A stretch of DNA of 60,192 nucleotides, counting the filler, from Sluysia triapertura (taxonomy: Eukaryota): the NCBI GenBank assembly GCA_046118255.1. It is 5 parts of 5 records of this genome, joined end to end, with 100 filler letters (N's around TTAATTAATTAA, not from the genome) between each part and the next. Parts side by side here need not be neighbours in the genome. Positions count along the whole stretch, not along the records: positions 1 to 13,839 come from JBJNIA010017414.1; 4 more parts are not named here. One strand, written 5' to 3'. This document shows, piece after piece, positions 1-60,192 of this stretch (position 1 is the first letter of the stretch; the number at the start of each line of letters is the position of its first letter). Made by a program: the position numbers and the translations under genes. Under the pieces are notes generated by a model. That model ran no database searches, had not been told where the DNA came from, and was given only the letters and a program-made list of their open reading frames with translations.

Positions 1-10
1 TGAAACATAA

Positions 11-46
11 AGTCGGGTCATTTGACCCGCTATGGTAGAAATAGGT
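11..46. mobile_element. Probable piggyBac-type DNA transposon terminal inverted repeat (right end)
   Basis: Palindromic CGGGTCATTTGACCCG followed by CTATGGTAGAAATAGG resembles piggyBac/Looper-type TIRs; the canonical TTAA TSD is not intact. Confidence 0.35.
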
Positions 47-515
47 ATATATTAAGTCTTGGTATGATTAGTGTTAATAAAATACGTACATTAAATCAAT
101 TAAATTATCAAATCCAAGTGTTAAAAATCAATAATATATATTGTTGTTTGTATGTGTTACTAATAATAGATATAATAATAATATATGTCAATATGTACAA
201 TCAAATCATAATATTACATATAAAACAACAAATCACATAATCAACAATGTATATTCGGCAAATCAACAAATCATTACAATTCCCCTGACTAATAAAATTA
301 GTCTCTAATTTTCTAATGTTATTCAGTTGCTCAAAAATGAGTTATTACAATCAAAATACTGATTTTCCAATAAATCTTCGCCCAATGCACCAAATTCGCT
401 GTCGCTGACATCCAAGTCGACTGTGCTATATTTGCTATAGCTGGCATTTAGGTCGACGTTTGATGATCGTGGATGGATCTTTTATGCTAGCTTCTGTTGA
501 CCTAGTGTTGGTTTA

Positions 516-598
516 TGTTGACTTGGTTGTGCTAACATCTGTTGACTTGGTTGTGCTAACATCTGTTGACTTGGTTGTGCTAACATCTGTTGACTTGG
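516..598. repeat. 24-bp tandem repeat, about 3.5 copies
   Basis: TGTTGACTTGGTTGTGCTAACATC repeated; reads TTKSTDVS in one minus frame, just past the 580..963 ORF. Confidence 0.9.
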
Positions 599-963
599 TG
601 AAGCCTCTTTCGCTTCCGCTGTTCACTTCTTGTTGATATATCTTGATTTTTATGTATATTTTTATATCTGATTGGAGTTGCGAAATTGAATATATTACAT
701 GTGTTATCTGTGCAGCATTTGGTGTGTGTTAGATTATGTATAGAAGAAAAAGAAGAAGGAATAAGAGATTTTTTAATTGAGGGATCTTTTAATTCATTAT
801 TAATAATCTGTGGTAAGAATGTTGTATCCCTTTCACAAAGAATATCGAACAAAGAAACCAAGTCTTTTACCTGCTGCTCGCATGTAGAAGTACGCGGTGG
901 AAAAGGGTAAATAAGTGTTAGAACCAGCGACCTACTTACAAGATTTAAAGAACTAAATGGCAC
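580..963 (-). CDS. Hypothetical ORF, probably a decayed accessory gene 3' of the gypsy element
   Basis: 127-aa ORF with a basic KRKR patch, same strand as the element; no family recognised. Confidence 0.3.
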   Translation of the reverse strand: MPFSSLNLVSRSLVLTLIYPFPPRTSTCEQQVKDLVSLFDILCERDTTFLPQIINNELKDPSIKKSLIPSSFSSIHNLTHTKCCTDNTCNIFNFATPIRYKNIHKNQDISTRSEQRKRKRLHQVNRC

Positions 964-2068
964 TATATTAGTTCATGTGAGGTTGATTATACTCGCAACC
1001 AGCCTTACGGTATTGGAAAAGTTATTATAATTATATCAGGAAAAAATGTGACCAATATTTTATTATATAATGAAGCGGGCCAAAATTGCCTAATATCTGA
1101 AATATCCTTCGCATTCTTCAAATCCTGTTCACGCAACCATGGTCCACTGTTAAAAAATTCTTAATTCTATTCCTAGGACAAATCAATGAGTCCGAATGGA
1201 AAGACTTCTGATAGTAAGTAAAACAAGCCCATATAATTTGATGTTTATCATTAAAATCAAGAGCCAATTATGCCACCAAAAATACAAGATTGGTGTGTGT
1301 GTGTGTGAAGGTCGCACGTTCCTCACATTTATACAAATTATCTACGTCTGATTCATACAAAAGTGGATATTTGGTTGTATTTAGTGGAATCACTTGTACA
1401 AGATGTGTGATATACAAGAAGAGAAACTTTGAAGTCTTACTTGTAGAGGAATCTGATTTTGATATTTCCCTTAGCTGCCGTTATTATGACTTGTTTGTTA
1501 TCAGTAGGGAAACCGAATACTGAATTAACAATTAAAGGGGTTTTTATATGTCCGATGAAAAATAAGTGTGTGATGAAAGGTTCATCAATTTCACACTTCA
1601 AAATGTTTGGAATGTCATTGGATTTTGTAGACAAAAGACGTAACATTCCTACCACAGAAACGATCGATCCTGTTTTAAAACGCATGTGTATTGTTTATAA
1701 TTTTTGCTTGCGGGTGTCTTAATAAAAGAACACATTTAAAAGAAAAGACAAGATTTATAAATGGTAAATTAATCGTTAGTTTATTTTTTATATTATTTTC
1801 TATTTAATTATAATAACCTACGTATTTTAGGAATAATAAAAAATTAGATATGATTTTTCTTAAGAAATAGTTCCACTATCTTATTCTTTTTTTATAAACC
1901 TCCTTTTTATAGAGACATCTATTATGCTTCTGGGATTTTGATAACCCAGAAGGATAATTAGGATGTGGTATACTTATCAAATGTTCATTATTTTGCTGCT
2001 TAATTTATTATGGTTGTGTTATTACAATCTATTGAATTTCAATACTTTGGGATTTACTGGGATTTTTT

Positions 2069-2266
2069 CTAAAATATAAGAATGTCTAAAAAAACTTGAA
2101 TTTCTTCTACAGAAGTTCTGCACAATGAGCAGTTCATATATTCCGTAAATGAAAAATGAAAGAGATTAATTATACATTTGAAATGAAATTTATGCGAACA
2201 GGGGTATATTTTCGTATAGTGCTTATTATAGAACGTTGGAAAATGGAACATCGAGTGAAATACATT
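2069..2266 (-). pseudogene. Small RING-H2 finger protein (frameshifted)
   Basis: YPCSHKFHFKC...CSLCR matches CxHxxHxxC...CxxC; the first Cys pair appears degraded in an upstream frame (MYFTRCSIS). Confidence 0.7.
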
Positions 2267-2479
2267 GCTGAATTTTAAGAAAATAAAAATATAATAAGAT
2301 ACTAGTATTTTAAAATTAATTAAGTGGTTAGTTTAAATACTGCAGTTATGATCCTAATTATGTATATGGCTAAAATCTACGAAAAGTGATTAACAATAAT
2401 TTTTTAAATTTAGGTGACCGGTTGGACAGAAAACAACCGTCAACATCGATCACTCGTAATTTTTATATATAGTTCAATG

Positions 2480-3120
2480 TTACACTTTGATTATAAGTGT
2501 CAATTTTCGCAGTGTCCCTAAATATATTTTTATGGCGTCAGTCATAAGATTTACTGTAAGCAAAGCATAAAGATTGAACGTAACAATGCAAAGATAAATG
2601 TTGATTTCAAATGTTAATTTTTGGTCATTATTGTGTTTTGAAAATTTAAGGTTAAAGCCGATTTTAGTAAATTTATTTGGTATTTTAGTTGTTATTTCAA
2701 TGTATGGTCGTGCAAGTGACCAATTGTTTATACTTATTGTTTCGTTAGTAAAAATTATTCATATGTATATAGTTTGAAATGTTAACTTAGGTTGATAGCT
2801 TAATCTAATTGTTTGTTTATGTGGTATTAATTCAAGAATTGTTTCTCTCTAAGTCCCATATTTTATTACAATCGAATTATTTGATAGTAGATTGGTTATT
2901 TTAATTAGGTAAAGTTCATTGATTAATGCTGTTATAGACCAATTCATCCATTTTTTATTAAAACCATCAAAGAATAAATAAGGTTTGGTCTGTATCCAAT
3001 GATTCATTAATTCCATGGTTATTTTCACTTTGTATAATTGAGATTCAAATAAGTCTTCACAGGTTATGATCCAATACAGAAGTAGTACACCAATTATTTG
3101 AACATCTAATGGATAAACTA
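2480..3120 (-). pseudogene. About 210-codon frame with two in-frame stops; putative membrane or secreted glycoprotein
   Basis: Manual translation VYPLDVQIIGVLLLYWIITCE...INIYLCIVTFNLYALLTVNL...; hydrophobic ends and N-x-S/T sequons; missed by the ORF track. Confidence 0.45.
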
Positions 3121-3151
3121 ATTAATTTCTTATTTATTTCCTTAGCAATGA

Positions 3152-3830
3152 CTAATATCTCGTCTGTTTTAGCTTGGATAAATAATTGTATATCTTTATA
3201 GAACATTTTCTTAGCTTATTCGTTGTTATTTTAAGTGAATATGTAGTGGTTAAGCAAATGCATAGTAATATTGATGACATTTGTATTCCACTGTAATGTG
3301 TCGGTAATCTTAAATCCTTATTGTATTCATATAATGGTGATGGAATTATTGGTGGTAATGGTGGTCCTGAATGAGCAGAAAATCCATTAATTCTTGGAAT
3401 GGAATAATGATAATCATCGTCGTTATTGGAATAGGAATTGGTAGGAGTGCATTTATTCATAATAAATATCAAAATCATCAGTAAGGTTATGATTAATGCA
3501 ATAATAAACAGTGTTGCAGCAATTATTAAAATAGTTATCGAAGGATCTCTTTTTAATGTATATACAATCGTAGATTCCTTATTTCCTTGTATTGCAAAAT
3601 GGAGTTGTTTAATAATTTTAGCTTGATTTTTTATAAATTTTGCTGTCTTCAGAAAGTAAATATTCCTTACAAATTGTTACAGGATATTCTGTATTAGGTA
3701 TAACATGTTTATGTATTTCCCATATACTAAAATTAAGTCTTGCTGGATTAATACAGATACAATGCTCTTTAATGTTAATTTTCGTCATTTTTATTTGTAT
3801 TTCCGTATCAAAATTGTAGAAGTCAAATAT
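3152..3830 (-). pseudogene. Single-pass membrane protein with Tyr/Pro-rich cytoplasmic tail
   Basis: TM ILIIAATLFIIALIITLLMILIFIM followed by DDDYHYSIP...GPPLPPIIPSPLYEY; Cys-containing upstream part in a shifted frame. Confidence 0.5.
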
Positions 3831-3877
3831 TTTGATCTATAAACTCGTTGATGCCTCTTTAATTGAAATCAGTGTTA

Positions 3878-4482
3878 TTAAAGTAAGTAACAACATGTTT
3901 TGCGGCATATTATTAACTCTAATAAATAATTAATAGCATATATTGTAGTAAATATTAAAAGTGCTATTATAAAAGCATGTTGTATGTCCAATTTATTTAT
4001 CCTTAGATTATCTAATTTATTATTGCTCAATTTAGTAGTAATATTGGTTATTTTATTTATTACAGTTGTTGATGGTATGGTCGTTGTTTTATTTATTGAG
4101 ATATATTGTTTATTATTATTAAATATATCCATTAAATTTATAGCTATTGATTTATTATAAAATGAAAATTTTATTGTATATAATAATAATAAATTGAATG
4201 TTCACATTTAAATATATTATCTATGATTGAAGGTTTCTTTATTGATAATGGTTTAAAATATATACAATATATATCTAAATTATAATTAGGAACTTCATTT
4301 CTATTATCAATTTCAAGTGTCCAAAATCGATTAAAAGTATTTGATAAGAACGTGTCTTGTTTAGTATCAGTATATTCTGTTAAATTTGATGGATAAGATG
4401 TTGCCATTGTTATAAATTGAATAAGTAATAATATACAAGTTATGTAAAGAAATTTATTACTTTGGATTCCTCTTATAAGCAT
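3878..4482 (-). pseudogene. Type I membrane glycoprotein split over two ORFs
   Basis: Signal-peptide-like FLYITCILLLIQFITMA (4171..4482); Thr/Asn-rich stalk, TM AFIIALLIFTTIYAINYLL and Cys-rich tail CRKTCC (3878..4132). Confidence 0.5.
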
Positions 4483-4690
4483 TATACTACTTCTGTGACT
4501 ACTATCATTATCATGTTTCTACTCCAGATGAAGTTGAAAATATTGTAGAATCCCACTAATCAAGATTTTTCCAATTTGGAGTTGGCCTTTGTGAATTTAA
4601 CGGAGAAATTTGATAGTTTTGCTGTGCTGGTAATGGTGGCATTGTTCTTTTTAATGGTGGTAATACTATTGGTGACAAAACTATATGTGC

Positions 4691-4985
4691 TCATAATGGT
4701 ATCTTAAGAAATCCTAATCTACCATGAACTACAAAGTTTTCCAGTTTACTTGATGCCTCCATTCCTATTATAACTTCATAAAGGCATCTGTCCCATGTCA
4801 ATATTGTTACAAATAAGTCTACATCTAAATTTGTTAACTGACATTGTATGATTTCAATGTATGAATTCAATATTTGAACCATTTATAATAATCGTATACC
4901 AGCTTGTTGTAACAGTAATGTATTATAATTAATAATAGTATTATTTGATCCAGTGTCTATAACAGATATTACCGTTGATTAAATT
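4691..4985 (-). pseudogene. Retropepsin-like aspartic protease located downstream of integrase
   Basis: VISVIDTGSNNTII (catalytic DTG at about 4950-4958), then after a frameshift YEVIIGME (ILG-type motif). Confidence 0.7.
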
Positions 4986-5129
4986 TAATACTTTGCACTA
5001 AATGATTTTGTTAACATATTTGTTATATTTACTGGTTTAATATTTGTCGTTCTTAGTGGTTTATCTGTTACTAATTTAAATGATGTGCTTATTGATTTAG
5101 GTGGTTTATCTCTATCTTTAATTCTTGGT

Positions 5130-6300
5130 TTTACCTTTAAAACACTTCTTAACTTTTATATCTCTTAAATTATATTCATTATTTGGTGTTACCTTACAAA
5201 GATTCGCATGTACAACAAAAGTTTCAGCATCCATATCATTTGGTTTTCTAATATATAAATTAGTAGAAGTCGTTTTCATTACTTCATTTGGTCCTTTAAA
5301 TGGTTTATGTAATTTTTGAGATTATCCTGGTTTTGCTAATGGATAATCTACTAAAACCTTATCTCCTATTTTGAATTTATCGTGATTCGCCATTTTGTCT
5401 TATGTCTTTATAAGTTTCCTGAGTATAACGTATTTGCAATCAGGCACGCTTCCATGCATCATAGTGGTGACATTCTGGGTTTCTAAATATTGAGATGACG
5501 GTGGAATCCAATCTAGATTCAGTGGCATATTTGAATGTCTTCCATACATTAAAATGGCGTAAAATTCGTAGCAGTATGTACTGAACTTATATGTGCAAAT
5601 AAGCATGGTGCTATATATAAATCCCAATCTTTTTGCTTTTCGTTTACATACGACTGAAGTGAATTTATTAATGTTCTATTATATCTTTCCCCTAATCCAT
5701 CTGTTTGTGGATGGTATGGAGATGTGCATATCTTTGTAACTGATTTTATCGCGACGCTTGTAAAATTAGTTCGTTGATCAGTTAATAGCTTTCTTGGAGT
5801 TCCGTATCTATATATTATTTTCTACTAAAATTTGCGCCACTGTTTCTGCTTTCTGATTTGCTATTGGATAAGTTACTGTCCATTTTGTTAAATAATCAGC
5901 AAATACTATTATATATCTATTTCCATCTATAGTTTCTGGTAGTGGTCCCATAATATCCATAATATTCCATTGGTGAAAGTGGTATAGGCATATGTTGTAG
6001 TGGTACTTTTGTTTTAGTTCCTGTATTTTTTCTACAACCTATAGCACAATCTTTACACCACTTGTTAATATCTTTTTTCATGTCCCAATAATATTTATTT
6101 TTAATTTATGATAACGCCTTTCTTGTTGATAGGTGTTTTCCCAATTGACCATCATGATATTGAATGAATAATGGGATTATTAAAGATTTTGGTACAATCG
6201 TTTTCCACTCATCCTTTGAATCTCTAAACGCAAAATACCATCTGTTATTAAAAACGTTTTAGCTTTATCCTCATTTAACAATCCTTTTGCTATTTCTTCA
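5130..6300 (-). pseudogene. pol: Ty3/gypsy integrase, degenerate
   Basis: HHCC region (YHDGQLGKH...WCKDC), MDIMGPLPETIDGNRYIIVFADYLTKW, LLTDQ, SPYHPQTDG, FKIGDKVLV...KGP (GPY/F-like). Confidence 0.92.
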
Positions 6301-6342
6301 AATGCATGACATTTTTTCATCTTCTCTCTGATGTTTTACTAT

Positions 6343-7155
6343 TTATTTTAATTCTTCTAGTTTTCCTGAAATTACCATTATTTGTATAAGATTCCCCTTT
6401 TCATCTGTATTTGTTAATATATTATTTATATATATTATTTGCAAATCAAATTCCGCTAGCTTTGTGAACCATCTGTTTAATCTACTTACTTCATCCCTAT
6501 TATTATACAGATATGTTAACGGTTTGTGATCAGTATACAGAAACACTTTTTGTCCTAATATATAGTGTCTGAATAGTTTACATGCATATACTATTGCTAA
6601 ACATTCTTTTTCAATTGTTGAATAATTTATGTCGGTTTTATTTAATCTTCTGCTTGCATATGCTATTACTCTTTCTAGATTTTCTTTATTTCTTTATTCT
6701 AGAATTGCTCATATCGAACATTACCAGCACCCGTTTTATTATAAACGGTTATTCTCATCTGGGAACATTAATATTGGTGCAGTTGTTAATTTTTTCGTTA
6801 ATTTTATAAAAGCTTTTGTTTGTTCTTCGGTGCATTTAAATACTACATTTTTCTGAGTTAACATTCTTAAAGGTCGAGCAAAATCTTTTAAAATCTTCTA
6901 TAATAGCTTGCCAATTTTAAGAAGCTTTGAAATTTCTTTACACTATCTGGCGGTGGAAACTTTACGACTTTCTATATTTTTAGGATTCGGTTTTATACCT
7001 TTATGTGAAACTATATCACCTAAAAATTCCGCTTGTTCTTCTGCCCATACACATTTAGTAGGTTTAATTTTCAATCTAGCTACTTCTAACCTTTAGAATG
7101 TTTTATCACTATCTACTGCATGAGTATCAAAATCTTCTGAAAATATTACTATGTT
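6343..7155 (-). pseudogene. pol: Ty3/gypsy RT C-terminus and RNase H, degenerate; protease and RT N-terminus deleted in this copy
   Basis: IVIFSEDFDTH, LKIKPTKC, EFLG, LTTAPILMFPD, EKECLAIV, YTDHKPL, RLNRW. Confidence 0.92.
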
Positions 7156-7351
7156 CCTTACTTAAAATTGCTAATATCCATTTTGAACGCTTAATTTAAA
7201 TTCATTTATTCATTTAAATTTTCATTTAATTTTTTAGCATTCGTTATACCATTTGCCATATCTAATAAAAATTACACAACTTTTTGATCAGTTTCTCTAA
7301 TTGTTGTTTCTGGGGTATTTATTCTTTCATTAGCTGATATTATTATTATTA

Positions 7352-7398
<47 letters not shown>

Positions 7399-7939
7399 GA
7401 TTCCATCTCTTCCATTTCCATTTCTTCTTTGGCACTGTAGTACGCGTCTTCTTCATCGATATCCATTTCTTCTGCTTGTAATTATTCATTAATATTTTCT
7501 TTATTATTAACATTTTCTATATCTGTTTCGACTTCTTAATCATCACTTAATTCGTTATTCGTTTCGGAGTTATTTGATTAATTTTCTTCGGCATTTATTT
7601 CTTTCTCAGTATTACTGGGTTCAGTATTTTGTTCTACTTCTGTTTTATCATTATTTTCTTTTGATTCTGAATCTATTTTTTGTCGATTCTCTTATTTGGT
7701 TCCATTTTATTTCCCATGTATCAATTATTTCTTGAATTCTTTTTTATCTTCATTTGTAATTACTTCCTTTATCTGCTTTATCTGTTCGATTTTTTCTTCC
7801 ATTGATTGATTTAGTATTTCTCGGATTCTACCTAGAATTGATTGAATTGTTAATCTATTTTCCTCTTTTTCTCGTTCTCTTCGTTGTTTGTTTGTGGAAT
7901 TTATACTTGTTTATACTTAAATCTATTTTTATCGCAATC

Positions 7940-8499
7940 TAATCCAGTAATATAAAAAATTCTCTAAGTATTGCATTCTTTTCCTTGTCAGTAATTAACT
8001 TAAGATATTTATCATCTTCATCGCTGCTGATTTTTCTTCTTGGTTCTCTTTTCTTATTTCTCTTCTCTTCATACTGATATTCGTCTTCACCCTCATATTC
8101 ATTCCTGTTATTTCTATAATTATCATCTCTTTGATTTCTATATTTACAATTTATTTGTCCCTTATTACTTTTATTATTATCATCATTAAACCTTACTTTC
8201 CAATTAGGGCATTGGTATCTTTGTTGTTGTTGAACCCTTACTCTAGTAAAGTCTTGAGTAAACACATTTTTGCCTTAATTTTCTACAATCTCTTGCGTAA
8301 TGTCCTTTTTTGTTACAGTTGTCACAAATTATTTCTCCATCTATATTAGTTTGAGTCTTATTATTGTTCTCGAATCTCATCGGACTTTTATTTCTGTTCT
8401 TATTAAAATTAAAAGTAGGTGGCCATCTCGGTGCTGGTCTTTGCTCATAATTAGATATACCATAATTACTTGCTCTGTTATTTTGAAATTCTCTGCTTA

Positions 8500-8551
<52 letters not shown>

Positions 8552-9261
8552 TCCTCTATAATTATTTGAATTCCCCCTATAACTATTTTAAATGCCTCTG
8601 TAATTATTGCTTCGATTACTATATCCATCATAAGAGTTATTTCGGTTATAATTTGAAGAATTATTATTGTATCATAATTTGAGGAATTATACATATATCT
8701 AATATAATTATCAAAATTATCTTTATTTCTTTTGAATTTTGTCATTATTATCACTTAAATAAGTAATAAGTAATATTATCTCTATCATCAGTATAAGACC
8801 TTTCTTTCCATTAATGTAACGTATGTCCTTAATTCCGGACTTTTACGAGCGCATGCGAATTCATATACAGTTTCATTTGGTTTTTGTTTTCTTACATTTA
8901 ATTTCTTTGTATAATATTTTGTCATGTCATCGAGGGCTATCTCCTCGGTAAAAGCATTTACAAATGCATTCCAAGATTGTTTATCATTATTACTTGTTTC
9001 CTTATAAGTTTGAAATGTTACTCCAGTTAAGTAGTTTTGTATTCTCTGAATTTTTTCAATTTCGTTCCAGCCGTTTGTTTCGGCAATACTTTCATATTCA
9101 AAAAGAAAATCACAGAGGTCTTTCTCTGCTTCGTTAAATTTTCTCATTTCTGGTAAAGTTAATATGGGACGTATGCCTTTTGCTAATTGAGCCATATATT
9201 CTCTGAAATCATTAAGTAATGCCATATAATTTCTTAATTTTGCTCTATAATCGTCGTACAA
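7940..9261 (-). pseudogene. gag: Ty3/gypsy gag with CCHC zinc knuckle
   Basis: FEYESIAETNGWNEIEK...RKQKPNETVYEF retrotransposon gag motif; CDNCNKKGHYARDC knuckle at about 8285-8326. Confidence 0.88.
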
Positions 9262-9576
9262 TACAATTTGCTTATCTATTTTTTACTTAAAACTTAAAGT
9301 ATAATTTACTTAGGGTACAATAATTTACTGAAATATAACTTATTCTTAAACTTAATATTAGGGTCAATGAAATTATGATAATGTTTTACTTTTAATTAAT
9401 TAATTAATTTTATAATAATTCTTAATTATTCTTATTAACTATCTCATAATTTTTTATATGCTAATTCTCACATTCTTAAGTGCTTAAAACTCTTATTTGA
9501 AATTTATTAATTATTGTATGCTTCTCATCACTATTTATATTATCTATATTAATCTTATATATTCTTCTGATGCTGG

Positions 9577-9594
9577 TCCTCACTCTGGGCACTA
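9577..9594 (-). promoter_or_regulatory. Primer-binding site, elongator tRNA-Met-like
   Basis: Minus strand TAGTGCCCAGAGTGAGGA resembles TGGTGCCCCGTGTGAGGA (complement of the elongator tRNA-Met 3' end); lies upstream of gag. Confidence 0.6.
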
Positions 9595-9875
9595 ATTTAT
9601 TTTATTTTTGCTCACGAATAAAGATGTGGATGTGTGTTAGTTAACCAACGTATCCAGACTTATCACTTAATAATTTAAATGTATCTAAATTGCGTTGATT
9701 CTTTAAAATAAATCAATTATTAATTCGACAATATATATTACAAAACAAATGGTATTTTTACAAATAATGATATTAACTAAAAAGATAACAATACTTTACA
9801 AATAATGATAGTGACGTTGCAGTATTAACTTTAAAGTTAATATAAAAATGATTTTAAATTATATATTGTGTAACA
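9595..9875 (-). mobile_element. Candidate 5' LTR of the gypsy element
   Basis: Abuts the PBS; TGTTAC start on minus at 9875; no second copy seen in the window. Confidence 0.3.
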
Positions 9876-10560
9876 ACCTTGAAAATGGTTACGAAATTAT
9901 GTATAAAATAATTTGCGTATATTTTACATAATACCTAATAAAGGTATAAAAACTTAGTATAATCAAACTAACGATTCCGTTTGAGAAAATTATTCAAATA
10001 AAAAAACTGATCTTAATCGATTGAATGGATGTTAGGTTGTGAGTTTTAACTTTTTATTTTGTATTAGGTATTTAGTGTATTAGGTATTTATATTATTTTT
10101 ACCATTAACCTTGAATTATTTGCTTTAATGATTAATTTAAACAAAAATAATTAATAATGTTACTATTTTAACAAAACATTTAATCATTACAATTAACATT
10201 TTGACTTGCGAATACGTAAAAGTACTTATAAATCAATTATAGATTGACAAACTTGAGAAATAGATAATTCAAATAATATTACAACACAGGGAAGGTTGAA
10301 CTTTGGTTACACATTAATGGTAAATCAATTAATTATTGAAATCACTTTTTTTTCATTTTCACATTCGACAAAACCAATAGAATTCAAAATAAAAGATAGT
10401 AATTGTATAAAATTAGTCGAAAATAGCTTATCGTGTATAACAATGAACAAAATTACTAAAGAAATATTGACATAATGGTTCAGACAGCATGCATCTTAAA
10501 TAAAACTCATCATAATGGAACAAACTGAGAGAATGCCTTCTTTTTTGTTTCTTCTAGTTA

Positions 10561-11257
10561 CACTAGAACACGTTCAATGTTCCGGTTTTGGAAGTGTGTT
10601 GTTCCAGTTTCAAAAAGAAGTTAGTTAGTTAAAATAAAAGATTTGCAAAATCAAACAAGTATATTTTGTTAACTGTATGTACATAATTCCACATATTTAT
10701 TGAAAATTATATAATAAATACATTTCACACAAAGAAACATTCTCTAAACTGAATAACAGTGATCTTATACGCTTTTAATTATTGACTGCTTAACTAAATT
10801 TTATTAATATTTAATTTTGCAGGTGGTTGGTGTTATAACTAAATAAAATCTTTATTCATCTATTGTACTGGCTTATTTCAGTTCATCAGTGCAATATATC
10901 TTATGTTTCTGTTTTCTTTTATTCATCTAATATGATATTATTGTCAGTGTCTTTATCTAATTTTTCTAAAATTTCTCGTTTCACATTTAGTGTTAAATTG
11001 ATTTTATTTCGTTTTGAATTTGATGCCCCATTACGTGAGTATTCAAAGTATTAAGTTAGGTACTAAAATACTGTGTCAAACAAAATCTGCAAAGTAAAAT
11101 AAATAAACACAATAATGAATAAAATGGTGGTCAATAATATTTAAACAAAACACAATTATTTATTCTTCTAAAATTATAATAAAAATAATATTACAAGCAT
11201 GTTCCAGTTTTAGAAGTTATTCTGGTTTCAGTACGTCCAGTTTTTGGACTTCTAGCG
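10561..11257 (-). mobile_element. Non-autonomous pogo/Tigger (Tc1-mariner) element
   Basis: TA|CACTAGAA...TTCTAGCG|TA ends, subterminal TTCCAGTTT repeats, internal minus remnant KRNKINLTLNVKREILEKLDK (CENP-B/psq-type HTH). Confidence 0.65.
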
Positions 11258-12819
11258 TATTAATTTTAATATCTGATTATGTGGTTTTAAACGATTATCA
11301 ATTTTAAAATTAATTGTGATTTTAAATAGTATTTGTTTTGATTTTGACAAATTGACGAAATATTTTTCATTTGTACTGATTGAGATATATTTTTTCTCAA
11401 TATTTTATTTACTGACAATAATGAGTATTTAATCTTTTTTAAAAATAGTAATCACCGTAAATACATAATCAAGTTTCCGATGCAATTGTGCCATTTCTTT
11501 TTTATATTATAAATCTGAGCAAATCATATTCAAAATCAATGTTAAAATCAATAATGTATTTACATAAACTATAGAAACACAATTAAACCGAAATTAAAAA
11601 ATAACATTAGTCAAATTTAAAACGAATATTTTCATTATTTTATTTATTGATTTTTTCAGCTCGTGGCATTATGATATTCATTGGTTTAAGTGTGCTGGTT
11701 TTCATAGTCAGTTTGGTATCGTTTTATATATTAAATTGATTTTTTGTTTTATTATATTGTTCACGTCATTAAATTAATTTGAAAAATGACTTTGATTATA
11801 ACGGTTAATGGTTTGATTATTATTATCATTATTATTATGATTATTATTATCACTATTATTATTATTAATTATTATCACTATTATCATTATGATTATGATT
11901 ATCATTATAAAGCAATAATTTTGTCGTATTTTAAACATTATTTCAACTTTTTCATTAATTGCTTATTTTAAAAAGAAGAGGGCATACAGAAATTCCATCA
12001 TATCCATTTCTTGAATAATAAACTACTGAATAACCTTGATTATTATATTGGTTAGAAATTATACGAAAAGTAAGTTCAATTGAAATCAAAACTAAATAGT
12101 TTCTTAATTATATAGATGTATTGTACACATTTTGATAATATGCATTCTACTAAATTATAAACACTTTGAGGTTTTATTTTTTTCTGCTTTTCTGTTGTCG
12201 GATAGATCCATAATTTTCAAAATATTCAAAATCTTGATTGATTGATGATGCTGCCACATTGCGGAAAATTTAAAAGCGTCTGTCTCATTTTCATTACATT
12301 AGTTTTCTATTATTTCTGATTTTTAGAAGTTTGTATCACATTTTCGCACTTTTCTCGAAATTCAAATATTGCTCGTTCTATTTTCAAATTATTTCCATTA
12401 ACTTTTATTTGTAATGTTTGGTTATACAGTTACCACAGTAAACAAATGAAGATTTTAGTGGATGCATTAGTAATAGAACTACAAAACATTTAATTGTGGT
12501 GAATCCACTTCTAATTCTGCCAAGATAAATGTTAATTGGTTTAAAGCTGTAATTGGATGAATTTGATTGAACCAAGTCCATGGGTTATTTCGGTAGATAT
12601 ATAATATTTAAAACATTAATATTAAATTCTAAAATGCCTCCAAATGGTAGAATAAAATGTATATTGTATATAATACTGAGTTAGTGAATGTTAATGTTAT
12701 TGGTGGAGATATCGATGTTGTAATTTTCGTTTTGTTAATAGAGAAATTATGTAAAATATATTAATTAAATATCAATATTATTTTCAATTAATTAATCATA
12801 ATTTGTAAATGATTTTGGG

Positions 12820-12952
12820 AATAATAATATATATTGAATTGCTCTACGATTTACTCTAAAATAAGTACTCAAAAGCGCTTAAAATGAATCATTCATCGTA
12901 TAGCTGACATAGAAAGAACTTTGCCTTTTTCTTATATATTTCATAATCTTAC
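12820..12952 (+). repeat. Dispersed repeat, second copy at about 16945-17072
   Basis: AAGTACTCAAAAGCGCTTAAAAT...GAAAGAACTTTGCCTTTTTCTTA..TATTTCATAATCTT shared. Confidence 0.85.
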
Positions 12953-13458
12953 AATATATCTTATTTGTATAAGTTATAAGATATGAAGAAAAAACTTCTG
13001 AAAATATAAAAGTACATTTATTAATTTAATTAAGAATTGTTTTAATTTAATAATTTTTTGTGCGTGAGAAAATAGCATATGAACTGAAGAGTAATTTTGA
13101 AATATTACGAAATTATTTTAATTAATTTTCTGTAATATGAAGCTAAATTTATATATCTTGTAATGTTCAAGCATAATAAACGTATATTTTAAATTAATCA
13201 TCACTAATGTACCGAATCAGGCAGGTTATTGAAATGCACGTACGGATAACGCATGACGTATAGTATCGAACACCATTGTGGAAAATAAGTTGTATTTAAT
13301 TGATTTTATGTTTAATTCTATTACCGAATTTATTTTTAAATTTATTATTCTTTTATACCTTTTACATTTCCTATTAAATTATTATTATCAATATTATTAT
13401 TATTAAACTTTTTATGAATACAAATGAATTTTTTAAGAAAAAATGAATAATCTAAAAC

Positions 13459-13530
13459 TGTTAGACTTCAATAAATAGACTGACCGGGAATCTAGCGCAG
13501 GACCTCTCGCTTCAGTTCGATGCTCAGTCA
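13459..13530 (-). mobile_element. Degenerate 3' half of the tRNA-containing TG...CA element
   Basis: Reverse complement GAGCATCGAACTGAAGCGAGAGGTCC...CCCGGTCAGTCTATTTATTGAAGTCTAACA. Confidence 0.7.
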
Positions 13531-13839
13531 ATTATATGTTGAGTAGTCTTTTAAAATATTATTTAAATTAAATAGATATTAATTTAATTAACTACCAAAA
13601 TAAGTCAATTGTTTATGTACTCCCTATCTGATAATAATTATTATTCTTCCTAAAATTAAATGTTTTATAAAGAAAACCAGATTAAAATCAAAAACAAAAT
13701 AATTTACTAATTAAACAAATATCAATTACAGATTCATATTATTACAAATTTCTATCAGATTTTACTAAAAATGATTAAATCGATTATAAATTAATATTAA
13801 CACAAATTAATGATTAAAACAATTACAACTTAACGTTAT

Positions 13840-13939
13840 NNNNNNNNNNNNNNNNNNNNNNNNNNNNNNNNNNNNNNNNNNNNTTAATTAATTAANNNNN
13901 NNNNNNNNNNNNNNNNNNNNNNNNNNNNNNNNNNNNNNN
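13840..13939. other. Artificial contig spacer
   Basis: N44-TTAATTAATTAA-N44, a six-frame stop linker. Confidence 0.97.
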
Positions 13940-14049
13940 CTCACTAAGGCAACACGATGCTCTACCACTGAGCTATCAGCCCCATCTAACAATTTTTGGA
14001 TTAGAATAGTCAACCATACAAAGTGGCGCCTTAGGCCTATGCTCAATCA
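13940..14049 (-). mobile_element. 5' half of the tRNA-containing TG...CA element, truncated by the spacer
   Basis: Reverse complement AGGCCTAAGGCGCC...AATTGTTAGATGGGGCTGATAGCTCAGTGGTAGAGCATCG. Confidence 0.8.
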
Positions 14050-17000
14050 TATATAGATAACTCATTCTTTTATTGCTAAACCGAAAAGACAAATTTTAAA
14101 TTCTCAGAATTGATTGCACTTCCATCTATTACATCCGAGATGAGTAAATTTAAATACTTAGTTAAGACTTAGTAATGAATGATTTGAAAATAATTTTACT
14201 CAATAAAATTAACGATAATTTATTTATTTTATGTAAAAATAATAGTTATAATAATAATAATGATAATAATAATAATAGTAATAATAATATTAACAATAAC
14301 AATATTTGTCATGATATCCTTAGTAACCAATTAAATATAATTTGTGTTTAGTTTTCATATTCTTTTTGTTTCCCAATAATCATCGTTTCCCGTAGATCTA
14401 TTAAGAATAATTGCGGTTTGAATTTTTGATGATTTTATTGTTATTTTATGTGAATGGATAAATAAAACTAATAAAAGAACGTTATTAAGTACGATTATAT
14501 CAACATTAATAATCATTAATTCATTTATATGTGAATCTAAATTTATTCTATTATTTGTAGCTGTTTTTTTTGTATTATCACATGTGAAAATAAAATTTAT
14601 TTAGTCTAAAACAAATTTAAGTTTAATCGATCCAGAATAATATAAGTTGATATTTTCAATATGTTTTACTTACAACATTTATCCTTATTAAGGTATAAAA
14701 CTCTAATTTTAATAACAAGTTTCAAATGCAAAGCGTCTCTTTAGTCAAATTAAATTGAAAAACTCTTATTAATCTTAAATTCGACTTAAAATTCAAAATT
14801 TTTCTTTATCTACATCACAATAAATAAATAACAAGTATTTTCGACCTAATAATTAACAATTAACGATTACGGATCATATAATTATGTGATGACAGTCGAA
14901 TGAACAGAGCACTAAAAAGAATTTTTTCAAAAAACAATTAAAAATAGATTTTTAATACTTTGCTAATGAAAATTTATATTAGTTTGGTTTACAGATACCA
15001 TATTGTAAAACTCAAAACCATTTAAGCTTAAAAAAGATAATACAAACAATTAAACAATTAAAACTCTGTTTTAAAATAATTTGGGCAGGCAGTCTGCAAA
15101 CAAAAAACAAATTCTATTCAATAAAATTATTATCTTTTTTTATCCAAAAAATTATACATATCTTTCATTGCCTTATTCAGCTTGGATATAACATGTACAA
15201 TAATCTTTGTGCTGCAAAATTTTTAAGTATGCCCTTTATCCAATCATTCATGAATTGTATAATCAAACATTTTCAGACAAATTATTTGAATCTCCTTCGA
15301 GAAATAGACTAACGATTAACGATCAACAATTATATTTTTCTAATTTACTCGATCTACCTTCACATTAGTATTGTCAACATACATACAAATAATGAATTTA
15401 CAGACCTTTATTTAGTATTGGATAAAACAAAACAAATAATAATGATAAAATTTTAATGAGATCAACCATAAGTCAGAGAAAATAATTAATAATGATTAAT
15501 TTTTAATGTGATAGATGATATAAATAAAAAGACAACTAATATTGATTTAATAATTAACCCTATGTCATTCAGCGAGTAAATCTTATACACATCGGTTGAA
15601 CTCCAATATCAAAAAAAATTACAGTTAAAATTTATAAGCTTGGAGAAGATTATTCTAAAATAAATTCTAACAATTGCGATACTGACTATGCTCTATCAGA
15701 AGTCACACGCAGAAGATTTTACAATGACAAATTATAAAAAAATTACATGTATCAGATATTAACAATTTGGTGAATTTGATATCCGGACCTGTCTCTGACA
15801 ATAAACCACAAAATTGATTATATTATTGAACAAATTCGTAAGTTTTTTATTTACTTTAGTAAGACAAAACGTCGTAAGGTTTCCATTATAAAACAAAAAC
15901 GTACATTACCTTTAGTTTTAGAATTCAATAGATTTTCCAGTTTTTTACCAAATTTTCGAAGGGTAAATGTTTGAGGCTCTCATTCCATAATATTTCAAAT
16001 TCATTTCTAGATTATCCTCTTTCACAGCAATTCATTATTTTCTTCATTATTCTAAGTCTGAAAAATCCAACATTTTACAATTGAGAATTAATTAAAATTT
16101 GACTTGGCTCAATATTAAGACTTTCCTTGCATGAACTTGGTCAAACAACATCTTTAAAACATATTCATAGTTAAACCTTTTACATAGTATTCCGCATTCA
16201 AACTTTATTCATAAAAACGTGCTTTAACACAAAAGGAAACCCAAGGTATTCTTCATCATTCTTATTCTAACAATGTTTTATTCAACACTTTGTATCAAAT
16301 CTTTCTGCATCATTCTTTACTCACCTTGGCAATCGCAACTTATTTTTCTGAAATGAAAACATTGGCAAGTAAATTAAATACGCAAAATAATTATTTTTCA
16401 TTAAAATTTGTGAAATCTTTTTCAAAAGATAAAAAATTTAAGCACACAAACTTTACAAATAAACAGTGAAAATATTATTCAAATTAATATTTATCGGAAT
16501 GTCGGTATAACTGAGAAAATAGTACAATATAACCAGTGCAATATAACCAGCTAATATTTGTCATTGTAAAAATTTCAATATCGATAAAGAATTTAGTCAA
16601 TCACTTCAAGTTTGAATTATTGATATATCTTACACTAAGTGCACTAATACTTATCGAATGTTATAATTTTATTTTCTATTTGATTTTGATTTATCATAAT
16701 TATTTATTTGGTAAATAATTTTATTATATTGATTTATAACTCACTCTGTAGTTATCTTTTCATAATCCTCGGAGATCAGCATTCCTTGTGGTAATTTATT
16801 ATAATAGTATCAATTTCATCAATTTACATTCAATATATAGACCACAACATGCAATTCTAATTGGAATTTAAATGTTTACAACATTGTACGAAATTTACTA
16901 CTAATTGGTGTTAAAAAACCAACAAACATTCAATTTACTACTAATAATAATTTATATTGCACTCATATCTACTGCAAAGTAAGTACTCAAAAGCGCTTAA

Positions 17001-17169
17001 AATAAATCATTCACTATAATATTTCTGAAACCGAAAGAACTTTGCCTTTTTCTTAAATATTTCATAATCTTCCAGTAATTTGTCATTCTCTGGTAACTGG
17101 TAACGGTATACAACCTATCACCTAGCTTATTATTACTGTATAGATTACTGTCTCAATGAAATATTCATC

Positions 17170-17375
17170 TTGGTTTCCAATTTTTCTTATTACTTCTAAA
17201 AGATATTCAAGGCTTCCGTAATGTAAGCATTTGTAAATTATTGTCATGATTTTAAATTATATTCTTGTTTTTATTGGCAACCAATGTAATTCTTTAAGAT
17301 AGGGTGTTACATGAGATCTTCTTCCAACTTGGAGAATTAGTCTTGCTGCTGGATTAATTATTATTTGTAATTGTA
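17170..17375 (-). mobile_element. L2/CR1-clade LINE ORF2 C-terminal fragment
   Basis: INPAARLILQVGRRSHVTPYLKELHWLPIKTRI*FKIMTIIYKCLH, the classic AARL...H.TP.L..LHWLP motif. Confidence 0.88.
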
Positions 17376-19516
17376 ATAAAAACATAAATATTAGATTTAT
17401 AATTAATCACGTAATTTTAAACATAATCATTAAGTATAATTTTATCTGGGACATAATTGTTTCTAATGATTAATATGTGCTATTTATTTTAAAATTTTAT
17501 AAATTGTCATATAATTTCTAAGATAAATATTTTCATATACAAACAAAGATAATATTGATAATCTAGTCATGCAATAACATTTTACCTATAAACTTTATTG
17601 TAGATAATAGCTTTCAAAATTTCGTTAACATAACTATAGTAACCAAATGTAAATATTGACAATTAAAGATGTTGGAAATAAATGGTTGATAATACAATGT
17701 ATTTCATTTTTTTTGTAGAAAAATGTTTAATATTTTGGTAAGTATGTGATTTATTTCATTTGGTAAATTCAATTGGTGACTTAATTTAATACATAATAAT
17801 TATACAATGTTAAAATGAGTTCTTTAGATGTTTAAAATTTTGTTATCATTAGAAAAGTATGGATTTGAAAATTAAACTTAATGCGTATGGTGTGCTTCTT
17901 GAATAAGATATTTAAATCAAGTAGGAAACATTTAAATTTTAACATTTAAAATATGTAAAAATTAGTCTAATAAAAATTAGTCTAATAAAAATTATTTATA
18001 GTTGCTTAAAGTAATATTCAAATTCGAGAAATTGTCTTAAAAATTGACGAAACGATGCAAGACTTATTTAAGCAAATAATATAAATAGTAGTTTTAATAA
18101 AATTCACACTAAATGAATTTAAATTTACGTGTTTAAGCAATAAAACAATAAAAAATAAATAAAAAAATAAGATATTGAAATAAATGTGTGATGTTATTGT
18201 TGAAATGTAAAAAGTTTAAAAAACTGTTATTGAAATGCTATGTTATTATATATCAAAATTGAAATTGTTGAATTATTACATGTATTTGTGTTTTAAAATT
18301 TATTTTAACTTTTCTTTCGTTCCTCATAAAATTAATGAACTGGTTGATGCAATGCAAATTTAATGTCGTAATTTAAGGTGTTTTAGAAATAAATTGATAA
18401 TTTTTGAGTAATATAATTATGGATATGATATTTGTGTTCAAATGTATTTGGTAAGATGACCAAGATATGTTAGAAAATGGAGGCCAAAAGAGAATGTTTC
18501 TATGAAAGAGTTGCCTATGTATTTTCTGGTATATAAAATAAAGTATGTATTTAAAATAAGCTTCAGTGCATTGTCTTTAATGTAAGTTATGAAAATTGTC
18601 ATACAGTTTCAGAATACAATCTTTAGACATAATTTCGTTACTTAGCAGCTTTATTTGGTAACAAAAAGAAATAAAGTTCGTATTAAAATAATTGTGCTAA
18701 TGTTATATGATTCTATTTTTGAAATGCATTACTTTATTATTTTATTTACTATTAAAAGCTGAGTTATCAAAATATAAAAATAAAACTTTGTTGAGCCTTT
18801 GTGCTTAATAATAATATCGATTACTCTATTTAACAAAACATCAATAATTAAAACTAAATTCAATATAAAATTATCACAAATTTCCTTATTTCGATAAGGT
18901 TATTTATTCAACCCAAAAATTAAGTGTTTTAAAATAAAATAAACGATAATTCAATAATTTAATGATTATAAAAAATCAAATGCAATTTAGTGTTATAAGT
19001 CTTTACTAACAACAATAAAATAACTAAAACGGCAAAATTAGTAATAACATATGTAGTATCAAGAATATGACAGTCTATAAAAAACCAAGAGCGACGCTAC
19101 AAAGACTGAAAAATATCAATATCCAGAAAGTTAAAAATATTATTGATGGATAAATTTAAAATTTTAACAACAAACTGTAAAGTGAGTCTCCCACCAAATA
19201 ATATTAAAATACCTTAAAAATAAAAATAAATTTAATATTTTAAAATAAAATAGCAAAGGGAGTCTCCTACTAAATGATATTAAAATTATCTTTCCTCTTA
19301 TTTTAATTTTAAAATAATAAAATAATAAAATCAAAAATAAACAAGAACATTACCCTAAGCATGGATCTTCACTGAATAATTGCATAATTGTATCATTGTT
19401 GTTATTGTGTTGTAAAAATTTAGAAATTTTTATTTTATAATCTCATCATCCAATCAATTCTCAGTCCCATAACCAAATATTCTCTCGCATAAATCATCCT
19501 AACCTCTTTGAGAATT

Positions 19517-19577
19517 GTAGGGAAATCACACAAAATTCATCACACTTCATCGCATAAAAACATTGCACATATACTCA
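19517..19577. repeat. Dispersed repeat, inverted copy at about 24852-24915
   Basis: TGTAGGGAA..ATCAC..AAAATTCATCACA.TTCATCGCATAAAAACA shared; LTR-end-like. Confidence 0.7.
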
Positions 19578-19650
19578 TATCATTAAACAAATTACTAAAC
19601 TCATTCAAAAACAAACATAATCATTGCACATAATTATCATGAATTACAGC

Positions 19651-19711
<61 letters not shown>
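19651..19711. repeat. (ATT)n microsatellite; others at about 7338-7398, 8498-8551, 22604-22630 and 32902-32963
   Basis: Seen directly. Confidence 0.95.
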
Positions 19712-19713
<2 letters not shown>

Positions 19714-19929
19714 AATCGTATTAAACAATATATTTAATAATTATTGTCATTATTGTTATGTAGTATGACTATCAAATAATAACTTTTATAATAAATTTCA
19801 TAACTTTCATATTAACATCACCAACATCATCATTCTAAATTATATAACAATCACGTTATTGTTATCATTATTATTTTTTTATCCTTAGTATCAATCTTTC
19901 TTTTTCCATTTTATATATATTTATATAAG

Positions 19930-20492
19930 TGTACGATCTGAAAGGGAAGATCTTTAACACATCCATTAGTAACAAATCTGTTGAAGATTAAATGGAAAAC
20001 TTTTGGTAATATTGTTTACTATTCGAATTTAACGATTTACACTTTATTCGCTATATCGATTTGCGAATACATGTATCAAGCCCATCCACCACACTACTAC
20101 AAATTTAAAATAGCCAATACTTGGTCAGATGATAATCCAACGTGTGATCAAGTTATGAAGCATAATCCGAATGAAAAATTGAATTTAACTGCCGATGTTT
20201 TAAATATTTTGTCATTATTTTATCATCTATCGGAATATTGAAGAAGTGTGCTCATATGATCACCAAACGTAAACATTATTTAAATATCGAAAATGGGATG
20301 GAATGGTTTTTATATATTCTATCCTTTGTCATTGTATTTGATATGACGTCTTACCAACGTAGTTTAGGAATTAGAGAAGCCTGGCAATGGCAAAGTGGCT
20401 TAGTTGCATCATTTATTTGTATTGTTAATTTAGTCTTACTTATTCGCAAAGTGCATTTTTCGGAATATTTGTTGTTATGCTTCCTGATATCA
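19930..20492 (+). pseudogene. TRPA1: TRPA-family channel transmembrane region, frameshifted fragment
   Basis: REDL*THPLVTNLLKIKWKTFG, HYLNIENGMEW, WQWQSG...NLVLLIRK; frameshifts at about 20215-20240 and 20455. Confidence 0.75.
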
Positions 20493-20494
20493 TG

Positions 20495-21010
20495 AATGGT
20501 AATGGATCACATTTAAATTTAATCCACAAGATTTATCTATTAATGATCGTATAACATGTACTGTTCAGAATCGTGCATTGTATTGTAGATACCTGTCACA
20601 GTCAATATTATTATCTACAAGTATCCCGGACAACCAGTTATAACAAACAAACAACCACAGATTTTCAGAAGACGTTTTTTAACTTCAACTAGCGTAATTT
20701 CTCCTAAAGGATTTCCTTTGCCAGAAGTACATTGGTTTAAATAGTCGATTTCAAAAGTCCTTACGGCCATGAAGGAGATTTAGATCTACGGGAAGAAATA
20801 AAAATTGAAACAATCAAATCAGAACCTATAGCAGAATCCATACGAGACGATGAAATCAGTTATCTTATTGTAAAAATTCGAATCAGTAAATATTATCATG
20901 CTGCAGAATTAGTGTGCGCACATTAACACATTCTCACCATTGACCAAAAAAGTGATTCAATCAGAATTAAAATTGAATATCCACCATCTCGCCTTTACAT
21001 ATCGTCTACA
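20495..21010 (+). pseudogene. Nephrin/Kirre-like Ig-domain fragment, degenerate
   Basis: RITCTVQNRAL, YPGQPVI, KGFPLPEVHWFK, AELVCAH, IKIEYPP Ig-domain motifs across frames. Confidence 0.55.
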
Positions 21011-22329
21011 AATATATCATCCACAACTACATTTATATCAACTCTTAGAAATAGCATAATTAAAAGGCTCTAGTGTAACCGAAGTCATCTTATTTCATCG
21101 ATTTACTTGCTGATCATCTTTATAATTTTGTGTTACACAGATCCTCATTATTCGGAAGTAAAATTATTTTGGAAATTTATTGTATCAAATACTAAAAATT
21201 ACAAAAATAATAAAATATAAATTAATTTATGATTAATACAGTCATAATGATTTTTAATGAACAATGTTTAAGTTTATTTTTATTAATTTTTTTTACTGCC
21301 ATCACATGTACCTGTCAAGTCGGGTTTTATAGTTTTGAAGATATTGTTGTTTTACAAAACAGTACTTGTGAAGTTTGGAAAATTTACCGATCAGAAAATA
21401 ATATGTATCATTCAGAAATTTATAAAATATTACGACAATTTAACACTAATTTTTGTGCTTTAATTCAAAAGTCTCATTTGTGCACAAAGTATAACTAAAG
21501 TTAAATTATGTAATGTCAGTTTTACGAAACATGATTCAGATATATTGTATCAATGAAGTTAGTTATTTTGTGTTTAAAAGTCAATTGAAACTAGAATTTT
21601 ATCCCGCAATTGTTGAGTATATTTGGTATTACTTTAATATAATTTTTATCATTTTTATAATTTAATATCATTTTTATTACTTTATCCTGTCTCAATTATT
21701 TGCATTCAATCATAAATGTTGATTTCATTGTTATATTACAAATATTCACTTCATTTATGTTATTCCGAGTAAAATTATTATCAACCATAATTATTTCTTT
21801 GCCACTTATTATCATATTGAAATTATAAACATTATAAACACTGATTTAAGTTAAATTTGTTACTTGAATTCGAAAAATTACGTCATAGTAGTATTTTTCT
21901 CTATTATAAATTATCTTTAACATTTTTACAATCATTACATTATAAAGGTGTTTTTTTCATTAATCCAAAATGCTAAAGCAAGAATAGAAATTAAAATAGC
22001 ACAAGTTAAAATGTATTGGCTTAAAGCTATTATGCCCAAGCTATTATGTTCAAACTAAACAACGTGTGTTTGAACATATAAACAAATCAAACAATTCGAA
22101 TACATTAACGCTTGTACAGTCAAATAATAGTGTGAGTCTTTTTATATGTCCTTTTGTTCTGTTTATTATATTAATAAAAAGTTAATTTTCGTTTTTATTA
22201 AATTGTTATTCTGTAAAGGCTTTAAGCTTAGTTTATTAGTTAGTAAATTTAATAGTTTTTTAATGGTTATAAAGTTAAAATTTGACGGTTTTTGTTAATT
22301 AAATATTTAACAATTTTTTAAAGATATAA

Positions 22330-22600
22330 AGCTGAATATAAACAAATGCATTTCATTAATATATTACAAACTAAAGACATCCCAGCATTTATAATTAAAA
22401 TAGTTACAGAAGTAGAAGTAAAAACTCGAATGGATGTGAAAACAACAATAATAATTATAAGGCACAAACTGTGACAAACTTGGTAAATATGGAGACTATG
22501 CAAGAAATTGTAAGAAGTTAAAGTAAAATACCTCCAATCCAAACTTTGCTAATATAAGATGTCTTCAACAACAAAGATAGGAACGAAAAATTCGACGAAA

Positions 22601-22631
<31 letters not shown>

Positions 22632-22900
22632 ACAATTAAAATTTCAGTGTGATGATTATGAATACAATGGGTACTATAAGGAACAAGAAAATTATAATAA
22701 GAATGAATATTCAAGAAGAAATAATAGAGAAGATTATTATGAGAAGTATGAATATCCGTCAAGAAGAAATGACAGACGAAATGAGAACTCAACAAAAATA
22801 AATAATAAATAATAATAAATAAATAATAAAGAATCGACAATAGAAAACAAAGAAAAATGATATCAATGAAGAAGCCGACAAATATGTGAATTTTACACAA
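22330..22900 (+). mobile_element. gag: Degenerate gag C-terminal fragment related to the 7.9-8.5 kb region
   Basis: Decayed knuckle CDKLGKYGDYARNC followed by Asn/Glu/Arg-rich sequence as in element 1. Confidence 0.55.
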
Positions 22901-24738
22901 CTGAATTGGACTGCAATGTAAACAAAAATAGATTTAAAAGCAAAGAAGAAGAGTGTGCATGGAAATTTTAAAATGGGTTTTGTTTGTCCAATTGAATTTG
23001 TAAAAAATAGAAAAAAATTCTAAAATTTATATCTGTTAGCGTCCAGAACCTTAGTTTTTCCTCGTTTACTCACTTTTAATTCAAACTTGGTTGCGGTTAA
23101 CGATCTCATATGGACTCTTAAATGGTATAAATTCTTCAGTACTCACAGAATCAAAATTTAACATGTTACACCTGACGCTTTTCAACAAAAAATTGTATAA
23201 CTGACTCAGCTTTTTGGTTGTTTGTTGGAAAATCCTCGGACCATTTAGTTTGATAATCTGAGACTACCAATACACGTAATAGGTAGCACATCAATATTAT
23301 CTGTGACTGCAATTTCTGCAAAACTTGTATAGACTGTAAGAAAACTGTAGTTTTTATTACCTTTTTCTTATGAGATGAACAAATTTGATATAATTTATAA
23401 CTTCCTTTATCAATATTTCATTCATTCTTATGTTTTCTTTGCTGAACATAAGGAATTTTCTTACCTTAAGAAATATAATAATGTACTTATGCTTTATGTT
23501 TATCCCTATCAACGATAGCATTAAAAAATACATTAAAGAGTTAATTTCCAAAAAAATAGTTTTCGAAAAAAGAAAATAAAGTTTACTAAAACAGAAACCG
23601 AAAATTATAGAACGTTCTAAAAGTTTCCTCAATTATGATTGGCTGATGGCTGGTATAAATATTGGCATCGGTACAATTATGAACACAATAATAATATTTA
23701 ATGTTTTAAAAAAATTTTCTTTTTAAGTTACAAATTTAGTGACTTTATTTAAGAAGTTTTCAAAATTAATACTTTTGAAGATTTTGGATAATCATTACAT
23801 TTCAGAAAATTTTTCACTAATTATTAATATATTTTCTAATGACGGTTATAATTCTAGAATTTTAAAATGCAAGCAAAATATTTTATAATTGAATTTTATA
23901 GCCCAAATTTAATGGGGACAATTTCATTTTTGAAATCAAGAAAATTAAAAATTAAAGACCTTCAAAGATCTTTGCTTTTATTTTTTGTTGTAATTATTTA
24001 AAGGTTCTAAAATTGTATCATAAATTTTAAAATAGTTGTAAATAAAAATAAAAAAATTATTAATCAAGGAAATATCAAATTATTTTATAAATAAAACTTA
24101 GGCCCTCTATTAAGTAATTGCAAAAACAAGTAAAAGTTGCTACAAGAATTCAGCTTCACAAGTTAAGAAAGAGAATACGATATTAAGATTAAAATTCACG
24201 TTAATTAGCATTTTAGTTACAGATACGCCCACTCTAAGTCATAAATCAGAGCACTGTATTCACCTTGAAGGTTAAGTACGATAAAATATTTGGAAATATC
24301 TAATACGAGATAAGAGATATTCATCTTGATTTAATTTTCGAAAATCAATACAAAATCTCATCAATCTGTCATTTTTATTAACCAATAAATATGCAGTCTA
24401 TATGTTCTTACGATTTAAGTTTAACTGGATTCGGGTGTGATGTATTTAATAAGAGTTGATTCAGCAATATCATATCTCACGCTAATACTCTAGGATATTT
24501 TTTTCTTGTTCAGTAATATTGTTATTATCGATTTTAACTTCAATGAATGCTTTTGATTCTGTTTCTCATTTCAATAAAAATTTACAAATATTCTTCGTAA
24601 ACATTCTTTATGTTTCCTTAATTTTATTGCATCGTGGTGGCAATTGCAAATGCGCAAATAAATGCATCTTCTTTCATATTATTCATGATATGAAAATAGC
24701 ACATCTTTCACAAATTAATGTCTCTTCTCCAAAATACG

Positions 24739-24838
24739 NNNNNNNNNNNNNNNNNNNNNNNNNNNNNNNNNNNNNNNNNNNNTTAATTAATTAANNNNNN
24801 NNNNNNNNNNNNNNNNNNNNNNNNNNNNNNNNNNNNNN
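24739..24838. other. Artificial contig spacer
   Basis: N-TTAATTAATTAA-N. Confidence 0.97.
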
Positions 24839-25065
24839 TGTTTAATAGTTCGTGTATATGTGGAGTGTTTTTATGCGATGAATTGTGATGAATTTTATGT
24901 GATGAATTCCCTACAAAAGTAATTCACAATCACTCAATAATTAAAAAAGTTAGTTTTAAAGTTGCAATTACTCTGAATACATTGGAATTCCTACTGATTA
25001 ACAAGTAACTTATGATAAATATTGAAATTTACTGTCTACAACTTTTGATTTTAAATAAAAATTAA

Positions 25066-25672
25066 CACTATGAAAAGTGCTGGAGTAATACAACCAAGTT
25101 TTTCTCCATTTTCGTCACCAGTATTACTAGTAAAAAAAGAACGACGACACGATGCGATTATATATAGATTTCAGAGAATTGAATAAGATAACACGAAAGG
25201 ATGTATTCCCACTACCGCGAATAGACGAGATGTTAGACAAATTAGGGAACGCTACGCATTTTACAACCTTAGACTTACAAAGCGGATAATGGCACATTGA
25301 AATAGCAGAAAAAGATAAACACAAAACAGCTTTTACGTGCGGAAGCGAACTATACGAATGCGAAAAGATGACCTTTGGTCTAACTGGCGTACCGGCAACG
25401 TTCCAACGTTATATGAATTTTGTACTATCAGGATGTAAGAATGTCATTGTATACATAGATGACATTACAATATTTTCAAAGGATTTTAAGACAATATTTT
25501 AAAATGATTAGAAGTTGCAAGACTTAAGATAAAGCCTACAAAATTTGTATGGGCAGAAGAAAAGTCGAATTTTTAGGACACATAGTATCTAAGGATGGTA
25601 TTAAAATTAATCCAAGAAACATCGATAAAGTAGTCAAAGTTCCACAACCAGATAACGTTAAAAAGATTAAAA
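25066..25672 (+). pseudogene. pol: Ty3/gypsy reverse transcriptase fragment, same family as 50.6-51.3 kb
   Basis: MKSAGVIQPSFSPFSSPVLLVKK, DFRELNK, FPLPRIDEMLDKLG, FTTLDLQSG, FGLTGVPATFQR, VYIDDI, VEFLGHIV. Confidence 0.93.
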
Positions 25673-25676
25673 ATAT

Positions 25677-26396
25677 TCAATGTGACCATTCAATTTCGTG
25701 TCGAAATACGGCTTTCATCAATAAATCTAGGATTGTATCATATAATTCGTAAGCTTGAATCATCTGCTTACTTGGTATCCTCACTTGTTTACGATTGATA
25801 AAACGTTCATTGATTGCTAAATCTGCACCACAATAGGATGACCCATCATGCACTGAAACTAATGATCCGCATGGTTCGATAACATAATTATACTCAAAAC
25901 AGCGACGAAAAATTGATGATCGGAAATTATGAATTATTTCATCACAATTATCCACTAATGTTTTGCTACTTAATACTGCATTCGTTTCTTTTGTATTATC
26001 TTTAAAACCTATATCCAGGTTCGCCTATTTCAATTCACTATCGAAATTCGCTGTCACTTCGTCCGTAACGTGCTCACATTGATTCGAAATATGCATCAAT
26101 TTACCATTATAAACCCCATGACTAAATGCTTCAGCAACAGTTTTATATATTACAGAACTTAGAGACTCTTCCCAATTATGATCATCATTAAAATTGTTTA
26201 ATAAATCACTAAATAGTCCATCACAACTATCATCTAATGTAACAAAAGTGGAATAAATCGTTGTTTTTGAATGAAATAAATCTATCGGAACTACAAACAT
26301 CCCATTATCTAATTCTGTATAATTTTTAAGAGCTGTAATTATTATTAGATCATACAAAGAATCTTCATTAGACTTAGCCATTTTAGTTTTTAACAT
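25677..26396 (-). pseudogene. Pol-beta-superfamily nucleotidyltransferase (TUTase/non-canonical PAP-like) N-terminal fragment
   Basis: The two ORFs are in frame across one TAG (26025-26027); IEPCGSLVSVHDGSSYCGADLAI resembles the PFGS-x-DxD motif with the first Asp read as Gly. Confidence 0.4.
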
Positions 26397-28184
26397 AATG
26401 AAAAACTAATATTGCCCTCAAATTTTTTAATTTCTTTTTATCTAATTATTTTTAATATTCTAGTATAATGAATTAAAAAATTGTGATCAGTTTTCTTAAT
26501 TTAATTGTGAGGTTTTACCGTATTACATACACATAAATGTTTTCCAACTAAAAATTTTGACCTTTATTTTGTTGTTGCTAATTATAGATTCATAAAATGA
26601 AAATAATGATTGGTGTGTTATCAGTAGACATGGTATGAAGACTGAGTTTAATTAAATTGTCTATCGATGACATACAAATAAAATTAGGTGCTGGCTTGAT
26701 TAGTGATTAAAATTTTGCAGATTTGAACAATGATTAAGAAATAATGATAGTTAAAAGCAACACTAAATGATTATAATTATAGTCAGATAATAATACATGA
26801 AAATAAACACAATTCTTTTACTTTGAAATTACACGATATTTCTATTATTTCTTTTATTACTTACATATAAACAATCTTAATATCTTTAGAAATCTTAAAG
26901 GCTGAATATTTAAAAGAATCTTTATACAGAGTTGTTTTTATGTGATATCAGAGACTGTGTATTGTAGAATTATGAGTTTGAAATATTTTGAATTAGATTG
27001 AAGTGTAATTTGCAATTTTGATATTGTGAGAGAAATAATAAAGTTAAAGTTAATAGAATAAAAGTTGATTTATGATATCGTGAGTTCACCAACGTACTGG
27101 ACTTACCATCGAGGGCCAGCCGTTGGATTTTAGATAATAAAAAATTTTTTTCAAAAGTTTAACCGATTTCTTATTATGTCTTTTAATTGTCTCGAGGTTT
27201 TGTGAATTCAATTTTAACAATTTAATAAGTATTTTGCATAAATCCTATGATAAGGATTCTTTAAAATTTAGTTACTTTCGTCAACAAAAAACAATCTGTG
27301 ACAAGTAATGATTTCTCTATTTTGCAACTATTTAATATCAAAAAGACAATATTAACCTTATGAAGGATTTATTAATTACACAAATTAAAAAATACAAATT
27401 TACAATAAAGTATAATAATAATACAATAATTTGCAGGAATTAACTTTTGTAATTCCAAATAGTAAAAATTTTATTAATGTTTTTGCAGTAATCTGTTATA
27501 AGATCACAAATTTTATTAAAGGAATTTGAGTAATAGTTTACAATGATATTTTAAAAAATATCGTATCATAAATAAAATAAACTAACGTTTACACAAGAGA
27601 TTTTATCAAGTTAATGTGTGAAAGTGTTGTCCAAAAATTTCGTTCCACTAATTCACCAAAACAACTTAACGAATTAAAATTTTTTTTATGATTATGTGAA
27701 AAGAATTGTGTGATATATACACTTTCATACACTTTCATAGGTTATTTAAATAAAGTTATTTAAACAAAATTAAAATTTTTTTTTATTTTTTAAATAGAAT
27801 TAATAAACTTACAATAAAATTAAAAGATTAGTAATTAAAGTCATAATAATAAAATAAAATAAACTTACAATTAAAAGAGTCCAATAAATTTGTAATAATT
27901 TCACAATTAAAAGAATAAAATTGTAATAATTAATAATATCAAATTAATAATATCGTAAAAATCAATAATTCATACAATAAATCATCTATAAATGTACATT
28001 GTTGACCTCTGACCTCTGCTACTTTGAAACTTAACAAATATAAGGAATTGAAAAATGAAGAAAGGATTTATAGAAAGTGATTTTGGACAAGAGATGAGTA
28101 GGAAGCATATATATATTTACAAATTCTATGAATAATTGATATAAAGTGATGAACAGAACATTATAAATATTGTTGGAGTGAGGA

Positions 28185-29420
28185 TAAAAACATTTATAAT
28201 AATGTGAACAGCTGAGAATACCTTGAAGAATACAAGGTGTTGAGACCTTGTAGAAGCTTGAGATAGATTTGAAAAACCTTTAGGGACATTAGGGTACCTT
28301 TGAGTTAGTAAACCTTTAAGATTCTTTGAGACCTGGATAAGTATTTGAGATCTGAGTAGCTTTATAAAGCAGTTGAAAGCTTTAAAATATTTAAAAAATA
28401 ACTAATATTTAGCTTGTAAGATGCATACATTTAAATAAAATATTTAATATATAATGTTCGGTTTCAAGACTGTAGTATCATTATATCATGCTACAGTTTT
28501 AGATAGTAAAGATAGTAAATATAAAGACTTATCTTTTTATAAACATTACAAAAATGATTTTGTATCCATAACAATTCTAACAAATAAAATCTAATTCATA
28601 AATCTGACCAATGTGAACAAAAAGCAATATTAAACTTAAATGTATAGGAAAATCTAGAGGAAAGTTTGAAATGTCTAGGAGCGGTTTATTTGAGAATAAG
28701 AACTTCATTTTCATTGGAAAATTTTGTATCGAAAAATGAAAACAGTCAAATTCTAAAAACTAAAATTAAATTCATTATTTTTATCTATGCCGACAATGCT
28801 AATGATTGTTACTTAAATGTGAAAAGTAATTTAACTAGAATAAAAGAAAATAATAGATTATCATAAATAAATTTTTATGTTCTGTATCTAATAAAGTCTT
28901 ACAGCCGTACCATGTAACTGTCAAAGTTAATATTTTCGGATTAATTATCAAAGAAAGTTGTAATGATTTGTATGACAGAATGTTTTACTGAATAACTCAG
29001 GAATGATAAAAAGGAATACATACAAATTTTTTTACGTACCATCAAGTAAATGCTGCTGATGTGAAGATCCAGGTGCTCGGTAAAATTTTGAATTTATTTT
29101 ATTTTATTCTTTTGATTTAAATAAATTAGTTTTTTGTGAGACTTCCTCTTTAATTATTTATCGTTGTTCTAAACATTTTGTTTCTTGACGAATAAAGTCG
29201 ATTTGATTTAATAACTTTTATTTAGAAGAGATTAATTAGTAGATTTTATTTTGTTTTCTATATGTTGAAAAATACATCAAGGTTGAATTCAAATATAATT
29301 ATTGAAGTAACAATAAAATTTATAGTTTTTCCGGAAGTCCTTCTGTTATTTATTTATAAAATTTTAAAATTATTTTTGAAACGTAAATAATTTAATTTTC
29401 GTGCTGCGTCACCCTTGGTT
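28185..29420 (+). repeat. Copy 1 of a diverged direct duplication (copy 2 at about 30768-32425)
   Basis: Colinear shared blocks: ATAATAATGT.AACAGCTGA.AATACCTT, TTGAGAATAAGAAC, CCGTACCATGTAA, TGCGTCAC.C.TGGTT. Confidence 0.8.
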
Positions 29421-32400
29421 ATTATTTTATCATAATTATTATATGTTTAATTCTTTTCTTTTTGACTTACTGACAATCAGTAGTTGTTTTGGTTGTTATT
29501 AACTTTTAATTTTGAAAAATGATCAGAATTGTTTGCTTTAATTATATCATTGTTGTATTTACATTATATTTAATATATTTTAATTCATATCTTTTGATTT
29601 TATTAAGTTTTAAAATTCATTTTTTAATTAAAATAGATCTGATAGTAATATTCGAAATTAAATGCTAAATATATATGTTATGTATAAATGTATTTTATAA
29701 ATTTTTTAATTAATACTGTTATTATACTAAAATAAATACAAGTTAAAATTAATATTAAAAATTTAAAATTATAAAATAAATGAAATTTAAATTTAATAAT
29801 AATTTAATAATAAAATTAAAAAGTAATATTAAAACGTTTACAAGAAAATAAATAAAATTAAATAATTTTAGAAATTATCAATTTATATTATAATTTAAAA
29901 AATTTCAAAATAATTAATTGTTTTGTTTTAATCTTTATTTGGAAACCTTTTTATAAAAATTTTTATAAGTTTGATACAAAATTTTTGACAACAAAATTTT
30001 AGGAGAATTTGAACAATTAAAATTTTAGAAGACATAACCATATTTAGATATTCATAAGCTTTATCAAAAATTTTAGAAGGGAAAATTTCAAATTCAAATT
30101 CCAGGATGCATAAGTAATTTATTATTTCATAAGTTTCACTTTAAGATAAGGAAACTTAAACTATACATTATTTGTTTTATATTTATACTTTTTATTTTCG
30201 TGCAACACTTCAATATGGGTTGCGTAACTAATTTTTAAAATCTCACAACCAATTAAGGTTGAGTTTTTTATTAAATTAAATATTTATATTATAATTTAAC
30301 CATTGTATTTTACGTCTTACGTTTTGTTTAACAGACCTTAGGTTTTATTTACTGACTTATTATTTAAGATGAGTTGCATAAGTGTTAAAATCTTCTAAAA
30401 TAAATTTTAATTAAGTTAATTAATAAATGTATTTTAGTATTTTAACAAATAAAACCTTGTAAATGGTTGTTTCTTCGTATTTCTCATTGTTTTGTCTTAA
30501 TTCAAGCTTTTTATATATTTATCTTACCATTAAATTCATCAGAATCCCCTGTCGCAATTCCTCAGTAACGTTCACTTATTCCCTTATCCTGAGTCTTATA
30601 CCTTTATATCTACCTTTACCCTTCACAAATCCCAACACTTCCTTTATCTTCTAAATTTACTGTTGGCATTGTGTGATTAGGGGATGCATGAGAAACATAC
30701 AGAACTATAAAATAAAGGAAGAACTGATACAAATTGATGGATTGAACATTATAAAAGAATCTTGAAAGTAAAAACATCTATAATAATGTTAACAGCTGAA
30801 AAATACCTTTGAGTCCAAAGACCTACATAAGGTATTGAGACCTTGTGGAATCTTGAAGTGGACTTGGAGAACCGTTGGAGGCATTAAAGTACATTTGAGC
30901 TTGTAAACCTTGGGATGATCTTAAAACCTTGATAAGCATCTTAGATCTTCGAGTAATTTTATAAAGTATTTAAAACTTTTAAAATATTTCAGAATTAAAA
31001 TCATTGTTATTAGTATTAAGAATAAATCTAGGATGGTAATAATTAACATGAAGAAGTAGTAATAAGAGAAATGAAGGTGAAAACATAAACTACTAAATAA
31101 CTTTAGGACCTTAATAAAACCTTTAAACATAAAATAAGATTCAGTCTAAAAGTAGATTAATTAATTAAAATCTTAATTAACTTAATTAAGAAAAGTATGT
31201 CTTTGTGAATTACTTTTGAATGCGGTATGCTATGTTAAATTTGAAACTGTGTACGCATTTGTTTTAAAAAGACCTTTCCATGAAGGTATGGTTTGACCGA
31301 GTTCAATCATGGAAAGCCTTAATATTGAGCAAAGTCACATTTTAATTAATTCTTAATTATTGAATGTTGAGTTTTTGTACTTAGAGTGATGCAAATATAA
31401 TAAATGGAGTATAAGATTATTGCTATGAGAGGAGAGAATCTAGACATGAATTAGAAATGTTTGTAGAATGGTTTGTTTGAGAATAAGAACCTTAAACGTT
31501 CTTCATTAGAAAATTAGAAAAATACGAACATCAATTAAATTCTAAAAAGTGAAATTAAATTCATTAATTTTATTTTAACGATATTGCTTACTGTTATTTT
31601 AATGTGAGAAGTAATTTAAGTAAAAATAGATTCAGTAGAGTAAAAGAATATGATGGTTGATAATAAATCAAATTTTTCTGTTTTGTACCTAATAAAGTTT
31701 GACAGACCGTACCATGTAATTGTTAAATTTATTATTGTCGGTATAATTCTCAAAGAAGTTTTGATGATTTGTGTGAGAGAGTGTTTTATTATGAAGCTCA
31801 GGATTGATTGGATGATGAAAGAGTATAAAATGAAAACTTAAAAATTTTACAAGACAATCGTACAGGCATTGAACAAAAGAAAATTCATGACCATGGTTAT
31901 ATTTTTAAGTTATATTATTATTTTAAGAAAAATAAAATAAAATAAAATAAAATAAATAGATAATTTTTTGGGGAAATATTTAGTAATAGTAATTATAATA
32001 GTAATAAAAAACTATAATAGTTTTTATTGATAAATAAATTTGATTTTTTTGGGGGATATTATTATTTTGAAATATTTTCAGCAATATATTTAATTATTAT
32101 TTTAATTTTAAGTAATTTAATTTTAACTTTTCTCAATATTGATAAATTTGATTTTTGGGAAGATCTCTGTCCAAATTTTTATAATTTTTTGCTAAGCAGA
32201 TGAAATAAAATTACTTTGAAATATTTTAACAATATCACTTTTATTTTTACCTTTTTATAGTAAATTGATAAATTTGATTTTTTGGAGGATACCTGCCCAA
32301 ATAATTTTATAATATTTAACGTTATTAAGTTAGGTTAAGATTATCTGAAATATTTAAGCATTATTAATATTTTAAACTTTTTAGATATTGATATTTTTAG

Positions 32401-32900
32401 TGTTTGTTGCGTCACTCCTGGTTTCTTTAGATGGATTGTTGTGTCTTTAATATTATTATAAGCGTTATTGTTAATCATGTAATTTTAGTCATTTTTAGTA
32501 TTGTTTAGTGGAGACTTATAAAAGTAATTTGTATTTGATTTTTTGTAATCATTAAATTATGTAGTTGTTATTAATTTGATTTAAAAACTTAACCTTTTGG
32601 TTGATTAAGTATTATCATCAAAATAAGGAAATAGCGATAATTGTATAATGGATTTAATGATTATCGAAATTTGTTTGATTTTATTAAGTAAATTATACGG
32701 TATTGATTTTTTATTATTGTTAAGTATAAAGACGCAACATAATTATACATAATTTTATTTTTAGATACCAACATTTGCTCCAATGAAATATGAATTAGCA
32801 GCTAATGGGGCCAATTCATATTATATTGGTTTATCAATAAATTAAATTTTATTATGCTTAACAATAATGAAGTACTAATTAATGATACATCATTAAATGA

Positions 32901-32965
<65 letters not shown>

Positions 32966-33305
32966 ATGATTAAAAATACAATTAATTGAAATAAAATATG
33001 TTTAAGAAAAATTTACGGTTCTTACTAAGAATAGTTCCACATCTAGCGTCTTTGAGTACTGACTAAATTAGAGGTTATGAAGACATGATAATTTAATGTT
33101 TAGTCTATTATTGAACAGAATCAAGTAAAAAAAAATACGAAATAAGAAATTTTAAAGCCGACGTTGATCTGTTTTAAGTTAGAATGGTTCAAAGAATAAC
33201 ATATGTGAATTAAATAATTGTAAATAGTGTGAAATACAGAAAGTACAAAGGACTACTTGATGATCTAAGAATGTTTGATTATGATTGAAGATTTTGTTGA
33301 ATCTT

Positions 33306-33462
33306 TGTTGGGGTAAAAGGCCTAAAAGTGCCATTTAGTAAAATTGAATTTAATAAAAATGAAATTGTTAGACGGGGCTGATAGCTCAGTGGTAGAGCAT
33401 CGACGGCGCAGACGATGGTCCCGGGTTCGATCTCCGGTCAGTACATTTTACGAAGTCTAACA
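33306..33462 (+). mobile_element. 157-bp TG...CA element with internal tRNA-like cassette and 4-bp TSD TCTT
   Basis: TCTT|TGTTGG...GTCTAACA|TCTT; A box TAGCTCAGTGG and B box GGTTCGATCT within 33374-33444. Confidence 0.85.
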
Positions 33463-34209
33463 TCTTTTGTGAGTTGTAAAGTAATTGTGTGATGATTAAG
33501 TGGTAAAATTAAACGTTATAAATTGACCCACAACAATTATTATTATAAATAATTAAATATTTATTTTCTTTAATAAATTTTACTATTAAATATAAATTGC
33601 ATATAACAGTTAATTTTTTAAATATGCACATAAAAAAATTCTCATTTTCTTGCAAATTAAGTTGTATTTAAAATGTACTTATAAATAAATAAATCTGTTT
33701 GTAATTAAATATCGTATGCCCTTCAAACAAACTAACACAAACTATTTTTCAAATCTAAAAAAATCTAGTACTTCAAATATTTTTTCTTTCATCCCTCGAG
33801 TAAAATTGATCTGAAAAAGAAATTAGTAAACTATTCGATTAGAAAATCTACAACAGCATTCGTTGAGATAAGTCGAATAATAATATTTTAATAAATTAAT
33901 AATATATTTTTTATAGTAGAAAATATTATTCTTATTTTATTGACCAATTATTAATTAAATTTAATTATTTTGAGTGAGTTTATAGATTTATCATTAAAAT
34001 ATTTAAATGTTTAGATTAAATTGATGTAAATTTGGCTGTGCCTCATATAGCAACTTTTATTTGTAAAATTTTATTTACTGTTCTAAGAAAGTATTATTTA
34101 ATGTTAATTACATTTTAAAAATTATTATATTATCCAGAATACCATTAGTTAGATTATTTTAATATTAATTTATTTTTTTTAATTTATTTTTATTTTTGAT
34201 AAATTGGAA

Positions 34210-34884
34210 ATCGCATAAAGAACTTTATATTCGAGAATAAAGTTCTTCGTGCAGATTTATTAAACTGTTCGATATCTAATGTAGATATTCATAAAATTAA
34301 TGCTTACATATATAAGTAATATCAAAATTTCAAATATTTTTTTCTAAATATATTTCTTAAATTTTTTGATTTTAGTAAAAGTTTTATATAGTATTATTTT
34401 TGGTGTCTAAAAAGTCTTTATGAAATTATGACACGTAAAAAAATTATTAAATAATTATTTGTTTTATATATTTGTTTTATTACATCAATCTAATTTACTT
34501 AATTATTTAATTAATTTAAAATTTCTTTATGATTTCTAACTACATTGAATGAAAAACTGATTTATTCTTTAAATCTTAATTGGATATTTTTGATACTCAA
34601 TGAAAAGATTTATTAAGGAATTATCTAAATATTTATTTTTTAATGAATTTAGTATAAATTAAAGATATAGCAAAATGTCACGATCAGCATCTCAAACACC
34701 AAACATGTCCAGAAAATTCACCTCACGTATGAATTCAAGTAATTTCTGATTTTCGATTTTATTTTAAGCATATAAATGATTTTTATAATGAAACATGGAA
34801 ATAATCTTTATTTATTAAGGTAATACTGGTGGTATTGATGAGGATTTCTTTTACGAACATTTTTCAAAAGTCGAATCAGTAGAA
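34210..34884 (+). CDS. CLASP: CLASP-like exons (partial gene or pseudogene)
   Basis: NKVLRADL resembles the end of TOG1; GT-AG intron 34739-34819 joins MSRSASQTP...NS in frame to NTGGIDEDFFYEHFSKVESVE (cf. CLASP GAVDEEDFIKAF), ending at a GT donor at 34885. Confidence 0.5.
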
Positions 34885-36127
34885 GTTAGTTTGCAATTGT
34901 TATAATCAAAGTATTATGTAAGAATGAGAGTGCATCATTAATATAACATGTTTATTTATAAAATTTATATAACATAGTAGTCGTTACTAACATTCTGTCT
35001 TTCAACATAAAACAAATACGATTAAAATAATAAAAAATTTAATCAAAATTTAAGTTAAAAAACACTGCTTTTATTTTTGTGGTAAAAATAAATTAATATA
35101 AATAAAAGTTACATAATATAATACTATTACTGCTTAGGGAAATATTATTATTTATTATATATTAATTTTATTTATTATTTATTGACGTTTTTTTAAATAT
35201 TTGAAAATTGTATTTTAATGTCAAAATTTAATAATTTATTGTAAAAATAACGTCGTTTGTCGAATAAATCCACAGAAGGGATATTAACAAACTAGTTCTT
35301 GTAAAATAATACATAATACAATATATCAAAAAAAATGTATGTTAAGTGTTTATCAAGAAATCTAGATGAGTGTCTTTTTTGAAAACAAGTTATTGAAGCT
35401 ATTTGATATATTCATTAATTCTAGATTAATGCTGTTTAGTTCAAATTTTATATTTTTATTGTACATCAAACACTTTTGATTGTTTTATTCGAATTTACAA
35501 GAACCATAGGGGACTTGTTTTAACTTTATTAAATTTTTCTAAAATTCTGAAATTAACTTTAATTAACATCGTGAATTAAAATTATTCAATTTTATCAAAT
35601 ATGAAAAATCCGTTGATGAAAACACACCATAATTTTGCTTCTTCATTATAGATAAGAATTCGATAAACTTGTTAGGAGAGTTGGGCATCTTTCTTTATTT
35701 TGTAACAATTTAATTTAAATTTTATTGGATAATATTAAAATTTTAACTAATAATATAATTTAATAAGAATAGAAAGATGTAAACGTGTTTATTATGTAAT
35801 GCATTGAGTAAACATTTTTAAACCTAACGTTATGTTTAATGTAATTCGATTTTGCTTCGAATTACTTATAGTTGTCGACTCATATTATAGATTGAAATTG
35901 TGATTTAATATGTATTATATGTATAAAAGTGGGGAAAAATTATAATTGTCTCTAAGAATTATTATCTTCCATTTCACAATACCAATAAAACAATATGCAA
36001 TACAAAATAAAAAAAATAAAATAATCTTATAAAACTATTATCTTCAACTATTTATTATTTTTCACGTTAAATTTATTTAAATTGTAAAAATTAAATATTC
36101 GGATTCATCGTAATTTTACATGACCAC

Positions 36128-36175
36128 ATCTAGGGTTTTGAGCGCCAAGGGCAAAACAAAATTTGGCGCCCTTTC
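36128..36175. mobile_element. Possible hAT-type MITE terminus
   Basis: GC-rich CTAGGG...GCGCCAAGGGCAAA...TTTGGCGCCC in an AT-rich background; partner end not found. Confidence 0.3.
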
Positions 36176-36912
36176 GTACAATAATATACAAAATTTAGTG
36201 TGATTTAAAAAAGGCAAAAAATCAAAATTACGCGATAAAGAACTGTGTAAAAAATTTATTTAAAAAATAATACAATAGTTATTTACTTACAAGCGATACA
36301 TACATGGAATAACATAACGAGCGCATTTGAAGTTTGAGCGACGAAGGAGCGTGTGGCATACAAGATTTTTTGTAATGCTATTTGTCAAAAATTCAATAAC
36401 ATAGTTAATTAAATTAATTTTTTTTGAAGATCAGTTTACAATATTAAAATAATTAACGTTGTGGTATTATTAAAGAAAAAAATTTATTGCTTGCTAAAAA
36501 ATCGATGAGTCATGAAAATTGATCGATTTTAATTTATAAAATCTAAAAAAATATTTTATTTTATTCGGCCTTGAAAATTTAGCAATAACAAATTTCAACA
36601 AAACATAAAAATATAATCAAAGTCATAATATACGTTGGTGAAGTTAAAGTGTTACTGTGAGAAAGGTTATAACTCAACAAATCATAAAAATATATTAATA
36701 TCTTAATTTAATTTGGAATAAAGATCTTTATTAATTTGCATTTAATGTGTTTAAATGTTTTAAAGATAATTACGACACATTTATATCAGCAACATATTAA
36801 ATCTTATCATATCTATGATAATTTTACACTTATTTGTACGATTTCATATGGGTTGATTTTATCTTTATCTTGTTTTTTTAGTAGCAGTTCCATGTGAATC
36901 TTAAGCAAAGCT

Positions 36913-37012
36913 NNNNNNNNNNNNNNNNNNNNNNNNNNNNNNNNNNNNNNNNNNNNTTAATTAATTAANNNNNNNNNNNNNNNNNNNNNNNNNNNNNNNN
37001 NNNNNNNNNNNN
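36913..37012. other. Artificial contig spacer
   Basis: N-TTAATTAATTAA-N. Confidence 0.97.
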
Positions 37013-37735
37013 ATCAAATGTAGAAGACTTTAAAGAATTTATTAGATCTCCTTATCTTTTTCGCTATTTCTTTTCATTTCATTTCGTATCTTAAATTTTA
37101 TCTCAGAATATAAAGATTAGAAAGAAGAAGCTCGTGTAAAAAGATATAAAGACATTTATGTACTTTTATTTTTATTCATCATTATTATTATTCTTATTAT
37201 CACTTTCCATCATATTATTATTATAATTATTATTCATTAGTATTACTGTTACTATTGACGGCCATTTAATTATCATGTGATGTAATAATTATGACTAGGC
37301 ACAATATCAGTATAACCTATTAGTTAATTTTAGTCATCAATTATTAATCAGTCATCAATTATCATTAATCTCTCTACCAAACGTCACCCAATCAGAATAC
37401 AGCATTACAAAATATTAATCACTTACTTTTCAATGATCCGGTTGGCTAGACAAAAATAAACAGCCAACTACCAAAAAATCTCAAATTTTTGTATGTGTAA
37501 TTATTGGCAAACGGTGGAGAACAAAAAATTGTTAGTAGTCAAAAAAGAGAACTATATTTCATACACAAAAATACAGCTAATAAAAAACAGTCATTATATT
37601 ACACAGTACTATATAGAATAAATCAATAGCAGCCATTTTAAAAAATCGGGAGAATTAATTGATTAAAAAAAGAGTGCGGAATCTTAGTGAACTGTAAAAG
37701 TATTTTAAGCAGAGTCTTTAAAGATCTATATTGCC

Positions 37736-38812
37736 ATGCAATCAGCTATTAGTGACAATTATAATGGAGTTGATGAACATGATCCTAGAGTGTTACTGTT
37801 TATTAGTAATGTAAAGCAGAGTCTAAGCGATGTTAGATATGATCCTAGAACGTTATCATTTATTAGTAATGTAAAGCAGAGTGCAAACGATGTTAGTAAT
37901 ATAAAGCAGAGTGTAAACGATGTTAGATATGATCCTAGAGTATTTTCATGTGTTAGCAATGCAAAGCAAAGTGTAGATGACAGCGAATCTGATCCTAGAA
38001 CATTATCATGTTTTATCAATATAACGCAGAGTACGAACGATGATGAATACGATTTCAGAACATTTTCACTTATTAGCAATGTCGAGCAGAATACAAATGA
38101 TGATGAATATGATCTTACCATATCATCATGTATTGGCAATAGTAAACTGGAACATCGTCATGAAGAAGATGCGAAGTTATCAAGTGGTAAGTTAACATCG
38201 AATTTCAATTGTATATTTAGTTTTTATACTCATGAACACTATTATATAATTTATTGCAGATTATTCATGCCTTATTATGATACGTCTGAACCCATGGACG
38301 GAGAAGAGCAGCTTCCAACAATTGCAGCAAAACTCTTGTCGTATATGAACGTACCTCAATTTCTAATAAATCATTGTTATAAATCTTTTAAATTTTTTTG
38401 GTTTTATAAATTTGTTTCAAATCCTAAATTATATGATAATTTAATAAAAATTCTTATTAAATTAAGCAATAAAGTGACTCCGAAGGTTCTTGATTCAAGT
38501 AGAGGACAAAGGTTTAATAAATTGTTTTCTAAAATTAAATTCTACATTTATATAAATAATTTCCATAAGGAACGCGTCGAAGCGCAGATTGAAATCTCAT
38601 TTCATAAAATATCTTTTGAAAACGCAGACGCATGCGTTTCAGATCAGCTAGTAATACATAACCATTCAAGCACTTTACGTACACTACGGCCAAACTTCAA
38701 AGCTTTAAAACCTTCGAGATGCATGCGTGACAATTTTGAGTATAAAATGCATCTGTATGATTATAAGACACAATACGACAAGCCCTCACAGCTTGGTCAT
38801 CTATCAAAATAA
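37736..38812 (+). CDS. Intronless 358-aa hypothetical protein with N-terminal 20-aa tandem repeats
   Basis: Longest intact ORF in the window; about six 60-bp units (DPRTLSFISNVKQSxxDVRY). Confidence 0.6.
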   Translation: MQSAISDNYNGVDEHDPRVLLFISNVKQSLSDVRYDPRTLSFISNVKQSANDVSNIKQSVNDVRYDPRVFSCVSNAKQSVDDSESDPRTLSCFINITQSTNDDEYDFRTFSLISNVEQNTNDDEYDLTISSCIGNSKLEHRHEEDAKLSSGKLTSNFNCIFSFYTHEHYYIIYCRLFMPYYDTSEPMDGEEQLPTIAAKLLSYMNVPQFLINHCYKSFKFFWFYKFVSNPKLYDNLIKILIKLSNKVTPKVLDSSRGQRFNKLFSKIKFYIYINNFHKERVEAQIEISFHKISFENADACVSDQLVIHNHSSTLRTLRPNFKALKPSRCMRDNFEYKMHLYDYKTQYDKPSQLGHLSK

Positions 38813-38896
38813 AACATAACAATTTTTTTATATTAAATCATTAAAAGATTCAAACCATTACCCCATAATTACTTAATATTGAAATCATTGTCAGAC

Positions 38897-39165
38897 GCTA
38901 GACCGTAATAAGGCTAGCTTAATATCATAAAATCAAAACCGGAGTTTTCAATAATTAGACCGTAAACGGCTAATTTAACATTTCATTAACAAGTTAGACC
39001 GTAAAAATCAGTTAAATTTGTCCTAAATTACAACGTTTAAATAGATTAAAAAATTCTTCTTAGGTAATCCTTATCGCGACACTCGTTTGTTTCAATTTTC
39101 ACATAGTAAATCCTAACAGGCCGCCGTCGTTCAGACTTAAGTCGCTTTCTGTTAGGCGAACTTTA
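38897..39165 (+). promoter_or_regulatory. Bulged-A hairpin array plus downstream structured motif, copy 1
   Basis: Three TAGACCGTAA...GGCTA units, then a CCTAACAG...CTGTTAGG stem. Confidence 0.65.
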
Positions 39166-40913
39166 TCCAACTAGATTTATTACTACAATGTATTACTAAC
39201 ATAGAAAATTTAAAACTCATCCATAAGATGCACAGAATTCGAGTTATATAATTTAAATCTAATTTTTGAACAGTAAATCTAAAACAACAAATACGTTTAA
39301 TAATTTTGTTTGTATCTTATCTCATTTCAAGTAATCTCCCAATTGTTTTCTGTTTTATAAATGATTACATCTTTGAAATAAAGTGACAAATTACAGTTGC
39401 TAACAGTACGATGAATTAGCAAACTTACATCGATAAATGCCCGAACACCTTATTTCATCTGGTTGAGCAGTGCACTTAAGACGAGCCAACATCTTCAAAT
39501 ATTTATATTTGTGAATGTTAATTTTCTAAAAGAAACGGATATCTTTCTCATTCTCGTGGAATTCATACCACTATTCGTGCACTTAAAAAATGAGTATAAC
39601 CTAAAAATAACTTGTAAAAATCATAGAAAAACTTAATTTGGTACCATTATCGTTATGATAAACGACAGTATTCTAGTTTTGAGTCAATTGGTATCGGTCT
39701 TTTATAATTATTTATAATTATAATTATTCTTTATTCGTTTAGCAAATATTATATGCCCTCCTTTCTAATACTCTATACTACGGACATCTAGTGGTGACAA
39801 ATAACAGTGTGTATAGATAAGTTGATCGGATGAAAACTGTAATTTTACAAATCATATTTCGAATTAATTAATTTAATTGTTACCATCAATATTATAATTT
39901 TTTAATTATTATAATTTCAAGTTTCAATAAAATGGATTTACTACAATAACAAATAAGATGGCAACACTTTTGATATAAATAATACTTGTCATTAAATAAT
40001 ACTTTGTAGTAGTTTGATTTATTCTTTACAATAATCAAAAAGTTTCTTTTGGAATGAGTTAAAATTAAAGTTATTATTTCTATCATATACAAAAATAAGA
40101 AGAATAAAGTAATAAAAATAACACCTTTGGAAAATAAAATAATAATTATAACGAAAATAAATTTTATGCATTTTGTGATATAAAGAAAGAGTTTGTCTGC
40201 AGAGATTTGTTAATGTGTGAGTATAACTAAGTAAAAATCCAAGTATAATTGTTGTAGTTGTTGAAAAAACGATTATTTTGAGCTTAGGTTGTTGTAACTA
40301 TGAAGTTAACTGTGTGTAAGTTGTTGAATTTTTATATATTGTAAATTGATTGCTTAAGTTAAATGTATGTTGTTTATCAGCGTTTTGTTTATTGTACGTA
40401 AATTGTTACTAGGTAATTGTGGGGTTGAGTTGACCACACCGCGTAAAATTCTTTATTATTATGATAATTAATATTAATCCAAAGTTACTGGTTTTCTTTT
40501 AAAATCAATTCACTCATAATGATTATTTACTTGTTTATTTGGTTTTGAATACATCTTACTCCCAGAAACTTTTTTTGGCATAGAGGTTTGAGACTCTATA
40601 TGATTTGATTTACTAAAGTAGCACTTCAATTTCTTCCATAAGAATTAACATCCAAATAAAATAATTATTCAAAAAACCAAAAGACATAATAATCTAATTG
40701 ATATAATAGGATGGCAGCGTTTGGGGAAAATATTATTCGTATTAAAAAATAATTTTAATTAAAAAATTATCTACTCATTAAAATGAGTAGATAAAAATAA
40801 CTTTTATGTGAGAAATAAAAATTTTAAGTTTACTTTTTAAAATATAACTTACTTATTCTAGTAAGTAAATAATAATTTTATGAAAAAGAAAATTTTATAA
40901 TTTATTAAATTAT

Positions 40914-41178
40914 TGTCACGCAAGATGTGAACGTGATTGGTTGGAAATCAGTATATAAGCGGGATTCTTTTTCACAATCAATCCAAGATAAAGTCAGCAA
41001 TATTTGTCTAATTTTTGTCAACCATCTTGAATTTGATTCATTAATTAGTAATATAAATTTGTAAACTCATTTATATAGCCAGATTTAATGAAGACTAAAG
41101 TTCTTATTAAAATTTAAGACAAAATTAAAGGCTCAGAAATTAAATGTAAATTATACATAATCTCCTTATTCCATAACA
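40914..41178 (+). mobile_element. Candidate solo LTR
   Basis: TGTCAC...ATAACA ends, ATTGG and TATATAAG promoter-like motifs, TAT(T) flanking duplication. Confidence 0.4.
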
Positions 41179-42703
41179 TATTTTTGTCTATCGCTGTATA
41201 TTTTAATTTTATTAACTCTGAATATATTTATATTCATTGTTTTATTTTAACACTTTTGTTTAAAATATTAATTTGTCTTTTTAGTTATTTAGTTAATAGT
41301 TTTGAATAAATTGATGCACAACATTTAAGCAAAAAAAGAATAATATTTGTGAGCATTAATAAGATTAATGTCGCTGAATTATAAGTACGACATAATAAAA
41401 TATTAATTAATAAATTAAAGAGTATAATTCCGCATAAACAAGTTAGGAATATAGGATTTTTCAGGCATCGCAAATTATATGCTAATATCATAGTTATAGG
41501 TACGTCTATTGCAGTCTAACCGACTCCGGTGAATTTTATTTTGCTGAGTTTAAGTTAAAGAGAATTATTTGCGATGAAAGTGAGAATAAATAGCATGTAT
41601 AAAAAGTCAAATTTAAATATCCGTAGTTATAAACCTTAATAGAATTTTCATTAACTCAAATAATGAATGAAGTGAAATTTATGTAATCAAAAAAGGAAAT
41701 AATTTATATGATAATAATTATTATTATTCTTATTATAATGATAATAATAATAATAATAATAATAATGAAAATAGAAATAACAAGAGACCAAAATATTACC
41801 TACTAAAAGCGGATTATTTTGATGAAAAGAATTTGTTTGAAAAATGAGAATTAATAAAATATTATTATTATCATAATTATTTCTTCTTTAATAATAATAA
41901 TAATTATTATTATTATCATTATTTTTACAATAATATAGAAAAGCCCATTATTTTAATTTGTCAAACTCGATAATGTTTCTGTTTACTTCATTTAAAATCT
42001 GTATTTCTCGACTAGACGTTATTTAAACAAATAATTTAATAACGTTTCAAATTTAAATTTTGTTTTTATTTTTAAAAGATATTTCATTATAATAAATAGT
42101 TAAACTAAATAAATTTACAAAATGTAGTAATTGTTAAAAAATGAAAATATTCCTAATTCTCAGCATCATAAGCATTATGTCAAATATGTTTGGTTTGTTA
42201 TTTGTATTTGTTTACTGATTTAGAATCAATATTTTAAAGACTATTATACGATAATTCATTAAGATTTTTTGAAATAGTTTCTTTTTGTCTGAACTGTTTA
42301 ATTTATTTCTCGAAAGTCTTCGTTGGAAAATTATTTTTTATTTATTCATTTTACTTATTTTTTTGAATTGAAATAAACTTTATTCAATATTTATTTTGTT
42401 TTCACTAAAATACTTAGAGAAAATTCTTATTTTATTTACAAATCAACATTGTTGCATTATTACGTGATTAAAGTTCTGATTTTTTGAAATTTAAGCATCA
42501 TTAGTGGATGTTATTATTCCTAATATAGCTTTTCATAGATAGGTTAAATGTATTCCTGTTTTACAATTCTATAATTGAAATTCTGAAATTGTCAACAAAA
42601 TTTTTTCCAATAAAAATATTTGTTATTATTTATCAGGCATACAAATTTATGAATTAAATATCACAGTGTAATCAATTTAATTAAATGTTATTATAGTTTA
42701 TAA

Positions 42704-43030
42704 CAGGGGTCGGCTTCATTTTGGCTATGTGGGTCCGGATGGTGTTTTTTGAGAGAGTGCCTGTCCGGAGGGATTATTCAAAATATTATAAGAAAATCTT
42801 ATTAAAAGGCATTTTTTCAAATTGCTCAAAATCAATAAAATAATGAAGATTCTTAAAAATATTTTAGTTCTACATATCATAAGCAAGTACGTTGACAAAA
42901 ACAATGTATTTTAAAAATCTTTTGCATTCAAAAATCTGAAATTTGAATAGTTAATGTGAAACTTGATATTCTTTGTCATCTGAAAGCTTCTCAATATTGG
43001 GTGTCAGGCTTGTTGATTCCTGTCGAAACA
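42704..43030 (-). mobile_element. hAT Charlie/Buster-type transposon 3' end
   Basis: CAGGGGTCGGC TIR at 42704; transposase C-terminus STSLTPNIEKLSDDKEYQVSH* on minus (stop 42951-42953). Confidence 0.8.
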
Positions 43031-43200
43031 TTATGGCTACCTAAATTTCCTATAAATAGGGAAATTTAGAAGAAGAAAAACATCAAAATTACAAGAAAAA
43101 ATTGGACAGTTTTTTTAATCAACAATCCGTGAATGTAAGTTTGTTTGTTTGTAATAAAGATGAAACTAATATTTTACTTGATAACATTTTTAATTTTAAT

Positions 43201-43650
43201 GCTAGACCGTACAAAGGTTAGCTCAATATTCATATTAAAAACATTAATATCAGATTTGTCTGAATATTATTAAAATTTTATTATTATTCTATCTGTTTGT
43301 CGTATAATTTTCTTAATTGCCATGTATAAATTAAATTTTATTTTAATAAATATTAAGATTTTATTCTCTTTCATAAAGCACATCATTCTTTTTTGTTAGA
43401 CCGTAAATAGGCTAGCTTAACCTTTAAAATACATTATCGTTTGCTAGACCGAAAAAGGGTAGCTTAATCTTTATTTTTTACCTGTTAGACCATAGTAAGA
43501 CTAGCTCAAAATACAATTTTCTTAATTAATTATATTGCGCATCTGACAGTTATTATTGATCTTAAATTTCTAAAATATTACGTGACTGATTTTAAAATCC
43601 TAATATGACGTCATCTTCATAGATTTAAGCCGTACTTATTAGACGAACTG
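43201..43650 (+). promoter_or_regulatory. Bulged-A hairpin array plus downstream structured motif, copy 2
   Basis: Four G(C/T)TAGACC...TAGC units, then AAATCCTAATA...TATTAGACGAACT homologous to 39108-39162. Confidence 0.65.
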
Positions 43651-46600
43651 ACCTCTAAATATTTTGCTCGGTTAAACTAAATTGTTTATAAAAAATCACA
43701 GCAACATTATATTTTGTATTTTATTTTTTATTTAAAATGAAAATTTAACAAATATAATTATTATAAAATTATCAAAATATGGAAACAAAAAATTTAAATT
43801 TTAAATAAAACTTTGATCTAACTATTGTCATTAAATAAATAAATTAAATCTTAAATTACTTATTAATTTTATTTAAAATTTATTAAATTTTCAGTGCTTG
43901 ATTATCTTTATTTAATTTATTGTAATTTGTAAAGTTGGTTTGCCTTTCAACTTCTTGATTATTAAATCTATTAAATGATTATAGGTTATTTTAAGTACTT
44001 TAGAATCTTCTCGTGAATGTCTAAGATGGAAGTTATAAATTCAATATTAGTTTGTGTCTAATATTCCCTTAAAAATTTAAATTAAGCTTTTACAGTAGTA
44101 AATAAAAATGCTCACGCTAAAATTCTCCCACTTTCCCGGGAAGCTACCTAGTTTGCTTGTTTATTCGTGTGCGCTTAATATGAATTGGTTTATATCGTTC
44201 TGTTTTGTCGAGTGTTTATATTAATTAGAATAAATATTAATGTGAATTTGGTGTTAATAAATTGCATATTGATGTTTTATAGATGGTATATATGTTGCAT
44301 CTTTAAAATCTGTTAGTTATTACAACTCAATATTATTATCTTGATCAGCATAAACCTTAATAATTTCAATAGTCAGTATATCAAGTATAATTTTGCCGTA
44401 ATCTTCTTTTATAATATTAATAACTATTATACCAAATTTAAGTTTCTTGAAAATCAAATCAAAACTAAAACAATAATGTACTATTAAATAAAAATCGAAA
44501 TAGAATTTATTATTATTATTATTAATACGAGTCTTCACTAAATAAAACTAAAATGATAAAAGTAAAAATAGCGTTAGTTTTACATAGTTAAATACTCAAT
44601 TGTTGAGTTAAAATTTCGACGTAAATTACTGTTTTTCACGGTTGGTCATTAAGGCCAGTCATAAAATCAAACTAAAATATAAAATCTCAAATCTTTAGTT
44701 GGCCCTTAAGGTCAATTATAAAATAGATATTACAGAGTAGAGTCTTTTGGCTAGACTCTTATTATAATTTAAATATTATCTTTATTTAATTTTATTATTT
44801 TTGAGTTATTAAGAATCATAATTGTCTATTTTATTAATTTATAACAATTTTTATCTTATTTTTGTGTAAAAAAATATCAGAATAATTTTGAGTTCCTTTT
44901 GTTATAGTTGTCATAATATAAACGTGTAATCTAAATTGAGTATATAGTCATTTTACATTACGAAATAATTCATAATTAATATATATTTTTTGCATCAAAA
45001 AAGTACCTTGATTTCGATATTATTTCATTAACTTTTAACAAGAATTAGAAAATTCTATGGTCATTATATTAGGATTTGGAGATATAAAAACATTACATTT
45101 TTATACCATCATTCTTCATTTGATTTTTATAACAATTTAGATATTCCATAAGCTAGCGTTGGTCTTAATTAGTTTTTAAGTTATTTATTGTTAGTTGACA
45201 TAGACTACGAATTTTGCCGATTATTGTTAAGTTAAGGCAAAGAGTATTCTTGTACGATTAATTTTAATAATTGCTTTTCACGTAATTTTACAGGTACGCC
45301 ATTAGTAAGTCGTATACTGTAAACGGACTCAGAATAATTAATTATTTTGCTGTAGGTTAGGTTTCTAGATTAAGAAAAACACCCAGCATTATTATTATTT
45401 ATAATGTCATTATTTTTATGCATCACATCACTACACGACATTTTATCCTCTAAAAAGACGTAAGCCCATTTAATATTTAGGTCATGTCGACTTTGACGAA
45501 ACTATTATTATTTAAAGCGTTCGAAAACGAAAATATGTCACATAATTAAATGGTAGCTGAAATGACGGGGGTAAATTTAAGCGTTTAATATGTGTATTCA
45601 AAAGTAATAAAAATATGGGCTGAAGACCCGTACTAACTCAAATATTTACGCAAATAAAAATATTGATTATTATTACTATTTAAATTTTGAAAAGTTAAAC
45701 CGTTAATAATCGGCTTAAGGCCTTTTATTAAAAGATTTATTAAAATCTTCATTACCTATTGAAAATAAAAAATAATAATTGTAAAATTTCTTCGATATAG
45801 TAAACTTTCGTTTTAAGTTGCCTTTGTTCAATATATACTTCATTTTTTCAACCGACACGACATTTAAAATTTGCTGAGGCGATTTTACTCTAAACAATTT
45901 CTAAATCATCTCTTCCGTAATAATGCAACAACGGACGTCCGTGCACTTTAGATTCAAATCGTTATGAAATCCAGTATTCACTGGAGAATCTTTCGCTGTA
46001 TCTCACTAAGCCCTTTGTTTTTATAGCGAAATATTGCTTAGTTCTTCCACAGGTAATCTCTATTTGTATTCGAATCCAAAATTTTAAAATGGCATCTGGT
46101 AGTATAATAATAAGCATTTATTTGATTCTGATTCTGGTATTAAATAAGATTTTCTAAATCTTCTAAATATCAAAATAGAATCTACAATACTCCAATATCT
46201 ATCAGAAATTATTTTACAAGTCAGAGGTCTATGAGTAATAAAAATATAAAAGAATTTGATTAGTCTAAATTTTTTTAATTTGAGCCAAATCTTTTTAATT
46301 TTAAAAAACCTTTCACAATACAATCGTATAATAGTGTGTTAAATGAACTATTACATAGTAGCTACAACAATATAATGATTATAATAATATAAATAATAGT
46401 AATCAATGTATTCAGACAGTTCCATTTTGTTATTATAATCATTTTTCAAATTAACAGACAGACACAAAATATTGATAATTGAAACTTTAAGTCAATAGTA
46501 AGTTTAATATGAAGCATGATACCATTTTTGTTTTTTATTGAGCAAGTTACTATTTTATCTATACGCTTGAAATATGTAAATAGTTTTATTTCATACCTTT

Positions 46601-47956
46601 TTCTCATAACTAGATAATTATTTAGTATACATACTCTAAGAAAAAGATTTAACAAACTTAAATTGTAAATAAAAAGTTGTACTAGTAAACATCTATTGAT
46701 AATTTTAATGAATTATAATTTTAATTTTAATAATCTTTTTCATTCTTTTGCTTATTTATCTGATTCATATTCAGTTAGTATTTGAAGTGGAGTATCGATT
46801 ATATCTAAGTGAAGCGAATCATCATGATTGGGCATGTTGTCATAAACTTGCGACAAGGATAATGATTTCTTAAAAGTTCCCATTTGATCAATGTGTAGCA
46901 CCTTACGTTGTCTTTATATAGTACATTATTTTCTTGGTATTTAAAGTTACCTTCTTTATCAACTTTTGTATGAATAAGTAATTTTTCAATTGATGAGAAT
47001 CAGGATGTAAAAGTTCTGAAGATATATAGGTTTATCATCCCTAGTTATACTATTAAGGTCTTGTTCTTCCACTATAAATCTTTTGAAATTGTAATGACTG
47101 CTATTAGTTTCGTATTGAATTTAGCACAGATTTTAAAATTGTCAAATTCTTGATTACATATATAGCTTTTATAATTTGTCATATTCTTAATTTGTTGTTT
47201 CTATTGAACGTTTCTCTCTAAACATTTGCTTATATTCCTTGAATATTTCGTACCATATTTTCAAAACGCCTCTGATAAAGATCTTTTATGAAAAAGAAGT
47301 AGAACACAGAGTTTGAAAAAACTGTTCAGAGCAATCTTAATGCCAATGAGAGAGGCGATATCGGCGAACTAATCGTGATACTAGTACGATATATTTGTTA
47401 TTTATATATGTTTATAATTCTTTTTTAGATGTTATAGTCTGCATAAAAATGTAGTGATTTTATGATATGTAAGGAATATTTGTGGGTGAATTTGATGTGA
47501 ATTCATGAATAACTGGGACACTACAGTGGCTCCATAAAACACAAGTGATATTAGAAATAATAATATTATTATTAGAAATAACAAATAATAATCTGCATTA
47601 TTCCAGGAGATTTACTTTTGATCATAATTCTATCTTACAAATTAAATTCCATAATCATACTTTATGGTGATTCAATCAACTCGATCAAGTGTTGGATTTT
47701 TAAGTAAAAAATGGTTTTTCTATAAGATTGGGATGGGATTATTAAGTATTTGTATGTGTTAATAATATAAGAGGGTCTTTTTATACATTATACTTTTGAT
47801 TTTAACAGTGATACTCTCTTTACTGAATATTAACTAACAGAAGAAAAATCGATATATATTTTATGAAAGAAAATAAAAATGTAAATATTGTTGTGTCTTT
47901 TAATATTTTTTAACCTTCCCGAACTATTAAATTAAAAATCAATAATTGAATAAACT

Positions 47957-48056
47957 NNNNNNNNNNNNNNNNNNNNNNNNNNNNNNNNNNNNNNNNNNNN
48001 TTAATTAATTAANNNNNNNNNNNNNNNNNNNNNNNNNNNNNNNNNNNNNNNNNNNN
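47957..48056. other. Artificial contig spacer
   Basis: N-TTAATTAATTAA-N. Confidence 0.97.
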
Positions 48057-48571
48057 CGCATAAAGACATAGTGAATACTTGTGTAGCTTAATATTGAAGT
48101 ATATATATAAGATATATATGATTAGATACATAATTAGAGAATTAGTTTAGTATTTCGTTTTCAATGCAAGATAAATGATAAAGCATTAAATACATTTTTT
48201 TCTATTTTGGATAATGTTATTAAATTTTGAAATGTAATTTATTGAAATCTTAAAGCAAACCTTATAGAAACTGTGTGTAAAGTGCACAAAATTCAATAAT
48301 GATCTTTTTATTTATAATGTATTTTATCAATTTTAAAAACTCTTGGAAAGGCTTATGAATTTGATAAATACAAAGCAAAGTGAAAATGTCGAACAACCGA
48401 AGTCAATGATTTATTCTAGTCATTCGTTTCAATTTGATGCATAAAAAAATTAATAACTAATCCATTAAGTCAGAATAACCAATTTAATTTCAGTCAACCT
48501 AATGTGAATTGTAATTTTTGTTTTAATATTAGAAGATTTTAGATTTTAATGATGTACAATTCTGAATATCG

Positions 48572-48886
48572 GTGAATTTTCTTTTAAAGATGTTCATAAT
48601 TAGTGATGCAAAAGCCGTAAGGGCATTAATTATAACCCATTATATTCAAGACACAATTCAAGTTCATTATAACGTAACAATAGGTGTCGATTCAGCATTG
48701 AAAGAAGTTTTTTGGCACGACCATAGAAAGTTTGAAATGCAATTATGCGATATTGCCGGACAGGAACTATATTCATCAATAGCAAGAGCGTATTATAAGG
48801 AAGTTAGTGGTTGCATACTACTGCAGAAGAAAGATCATTTCAAAGCACGACCAAATGGAAAGAAGACAGTAAGTTATTTGATATAG
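48572..48886 (+). pseudogene. Rab32/38-like small GTPase pseudogene
   Basis: YNVTIGVDSALK and QLCDIAGQE (cf. Rab32/38 WDIAGQE), RAYYKE; P-loop destroyed, truncated. Confidence 0.75.
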
Positions 48887-50050
48887 GCAAATTATCAGTA
48901 ATAGGTGCAGTGTCGATCAGCAAAAAGGAAGCTGATACATATGGAATAACGAAATAAATTTTGAAGATCAGTAAGATGCCTAATACGTATGAATTGTTAA
49001 TTATAGTTGCAGTCTTAATCGAAGATCCTATGAACCATATTTGGAGATCAACTTTAAATGTAGCCTCTATACTGTGGCAATCAAGAAAATCTCGGATTTA
49101 AATTTTAAGGATCCAGCGTAGAACTCTGTTTACGATGAATTAGATGTCACTAAAGCTTTGCAGAATAAGGAAGTGTCCGATTTTTCTGATGTTGTATTGA
49201 AATTATTATATTGTGATGCTATTATCCATTTTTTTATTAAGTTGAAAATAATTCAGTTGAAATAAGTTGAAAATACACTTAGTACTGAACAATGGTACCC
49301 CTTACCCAAAGAGACGTTTACGTTACTTAATTTTTAAAGTTAATCGAATATATAAGCCTATTCATTTTAGTATGTGGACAGTCTTTTCATCAACAACCGA
49401 CTTGGACAGGGATATTGTTTGCTCAGTACTAAGAACAAGTTCATAATTTTAAAAACTAGCGATTTGAAATTTCGTTCGATTTTTATTTTGAACTTGATAT
49501 ATGATTGTCACCGAAGTATGTTTGCTTATGCCGTGTATGTTGAGAGTGCGATGAGTTACTGCCTTGACAAATTTTTTCGTACGATGTATTTTCATGTCAG
49601 CCTACATATTTGGAATGATTCTTTTATTATTGAGCCTTGTCGCACATATGCAAGATCCACTCGCGAATTCAAAATTGAGGCTCACCTTAAGGTTGGAAGT
49701 TTAGATACTATGGATAATTATAATGCGCATATCCATAATTTGGTACATCGACATGAAATTTTACATAATTTTGAAATCTCTTCCACGTACGTTGTTGTAT
49801 ATACTTGGTATGAAGTTTTTATCGTGCTTGAGCCCGGTGAGATAACTTTTGTTCAAAATGTTGGAAAGACTGGAAGCTTAGGAGCGATATACTACAGCCT
49901 CACGGATGATAGTGAATGTAAGTTTTATAGTATTATACTTGTTCAATGTGTCAACAATCATTGTCAATCTTTTTTTATAAATATGTCATGTTATTCTTAT
50001 TCAAATCTTGTTCTTTATAATGAGATTTTCGGTGCCTTAAGCACCGATTT

Positions 50051-50161
50051 TGTTATAATTTTAAATATTATGTAGATAAAACACGTTGTAACAGTATGTA
50101 TAACAATAATAACAACGGTAACCTTAAACACTTAAATCATAAGACAAAGACCACAATAACA
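50051..50161 (-). mobile_element. 111-bp LTR-like unit at the point where RNase H is truncated
   Basis: TGTTAT...ATAACA 6-bp terminal inverted repeat starting exactly where RH (NYSTNEKEC) breaks; followed by the palindrome TCGGTGC(T/C)TTAAG(G)CACCGA. Confidence 0.5.
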
Positions 50162-51347
50162 TTCTTTTTCATTTGTTGAATAATTCAATTCAGCTTTGTT
50201 TAATTTTCTACTTGGATATGCTATTACTCCTAAATTTTATTTATTTCTTTGTCCCAGGATTGCTCCTATGGCAAAATTGCTAGCATCTGGTGTTCGTATA
50301 AACGGTTTTCTCAGATCTGGGAACATTAATATTGTTGCGGTTGTTAATCTTTTCTTTAATTCAATAAATGCTTTTGTTTGTTTTTCTGTCCATTTAAATG
50401 TTACATTTTTCTGTGTTAACATTTTTTTTGCAAAATATTTTACAAATCTTTTATAATAATTTGCCAATCCTAAAATACTTTAAACTTTCTTTACATTATC
50501 TGGTGGTGGAAATTTTACAACTTTTTCTATATTTTGGTTTTATACCTTGAAGTGAAACTATATGACCTAAAAACTCGACTTGTTCTTCTGCCCATACACA
50601 TTTTTAATGTGCTGTCTATATCAGCTACATGAGTATCGAAATCTTTTGAAAATATATAATATCATCAATGTAAACCATAACATTTTTACAACCGGATAAT
50701 ACAAAGTTCATACATCTCTGGATTGTTACCGGTGCAGCTGTTAATCCAAACGGCATATTTTCGCATTCGTATAATTCATCTCCACATGAGAAAACTGTTT
50801 TGTGTTTATCCTTTTCAGCTATTTCTATTTGCCAATAACCACTCTTGTGATCTAATGTAGTAAAATATTTAGCATTTCCTAATTTATCCAACATTTCATC
50901 AATTTTTGGTAATGGAAACACATATTTTGTTATTTTATTTAATTCTCTAAAATCAATACAAAATCTCATCGTTCCATCTTTTTTCTTAACTAATAGCACT
51001 GGTGATGAGAGTGGAGAAAAGCTTGGTCTAATAACTCCAGCCTTTTTCATTGTATCTATTTGATCTTTCATTTCTTGTTGATTGCACAATGGAATTCTAT
51101 ATGGCTTCTTTCTAATTACTTTGTCTTCTATTAGCGGAATTTCATGTTTTATTATAACAGAATCGCCAATATCGTATTTGTTTCTTGTAATTACCGAAGG
51201 ATATCTATAAATAACTTTGTATAACGTTTCTTTATGTTGTTTAGTTAAGTTCTTATTCTTTATTTGTATTTCTTCATAATCTTCTTCATCTTCGATCTTT
51301 CTTTGTAATTTAATATTTTTATTCTTTGGTCTATCATTTGACACCAT
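50162..51347 (-). pseudogene. pol: Ty3/gypsy reverse transcriptase and start of RNase H
   Basis: KPYRIP, SPVLLVKKKDGTMRFCIDFRELN, MPFGL, VYIDDII, DASNFAIGAILGQ. Confidence 0.96.
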
Positions 51348-51578
51348 GTTTATTTGTGATTGTAATTTGTAATTAAATATTTCTTCTAGTTTTGTACCTG
51401 CATATAACCATTTATTTTCAACGTACCTATAATTTATTATTCTTATAGGTACGTTTCCATCTTGAATTCTACAAATTGAATCAGCGATACCTATATTTAA
51501 TTTTTCTTGATTATTTTTCGTAGCTCTAAAGATTATTGGACCATTTCTTAGACTGTTAGTTTTTCCTGGTATTATTCA

Positions 51579-51965
51579 TTATGTTCTCTTAAGTAACCAA
51601 CGTGGTTCTTCTAATATAACATCATCATCATCTATTGGTCTATCAGTATACGTATCCATTAACTTTGATTTACTAAAATCTAACGAGACTCTTTTTAATT
51701 GTGAGAGTACATCAATGCCTAATATCTTATCTTCTGGAAATTTTCTCATTACTCTACATTTTATTTTGATTTTATTTTGTCCAATTTCGCATAATATTTT
51801 TAATTCTCCTAATATTTCGATTTCATCTCCATTTACTCCTGTCAGATATGAATGCCGTTTCGCTAAATTGTTTAATTCTTTAGTTGTTAATAATGATTCA
51901 CTTATTAAGGAGGCGACTGCTCCTGTATCAATTAATGCAGATAACATTCTTCCATTAACTCTCAT
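51579..51965 (-). pseudogene. pol: Retrotransposon aspartic protease
   Basis: ALIDTGAVASLI...ILGIDVL. Confidence 0.93.
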
Positions 51966-52099
51966 GCCACTGTGGGTCTTCTTGCACTATTATAATTATT
52001 ATTCGTACATATCATGTAAACTAAATTTCTTGGAGGATATAACACTTGTTTCTCTTCATTAATTGGTTCAATATCTATTGTTTGTAATGCTATTTCTTC

Positions 52100-53810
52100 A
52101 GTTTGTTTTTCTCTCCTTTTTTAAAGCTTTTAATAGAGCATGAGCGTGACTATGTAATAGAAATTCAGCTAAAAATTGGGAACAACCAATTATTAACTTC
52201 CAAGTAAAACCTGATATTTTATAAATACCTATTACTGAAAATATTTGAGATATTATAAGAGCGATAACTTTAATTATTACATATATACCTATGTTCGCTT
52301 TCTAGCTTGAAACAATTATGAAAAATTACTTTTAAAATGGGATAAATACTTTTAAAATGGGATAAATACTTTTAAAATGGGATAAATAACTAATTTTAAA
52401 TGGGATTTTAGTGATGAGTTTGACCAAAGATTAATTCTTGGGTTGTAAATTAAGTTGATTTTGAGTAATATTTTGAGGCAACGCATTTATGCCAAATTCT
52501 TATTATGAATAAGCTTACTTATAATTAGTAAAAATCGCCGACAGATAAATGATCCGAGTATTGTTTCCAAAAATGTGACTTAAATTCAAAAATGAAATTA
52601 TCTGACGAGCAAATTTGTGGATTTCTCAAAATTATATATAACGATCGGACTCGTGAATTCCAAAATTGTAGATTATTAGTAAATCATCCAAACTAGTTTT
52701 CACACTGTCTCAAAGAATTTCACTATTAGCTTTATTATTGTGCGTTACAATTCTTTTTATACTTGGTTCCAAGAATGACATAAATAAGCTTATTCGAATG
52801 AAAATATAAATAATTTTTAATGTTTACAATTTTGACTAATATGAATAATTGAAATTAAATTTTGATAGACAATTAATTTCATAAATATTTACATTAATAA
52901 TTTGGTATAAATGTAAAAAGATCATTTTTTAAAGTTTAATTTACAAATTTTAATGATTTATGAAATTTTCAAATAATAATAAAACTTTTTAATATTTACA
53001 AAATTTTTTCTACAATATTTATACAGTGTTTTTACAAAAATTTAATAATTACAAGATTTTTAAATAAAATTTTAATATTTACAATTTGTACATTTCATAT
53101 ATTAGTTATAGATAGTGTTTACACTATTAAACCAGAAAAGGCTTGACTTATAACTAAGAAATTTCCCCAAATTTGCTTTAAAGTACTCTGTGCTGCTTTT
53201 TTAAAATGATCAGGTCCTAATAATAATTCAAAATTTATTTTATCATCTTTTTCCACTATTGCTTTGTCAACTATATCTGTAAGTACTTTAGATCTTTTAA
53301 TAGGAAATAAAATTTCATGCCAAACTGCTTGTGTATCTTCATTAGAATAGATTCCTGAACTTGGAATATTTTTTGTAGCTGAAAATTTTAATTTCGTTTT
53401 TAATTATGTTAAACCAATGATTTCCGGAGTTTTAACTTGACTTCGATGTAGTAATGATATCCAAAGATATTCGGGAGCCATCACATTAGAGAAGTGTAAA
53501 GTTTATTAGTTGGCATAATAATTCTAGTGACTGGTTCTAAATAAGTATTTTGATTTTTATATATTACTGGTAATTCGTTAATACATTCATTTTCTTGCCT
53601 TATTTGTACTTCTACTTTTCTACATTTGTATGAGTATAAAACTTCGCCCATTAGCCTACCAAATACTCCTTCTAATGGAAGTAATGATGCTACTAAATCT
53701 GGGTTAGTTATTGCTACAGCTAATTTAGTTCTTAATATTTCTTTATTGAGTTGGCAATCCCTGGCTATCATAGTTTGATAAGCTTTTTCTAATGACATTA
53801 GTATTATAAT
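52100..53810 (-). pseudogene. env: Chuvirus-G/herpes-gB-like (class III) envelope glycoprotein C-terminal half, split by an insertion
   Basis: GEVLYSYKCRKVEVQIRQENECINELPVIYKNQNTYLEPVTRII, SSGIYS, QIWGNFLVISQAFSGLI|GIYVIIKVIALIISQIFSVIGIYKISGFTWKLIIGC membrane region. Confidence 0.75.
52292..53123. mobile_element. 832-bp TGT...ACA insertion (solo-LTR-like) inside env
   Basis: CTA(T) duplicated at both junctions; removal restores FSGLIGIYV; contains a 20-bp tandem repeat TACTTTTAAAATGGGATAAA. Confidence 0.75.
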
Positions 53811-55429
53811 AAAGAGATAAATTATAAAAGATTAAATTCTGTAGTTATAAAAGTTAAAATCAGTAGTTATTCATTCATTTTTACACCAGTTTTAATGCTG
53901 TGGTTAAACTCATTATATATATTCAAGATACAAGGAAACAGATTCGATTACATAAAAATGTGTCTATATTTATCTATTTTCACACTGGTTTAAATACGAT
54001 GATAAATTTACCATTTACAATCCTACTTAATACGAGATTAAAATAAAATCCATATATAATACGAAGATAAAGAATTATCGAGTTTCACTAAATTTAAAAG
54101 GAAGTTATAAGATAATCTTCATTGTTAGAAATTCAATTCTTTAACAGCACTGCGCATTATTCAAGCGATAATTATTTGTATAGTTAATAGCACCTCCACA
54201 TCTTTATCTGATTATTATCTAAACCCTCTGATCAAAGGTGAACTCACTAATCTATATTTATAATTTATAATTGTAAGTTAGCAGTGTTAAGGAGAACCAC
54301 ATCATACCAAATTTCTTTTCTTTAAAATGTTTTGATGCAATACGTCATGCGTTAACCTTACGTTACACGTCGATTTGGTGTTTATCTGAATTGGTATCTT
54401 AGTGCCAAACCATATAACATATACAACATATATAAATGTGGTGGCCAGCACGATTTCAGAAGGTTTTTTGATCCATAACATACTTTTACACAACATACAA
54501 ACCACACATTACATCTAAAATTATATTTTAAAATTCACAAAAAAGAAAAAGCAAAAGAAAATGAATATTCCACAAGACATCTTCAATTTCACTAAACTTC
54601 TTTCATTACCCTCTTTTCTACTTATTTTTACCTCTCATCACATTAAAATTTACCAAATTTATACTCTAAAATTCTGAAAATAAAACGAAATGAAATTTCT
54701 ATTACATACCCTCAATTCTATTAACTTTATGTTACAACTCTTCCTTTTACTCATTTTAACTTCTCCTCTTATCTAACTGTTTCTATCTATAACAATAATA
54801 TGGATTTTATTCAACAAGTCCCATCTAACAAAAAAGCACGAAGATCTTATAATATTAATCCATATACAGATCAATCGTTATACAACACCACAACTTTCAC
54901 AATCTTCTCTACAACATTCATTATCGTTGATTATATCTCGAAATCCAGCATCTGTTATTATTAATAATTCAATCTGTCAAGTGCCAAATGCACAGAATAT
55001 CAACAATTATGAGCATTTAAAGACACATCCGCTACAATTACTTTCACAACACCAGCAACAGCGATTTTAGTTCAAGAACCTAGCTAACAAGAAATAGTCA
55101 TTATATTCATCGATATATTAACATGCAAAAAAAGACGTAAATCAAAAGAACAAGCTTAAGAAGAAACAACAGATAAAGAATTAATCCTGAAGGTAGCACA
55201 AACATCGACCTTAATAAGTTGTACGGACAAAAAAACTTACGTATCAACTCCACGAACTTCTCAAATACCTGTAAATAATGATAATAAATTAGTGCAATGT
55301 ATTAAGTTGCAACTTTTGTATCAATAGCTATTTATGTACGCTACTAAAATTAGTATATTTTAATCTTGTGTAGATAAGACTGGCTTTTACTATGAACCGA
55401 TATTAAATAATTTCAAGATTATTTTAGGA

Positions 55430-55783
55430 TTGTCTGATGTTTTATATTATGAAATTTATAAAATAATAGATAATACGAAGCTCAATGAAAAATTCATTAA
55501 GTTAACCAAGATTAAACTAATTCATGAAATTATCAACTCAATTATAGCTAATGATTACTTAGAGAATATGAAGTTCAATGAAAAATTCATCAAGTCGACC
55601 AAAATTAGCAAGTCTAACTTAAATAATAAATCAGAGTTATTCCATGAAATAATTAAATCAATTAGAATTAAAGTTCATATTAGTAAAGCAAGCTATTTAA
55701 ATGAAGAGATATTAGTTTCAAGTGAAAAGGTTAACGATATCTATGACAAGTTTCGATTCATGAACAATATAATACGTCCATAA
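55430..55783 (+). CDS. Hypothetical ORF with an internal duplication
   Basis: NEKFIKxTKI and HEIIxSI each occur twice; no family recognised. Confidence 0.25.
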   Translation: MSDVLYYEIYKIIDNTKLNEKFIKLTKIKLIHEIINSIIANDYLENMKFNEKFIKSTKISKSNLNNKSELFHEIIKSIRIKVHISKASYLNEEILVSSEKVNDIYDKFRFMNNIIRP

Positions 55784-58279
55784 ACAAATTTTTTAAAAAG
55801 CTGTCTTGATAAAAGTCTATCACCAACGTGGAAAAAGAACATTATCCGATCAATCTATATTTTTTCCTATAATATATTTAATTTTATAAAAATTAATTAA
55901 AATAAATAATGATTACGTTATCTGCGTCGACATACTGCGTTTATTTCATCATTGACAATACTGATGCTATTCAGCATTACACCCTAATTCCAATGCTATT
56001 TTATCATGTACAGACATTTTTCACGAAATTAAACTTTTTAAATTAAATTAATTAATAAATCTACTTTTATATTTTTTACGACTAAGGCCTTACCATTGGT
56101 AATCTATTCATATCTTTCTCTTTATTTAATCAACAATACTTTATTTTTACACTATAAGTTATAACCCTTATATGTTGTTTTTGCACCGCATGTTTTTTAG
56201 TTTTATATTTTATTTTCAAATATAATTTTATCTTAACAGATTTGTTTCAAATTGCTTGAGCTACCCATATTTTGAATTTCAATGTGAATTTTGATTTAAC
56301 ATCAATAATAAATGCAAAAATAATTATAAGTTTAATTATCTAATTGTAATCAATCACATTAAATATAGACAAAGTAGAGTTAATGTAACCTAGTAGCAAC
56401 TGAATCATGGCAAGAATTAAGAAGAGTTCAGAATTCGACTTCATGATCTCTAAATAGTTTGTTTTCCTAATAAGATGTACTAAGTATCAACATTAACTAC
56501 AATACTTTTAAATGCTGAAGGTTAAACATCGAAAAGATCCGAAAGATATTACATATAAATCATCTTAAAGACATTTACTAAAGTGAATCAAACATTAAAT
56601 TAATTATATTATAGAGTGATTAGTCAGAAAATATTTTTACAATTCAAAATGGTTCACTGCATGAATAGTTTTCAAAATACAGGAATTTGTTAAAATAATC
56701 TTAACTTTTTAGAATAATAATTACTTTTCAATCTGTTTTTTGAAGCATAAATTTACATGGAATCCCACAATCATTATTTTCAATAATGATTTAGATATTG
56801 ATGTTTGATTATATTAAAGGGACAACGAATATTGAAGAATTAAGACATGTACAATGTAGTATCAGGATTATACTCAATATTCGAAAGATTAACAAAAACT
56901 TAAAATCATCATGGTTTATTAACTTGGTTGAACACATTTTAATTTGCTGTGCTCAATCAATTACTTAGCTATATTTCATTCTATTTATACAATCAAATAC
57001 AAATTTAATAATAAATCGATATTTTAGTCAATGAGAGAATTTCATAAAAAATTATTGAGTATCGAAAACACCACGAGTGGATACTAATTATTTTCTTTTT
57101 AAATTATTCTTCGTAATATAGCTATTTAATGTAGCTTTTGACTCTACATCACTCGTAGCTATGGCTCAACATAAATATTAACTCTTTATATTTATTCTAT
57201 ATCATTTAAATTTTACTTACTTACTCTATTAAACAGATAATATTGATCAATTAATTGTTTTTGTATTTTAATGAATTAAAATAACTATGATTTTGCATAT
57301 TTTAGCATTTAAAAAATTGATAATTATAAAAATAATAATAATGCTACGTCTTTATATATACTTCAATTAATTCCTTGCAAATTTACTTTTTATAAAAGTT
57401 CTAATAATCAAATAAACTAATTCAAACCTTGGTATTTCTAAAATCACAAATTTAACAATAACAAATGGTAATAATACATAAAATGGTAATGTCATTAAAA
57501 TCACAATAAACAAATCATAAATGACAATTATCACGACCTGACACTCTTAAATTTCAAATAACTATAATTTTCGTTAAACTTTTTCTTTATTTGTAAAAAT
57601 TTTAACCAGATAGCAACTTAATAAAATCAGTAAAGAATTAGTGATACTTAATACGGTCTTAAGTTTTATCATTTGCTCAATATTTAATTACCATTTCATT
57701 TAAAAGTCAATTTCCCTTTCAAGATATAAAATTTCTGCAGTTGTCAAAACACCCTTGTAACTATTTATAAGTTTGTTAAATATTTTAGATCTTCTTTAAC
57801 CGAATTCAAATTCATTACTATTAAATGAATTACTTTTAAGTTGATTATAATCTATTATTTTTTAATTTTTTTAATCAAAATACTACTTAATACTTATAAT
57901 ACTTATTTAGTAATGTATCAACCGACTGCGTGACTGTTGACCAGATTAAGTATGTAGATAAATTTTGTAATAATAAAGTCCTTCATTTTTTTCCTAACTT
58001 TGCTTCTACCCAAAATAATTACAAAATTGATTTAGCCACACATTTTCTCCTTATCGGAATTGATTCCGATATTACTTTGAACGATTTGGCCAACGCTCCA
58101 TAGTCTTTTGATAACTTGTACGTTGTTATGGCACGGGAGTTGTTAAAAATTACTTTGAGGAAGTTCCCATCTTTCTTTGAACATATTTTCCACGATAAAC
58201 CTTTCAAAATTGAACAAGTCTATAAGATCCGTTCAAGAATTCCTCACATCTTTGGCACTTTTTTCACTTGCTTTATATT

Positions 58280-58452
58280 TGTTGGAGTAAAAGGCCTATA
58301 AAATGCCAAGTAGTATAATTGAATATATTGAACAATGAAATTGTTTTACGGGGCTAATAGCTCAGTGGTAGAGCAGTCGAACCACCAAGCAACCACCAAG
58401 CGATGGTCTAGGGTTCGACCGACCTGGTCGGTCCATTTTACGAAGTCTAACA
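58280..58452 (+). mobile_element. 173-bp TG...CA element with internal tRNA-like cassette and 4-bp TSD TATT
   Basis: TATT|TGTTGG...GTCTAACA|TATT; colinear with 33306-33462; AACCACCAAGC duplicated in the loop. Confidence 0.85.
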
Positions 58453-59225
58453 TATTGAGCCACAATCATTTCGGTCCTTTTACAAAAAGGACATCTATAA
58501 CGCTGCAATGGTCTAAAGGTTCTTCTTTTACCCATGAGCCTCTTCTATTTTTGTTCCCTACCACCATGCGTTGGACTTTAAAAATAAAGCTTTAGAATGG
58601 GCTTGTACCCCATACAACAAGCGACATCATTAGGAATTTCTTGCATGACACGCATGATCTAAAGGGAAAATATTTGAAATCAGCAAAAGATATTAATGAC
58701 AGCCGTCGATACTTTTTTGGGCTACCTTCATGACGAAATCTTAGTATCCTTGAATCCTAAGCTAATTCTGCAAACATTGCGCATCTAGTTTTGTTAGCTT
58801 AAGGGCGTCATTAATTTAAACTATCAGAATATCTTAGCCTGGTCTAGACAAACTTTCACACTACTTTTATCCAGCGGATGGCTTCTGAGTTGGTCTCCTT
58901 GCTGGAATTAGGATCCTACTTTTATCTCTTCGTGTTCAGCACCTCTTCTTATTTTCTCTTTACTTACTATGTCCAGTCACACAAAACCCGTCCCACTTAT
59001 TTACGGCAGCTTCTGCAGACACGCGCCAGCAAAAGATAAGATCTGACATCCGATTCATGATTATCATCAGACTTGACTTAGACTAATTTTACAGACTTTA
59101 TTGTGATCATTTTTATATATTCATTAACATTGTTTTTATTTTCTACTTATTTATGATTATTTGTGGATACCATCTTACTATTCTAGTTATTTTAGAGTTG
59201 TGGATTTGAGAAAAAATCTTCCTAT

Positions 59226-59245
59226 GAGGGGAAGTATTTGTAGAG
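59226..59245 (+). promoter_or_regulatory. Candidate polypurine tract and 3' LTR start
   Basis: GAGGGGAAG followed within a few bases by TGTAG. Confidence 0.3.
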
Positions 59246-60192
59246 TCATTATTAAAAAAATCGTAAAGTTAATATTTGTAAAATTAAACAGTTAGTATTG
59301 TGAAAATTTATAAAACTATCATATTTAAATATTATTAAAAAACAAAATAAAAATCTAATCTTAGAAAAAAATTTTAATAATTGAGATAAATTTCAATTCT
59401 AAAAACAGCTGTAGCAGCTGAAAAATAATAAAAATTAAAATATTCATAATATTTTAGATTCCCAGCTGTAGCATCTGTTAAAGCGTATATAAAGTAAAAT
59501 TTTAATTATTCAACTCAACAAGAATTTTTAAAAATTTTAGAAGTAAAGAAAATGAACATTTAAAGATTTAAAAACAAAATATGACTCGAATCCACAAAAA
59601 ACTTTGCAGCTAAACAAACAAGCAGATCGACAGATTAAATAAAATTGATTTCGTAAGTTTTTACGTGTAGAATCATTTGCTTAAAATCTTAAATAAGTTA
59701 TAAAATCTTATTTAAGCTAGTTTAAACTAGCTGTAAAATCAATTAATATTAAAGTGAAAGGAACAATAAGAAAGGTTCTTATTAATAAATTTGATCCTAT
59801 TAATAAACTTGTTGTGTAGTTTATCGATATTTTGTTTAAGCAAGAATGCATAAAATTTATATGATCATGAAACAAAGTAACCAGAACATAGTAATGAGTA
59901 TAATTTGAGATTGGCCAAGCAGCTTGTATAATCAATTGCCAAAAAATTTTTAGTATAAACATATGTTTGAAACATTCTTTCATTAAATAACAAATATAGT
60001 CTACAGATAGAGAAGTTAGAGAATATTTTAATTTATCTAGTTCCGTTTCATGTTTCATTCCACTTATATCCAAATTAATATAAATAAGTATACAAAAATA
60101 AATCAGAAGAAGACTGTAAAGTAAAGTAATGTAAGTCTAAACATAAATAATCAATTATTATTAGGTCAATATTCAATTTATCAAAGTCTAAA

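Follow-up and report, generated by a model that had tools for sequence, protein, structure and literature searches.

Accessory genes aimed at the host are a mark of complex viruses, and the main precedent in gypsy elements of animals is the Burro family of planarians. Burro elements have an env between gag and pol and carry ankyrins (PMC6431247), and they also encode ubiquitin and apoptosis domains, RING-type ones included (PMC6431247; PMC13465017). The latter paper describes RING and BIR domains in Burro1, and cites a report that the RING and BIR region protects stem cells (PMC13465017). The family is treated as well in PMC8532177, PMC11410931 and PMC13238120.

The DNA analysed here (the window, 60,192 nucleotides from Sluysia triapertura) is made of five stretches joined by N spacers, has about 25% G+C and includes TRPA1-like and Rab-like fragments, which points to an AT-rich animal, plausibly a flatworm. 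The gene cluster under study lies in the first stretch (1–13839). It is real, coding-derived and multi-copy, and it is located within a decayed Ty3/gypsy element. We think it probable that it represents the 3' region of this element, decayed and present in many copies, and that it likely encoded cell-surface proteins, one of them with a predicted Fn3-like domain, and a RING-H2 ligase that would have acted on host cells. The features of the element are the following:

9575–9594, minus strand: primer-binding-site-like stretch 5' of gag, from the sequence and the drop in depth at about 9.7 kb
8243–9282, minus strand: gag remnant bearing a single CCHC knuckle (in Pfam, zf-CCHC with E 2.5e-5 and Retrotrans_gag with E 0.076)
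7250–8240, minus strand: spacer whose translation is acidic, Asn-rich and coiled-coil-like
6343–7236, minus strand: remnant of the RT C-terminal end and RNase H (Pfam RT_RNaseH E 2.5e-28; RVT_1 positions 156–202 only)
5118–6333, minus strand: integrase remnant with H2C2, core and C-terminal part (Pfam Integrase_H2C2 E 9e-12; rve weak)
4514–5155, minus strand: post-integrase frame with a putative second retropepsin-like domain at about 4975–4733 (clade protease profile)
3878–4482, minus strand: ORF A, with predicted signal peptide, ectodomain, Thr-rich stalk, TM and short Cys-containing tail; frameshift at about 4.18–4.20 kb
3281–3908, minus strand: ORF B, with predicted signal peptide, small ectodomain, strong TM and Pro/Tyr-rich cytoplasmic tail
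2480–3280, minus strand: ORF C, with predicted signal peptide, Fn3-like two-Cys module at about 3180–3000, glycosylated second half and weak C-terminal hydrophobic stretch
2069–2332, minus strand: RING-H2 remnant (Pfam zf-RING_2), probable ATG at 2265, about 65 codons, frameshift at about 2.2 kb
900–1694 (approximate limits), minus strand: DEDDh (RNase T-like) exonuclease remnant, matched core about 1318–1050
260–972, minus strand: co-oriented remnants, with a Cys-rich frame at 972–580 and a Thr/Ser-rich 24-base tandem repeat at 516–599; depth 380–680

The minus-strand domain order, gag with CCHC followed by RT-RNase H-integrase in the Pfam scan, is that of Ty3/gypsy elements (Metaviridae). 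A gag profile built from L005, one of the related loci described below, matches 9165–8827 (E 1e-5). The stretch at 9575–9594 may resemble a tRNA 3' end and is a putative primer-binding site; the window holds no tRNA gene for comparison. No tblastn match to the env, PR or RT N-terminus of the relatives was found in the spacer at 7250–8240. Judged from its sequence, the focal copy is without protease and most of RT, and without env if the family had one here. A mononegavirus-like env is present between gag and pol in L004, L005 and a sister element in the window, and absent from the focal copy, where this internal stretch is missing. The remaining pol is broken as well, with 17 stops and three frame switches on the tblastn path, some of the stops falling in mis-phased stretches. 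The focal copy is dead.

Of the stretch 2069–4518, stop-free frames of at least 80 codons take up 80% on the minus strand, and on the plus strand none. This coverage was reached in none of 1000 dinucleotide-matched simulations (mean 2%, maximum 27%), and exceeds that of all 40 sliding windows of equal size. As the initial annotation described, the frames are co-oriented and tightly packed: all are on the minus strand, and the first ATG of ORF B, at 3908, overlaps the ORF A stop at 3878–3880. They do not begin right after pol as that annotation had it, since ORF A starts about 640 bases past the end of the integrase frame, with the protease-like frame 5155–4514 in between. No frame of the cluster is intact: ORF A has one frameshift, ORF B one stop (3837–3839) and one frameshift (about 3.67 kb), ORF C at least two frameshifts and two stops, and the RING frame one frameshift.

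Of the three membrane proteins proposed initially, two are well predicted. ORF A fits the expected glycoprotein with signal peptide, TM and Cys tail, having an N-terminal hydrophobic stretch (KD 1.96), N-glycosylation sequons, a TM (KD 2.17) and a short Cys-containing tail. ORF B, the second TM protein, has a predicted TM of KD 3.17. ORF C contains sequons, and its C-terminal hydrophobic stretch is weak (KD 1.81), which leaves the third membrane protein in doubt. Homologs were found in the protein collection neither for ORF B (0 of 81 candidates) nor for ORF C (0 of 233). In the Atlas, ORF B matched generic single-pass proteins only, with scores below 0.9, and the single-sequence fold of ORF A was uninformative (pLDDT 40). 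The three ORFs have no detectable paralogy to each other.

Related elements came from metagenome contigs scanned for RNase H. Of the 236 relatives the best 80, in 79 loci, were combined with three loci from viral contigs to give 82 loci. The viral contigs yielded only these three, distant, RNase H loci and none for the tail of L005. Integrase matches were obtained in 40 of these 82 loci; among the 82 listed the closest by integrase are L011, L012, L013, L004 and L005 at 52–59% identity, the rest being at 41% or below. A protein, P0002, is a sixth relative, with an integrase identity of 56%. A quick tree of RNase H, which includes the 80 of 85 rows with a long enough match, also has these six as nearest by path. 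In this tree the two window copies pair (SH-aLRT 91), and the pair sits in an unresolved 17-row group (SH-aLRT 95), together with the six relatives and a further nine loci.

These closest relatives are giant gypsy elements with a single polyprotein, of 3,426 residues in L004 and 3,703 in L005. In both a Monjiviricetes-type fusion glycoprotein precedes PR-RT-RH-IN (Pfam PF24664, E 5e-94 and 1e-83), i.e. the order is gag-env-pol. The comparison with giant planarian gypsy elements, made in the initial annotation, is thus borne out in the nearest relatives, as L004 and L005 have a Burro-like gag-env-pol order (PMC6431247). The sister element, at 50158–53831 of the window, encodes env-PR-RT-RH; it is 81% identical to the focal element over 464 bases, and its env is 58% identical to that of L004 in the best segment. 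In L012 and L013 the integrase is followed by an aspartic protease and ankyrin repeats, the latter found in these two only. Separate downstream ORFs for an RNase_T-type exonuclease are present in four of the five relative loci; the fifth, L011, ends early. All six relatives encode a post-integrase ectodomain of repeated two-cysteine modules, followed by a stalk, a TM and a tail of 46–94 residues. A signal-like hydrophobic stretch precedes this ectodomain with KD above 2.2 in three of the six, and by eye in the others. A PPxY motif noted by eye in the P0002 tail was not confirmed as a common trait, since one of eight tails has one, and the Atlas gave no usable match for the P0002 tail.

AlphaFold2 applied to 12 aligned modules predicts a seven-strand sandwich (pLDDT 81), a fold that concerns the module of the relatives and not the focal copy. 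Most of the Foldseek matches are Fn3 domains, with a best E of 5.7e-4 and an Fn3 domain of receptor phosphatase eta ranking second. A VIA search places fibronectin first (Z 9.5, rmsd 2.6, 85 aligned), with many Ig-like sandwiches within about 2 Z units. Pfam Fn3_Dep-1 is matched weakly by one of the 12 members (E 0.002), and the module profile finds nothing under E 0.2 among PDB sequences. On this modelling, the relatives' module is predicted to have an Fn3-like fold, in keeping with its seven-strand beta-sandwich. A common fold tells neither function nor donor.

ORF C, read through its breaks with X, scores 17.7 bits against a profile of nine modules, a score reached by none of 5000 shuffles and falling inside the 6–32 bits of true modules in leave-one-out tests. 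It is the top of 46,393 window-wide read-throughs for the module profile (15.8 bits against 12.7 for the next), a lead of only 3 bits in a match that depends on the chosen frameshift position. A pairwise comparison with the L012 module gives z 6.5, and a second, noisier module profile 7.8 bits. For ORF B the module profile gives 5.2 bits (12 of 5000 shuffles). ORF A has the two-Cys spacing of the relatives, as do 399 of 20,000 shuffles; it gave no signal against the nine-module profile (2925 of 5000 shuffles) and no support from the second. An earlier match of ORF A to the relatives' module, made by eye, was thus not borne out by the profiles and was dropped. When whole-tail and first module profiles were run against single frames, the best E was 0.059. 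These comparisons support homology of ORF C to the Fn3-like module of the relatives and suggest a weak link for ORF B; for ORF A no link was found. Neither module profile had a match in the other loci among the 82 listed.

The ORF A frame opens at 4518, where the post-integrase protease frame closes (4514); from this junction and from the layout of the relatives, ORF A may be the tail of the pol polyprotein. ORF B of the focal copy reads in frame into the signal-like stretch of ORF C, and B and C may therefore form one precursor. Alternatively, the three could be genes of their own, expressed from messages that are spliced or re-initiated.

The modules on either side of the cluster, like the Fn3-like one, were missed by the initial annotation, which mentioned neither a second protease nor an exonuclease remnant. 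The clade protease profile matches 4975–4733 with E 0.0014 over six frames, the sole other match being the canonical protease. When read through, this domain scores 16.3 bits, behind only the canonical protease at 51.8 kb and ahead of the next at 10.0. It has no match in Pfam, the length of its frame is not beyond chance (96 of 500), and a direct BLASTP comparison with the canonical protease of the window gives E 0.34. L012 and L013 have a Pfam-detected protease at the equivalent post-integrase place. The sole match for the post-integrase frame among 1.84 billion representatives was a Pro-rich repeat protein, P0001 (E 6.6e-4), which we took as chance.

On the far side, the exonuclease profile matches 1318–1130, with E 0.006 when all six frames are scanned. 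If the break at about 1135 is bridged with X, the remnant reaches 25.8 bits, compared with 11.2 for the next of 46,393 read-throughs and with none as high in 3000 shuffles. It matches the L004 and L005 ORFs that carry Pfam RNase_T at pairwise E 0.003–0.005. Its first acidic motif is degenerate in the focal copy, and there is no direct Pfam match. Homology to the downstream RNase_T ORFs of the relatives is supported by these profile and pairwise scores. The co-oriented remnants at 260–972, already noted initially as continuing to about 0.3 kb, have no Pfam or PDB match; they are there as described, and they likely belong to the element. A Ly6-like protein had been considered at 972–580 and upstream, found no Pfam or PDB support and was rejected; the upstream part turned out to be exonuclease-like.

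The small RING-H2 protein of the initial annotation is partly retained. Ligands 3–8 of the eight (C3H2C3) share one frame, and zf-RING_2 is matched with E 1.4e-5 and 25.7 bits, slightly below the cut-off of 27.3. The domain is frameshifted and incomplete, the first ligand pair being in another frame. The best PDB sequence match of the remnant is the RING of RNF38 (E 0.004). It is likely a candidate E3 ubiquitin ligase, with E2 binding and transfer predicted from the domain type. No RING-H2 motif was found in the five related loci, whose contigs are partial.

Copies of the cluster were sought among contigs of one run (X1, possibly the window's own source), which are short and were placed at 80% likeness. 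Their depth, which is summed over contigs and is not a copy number, is 1,237–8,520 over 1849–4620 (against 12–19 for unique contigs), 16,837 over 4621–5082, 17,000–104,000 over pol, 170–680 over 1–1848 and about 200 beyond 9.7 kb. Contigs that differ from the focal copy number 22 at 2471 and 26 at 3766. The best of these has 128 letters up to a contig end, which at 3766 carries it across the overlap of A and B. In another copy the post-integrase region is tied to ORF A by one contig that connects 4728 with 4382, at a depth of 36 and with 59 letters on its shorter side. Over 1418–1908 there is a diverged contig that is single-copy. The bridged links are those between pol tail and A and between A and B; among the X1 pieces listed none spans the whole stretch. 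Given the many differing contigs and the summed depth of run X1, the cluster is not single-copy.

One explanation of these data is that a different transposon, or a viral fragment of non-retroviral origin, inserted separately 3' of pol and makes up the cluster as a nested unit. The steps in depth (17,000–104,000 over pol, 16,837 over the second protease, 1,200–8,500 over the cluster and 170–680 beyond) would suit it, as would two 10-base purine runs at 1908–1884, purine runs in 1–5300 being of 9–10 bases at most. Such steps are expected, however, where many subfamilies have pol in common at 80% identity and diverge towards the 3' end, and the purine runs are followed by no TG and by nothing that matches the 5' region. 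All frames use one strand, the module of ORF C is that of the clade itself, and on both sides of the cluster there are modules typical of the clade, ordered as in the relatives. The protease region is also connected to ORF A in a second copy. We regard a nested insertion as highly improbable.

The cluster very probably belongs to the element. The proposal that it sits within a large complex gypsy element thus held up, the cluster being multi-copy, bridged to the post-integrase region and bracketed by clade-typical modules. A-B-C-RING appears internal to the element because it fills the membrane-tail slot that the relatives have between integrase or second protease and exonuclease. A 3' LTR would accordingly be nearer base 1 or before it. 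The best local score between 9250–10700 and 1–5200 is 88, compared with 62–139 in 15 other regions and 74–105 in 15 shuffles, and no LTR pair was found within 1–13838. The initial annotation saw no 3' LTR matching 9.6–9.9 kb ahead of the ORFs. That absence stands, as no match between 9250–10700 and 1–5200 rises above the null, whereas the LTR at 9.6–9.9 kb is itself only putative, with depth falling from 8,222 to 202 at about 9.7 kb.

The frames might also be captured fragments of host genes, carried as passengers without function for the element. Fn3, RING-H2 and DEDDh are all common among host domains, every focal frame is broken, and A, B and RING are without counterpart in the related loci. 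The breaks extend to pol, however, and the frames are compact and overlapping. Moreover, six diverged relatives, with modules only 13–38% identical, all keep an open Fn3-TM tail in phase, which implies long selection. Passengers are therefore very unlikely in our estimate.

Another possibility is that the membrane proteins serve spread, through attachment or cell-to-cell transfer, and aid env or stand in for it, as with the small membrane ORFs found in gypsy elements that have no env. The focal copy is missing env, and Fn3 is a common adhesion module. Small TM ORF3s with possible env-like roles are described in rotifer Vesta (PMC5408684), and env-less cell-to-cell transfer is reported in Drosophila (PMC11952523). 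Against this, L004 and L005 keep a full fusion glycoprotein together with the Fn3-TM tail, so the tail is not an env replacement there, and the sister element in the window has env too. The Pfam scan of A, B and C found no match to a fusion-protein family, and a role in spread leaves RING and exonuclease unexplained. We consider it unlikely.

We thus favour a 3' region whose products act on host cells. Each membrane protein would be directed to the ER by a signal sequence of its own. Signal peptidase would probably release ORF A from the C-terminus of the pol polyprotein, in line with the layout of the relatives. The message for B and C would probably be spliced or re-initiated, and the two may have been made as a single precursor. 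Shown on the producing cell or on budding particles, the membrane proteins could serve for attachment or as decoys that resemble receptors. By recruiting an E2, the RING-H2 protein would lead to degradation of host factors involved in restriction or death, and nucleic acids that set off silencing would be trimmed by the exonuclease. Viral precedent exists for surface decoys, for RING-directed degradation and for exonucleases directed against silencing triggers. From the domain types and this precedent, the chances that host modulation is the role of the cluster seem to us about even.

A bolder reading, which we put forward tentatively, is that of an undescribed clade of infectious invertebrate gypsy "complex retroviruses". 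These would display captured receptor-like Fn3 membrane proteins, with a fold akin to CD45/CD148-type ectodomains, as decoys or attachment factors. In this lineage the module would have become separate and been multiplied, giving a cassette for host interference of the poxvirus kind, with a RING-H2 ligase, a second protease and an exonuclease of its own. The focal copy is a fossil. If six diverged elements end their pol in a conserved Fn3-like membrane module, and one lineage adds a stand-alone RING-H2, such elements would act at the cell surface too. The Fn3-TM tail, second protease and exonuclease are testable markers for a clade that env-centred surveys would miss.

Complex retroviruses and foamy-like fish ERVs also have compact accessory genes between pol/env and the 3' LTR (cf. 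PMC6431247). The likeness is one of layout only, as these have a Retroviridae pol and the focal pol is Ty3/gypsy. The bdelloid rotifer elements Vesta and Juno resemble the focal element in a DEDDy exonuclease and small TM ORFs of 210–230 aa located 3' of pol. They differ from it in having one ORF3 per family, whereas the focal element stacks four to five accessory frames (PMC5408684). In that paper neither RING nor fibronectin occurs as a whole word. GAG-ENV-POL errantiviruses of Platyhelminthes, Bryozoa and Nematoda have a Class III (gB/mononegavirus-like) env before pol, as do L004, L005 and the sister element, according to PMC13524379. Env is present in theirs and none was found in the focal copy. 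The words fibronectin, exonuclease, ankyrin, RING and Burro have no occurrence in the main text of that paper.

Burro/GYPSM1 and the focal element are alike in being complex gypsy elements with host-acting domains, a comparison made by description and not by sequence. Burro, whose internal region is up to 25 kb long, has BIR, BCL2-like, MATH, dUTPase and ankyrin domains, none of which had a match in the focal frames scanned, which are decayed and lack an internal stretch. The Burro RING is in the IAP region, whereas the focal RING-H2 is stand-alone and 3' of pol. The account of Burro in section 7 of PMC6431247 names no Fn3, post-integrase protease or exonuclease. An Fn3 domain in gypsy elements was not found in the literature searched; such domains may be shown in the figures or supplements of the primary Burro papers. 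By description, the element is set apart from Burro as a Burro-like complex gypsy element with an Fn3-like membrane module as an apparently new feature.

The clade repeatedly duplicates its protease, as seen from two placements of retropepsin-like copies in loci on metagenome contigs that are among the closest integrase relatives of the focal element. In L004 and L005, additional retropepsin-like domains lie between env and the canonical protease (about residues 1200–1525 of the L004 polyprotein), and in L012 and L013 the copies are located post-integrase. The latter two loci also carry exonuclease-like (RNase_T-type) ORFs:

L012 6861–9920: two exonuclease-like ORFs in tandem
L013 7268–10371: two exonuclease-like ORFs in tandem

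The first ORF of each pair is apparently degenerate. The spacers between the ORFs hold direct repeats of 63–106 bases, which may be expression signals.

A sister gypsy element is present within the window at 50158–53831 (minus strand), with Monjiviricetes-type env fragments adjoining its PR-RT-RNase H on the upstream side. A 0.8-kb insertion splits its env, and no gag turned up farther upstream. Fragments of related gypsy elements and two frames antisense to RT/RNase H remnants, each just downstream of its remnant, were also found:

53798–53125 and 52292–52101, minus: Monjiviricetes-type env fragments of the sister element
25058–25719, plus; 24302–24397, minus; 23178–23387, minus: pieces of RT and integrase from related gypsy elements
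49371–50075, plus: 234-codon antisense frame
25677–26405, minus: 243-codon antisense frame with one stop

A Pfam search of both antisense frames returned nothing of note, and the window self-search detected no similarity between them.

Host-like gene fragments and a further open frame were identified:

19942–20495, plus: frameshifted TRPA1-like channel fragment (PDB E 0.012)
48566–48886, plus: Ras/Rab-family GTPase fragment (Pfam E 1e-12)
37709–38812, plus: 367-codon open frame, the first half of which holds a 30/60-base tandem repeat array

Introns are not evident in the TRPA1-like fragment, which is perhaps a retrocopy or pseudogene. The 367-codon frame had no Pfam match. Summed depth, which is not a copy number, reaches 63,500 over a high-copy repeat at 12475–13838 and 2,950 over another at 10627–11088; in the self-comparison, 16943–17077 matches 12820–12956. 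Three short coding-like pieces of a repeat (31619–31904, 19441–19524 and 28847–29019) resemble one another.

In what is probably the 3' part of the focal element, there is one more frame:

260–972, minus: Cys-rich frame, then a Thr/Ser-coding repeat (24-base unit, exact, 3.5 copies)

A hydrophobic stretch lies beyond the repeat, closer to base 200. The frame matched nothing in Pfam or PDB and could be an additional mucin-like membrane gene. Region 1–76 may be an insertion truncating the 3' end of the element. Within this region, a TTAA at 73–76 adjoins a motif resembling the ends of piggyBac-type transposons.

Follow-up and report, generated by a model that had tools for sequence, protein, structure and literature searches.

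A putative, degraded post-integrase retropepsin in a gypsy-like element of Sluysia triapertura and the multi-protease gag-env-pol polyproteins of its relatives

By the textbook rule, LTR retroelements and retroviruses carry one protease per pol. A stretch of 60,192 nucleotides (filler included) of the Sluysia triapertura genome (GenBank assembly GCA_046118255.1), hereafter the window, raises the question of whether this holds for all gypsy-like elements: a protease-like domain was noticed after the integrase (IN) of one element copy, and a canonical protease before the reverse transcriptase (RT) of another. A preliminary description of the window proposed a polyprotein with two proteases, the second perhaps acting on env, accessory or host substrates.

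The window is AT-rich (20-31% GC) and crowded with decayed repeats. One gypsy-like element (copy 1) lies on its minus strand at 9.3-3.1 kb, and parts of a second copy (copy 2) were distinguished on the same strand (Table 1). Minus-strand translation of copy 1 confirmed the integrase tail (KFKIGD..GPNEV..HANLC, 5390-5200), Lys/Thr-rich linker, VIDTGS...VIIGM domain and Pro-rich tail described earlier. Copy 1 has no env, no canonical protease and no first half of RT, and its tblastn alignment with the related protein P0018 stops at residue 144 and resumes at residue 1714, a position just within the YIDD motif. The integrase and the post-integrase domain (PR-c) are in different frames, with a break near 5150-5170, and the PR-c frame carries five stops (4987, 4981, 4885, 4693 and 4558). 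Copy 1 is dead and non-autonomous, and no LTR pair was found around it between 1-3300 and 9201-14000. The first of two accessory membrane proteins is composed of a signal-like hydrophobic stretch (4452), a Thr-rich stalk and a predicted transmembrane helix (3970), in the same order as in the relatives described below, whose ectodomains give no sequence match; the second has a signal-like start, a predicted transmembrane helix (3511) and a Pro-rich tail. The downstream ORFs of the relatives have no match in the window. A Y-x-L-R-[S/P/C] motif, which we take to resemble the chromatin-binding motif of foamy-virus Gag, follows the integrase in the window (5174, minus strand) and, by pattern, in 11 of the 12 relatives; it recurs after PR-c in P0012, P0013 and P0014.

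In copy 2 the canonical protease (PR-b) was confirmed before RT, 92 codons past the env end motif GFTWKL, and the RT sequence is indeed common to both copies (Table 1); the segment splitting its env is unrelated sequence. A combined protease profile detected no extra protease between env and PR-b in copy 2, nor in the gag-RT gap of copy 1, and no one copy here combines two proteases. Elsewhere the window contains additional pieces of RT and integrase from the clade of this element (25058-25671, plus strand; 24302-24397 and 23178-23387, minus strand), an open frame of 367 codons that contains 60/90-nt tandem repeats and matches no Pfam family (37709-38812, plus strand), and runs of ~100 nt near 13840, 24735, 36910 and 47955, which match one another and are probably scaffold gaps (the 24.7 kb run reads N).

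Table 1. Coordinates of the element features distinguished in the window
Feature	Coordinates	Strand	Basis and remarks
Copy 1, gag capsid-like region	8788..9282	-	ORF; weak Retrotrans_gag match, E 0.076; tblastn with P0018 residues 42-144, E 3e-14
Copy 1, CCHC zinc knuckle	8285..8326	-	read in translation
Copy 1, inferred internal deletion (approximate junction)	7140..7300	-	no env or canonical protease; RT reduced to its second half
Copy 1, second half of RT and RNase H, broken	6430..7161	-	tblastn; 81% identical to copy 2 over 464 nt
Copy 1, integrase (zinc finger, core, GPY/F-like tail), frameshifted	5172..6198	-	translation, tblastn; integrase tree; YNLR motif at 5174
Copy 1, Lys/Thr-rich linker	4975..5170	-	translation, pattern scan; TNML at 5023
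Copy 1, putative post-integrase retropepsin domain (PR-c), degraded	4727..4972	-	motif, profiles, hhalign; VIDTGS at 4963, VIIGM at ~4770, stop at 4885
Copy 1, Pro-rich linker	4560..4690	-	translation
Copy 1, predicted accessory membrane protein 1, broken	3920..4452	-	hydropathy scan
Copy 1, predicted accessory membrane protein 2	3152..3908	-	ORF, hydropathy; no family found in Pfam
Copy 2, env fragment, gB/Monjiviricetes-type, upstream of the protease	52089..53864	-	split by ~830 nt (53125-52292)
Copy 2, canonical protease (PR-b)	51669..51965	-	Pfam gag-asp_proteas, E 2.7e-10; profiles; motif at 51935
Copy 2, spacer, RT and RNase H	50162..51575	-	Pfam, tblastn; stops before integrase

Across all six frames of the 60 kb window, only two motifs have the form hydrophobic-hydrophobic-D[TS]G-[ASC], those at 4963 and 51935, i.e., in PR-c of copy 1 and PR-b of copy 2. 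The profile check proposed earlier gave a divided result: the single-frame reading of the window domain has no match in Pfam, PDB sequences or 1.84 billion proteins (the latter two by phmmer), and a profile of the relatives' canonical proteases matches 4969-4732 with an E-value of 8e-5. The PR-a profile gives 0.02 and a PR-c-only profile a poor 1.6. With the combined profile the window domain reaches 29 bits; 197 of the 200 window tiles score at most 19, and the two higher-scoring tiles cover the canonical protease. Codon-shuffled controls (n=200) have a mean of 13.2 (sd 1.8, maximum 21.6). The hhalign comparison (probability 63.5%, E 6.8e-5) aligned both the DTG and the IIG motif: VIIGM, a hydrophobic-hydrophobic-Gly motif ~70 residues downstream of DTG, falls in the ILG column, and the Asp that follows this motif in the relatives is Glu in the window copy. 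The distance from HANLC is 84 codons, compared with 51-80 in six relatives. A word search of longer proteins returned none of 593 candidates, BLASTP with the canonical protease was not significant (E 0.34), and folding from the single sequence gave an unusable model (pLDDT 44). Judged from its motifs and profile matches, the window domain is a genuine though eroded retropepsin.

Relatives were sampled from two sources. An integrase-core search among proteins of 1,650-5,250 aa gave 27 hits, of which eight constitute the env clade; these closest integrases share 53-58% identity with the window integrase and sit in single gag-env-pol polyproteins of 1,800-4,000 aa with a gB/chuvirus-type (Burro-like) envelope. 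From metagenome loci the best 80 of 469 were taken, and six of them (L001-L006, assembly contigs in which no LTRs were found) belong to the env clade. Merging L003 with P0018 and L006 with P0020 left 12 distinct relatives. The integrase tail alone as a query returned none of 29 candidates, and scans of viral contigs for relatives gave no match.

The single ORF of the relatives encodes, in order: (i) gag, (ii) a hydrophobic stretch, (iii) a fusion env, (iv) a membrane helix, (v) in some cases PR-a, (vi) PR-b, RT, RNase H and IN, (vii) in some cases PR-c, and (viii) a hydrophobic stretch, an ectodomain and a membrane helix. Gag followed by pol in the order PR-RT-RH-IN is thus found in the relatives, and also in the window copies taken together. 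A Monjiviricetes-type fusion protein (Monjiviricetes_fusion) lies between gag and pol, upstream of the proteases in the same ORF, in seven of the eight protein relatives, while P0016 has no env match and appears to begin after env; in the window, env precedes the protease in copy 2 and is missing in copy 1. PR-c is present in six of the eight env-clade proteins, 51-80 residues past the integrase end, and in frame in three of the six env-clade loci among the best 80 of 469, giving 8 of the 12 distinct relatives, and D(T/S)G is kept in all eight (the window has VIDTGS). Five of the 12 carry three D(T/S)G proteases: PR-a after env, canonical PR-b and post-integrase PR-c. A multi-protease gag-env-pol architecture, with two or three proteases in one chain, is therefore real for this clade; the two-protease polyprotein first proposed stands through the intact relatives, not through any window copy, and the number two was an undercount. 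PR-c is not required, because four of the 12 relatives (P0016, P0020, L004 and L005) lack it and keep the accessory membrane protein, and two of these (L005 and P0020) are without any extra protease. Outside the env clade, the best 80 of 469 loci include 38 other gypsy loci with 400 nt or more beyond IN; a hand count found no post-integrase protease in any of them.

In three Cordylochernes gene models (P0008, P0011 and P0019) a protease motif also follows an integrase motif; they were not counted, as their pol units are repeated. Weak Pfam hits mark C2H2-like zinc fingers between PR-a and PR-b in P0013 (residues ~1290-1315) and P0015 (~1400-1500). A separate ORF downstream of the polyprotein in L001 (9043-10371) encodes an RNase_T exonuclease (E 1.5e-11); separate downstream ORFs also occur in L002-L005, and two others tested gave no RNase_T match. 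Directly after PR-c, L001 (4140-4445) and L002 (3730-4035) contain a protease-like domain with Glu-Val-Gly replacing Asp-Thr-Gly (weak profile score of 16, no Pfam hit, dN/dS ~0.17), followed by ankyrin repeats; it is possibly a pseudoprotease partner.

Several comparisons indicate that PR-c of the relatives is under purifying selection. In the L001-L002 pair, RT and IN have the lowest dN/dS (0.02-0.04), PR-c is intermediate (0.25) and two linkers are higher (0.41 and 0.75); with dS close to saturation, these values are rough. Among 15 members of the P0014 cluster (of 20), PR-c has 1.9 variable sites per 100, the linker that follows it 17.6, and none of the three DTG motifs varies. The in-frame integrase-protease fusion and the constraint on DTG, proposed earlier as checks, were both found in relatives. 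The identity of P0012 and P0013 is 73% across PR-c but drops to 47% across the linker and 41% across the ectodomain.

Pfam recognizes PR-c of L001 and L002 as gag-asp_proteas above the cut-off, and that of L003 below it. The AlphaFold model of L003 PR-c (pLDDT 91) is biased by its input alignment, in which most of the 34 proteases are canonical; by Foldseek its best matches are Ddi1 and retroviral proteases (E 4.6e-6, TM ~0.67). This relative's PR-c thus has a predicted retropepsin fold, and the absence of such a fold, named earlier as a refutation, was not observed for it. For the L003 homodimer the score is 0.38 versus 0.00 for the best control, with runs agreeing in at least 92% of contacts, a pLDDT of 80 and a predicted interface on the DTG and flap residues. 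The dimer mark is reached by 21 of 30 solved pairs and none of 23 single chains from microbes, and by 17 of 29 solved pairs and none of 30 single chains from eukaryotes. PR-c is predicted to homodimerise according to this model, whose pass may reflect memory of like dimers already solved. The predicted fold and predicted dimer interface resemble those of Ddi1 and retroviral proteases (clan AA retropepsins), from which PR-c differs in sequence (~20% identity), and these comparisons give no sign of a host Ddi1 origin.

In a first protease tree PR-a and PR-c are grouped apart from PR-b at 100/97, a separation of the proteases that weakens in a larger tree (88/94 with 16 rows, 68/78 with 18 rows); neither tree recovers PR-c by itself as a clade. 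The window domain forms a long branch, with a mean identity of 21% to PR-b and 19% to PR-c, and in the larger tree it falls weakly on the side of PR-a and PR-c. In the integrase tree the window integrase belongs to a starred clade (98/96) of 12 rows, nine of them with PR-c, and the presence of PR-c takes four changes, most simply one gain and three losses with the root assumed. The case for orthology of the window domain to PR-c is therefore made by its position and by the integrase tree.

In the relatives, hydropathy analysis shows env preceded by a signal-like stretch and terminated by a helix. A hydrophobic stretch and then a later helix follow PR-c in seven of the eight relatives that have it, and also in the window (4452 and 3970); P0015 has PR-c with no hydrophobic stretch after it, and in L001 and L002 ~600 residues, including ankyrin repeats, lie between PR-c and the stretch. 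From hydropathy only, env and the accessory protein are predicted to be type I membrane proteins. A PR-a-type extra protease is located after the env helix in seven relatives; where measured (three cases), its distance from the env end motif is 124-132 residues. All eight PR-c domains are preceded by a hydrophobic motif, 26-31 residues ahead of the PR-c Asp, that looks like a cleavage site ending the integrase; 9.8% of background windows match the pattern, which was defined after the relatives had been seen. TNML of copy 1 (5023) resembles this putative cleavage motif.

We propose that signal peptidase cuts would leave the cytosolic Pol tied to the membrane at both ends, the front tether being the env helix and the rear one the accessory signal peptide. 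PR-a and PR-c, situated at these two tethers, would dimerise between membrane-held chains and cut early, freeing Pol, and PR-b would mature the particle later. The chances that the extra proteases release Pol from membrane anchors seem to us evenly balanced; the relatives that lack PR-c or any extra protease, the missing hydrophobic stretch of P0015 and the ~600 intervening residues of L001 and L002 speak against such a role. The fuller picture is more doubtful and is offered tentatively: a clade of enveloped invertebrate retroelements with its whole genome as one membrane-threaded polyprotein, a separate retropepsin lineage at both Pol tethers, a division of labour between early release and maturation, and, in some members, a dead partner domain beside PR-c. 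The substrates first suggested are plausible in part. The env ectodomain would be out of reach, because the predicted topology puts PR-c in the cytosol, and the polyprotein's own junctions adjoining the accessory membrane protein would be the likelier target.

Alternatively, PR-c may be freed into the cytosol and cleave host proteins there, making it one of a set of cargo domains that manipulate the host. According to the accessible text of their description (PMC6431247), the cargo of Burro elements includes BIR, BCL2-like, MATH and ankyrin domains, and the ankyrin repeats after PR-c in L001 and L002, the faster evolution of PR-c relative to RT and IN, and its four gains or losses on the integrase tree are in line with such a role. 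It is nevertheless unlikely, as PR-c holds a fixed position, flanked by IN and the accessory protein, and seven relatives have a similar extra protease behind the env helix. The extra domains could also tune PR-b by pairing (PR-a with PR-c, or either with PR-b, within a chain or between tethered chains) and so set the timing of processing. A retropepsin active site takes two domains, and L001 and L002 keep the Asp-less domain beside PR-c at low dN/dS; yet the retention of D(T/S)G in every PR-c, and the occurrence of PR-c without PR-a (P0018) and of PR-a without PR-c (P0016 and L004), make this quite unlikely.

Two further explanations concern the window domain itself. It might be a canonical protease that has moved or been duplicated independently, and perhaps the sole protease of its family, as copy 1 has no protease before RT, the PR-b profile is the best match to the domain and grouping with PR-b is not rejected in the larger tree (p-AU 0.35). 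However, the gap in copy 1 extends into RT and removes half of it, as a deletion would, PR-b is normal in sister copy 2, and the position and spacing of the domain fit PR-c of the clade; moreover, the best-matching profile says little, because the relatives' canonical proteases also match all three profiles. We regard relocation as improbable. An origin of the domain as a piece of another, nested element, or as a motif arisen by chance, has a very low likelihood, in spite of the frame break after IN and the empty searches of Pfam, PDB and the protein set: IN and PR-c are in frame in eight relatives, no repeats bracket the domain, its score beats all 200 shuffles, and in run X1 17-45 differing contigs (a measure of depth, not of copy number) lie over single positions inside it. 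A nested insertion, the refutation foreseen earlier, is thus very unlikely as its origin. The window domain is best explained as a decayed retropepsin in the position that an in-frame extra protease occupies after the integrase of intact relatives, and very probably represents a true family-level post-integrase protease.

The closest layouts described previously are those of Burro/GYPSM1, giant gypsy-like elements of planarians, which share one giant ORF, an env in frame between gag and pol, a mononegavirus-like fusion env and ankyrin repeats among the cargo. In contrast, the accessible text lists one protease (PR-RT-RH-IN) and none after the integrase, and Burro, compared here by description and not by sequence, reaches 30 kb and 4,900-5,100 aa (PMC6431247). 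Of the Burro cargo/dUTPase-like domains (BIR, BCL2, MATH), Pfam found none in eight relatives, ankyrins in L001 and L002 being the only such cargo; the relatives are classed as Burro-like, short of strict Burro. Gene order and env class are also shared with the gB-type GAG-ENV-POL errantiviruses of Nematoda, Bryozoa and Platyhelminthes, and the YQESD...REC stretch in env of Smed_errantivirus_1 is, by eye, like that of P0012-P0017, but the accessible part of that report mentions neither extra proteases nor an accessory membrane protein, and its main text uses the word protease once, in a generic figure legend (PMC13524379). Canonical Metaviridae have the same Pol order (PR-RT-RH-IN) and a gag with a CCHC knuckle, but one pol protease and env downstream of the integrase (PMC7879559), whereas the clade described here has env upstream of pol and two or three proteases. 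In LTR elements of bdelloid rotifers the cargo after the integrase likewise includes membrane proteins, and DEDD exonucleases (cf. L001), but forms a separate ORF3, with no second protease named in the text available (PMC5408684). One protease is described for the Sinbad element in the accessible text (PMC554778), and the corresponding parts of PMC8532177 and PMC13238120 do not address domain layout. Within the literature searched, as accessible text with Repbase and figures outside its scope, no report of a second, additional or duplicated gypsy protease in such a layout was found.

A clade with two or three selected proteases per chain breaks the rule of one protease per pol. It makes testable how elements with an in-frame env detach their enzymes from the membrane and time their processing, and supplies new natural retropepsins for studies of specificity and dimerisation. 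Annotation pipelines may misread a post-integrase protease of this kind as a nested element.

Follow-up and report, generated by a model that had tools for sequence, protein, structure and literature searches.

Tandem bulged stem-loops 3′ of an open-reading frame are familiar from the iron-responsive element array of the transferrin-receptor 3′ UTR, where the elements have a bulged C, a 5-bp stem and a CAGUGN loop, and the MS2-type operator combines a bulged A with a 2-bp upper stem and a 4-nt ANYA loop. Among DNA transposons, hAT transposases are reported to require 100–200 bp of subterminal sequence, and Hermes to bind two strictly phased subterminal repeats that together form a quasi-palindrome, these repeats (STR1 and STR2) being 4 bp long (excerpts of PMC10368747). 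Buster elements target nnnTAnnn, Mar being a non-autonomous element of the hAT Buster/Charlie group (PMC3517528, in part), whilst lizard hAT families such as hAT-HT2 and hAT-HT3 show the target patterns NTNTANAN or NYYTARRN (PMC3014272, in part). Helitron and Helentron (DINE-1, HINE) 3′ ends carry a hairpin ahead of CTRR, by definition a 16–20-nt palindrome ~11 bp before it in canonical Helitrons, in multi-copy elements that may hold cargo reading frames (PMC4067079, in part), and baculovirus homologous regions comprise at least three short direct repeats with a ~24-bp imperfect palindrome, at several loci and adjoining unrelated reading frames (PMC4535591, in part).

The window analysed here is a stretch of 60,192 nt from Sluysia triapertura (GCA_046118255.1), in which separate contigs are joined by artificial 100-nt linkers at 13840, 24739, 36913 and 47957 (two 44-N runs round a 12-mer), so that the flanking pieces are not true neighbours. 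It is AT-rich (20–31% GC), and the arrays described below lie on the piece at 37013–47956. The first-pass annotation had placed three hairpin units at 38897–38918 (u1), 38953–38975 (u2) and, in decayed form, 38993–39016 (u3), and both their sequences and their positions are exact; the array does lie just 3′ of a 358-aa open-reading frame, u1 beginning 85 nt past the stop at 38812. Four further units occur on the same strand at 43201–43222, 43395–43416, 43443–43463 and 43484–43505 (Table 1). We refer to the two array regions, with their surrounding repeats, as A and B.

Table 1 Window coordinates of the repeat units, end motifs and neighbouring features.
Feature	Position	Strand	Description
358-aa open-reading frame	37736..38812	+	N-terminal 20-aa repeats; multi-copy; putative cargo of repeat A
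u1	38897..38922	+	5-bp lower stem, unpaired A, CC/GG, 7-nt loop, conserved TTAA tail; 42.6 bits (training sequence)
u2	38953..38979	+	AT version of lower stem, 3-bp upper stem, 4-nt loop
u3	38993..39020	+	Decayed, left arm intact; 28.9 bits; unit-register fold predicted absent (pair probability 0.0)
End motif, block A	39108..39162	+	AAATCCTAACA ... TGTTAGGCGAACT, 8-bp stem round ~29 nt; multi-copy region stops nearby
Candidate Buster-type hAT left end of B	42696..42715	+	8-nt flank GTTTATAA, then CAGGGGTCGGCT at 42704
u4	43201..43226	+	u5 follows 194 nt downstream; block A lacks an equivalent unit
u5, u6, u7	43395..43509	+	Collinear with u1, u2, u3
End motif, block B	43595..43649	+	Homologous to the A end motif; arms 21/24 identical
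Candidate decayed right inverted repeat of B	43646..43657	+	8/12 matching, all four differences transitions

Both arrays are far beyond chance. The pattern TAGACC-N3-14-GGCTA was matched three times against 0.03 expected, with three or more matches in none of 100 shuffles, and a structure-only descriptor, free in stem sequence, gave five matches (four in the arrays and one lone) against a shuffle mean of 0.94; same-strand neighbours ≤250 nt apart were found with the latter in 0/200 shuffles. A covariance model of the seven units scored 28.9–42.6 bits for the units, which are its own training sequences, and ≤14.5 bits in the rest of the window. The left half TAGACC is invariant in all seven units, the arrays show periods of 39–57 nt, and the CC/GG pairs are kept as had been claimed, each in 6/7 units; the unpaired A lies 2 bp below the loop in five of the seven. 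The conserved tail lies outside the stem. The spacers, which had been called unrelated, are related close to the stems: similarity is 66% over the 5 nt that follow the stem, with a background of 32% (0/5000 draws), and 47% at positions +8 to +14 and −14 to −8 (p 0.008 and 0.005). Elsewhere in the window, a lone perfect stem at 59711–59735 (−) has the lower-stem arms of the units, a 7-nt loop and a TTAA tail, and lies at the stop of a 118-aa frame, its score of 14.4 bits being at chance level. An 8-bp hairpin at 37440–37469 (+), upstream of the 358-aa frame (z −2.7), has a left arm resembling that of the units, and CCAAT-like and TATA-like boxes were seen near it by eye.

A second common motif follows ~110 nt after each array, with an A/B match score of 46 against 32 for the next best of 1978 tiles (mean 15.4, sd 4.1). 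The resulting blocks of ~280 bp are collinear, u1-u2-u3 aligning with u5-u6-u7, and their motifs are 72–88% identical. Identical columns number 57/79 in the units, 21/24 in the end-motif arms and 55/142 in the spacers, the long spacer being at the null level (0.45 vs. 0.46). Units and end motif together thus reach 78/103 columns against the spacers' 55/142 (Fisher p 8e-9, a value inflated because the alignment anchors on the motifs). Upstream of the arrays, DNA comparison and tblastn found no sequence shared between A and B. The distances from unit to end motif, 263, 206 and 167 nt in A and 252, 204 and 163 nt in B, are kept within 2–11 nt. Taken together, the common motif, the collinearity, the unrelated upstream sequence and the kept distances identify the object as a ~280-bp end module of two repeat families, and on these comparisons the units belong to that shared module and not to the reading frame alone. 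The proposal of a repeated recognition element under constraint is supported, in that the units are kept between two diverged repeat families with spacers at background. The first-pass annotation had missed the place of the arrays within an end module common to multi-copy repeats, a place that raises a DNA-level reading.

The copy-number evidence all comes from one sequencing run, possibly of the source sample, whose coverage of intergenic sequence indicates DNA; long low-copy contigs of this run, at a depth of 9.5–19, served as the single-copy reference. Summed contig depth, which is not a copy count, reached 22,526 at 38979 (u2) and 2,037 at 39077 (spacer) in block A, and past the block it was 42 in the bin 39203–39567, where a low-depth contig spans 39127–40397 (boundaries are resolved to 365-nt bins). 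In the reading frame of A it was 274–3,147 outside repeats and ~12,500 in the tandem repeats. The block B region had summed depths of 343–2,443 (2,443 at 42827, 784 at 43408); on the left side of repeat B, depth climbs from 86 to 584 between the bins 42123–42487 and 42488–42852, the latter containing CAGGGGTCGGCT at 42704, and its right boundary is blurred by the next repeat. Up to 47 contigs differ at one site within B, 17 contigs read T at 38979 in the u2 tail and 34 differ at 43408 in the u5 loop; among 40 listed of 1,191 differences, three fall in the blocks (38979 in the tail, 39077 in the spacer, 43408 in the loop) and none in the stems, a weak indication from a shortened table. Both arrays clearly lie in multi-copy families. 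The u2 region is deeper than the non-repetitive reading frame, as it would be were a single end common to many families and the frame present in just some of them. A very high-copy repeat lies at 44313–45407, ~700 bp to the right of block B, with summed depths up to ~200,000 per bin, and no open-reading frame of 100 aa was found in it.

The reading we narrowly prefer, to which we give a probability of roughly 45%, is that the units are quasi-palindromic DNA sites for a protein, placed subterminally at the right end of DNA transposons that are non-autonomous, one of them with the orphan 358-aa frame. A cut-and-paste transposase, probably of hAT/Buster type, would bind the units in trans and thereby grip the right end of the element, each unit presenting two inverted half-sites round a short A-rich core, and the binding of several transposase domains, each a fixed distance away from the tip, would make the end ready for excision by assembling it. 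The two repeats would both be non-autonomous, B being ~950 bp without coding capacity and A having the orphan frame, and the hairpin would be a by-product, because of the dyad symmetry of the sites. Binding by a transposase, the class to which it belongs and the lack of autonomy of the repeats are all inferred. The invariant left half, the conserved tail, the kept end distances and an end that is deeper than the reading frame all fit such sites.

Membership of repeat B in the hAT group is plausible from its ends, although the target-duplication test fails. Repeat B starts with CAGGGGTC, the same 8 nt with which several lizard hAT ends begin, after a flank that fits NTNTANAN, a target pattern of those families (PMC3014272, in part); 0.0013 such pairs of start and flank are expected per window, for a pattern chosen post hoc. 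The candidate right inverted repeat is the best inverted match to the left end of B in the next 5 kb and lies exactly where the A–B homology stops. The left flank fits nnnTAnnn and the adjacent right 8 nt differ from that flank; its 8-mer reappears only at 43684–43691, which is 26 nt too distant (candidate right side 43646–43691). Of the ends compared with the YARNG pattern (PMC3014272), the left CAGGG and right (reverse complement) TAGAG of B both fit, and the right end of A, TAGTT, does not; the left end of A lies outside the contig, which starts at 37013, and within 37013–37735 the right end of A had no inverted match. No unit was found near the left end of B. The general likeness to non-autonomous hAT elements (lizard hAT-HT2/HT3, PMC3014272; Mar, PMC3517528) lies in repeated quasi-palindromes within 150–450 bp of one end, in a B that is ~950 bp and non-coding, and in different bodies sharing one end, but the units are 22–27 bp where the subterminal repeats of Hermes are 4 bp (PMC10368747, in part). 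The locus also differs from described hAT elements in having no adjacent 8-bp duplication, a right repeat of B matching at just 8/12 positions, an end of A that is not YARNG, an intact orphan frame in A and no transposase seen, the 358-aa frame being without a Pfam match. The unequal halves of the units, by one base, better suit a bulged hairpin than a symmetric DNA site. Baculovirus homologous regions, as partly described in PMC4535591, are an analogue of the same reading in their DNA-level protein-binding design, but here the repeats are dispersed in a cellular genome with low-copy flanks and a shared end motif, and no viral gene was found.

The close rival to this DNA-site reading, possible though we hold it to be the less probable of the two, is that the units fold as bulged-A hairpins in plus-strand RNA, whether from the repeat or from multi-copy host genes, and that one RNA-binding protein docks on three or four of them. 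Together with the larger end hairpin, the units would make up a portable module at the 3′ end that serves packaging, retroposition, stability or localisation. The array is in the sense of the reading frame and starts shortly past its stop, the one-base asymmetry suits a bulge, and independent stem-loop arrays are known from ASH1 elements (PMC11499389, in part) and the packaging signals of MS2 (PMC4751978, in part). The resemblance to the MS2/R17 operator (TR) and packaging signals, as far as the latter source covers them, is in the unpaired A 2 bp below the loop and in having several stem-loops per molecule, but the loops here are of 6–7 nt, or TAAA on a 3-bp stem in u2, rather than an ANYA tetraloop, and this is a eukaryotic DNA repeat, without a coat protein and with a putative RNA form.

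In the units 45/49 stem cells pair, where slid controls drop to 3–59%, and hairpins can form, yet shuffles pair at 88.5% and 46 of 500 reach 45/49, and the covariation score is matched by 24/500 shuffles, so the description of the hairpins as covarying is not borne out. The signal is carried by u2 and its neighbour u3, and is entirely G>A plus C>T. The stems depart from their commonest base at 14 places; 12 of these changes are G>A or C>T, two break a pair, and none is a pairing-preserving transversion. Since G>A in one arm and C>T in the other re-pair automatically, the GC-to-AT swap of u2 is explicable by AT-biased decay. Against the DNA reading, u2 has gained a third upper pair and three double changes slightly exceed what a neutral-decay simulation predicts (P 0.039), or not if u2 and u3 share one (two changes, P 0.24), and one double change is present in the end hairpin too. 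Strand bias is absent, one-sided changes making G-U on the plus strand in 4/6 cases (p 0.69); neither significant covariation nor strand bias, whose absence from a larger alignment the annotation had named as its refutation, is seen in the seven units, a test of low power in seven related sequences. Covariation is weak evidence for selection on pairing in this alignment.

With local folding, 5/7 stems have a pairing probability ≥0.93 on the plus strand against 4/7 on the minus strand, but in whole-region folding just 3/7 exceed 0.5 on plus and u5–u7 are at 0.12–0.20; the fold of cluster A is somewhat better than those of its shuffles (z −1.94), and that of cluster B is not (z +0.77 on plus). 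Against docking in RNA there are also ATTAAA motifs at 38832 and 38840 that could end the mRNA of the reading frame ahead of u1 (another, at 39045, follows u3), the lack of an intact open-reading frame upstream in block B, and the lack of a poly(A) or simple-repeat tail after the end motif. An association with gypsy 3′ UTRs had been suggested as a check and is not supported: with the model, the three gypsy remnants of the window neither contain nor adjoin a unit, and the contig shares just low-complexity matches with them. A wider version of the same idea seems to us rather doubtful. In it, three or four bulged-A hairpins and a terminal stem-loop would make up a portable RNA module, 3′ in position and uncatalogued, kept in an animal genome by two or more high-copy mobile families whose bodies are unrelated. 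The module would serve as a multimeric tag in the manner of MS2, allowing a partner element to package or copy in trans any cargo RNA, e.g. that of the orphan 358-aa gene.

Two further explanations are improbable. In one, the hairpins act in single-stranded DNA at the 3′ end of Helitron-like elements, with the end hairpin as terminator, the units as extra or relic signals and the reading frame as captured cargo. CTRR does follow the end hairpin, by 14 nt in A (CTAG) and 11 nt in B (CTAA), the copies are numerous, and gene capture is on record (PMC6431247, in part), but the hairpin of ~45 nt is too long for the definition cited above, CTRR is followed in both blocks by A rather than T, contrary to A/T insertion, and CTRR does not occur 10–12 nt after the units, which would be extra upstream elements; no Rep or helicase was seen. 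A Helentron would have TT flanks and a subterminal inverted pair (PMC4067079, in part), whereas B is not followed by TT and the 13-nt end motif has no inverted copy within one mismatch. In the other, judged about equally slight, the units are a decayed ~45-bp tandem repeat of no present function, a passive passenger in the repeats, as their periods, related flanks and AT-biased changes would allow; the better conservation of units and end motif than of spacers argues against it, with the inflation of that p value noted above.

A splice-acceptor array is more improbable still. YTAG at the unit start after a pyrimidine-rich tract would define short (~11-nt) or alternative last exons, 5/7 of which read Pro-stop in one frame; the TAG is invariant, upstream pyrimidines stand at 64% against 53% local background (p 0.019), and GTAAG occurs at 43135, ~70 nt ahead of u4. 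The conservation of exon-side ACC, the dyad symmetry and the end motif would then go unexplained, the candidate donors are mostly GC, GG or AC, and none of the donor patterns scanned occurs between u4 and u5.

Other identities fit poorly or were rejected. The units are unlike iron-responsive elements in having a bulged A and a 2-bp upper stem, with no Rfam match, though they share the arrangement of tandem bulged stem-loops 3′ of a reading frame. For Penelope-like/Terminon hammerhead arrays, the hammerhead core pattern was absent from both contig strands and Rfam gave no match; for p53, 3/7 right arms fit the half-site pattern, which has 13 sites in the window, and its core is broken in the other arms. 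A gypsy 3′ UTR or LTR, which would place the units between pol and a PPT plus LTR, was set aside, as no polypurine tract (PPT) precedes the TGTTAGG motif and the flank after A is low-copy, and LTR-end and PBS readings were likewise rejected. For a relict spliced-leader array (tandem leaders that end in ATG, 5′ of a gene) or an SL RNA (leader, donor and Sm site), the minus strand shares just CGGTCT with the Macrostomum leader (PMC8629364, in part), there is no Rfam match, and decay is greatest in the units that lie furthest 5′ on that strand. A reading of B as a short-intron membrane-protein gene was unsupported, a 48-aa frame matching one repetitive protein in a hit judged spurious.

Rfam gave a sole match in the window, tRNA-like and outside the arrays, and four weak matches in the contig, all below gathering, of which sR32 (E 3.8) overlaps u2 on the minus strand. 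Pattern scans elsewhere returned 3, 5 and 0 loci in viral contigs, 1 in metagenomes and 4 in prokaryote genomes; all 13 scored ≤22 bits by the model, none had an array, and those inspected were coding DNA, a CRISPR-like array or simple repeats. Phage BLAST gave just 27–32-nt matches (E ~0.1–0.3). None of the papers listed by a literature search for motif strings describes such an element, and neither block nor reading frame had a relative outside this organism in the viral, metagenome, prokaryote and protein collections searched, whilst eukaryotic transposon libraries may already catalogue the families.

The 358-aa frame contains 60-bp (20-aa) tandem repeats at 37779–38146, and joints in the DNA run suggest that their number varies among copies. 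Pfam gave six weak matches to the repeat part, all below cut-off; no relative was found in a collection of 5.8 billion sequences (near lengths only), nor any match in Atlas, PHROGs, PDB sequences or viral contigs, and a single-sequence structure model was uninformative (pLDDT 33.5).

On the other pieces of the window are decayed remnants of gypsy elements, a frame resembling Rab32 and a fusion fragment of mononegavirus type, content which points to an animal-like genome. Two of the gypsy elements are bordered, directly past their RT/RNase H remnants, by antisense frames of no recognised kind at 48566–50075 (+) and 25680–26405 (−), the former set including the intronless, degenerate Rab32-like frame (38% identity); they are possibly captured cargo. 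The broken fusion glycoprotein fragment (Pfam PF24664) at 53122–53831 (−) lies upstream of a gypsy protease and RT, and a fusion protein-protease-RT gene order is described for planarian Burro elements (PMC6431247, in part). A Burro-like context for the arrays was rejected, as ~1.1 kb of non-coding DNA separates the fragment from the protease/RT and it is on another contig. Two tRNA-like heads, at 33375–33445 and ~58340–58420, without an ARAGORN call, probably belong to a tRNA-derived SINE family, and broken frames at ~20500–21070 (+) have an immunoglobulin-domain-like motif by eye.

The element is real and constrained, and most likely a new example of an already known element type. If the units are DNA sites, the result would be modest: a transposon end that is new and specific to its lineage, its quasi-palindromic subterminal repeats being unusually long, together with an element of high copy number that has an orphan gene on board. 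The locus would then also illustrate how a DNA palindrome under AT-biased decay can mimic RNA covariation. If they act in RNA, they would constitute a new multimeric RNA signal common to unrelated mobile families.
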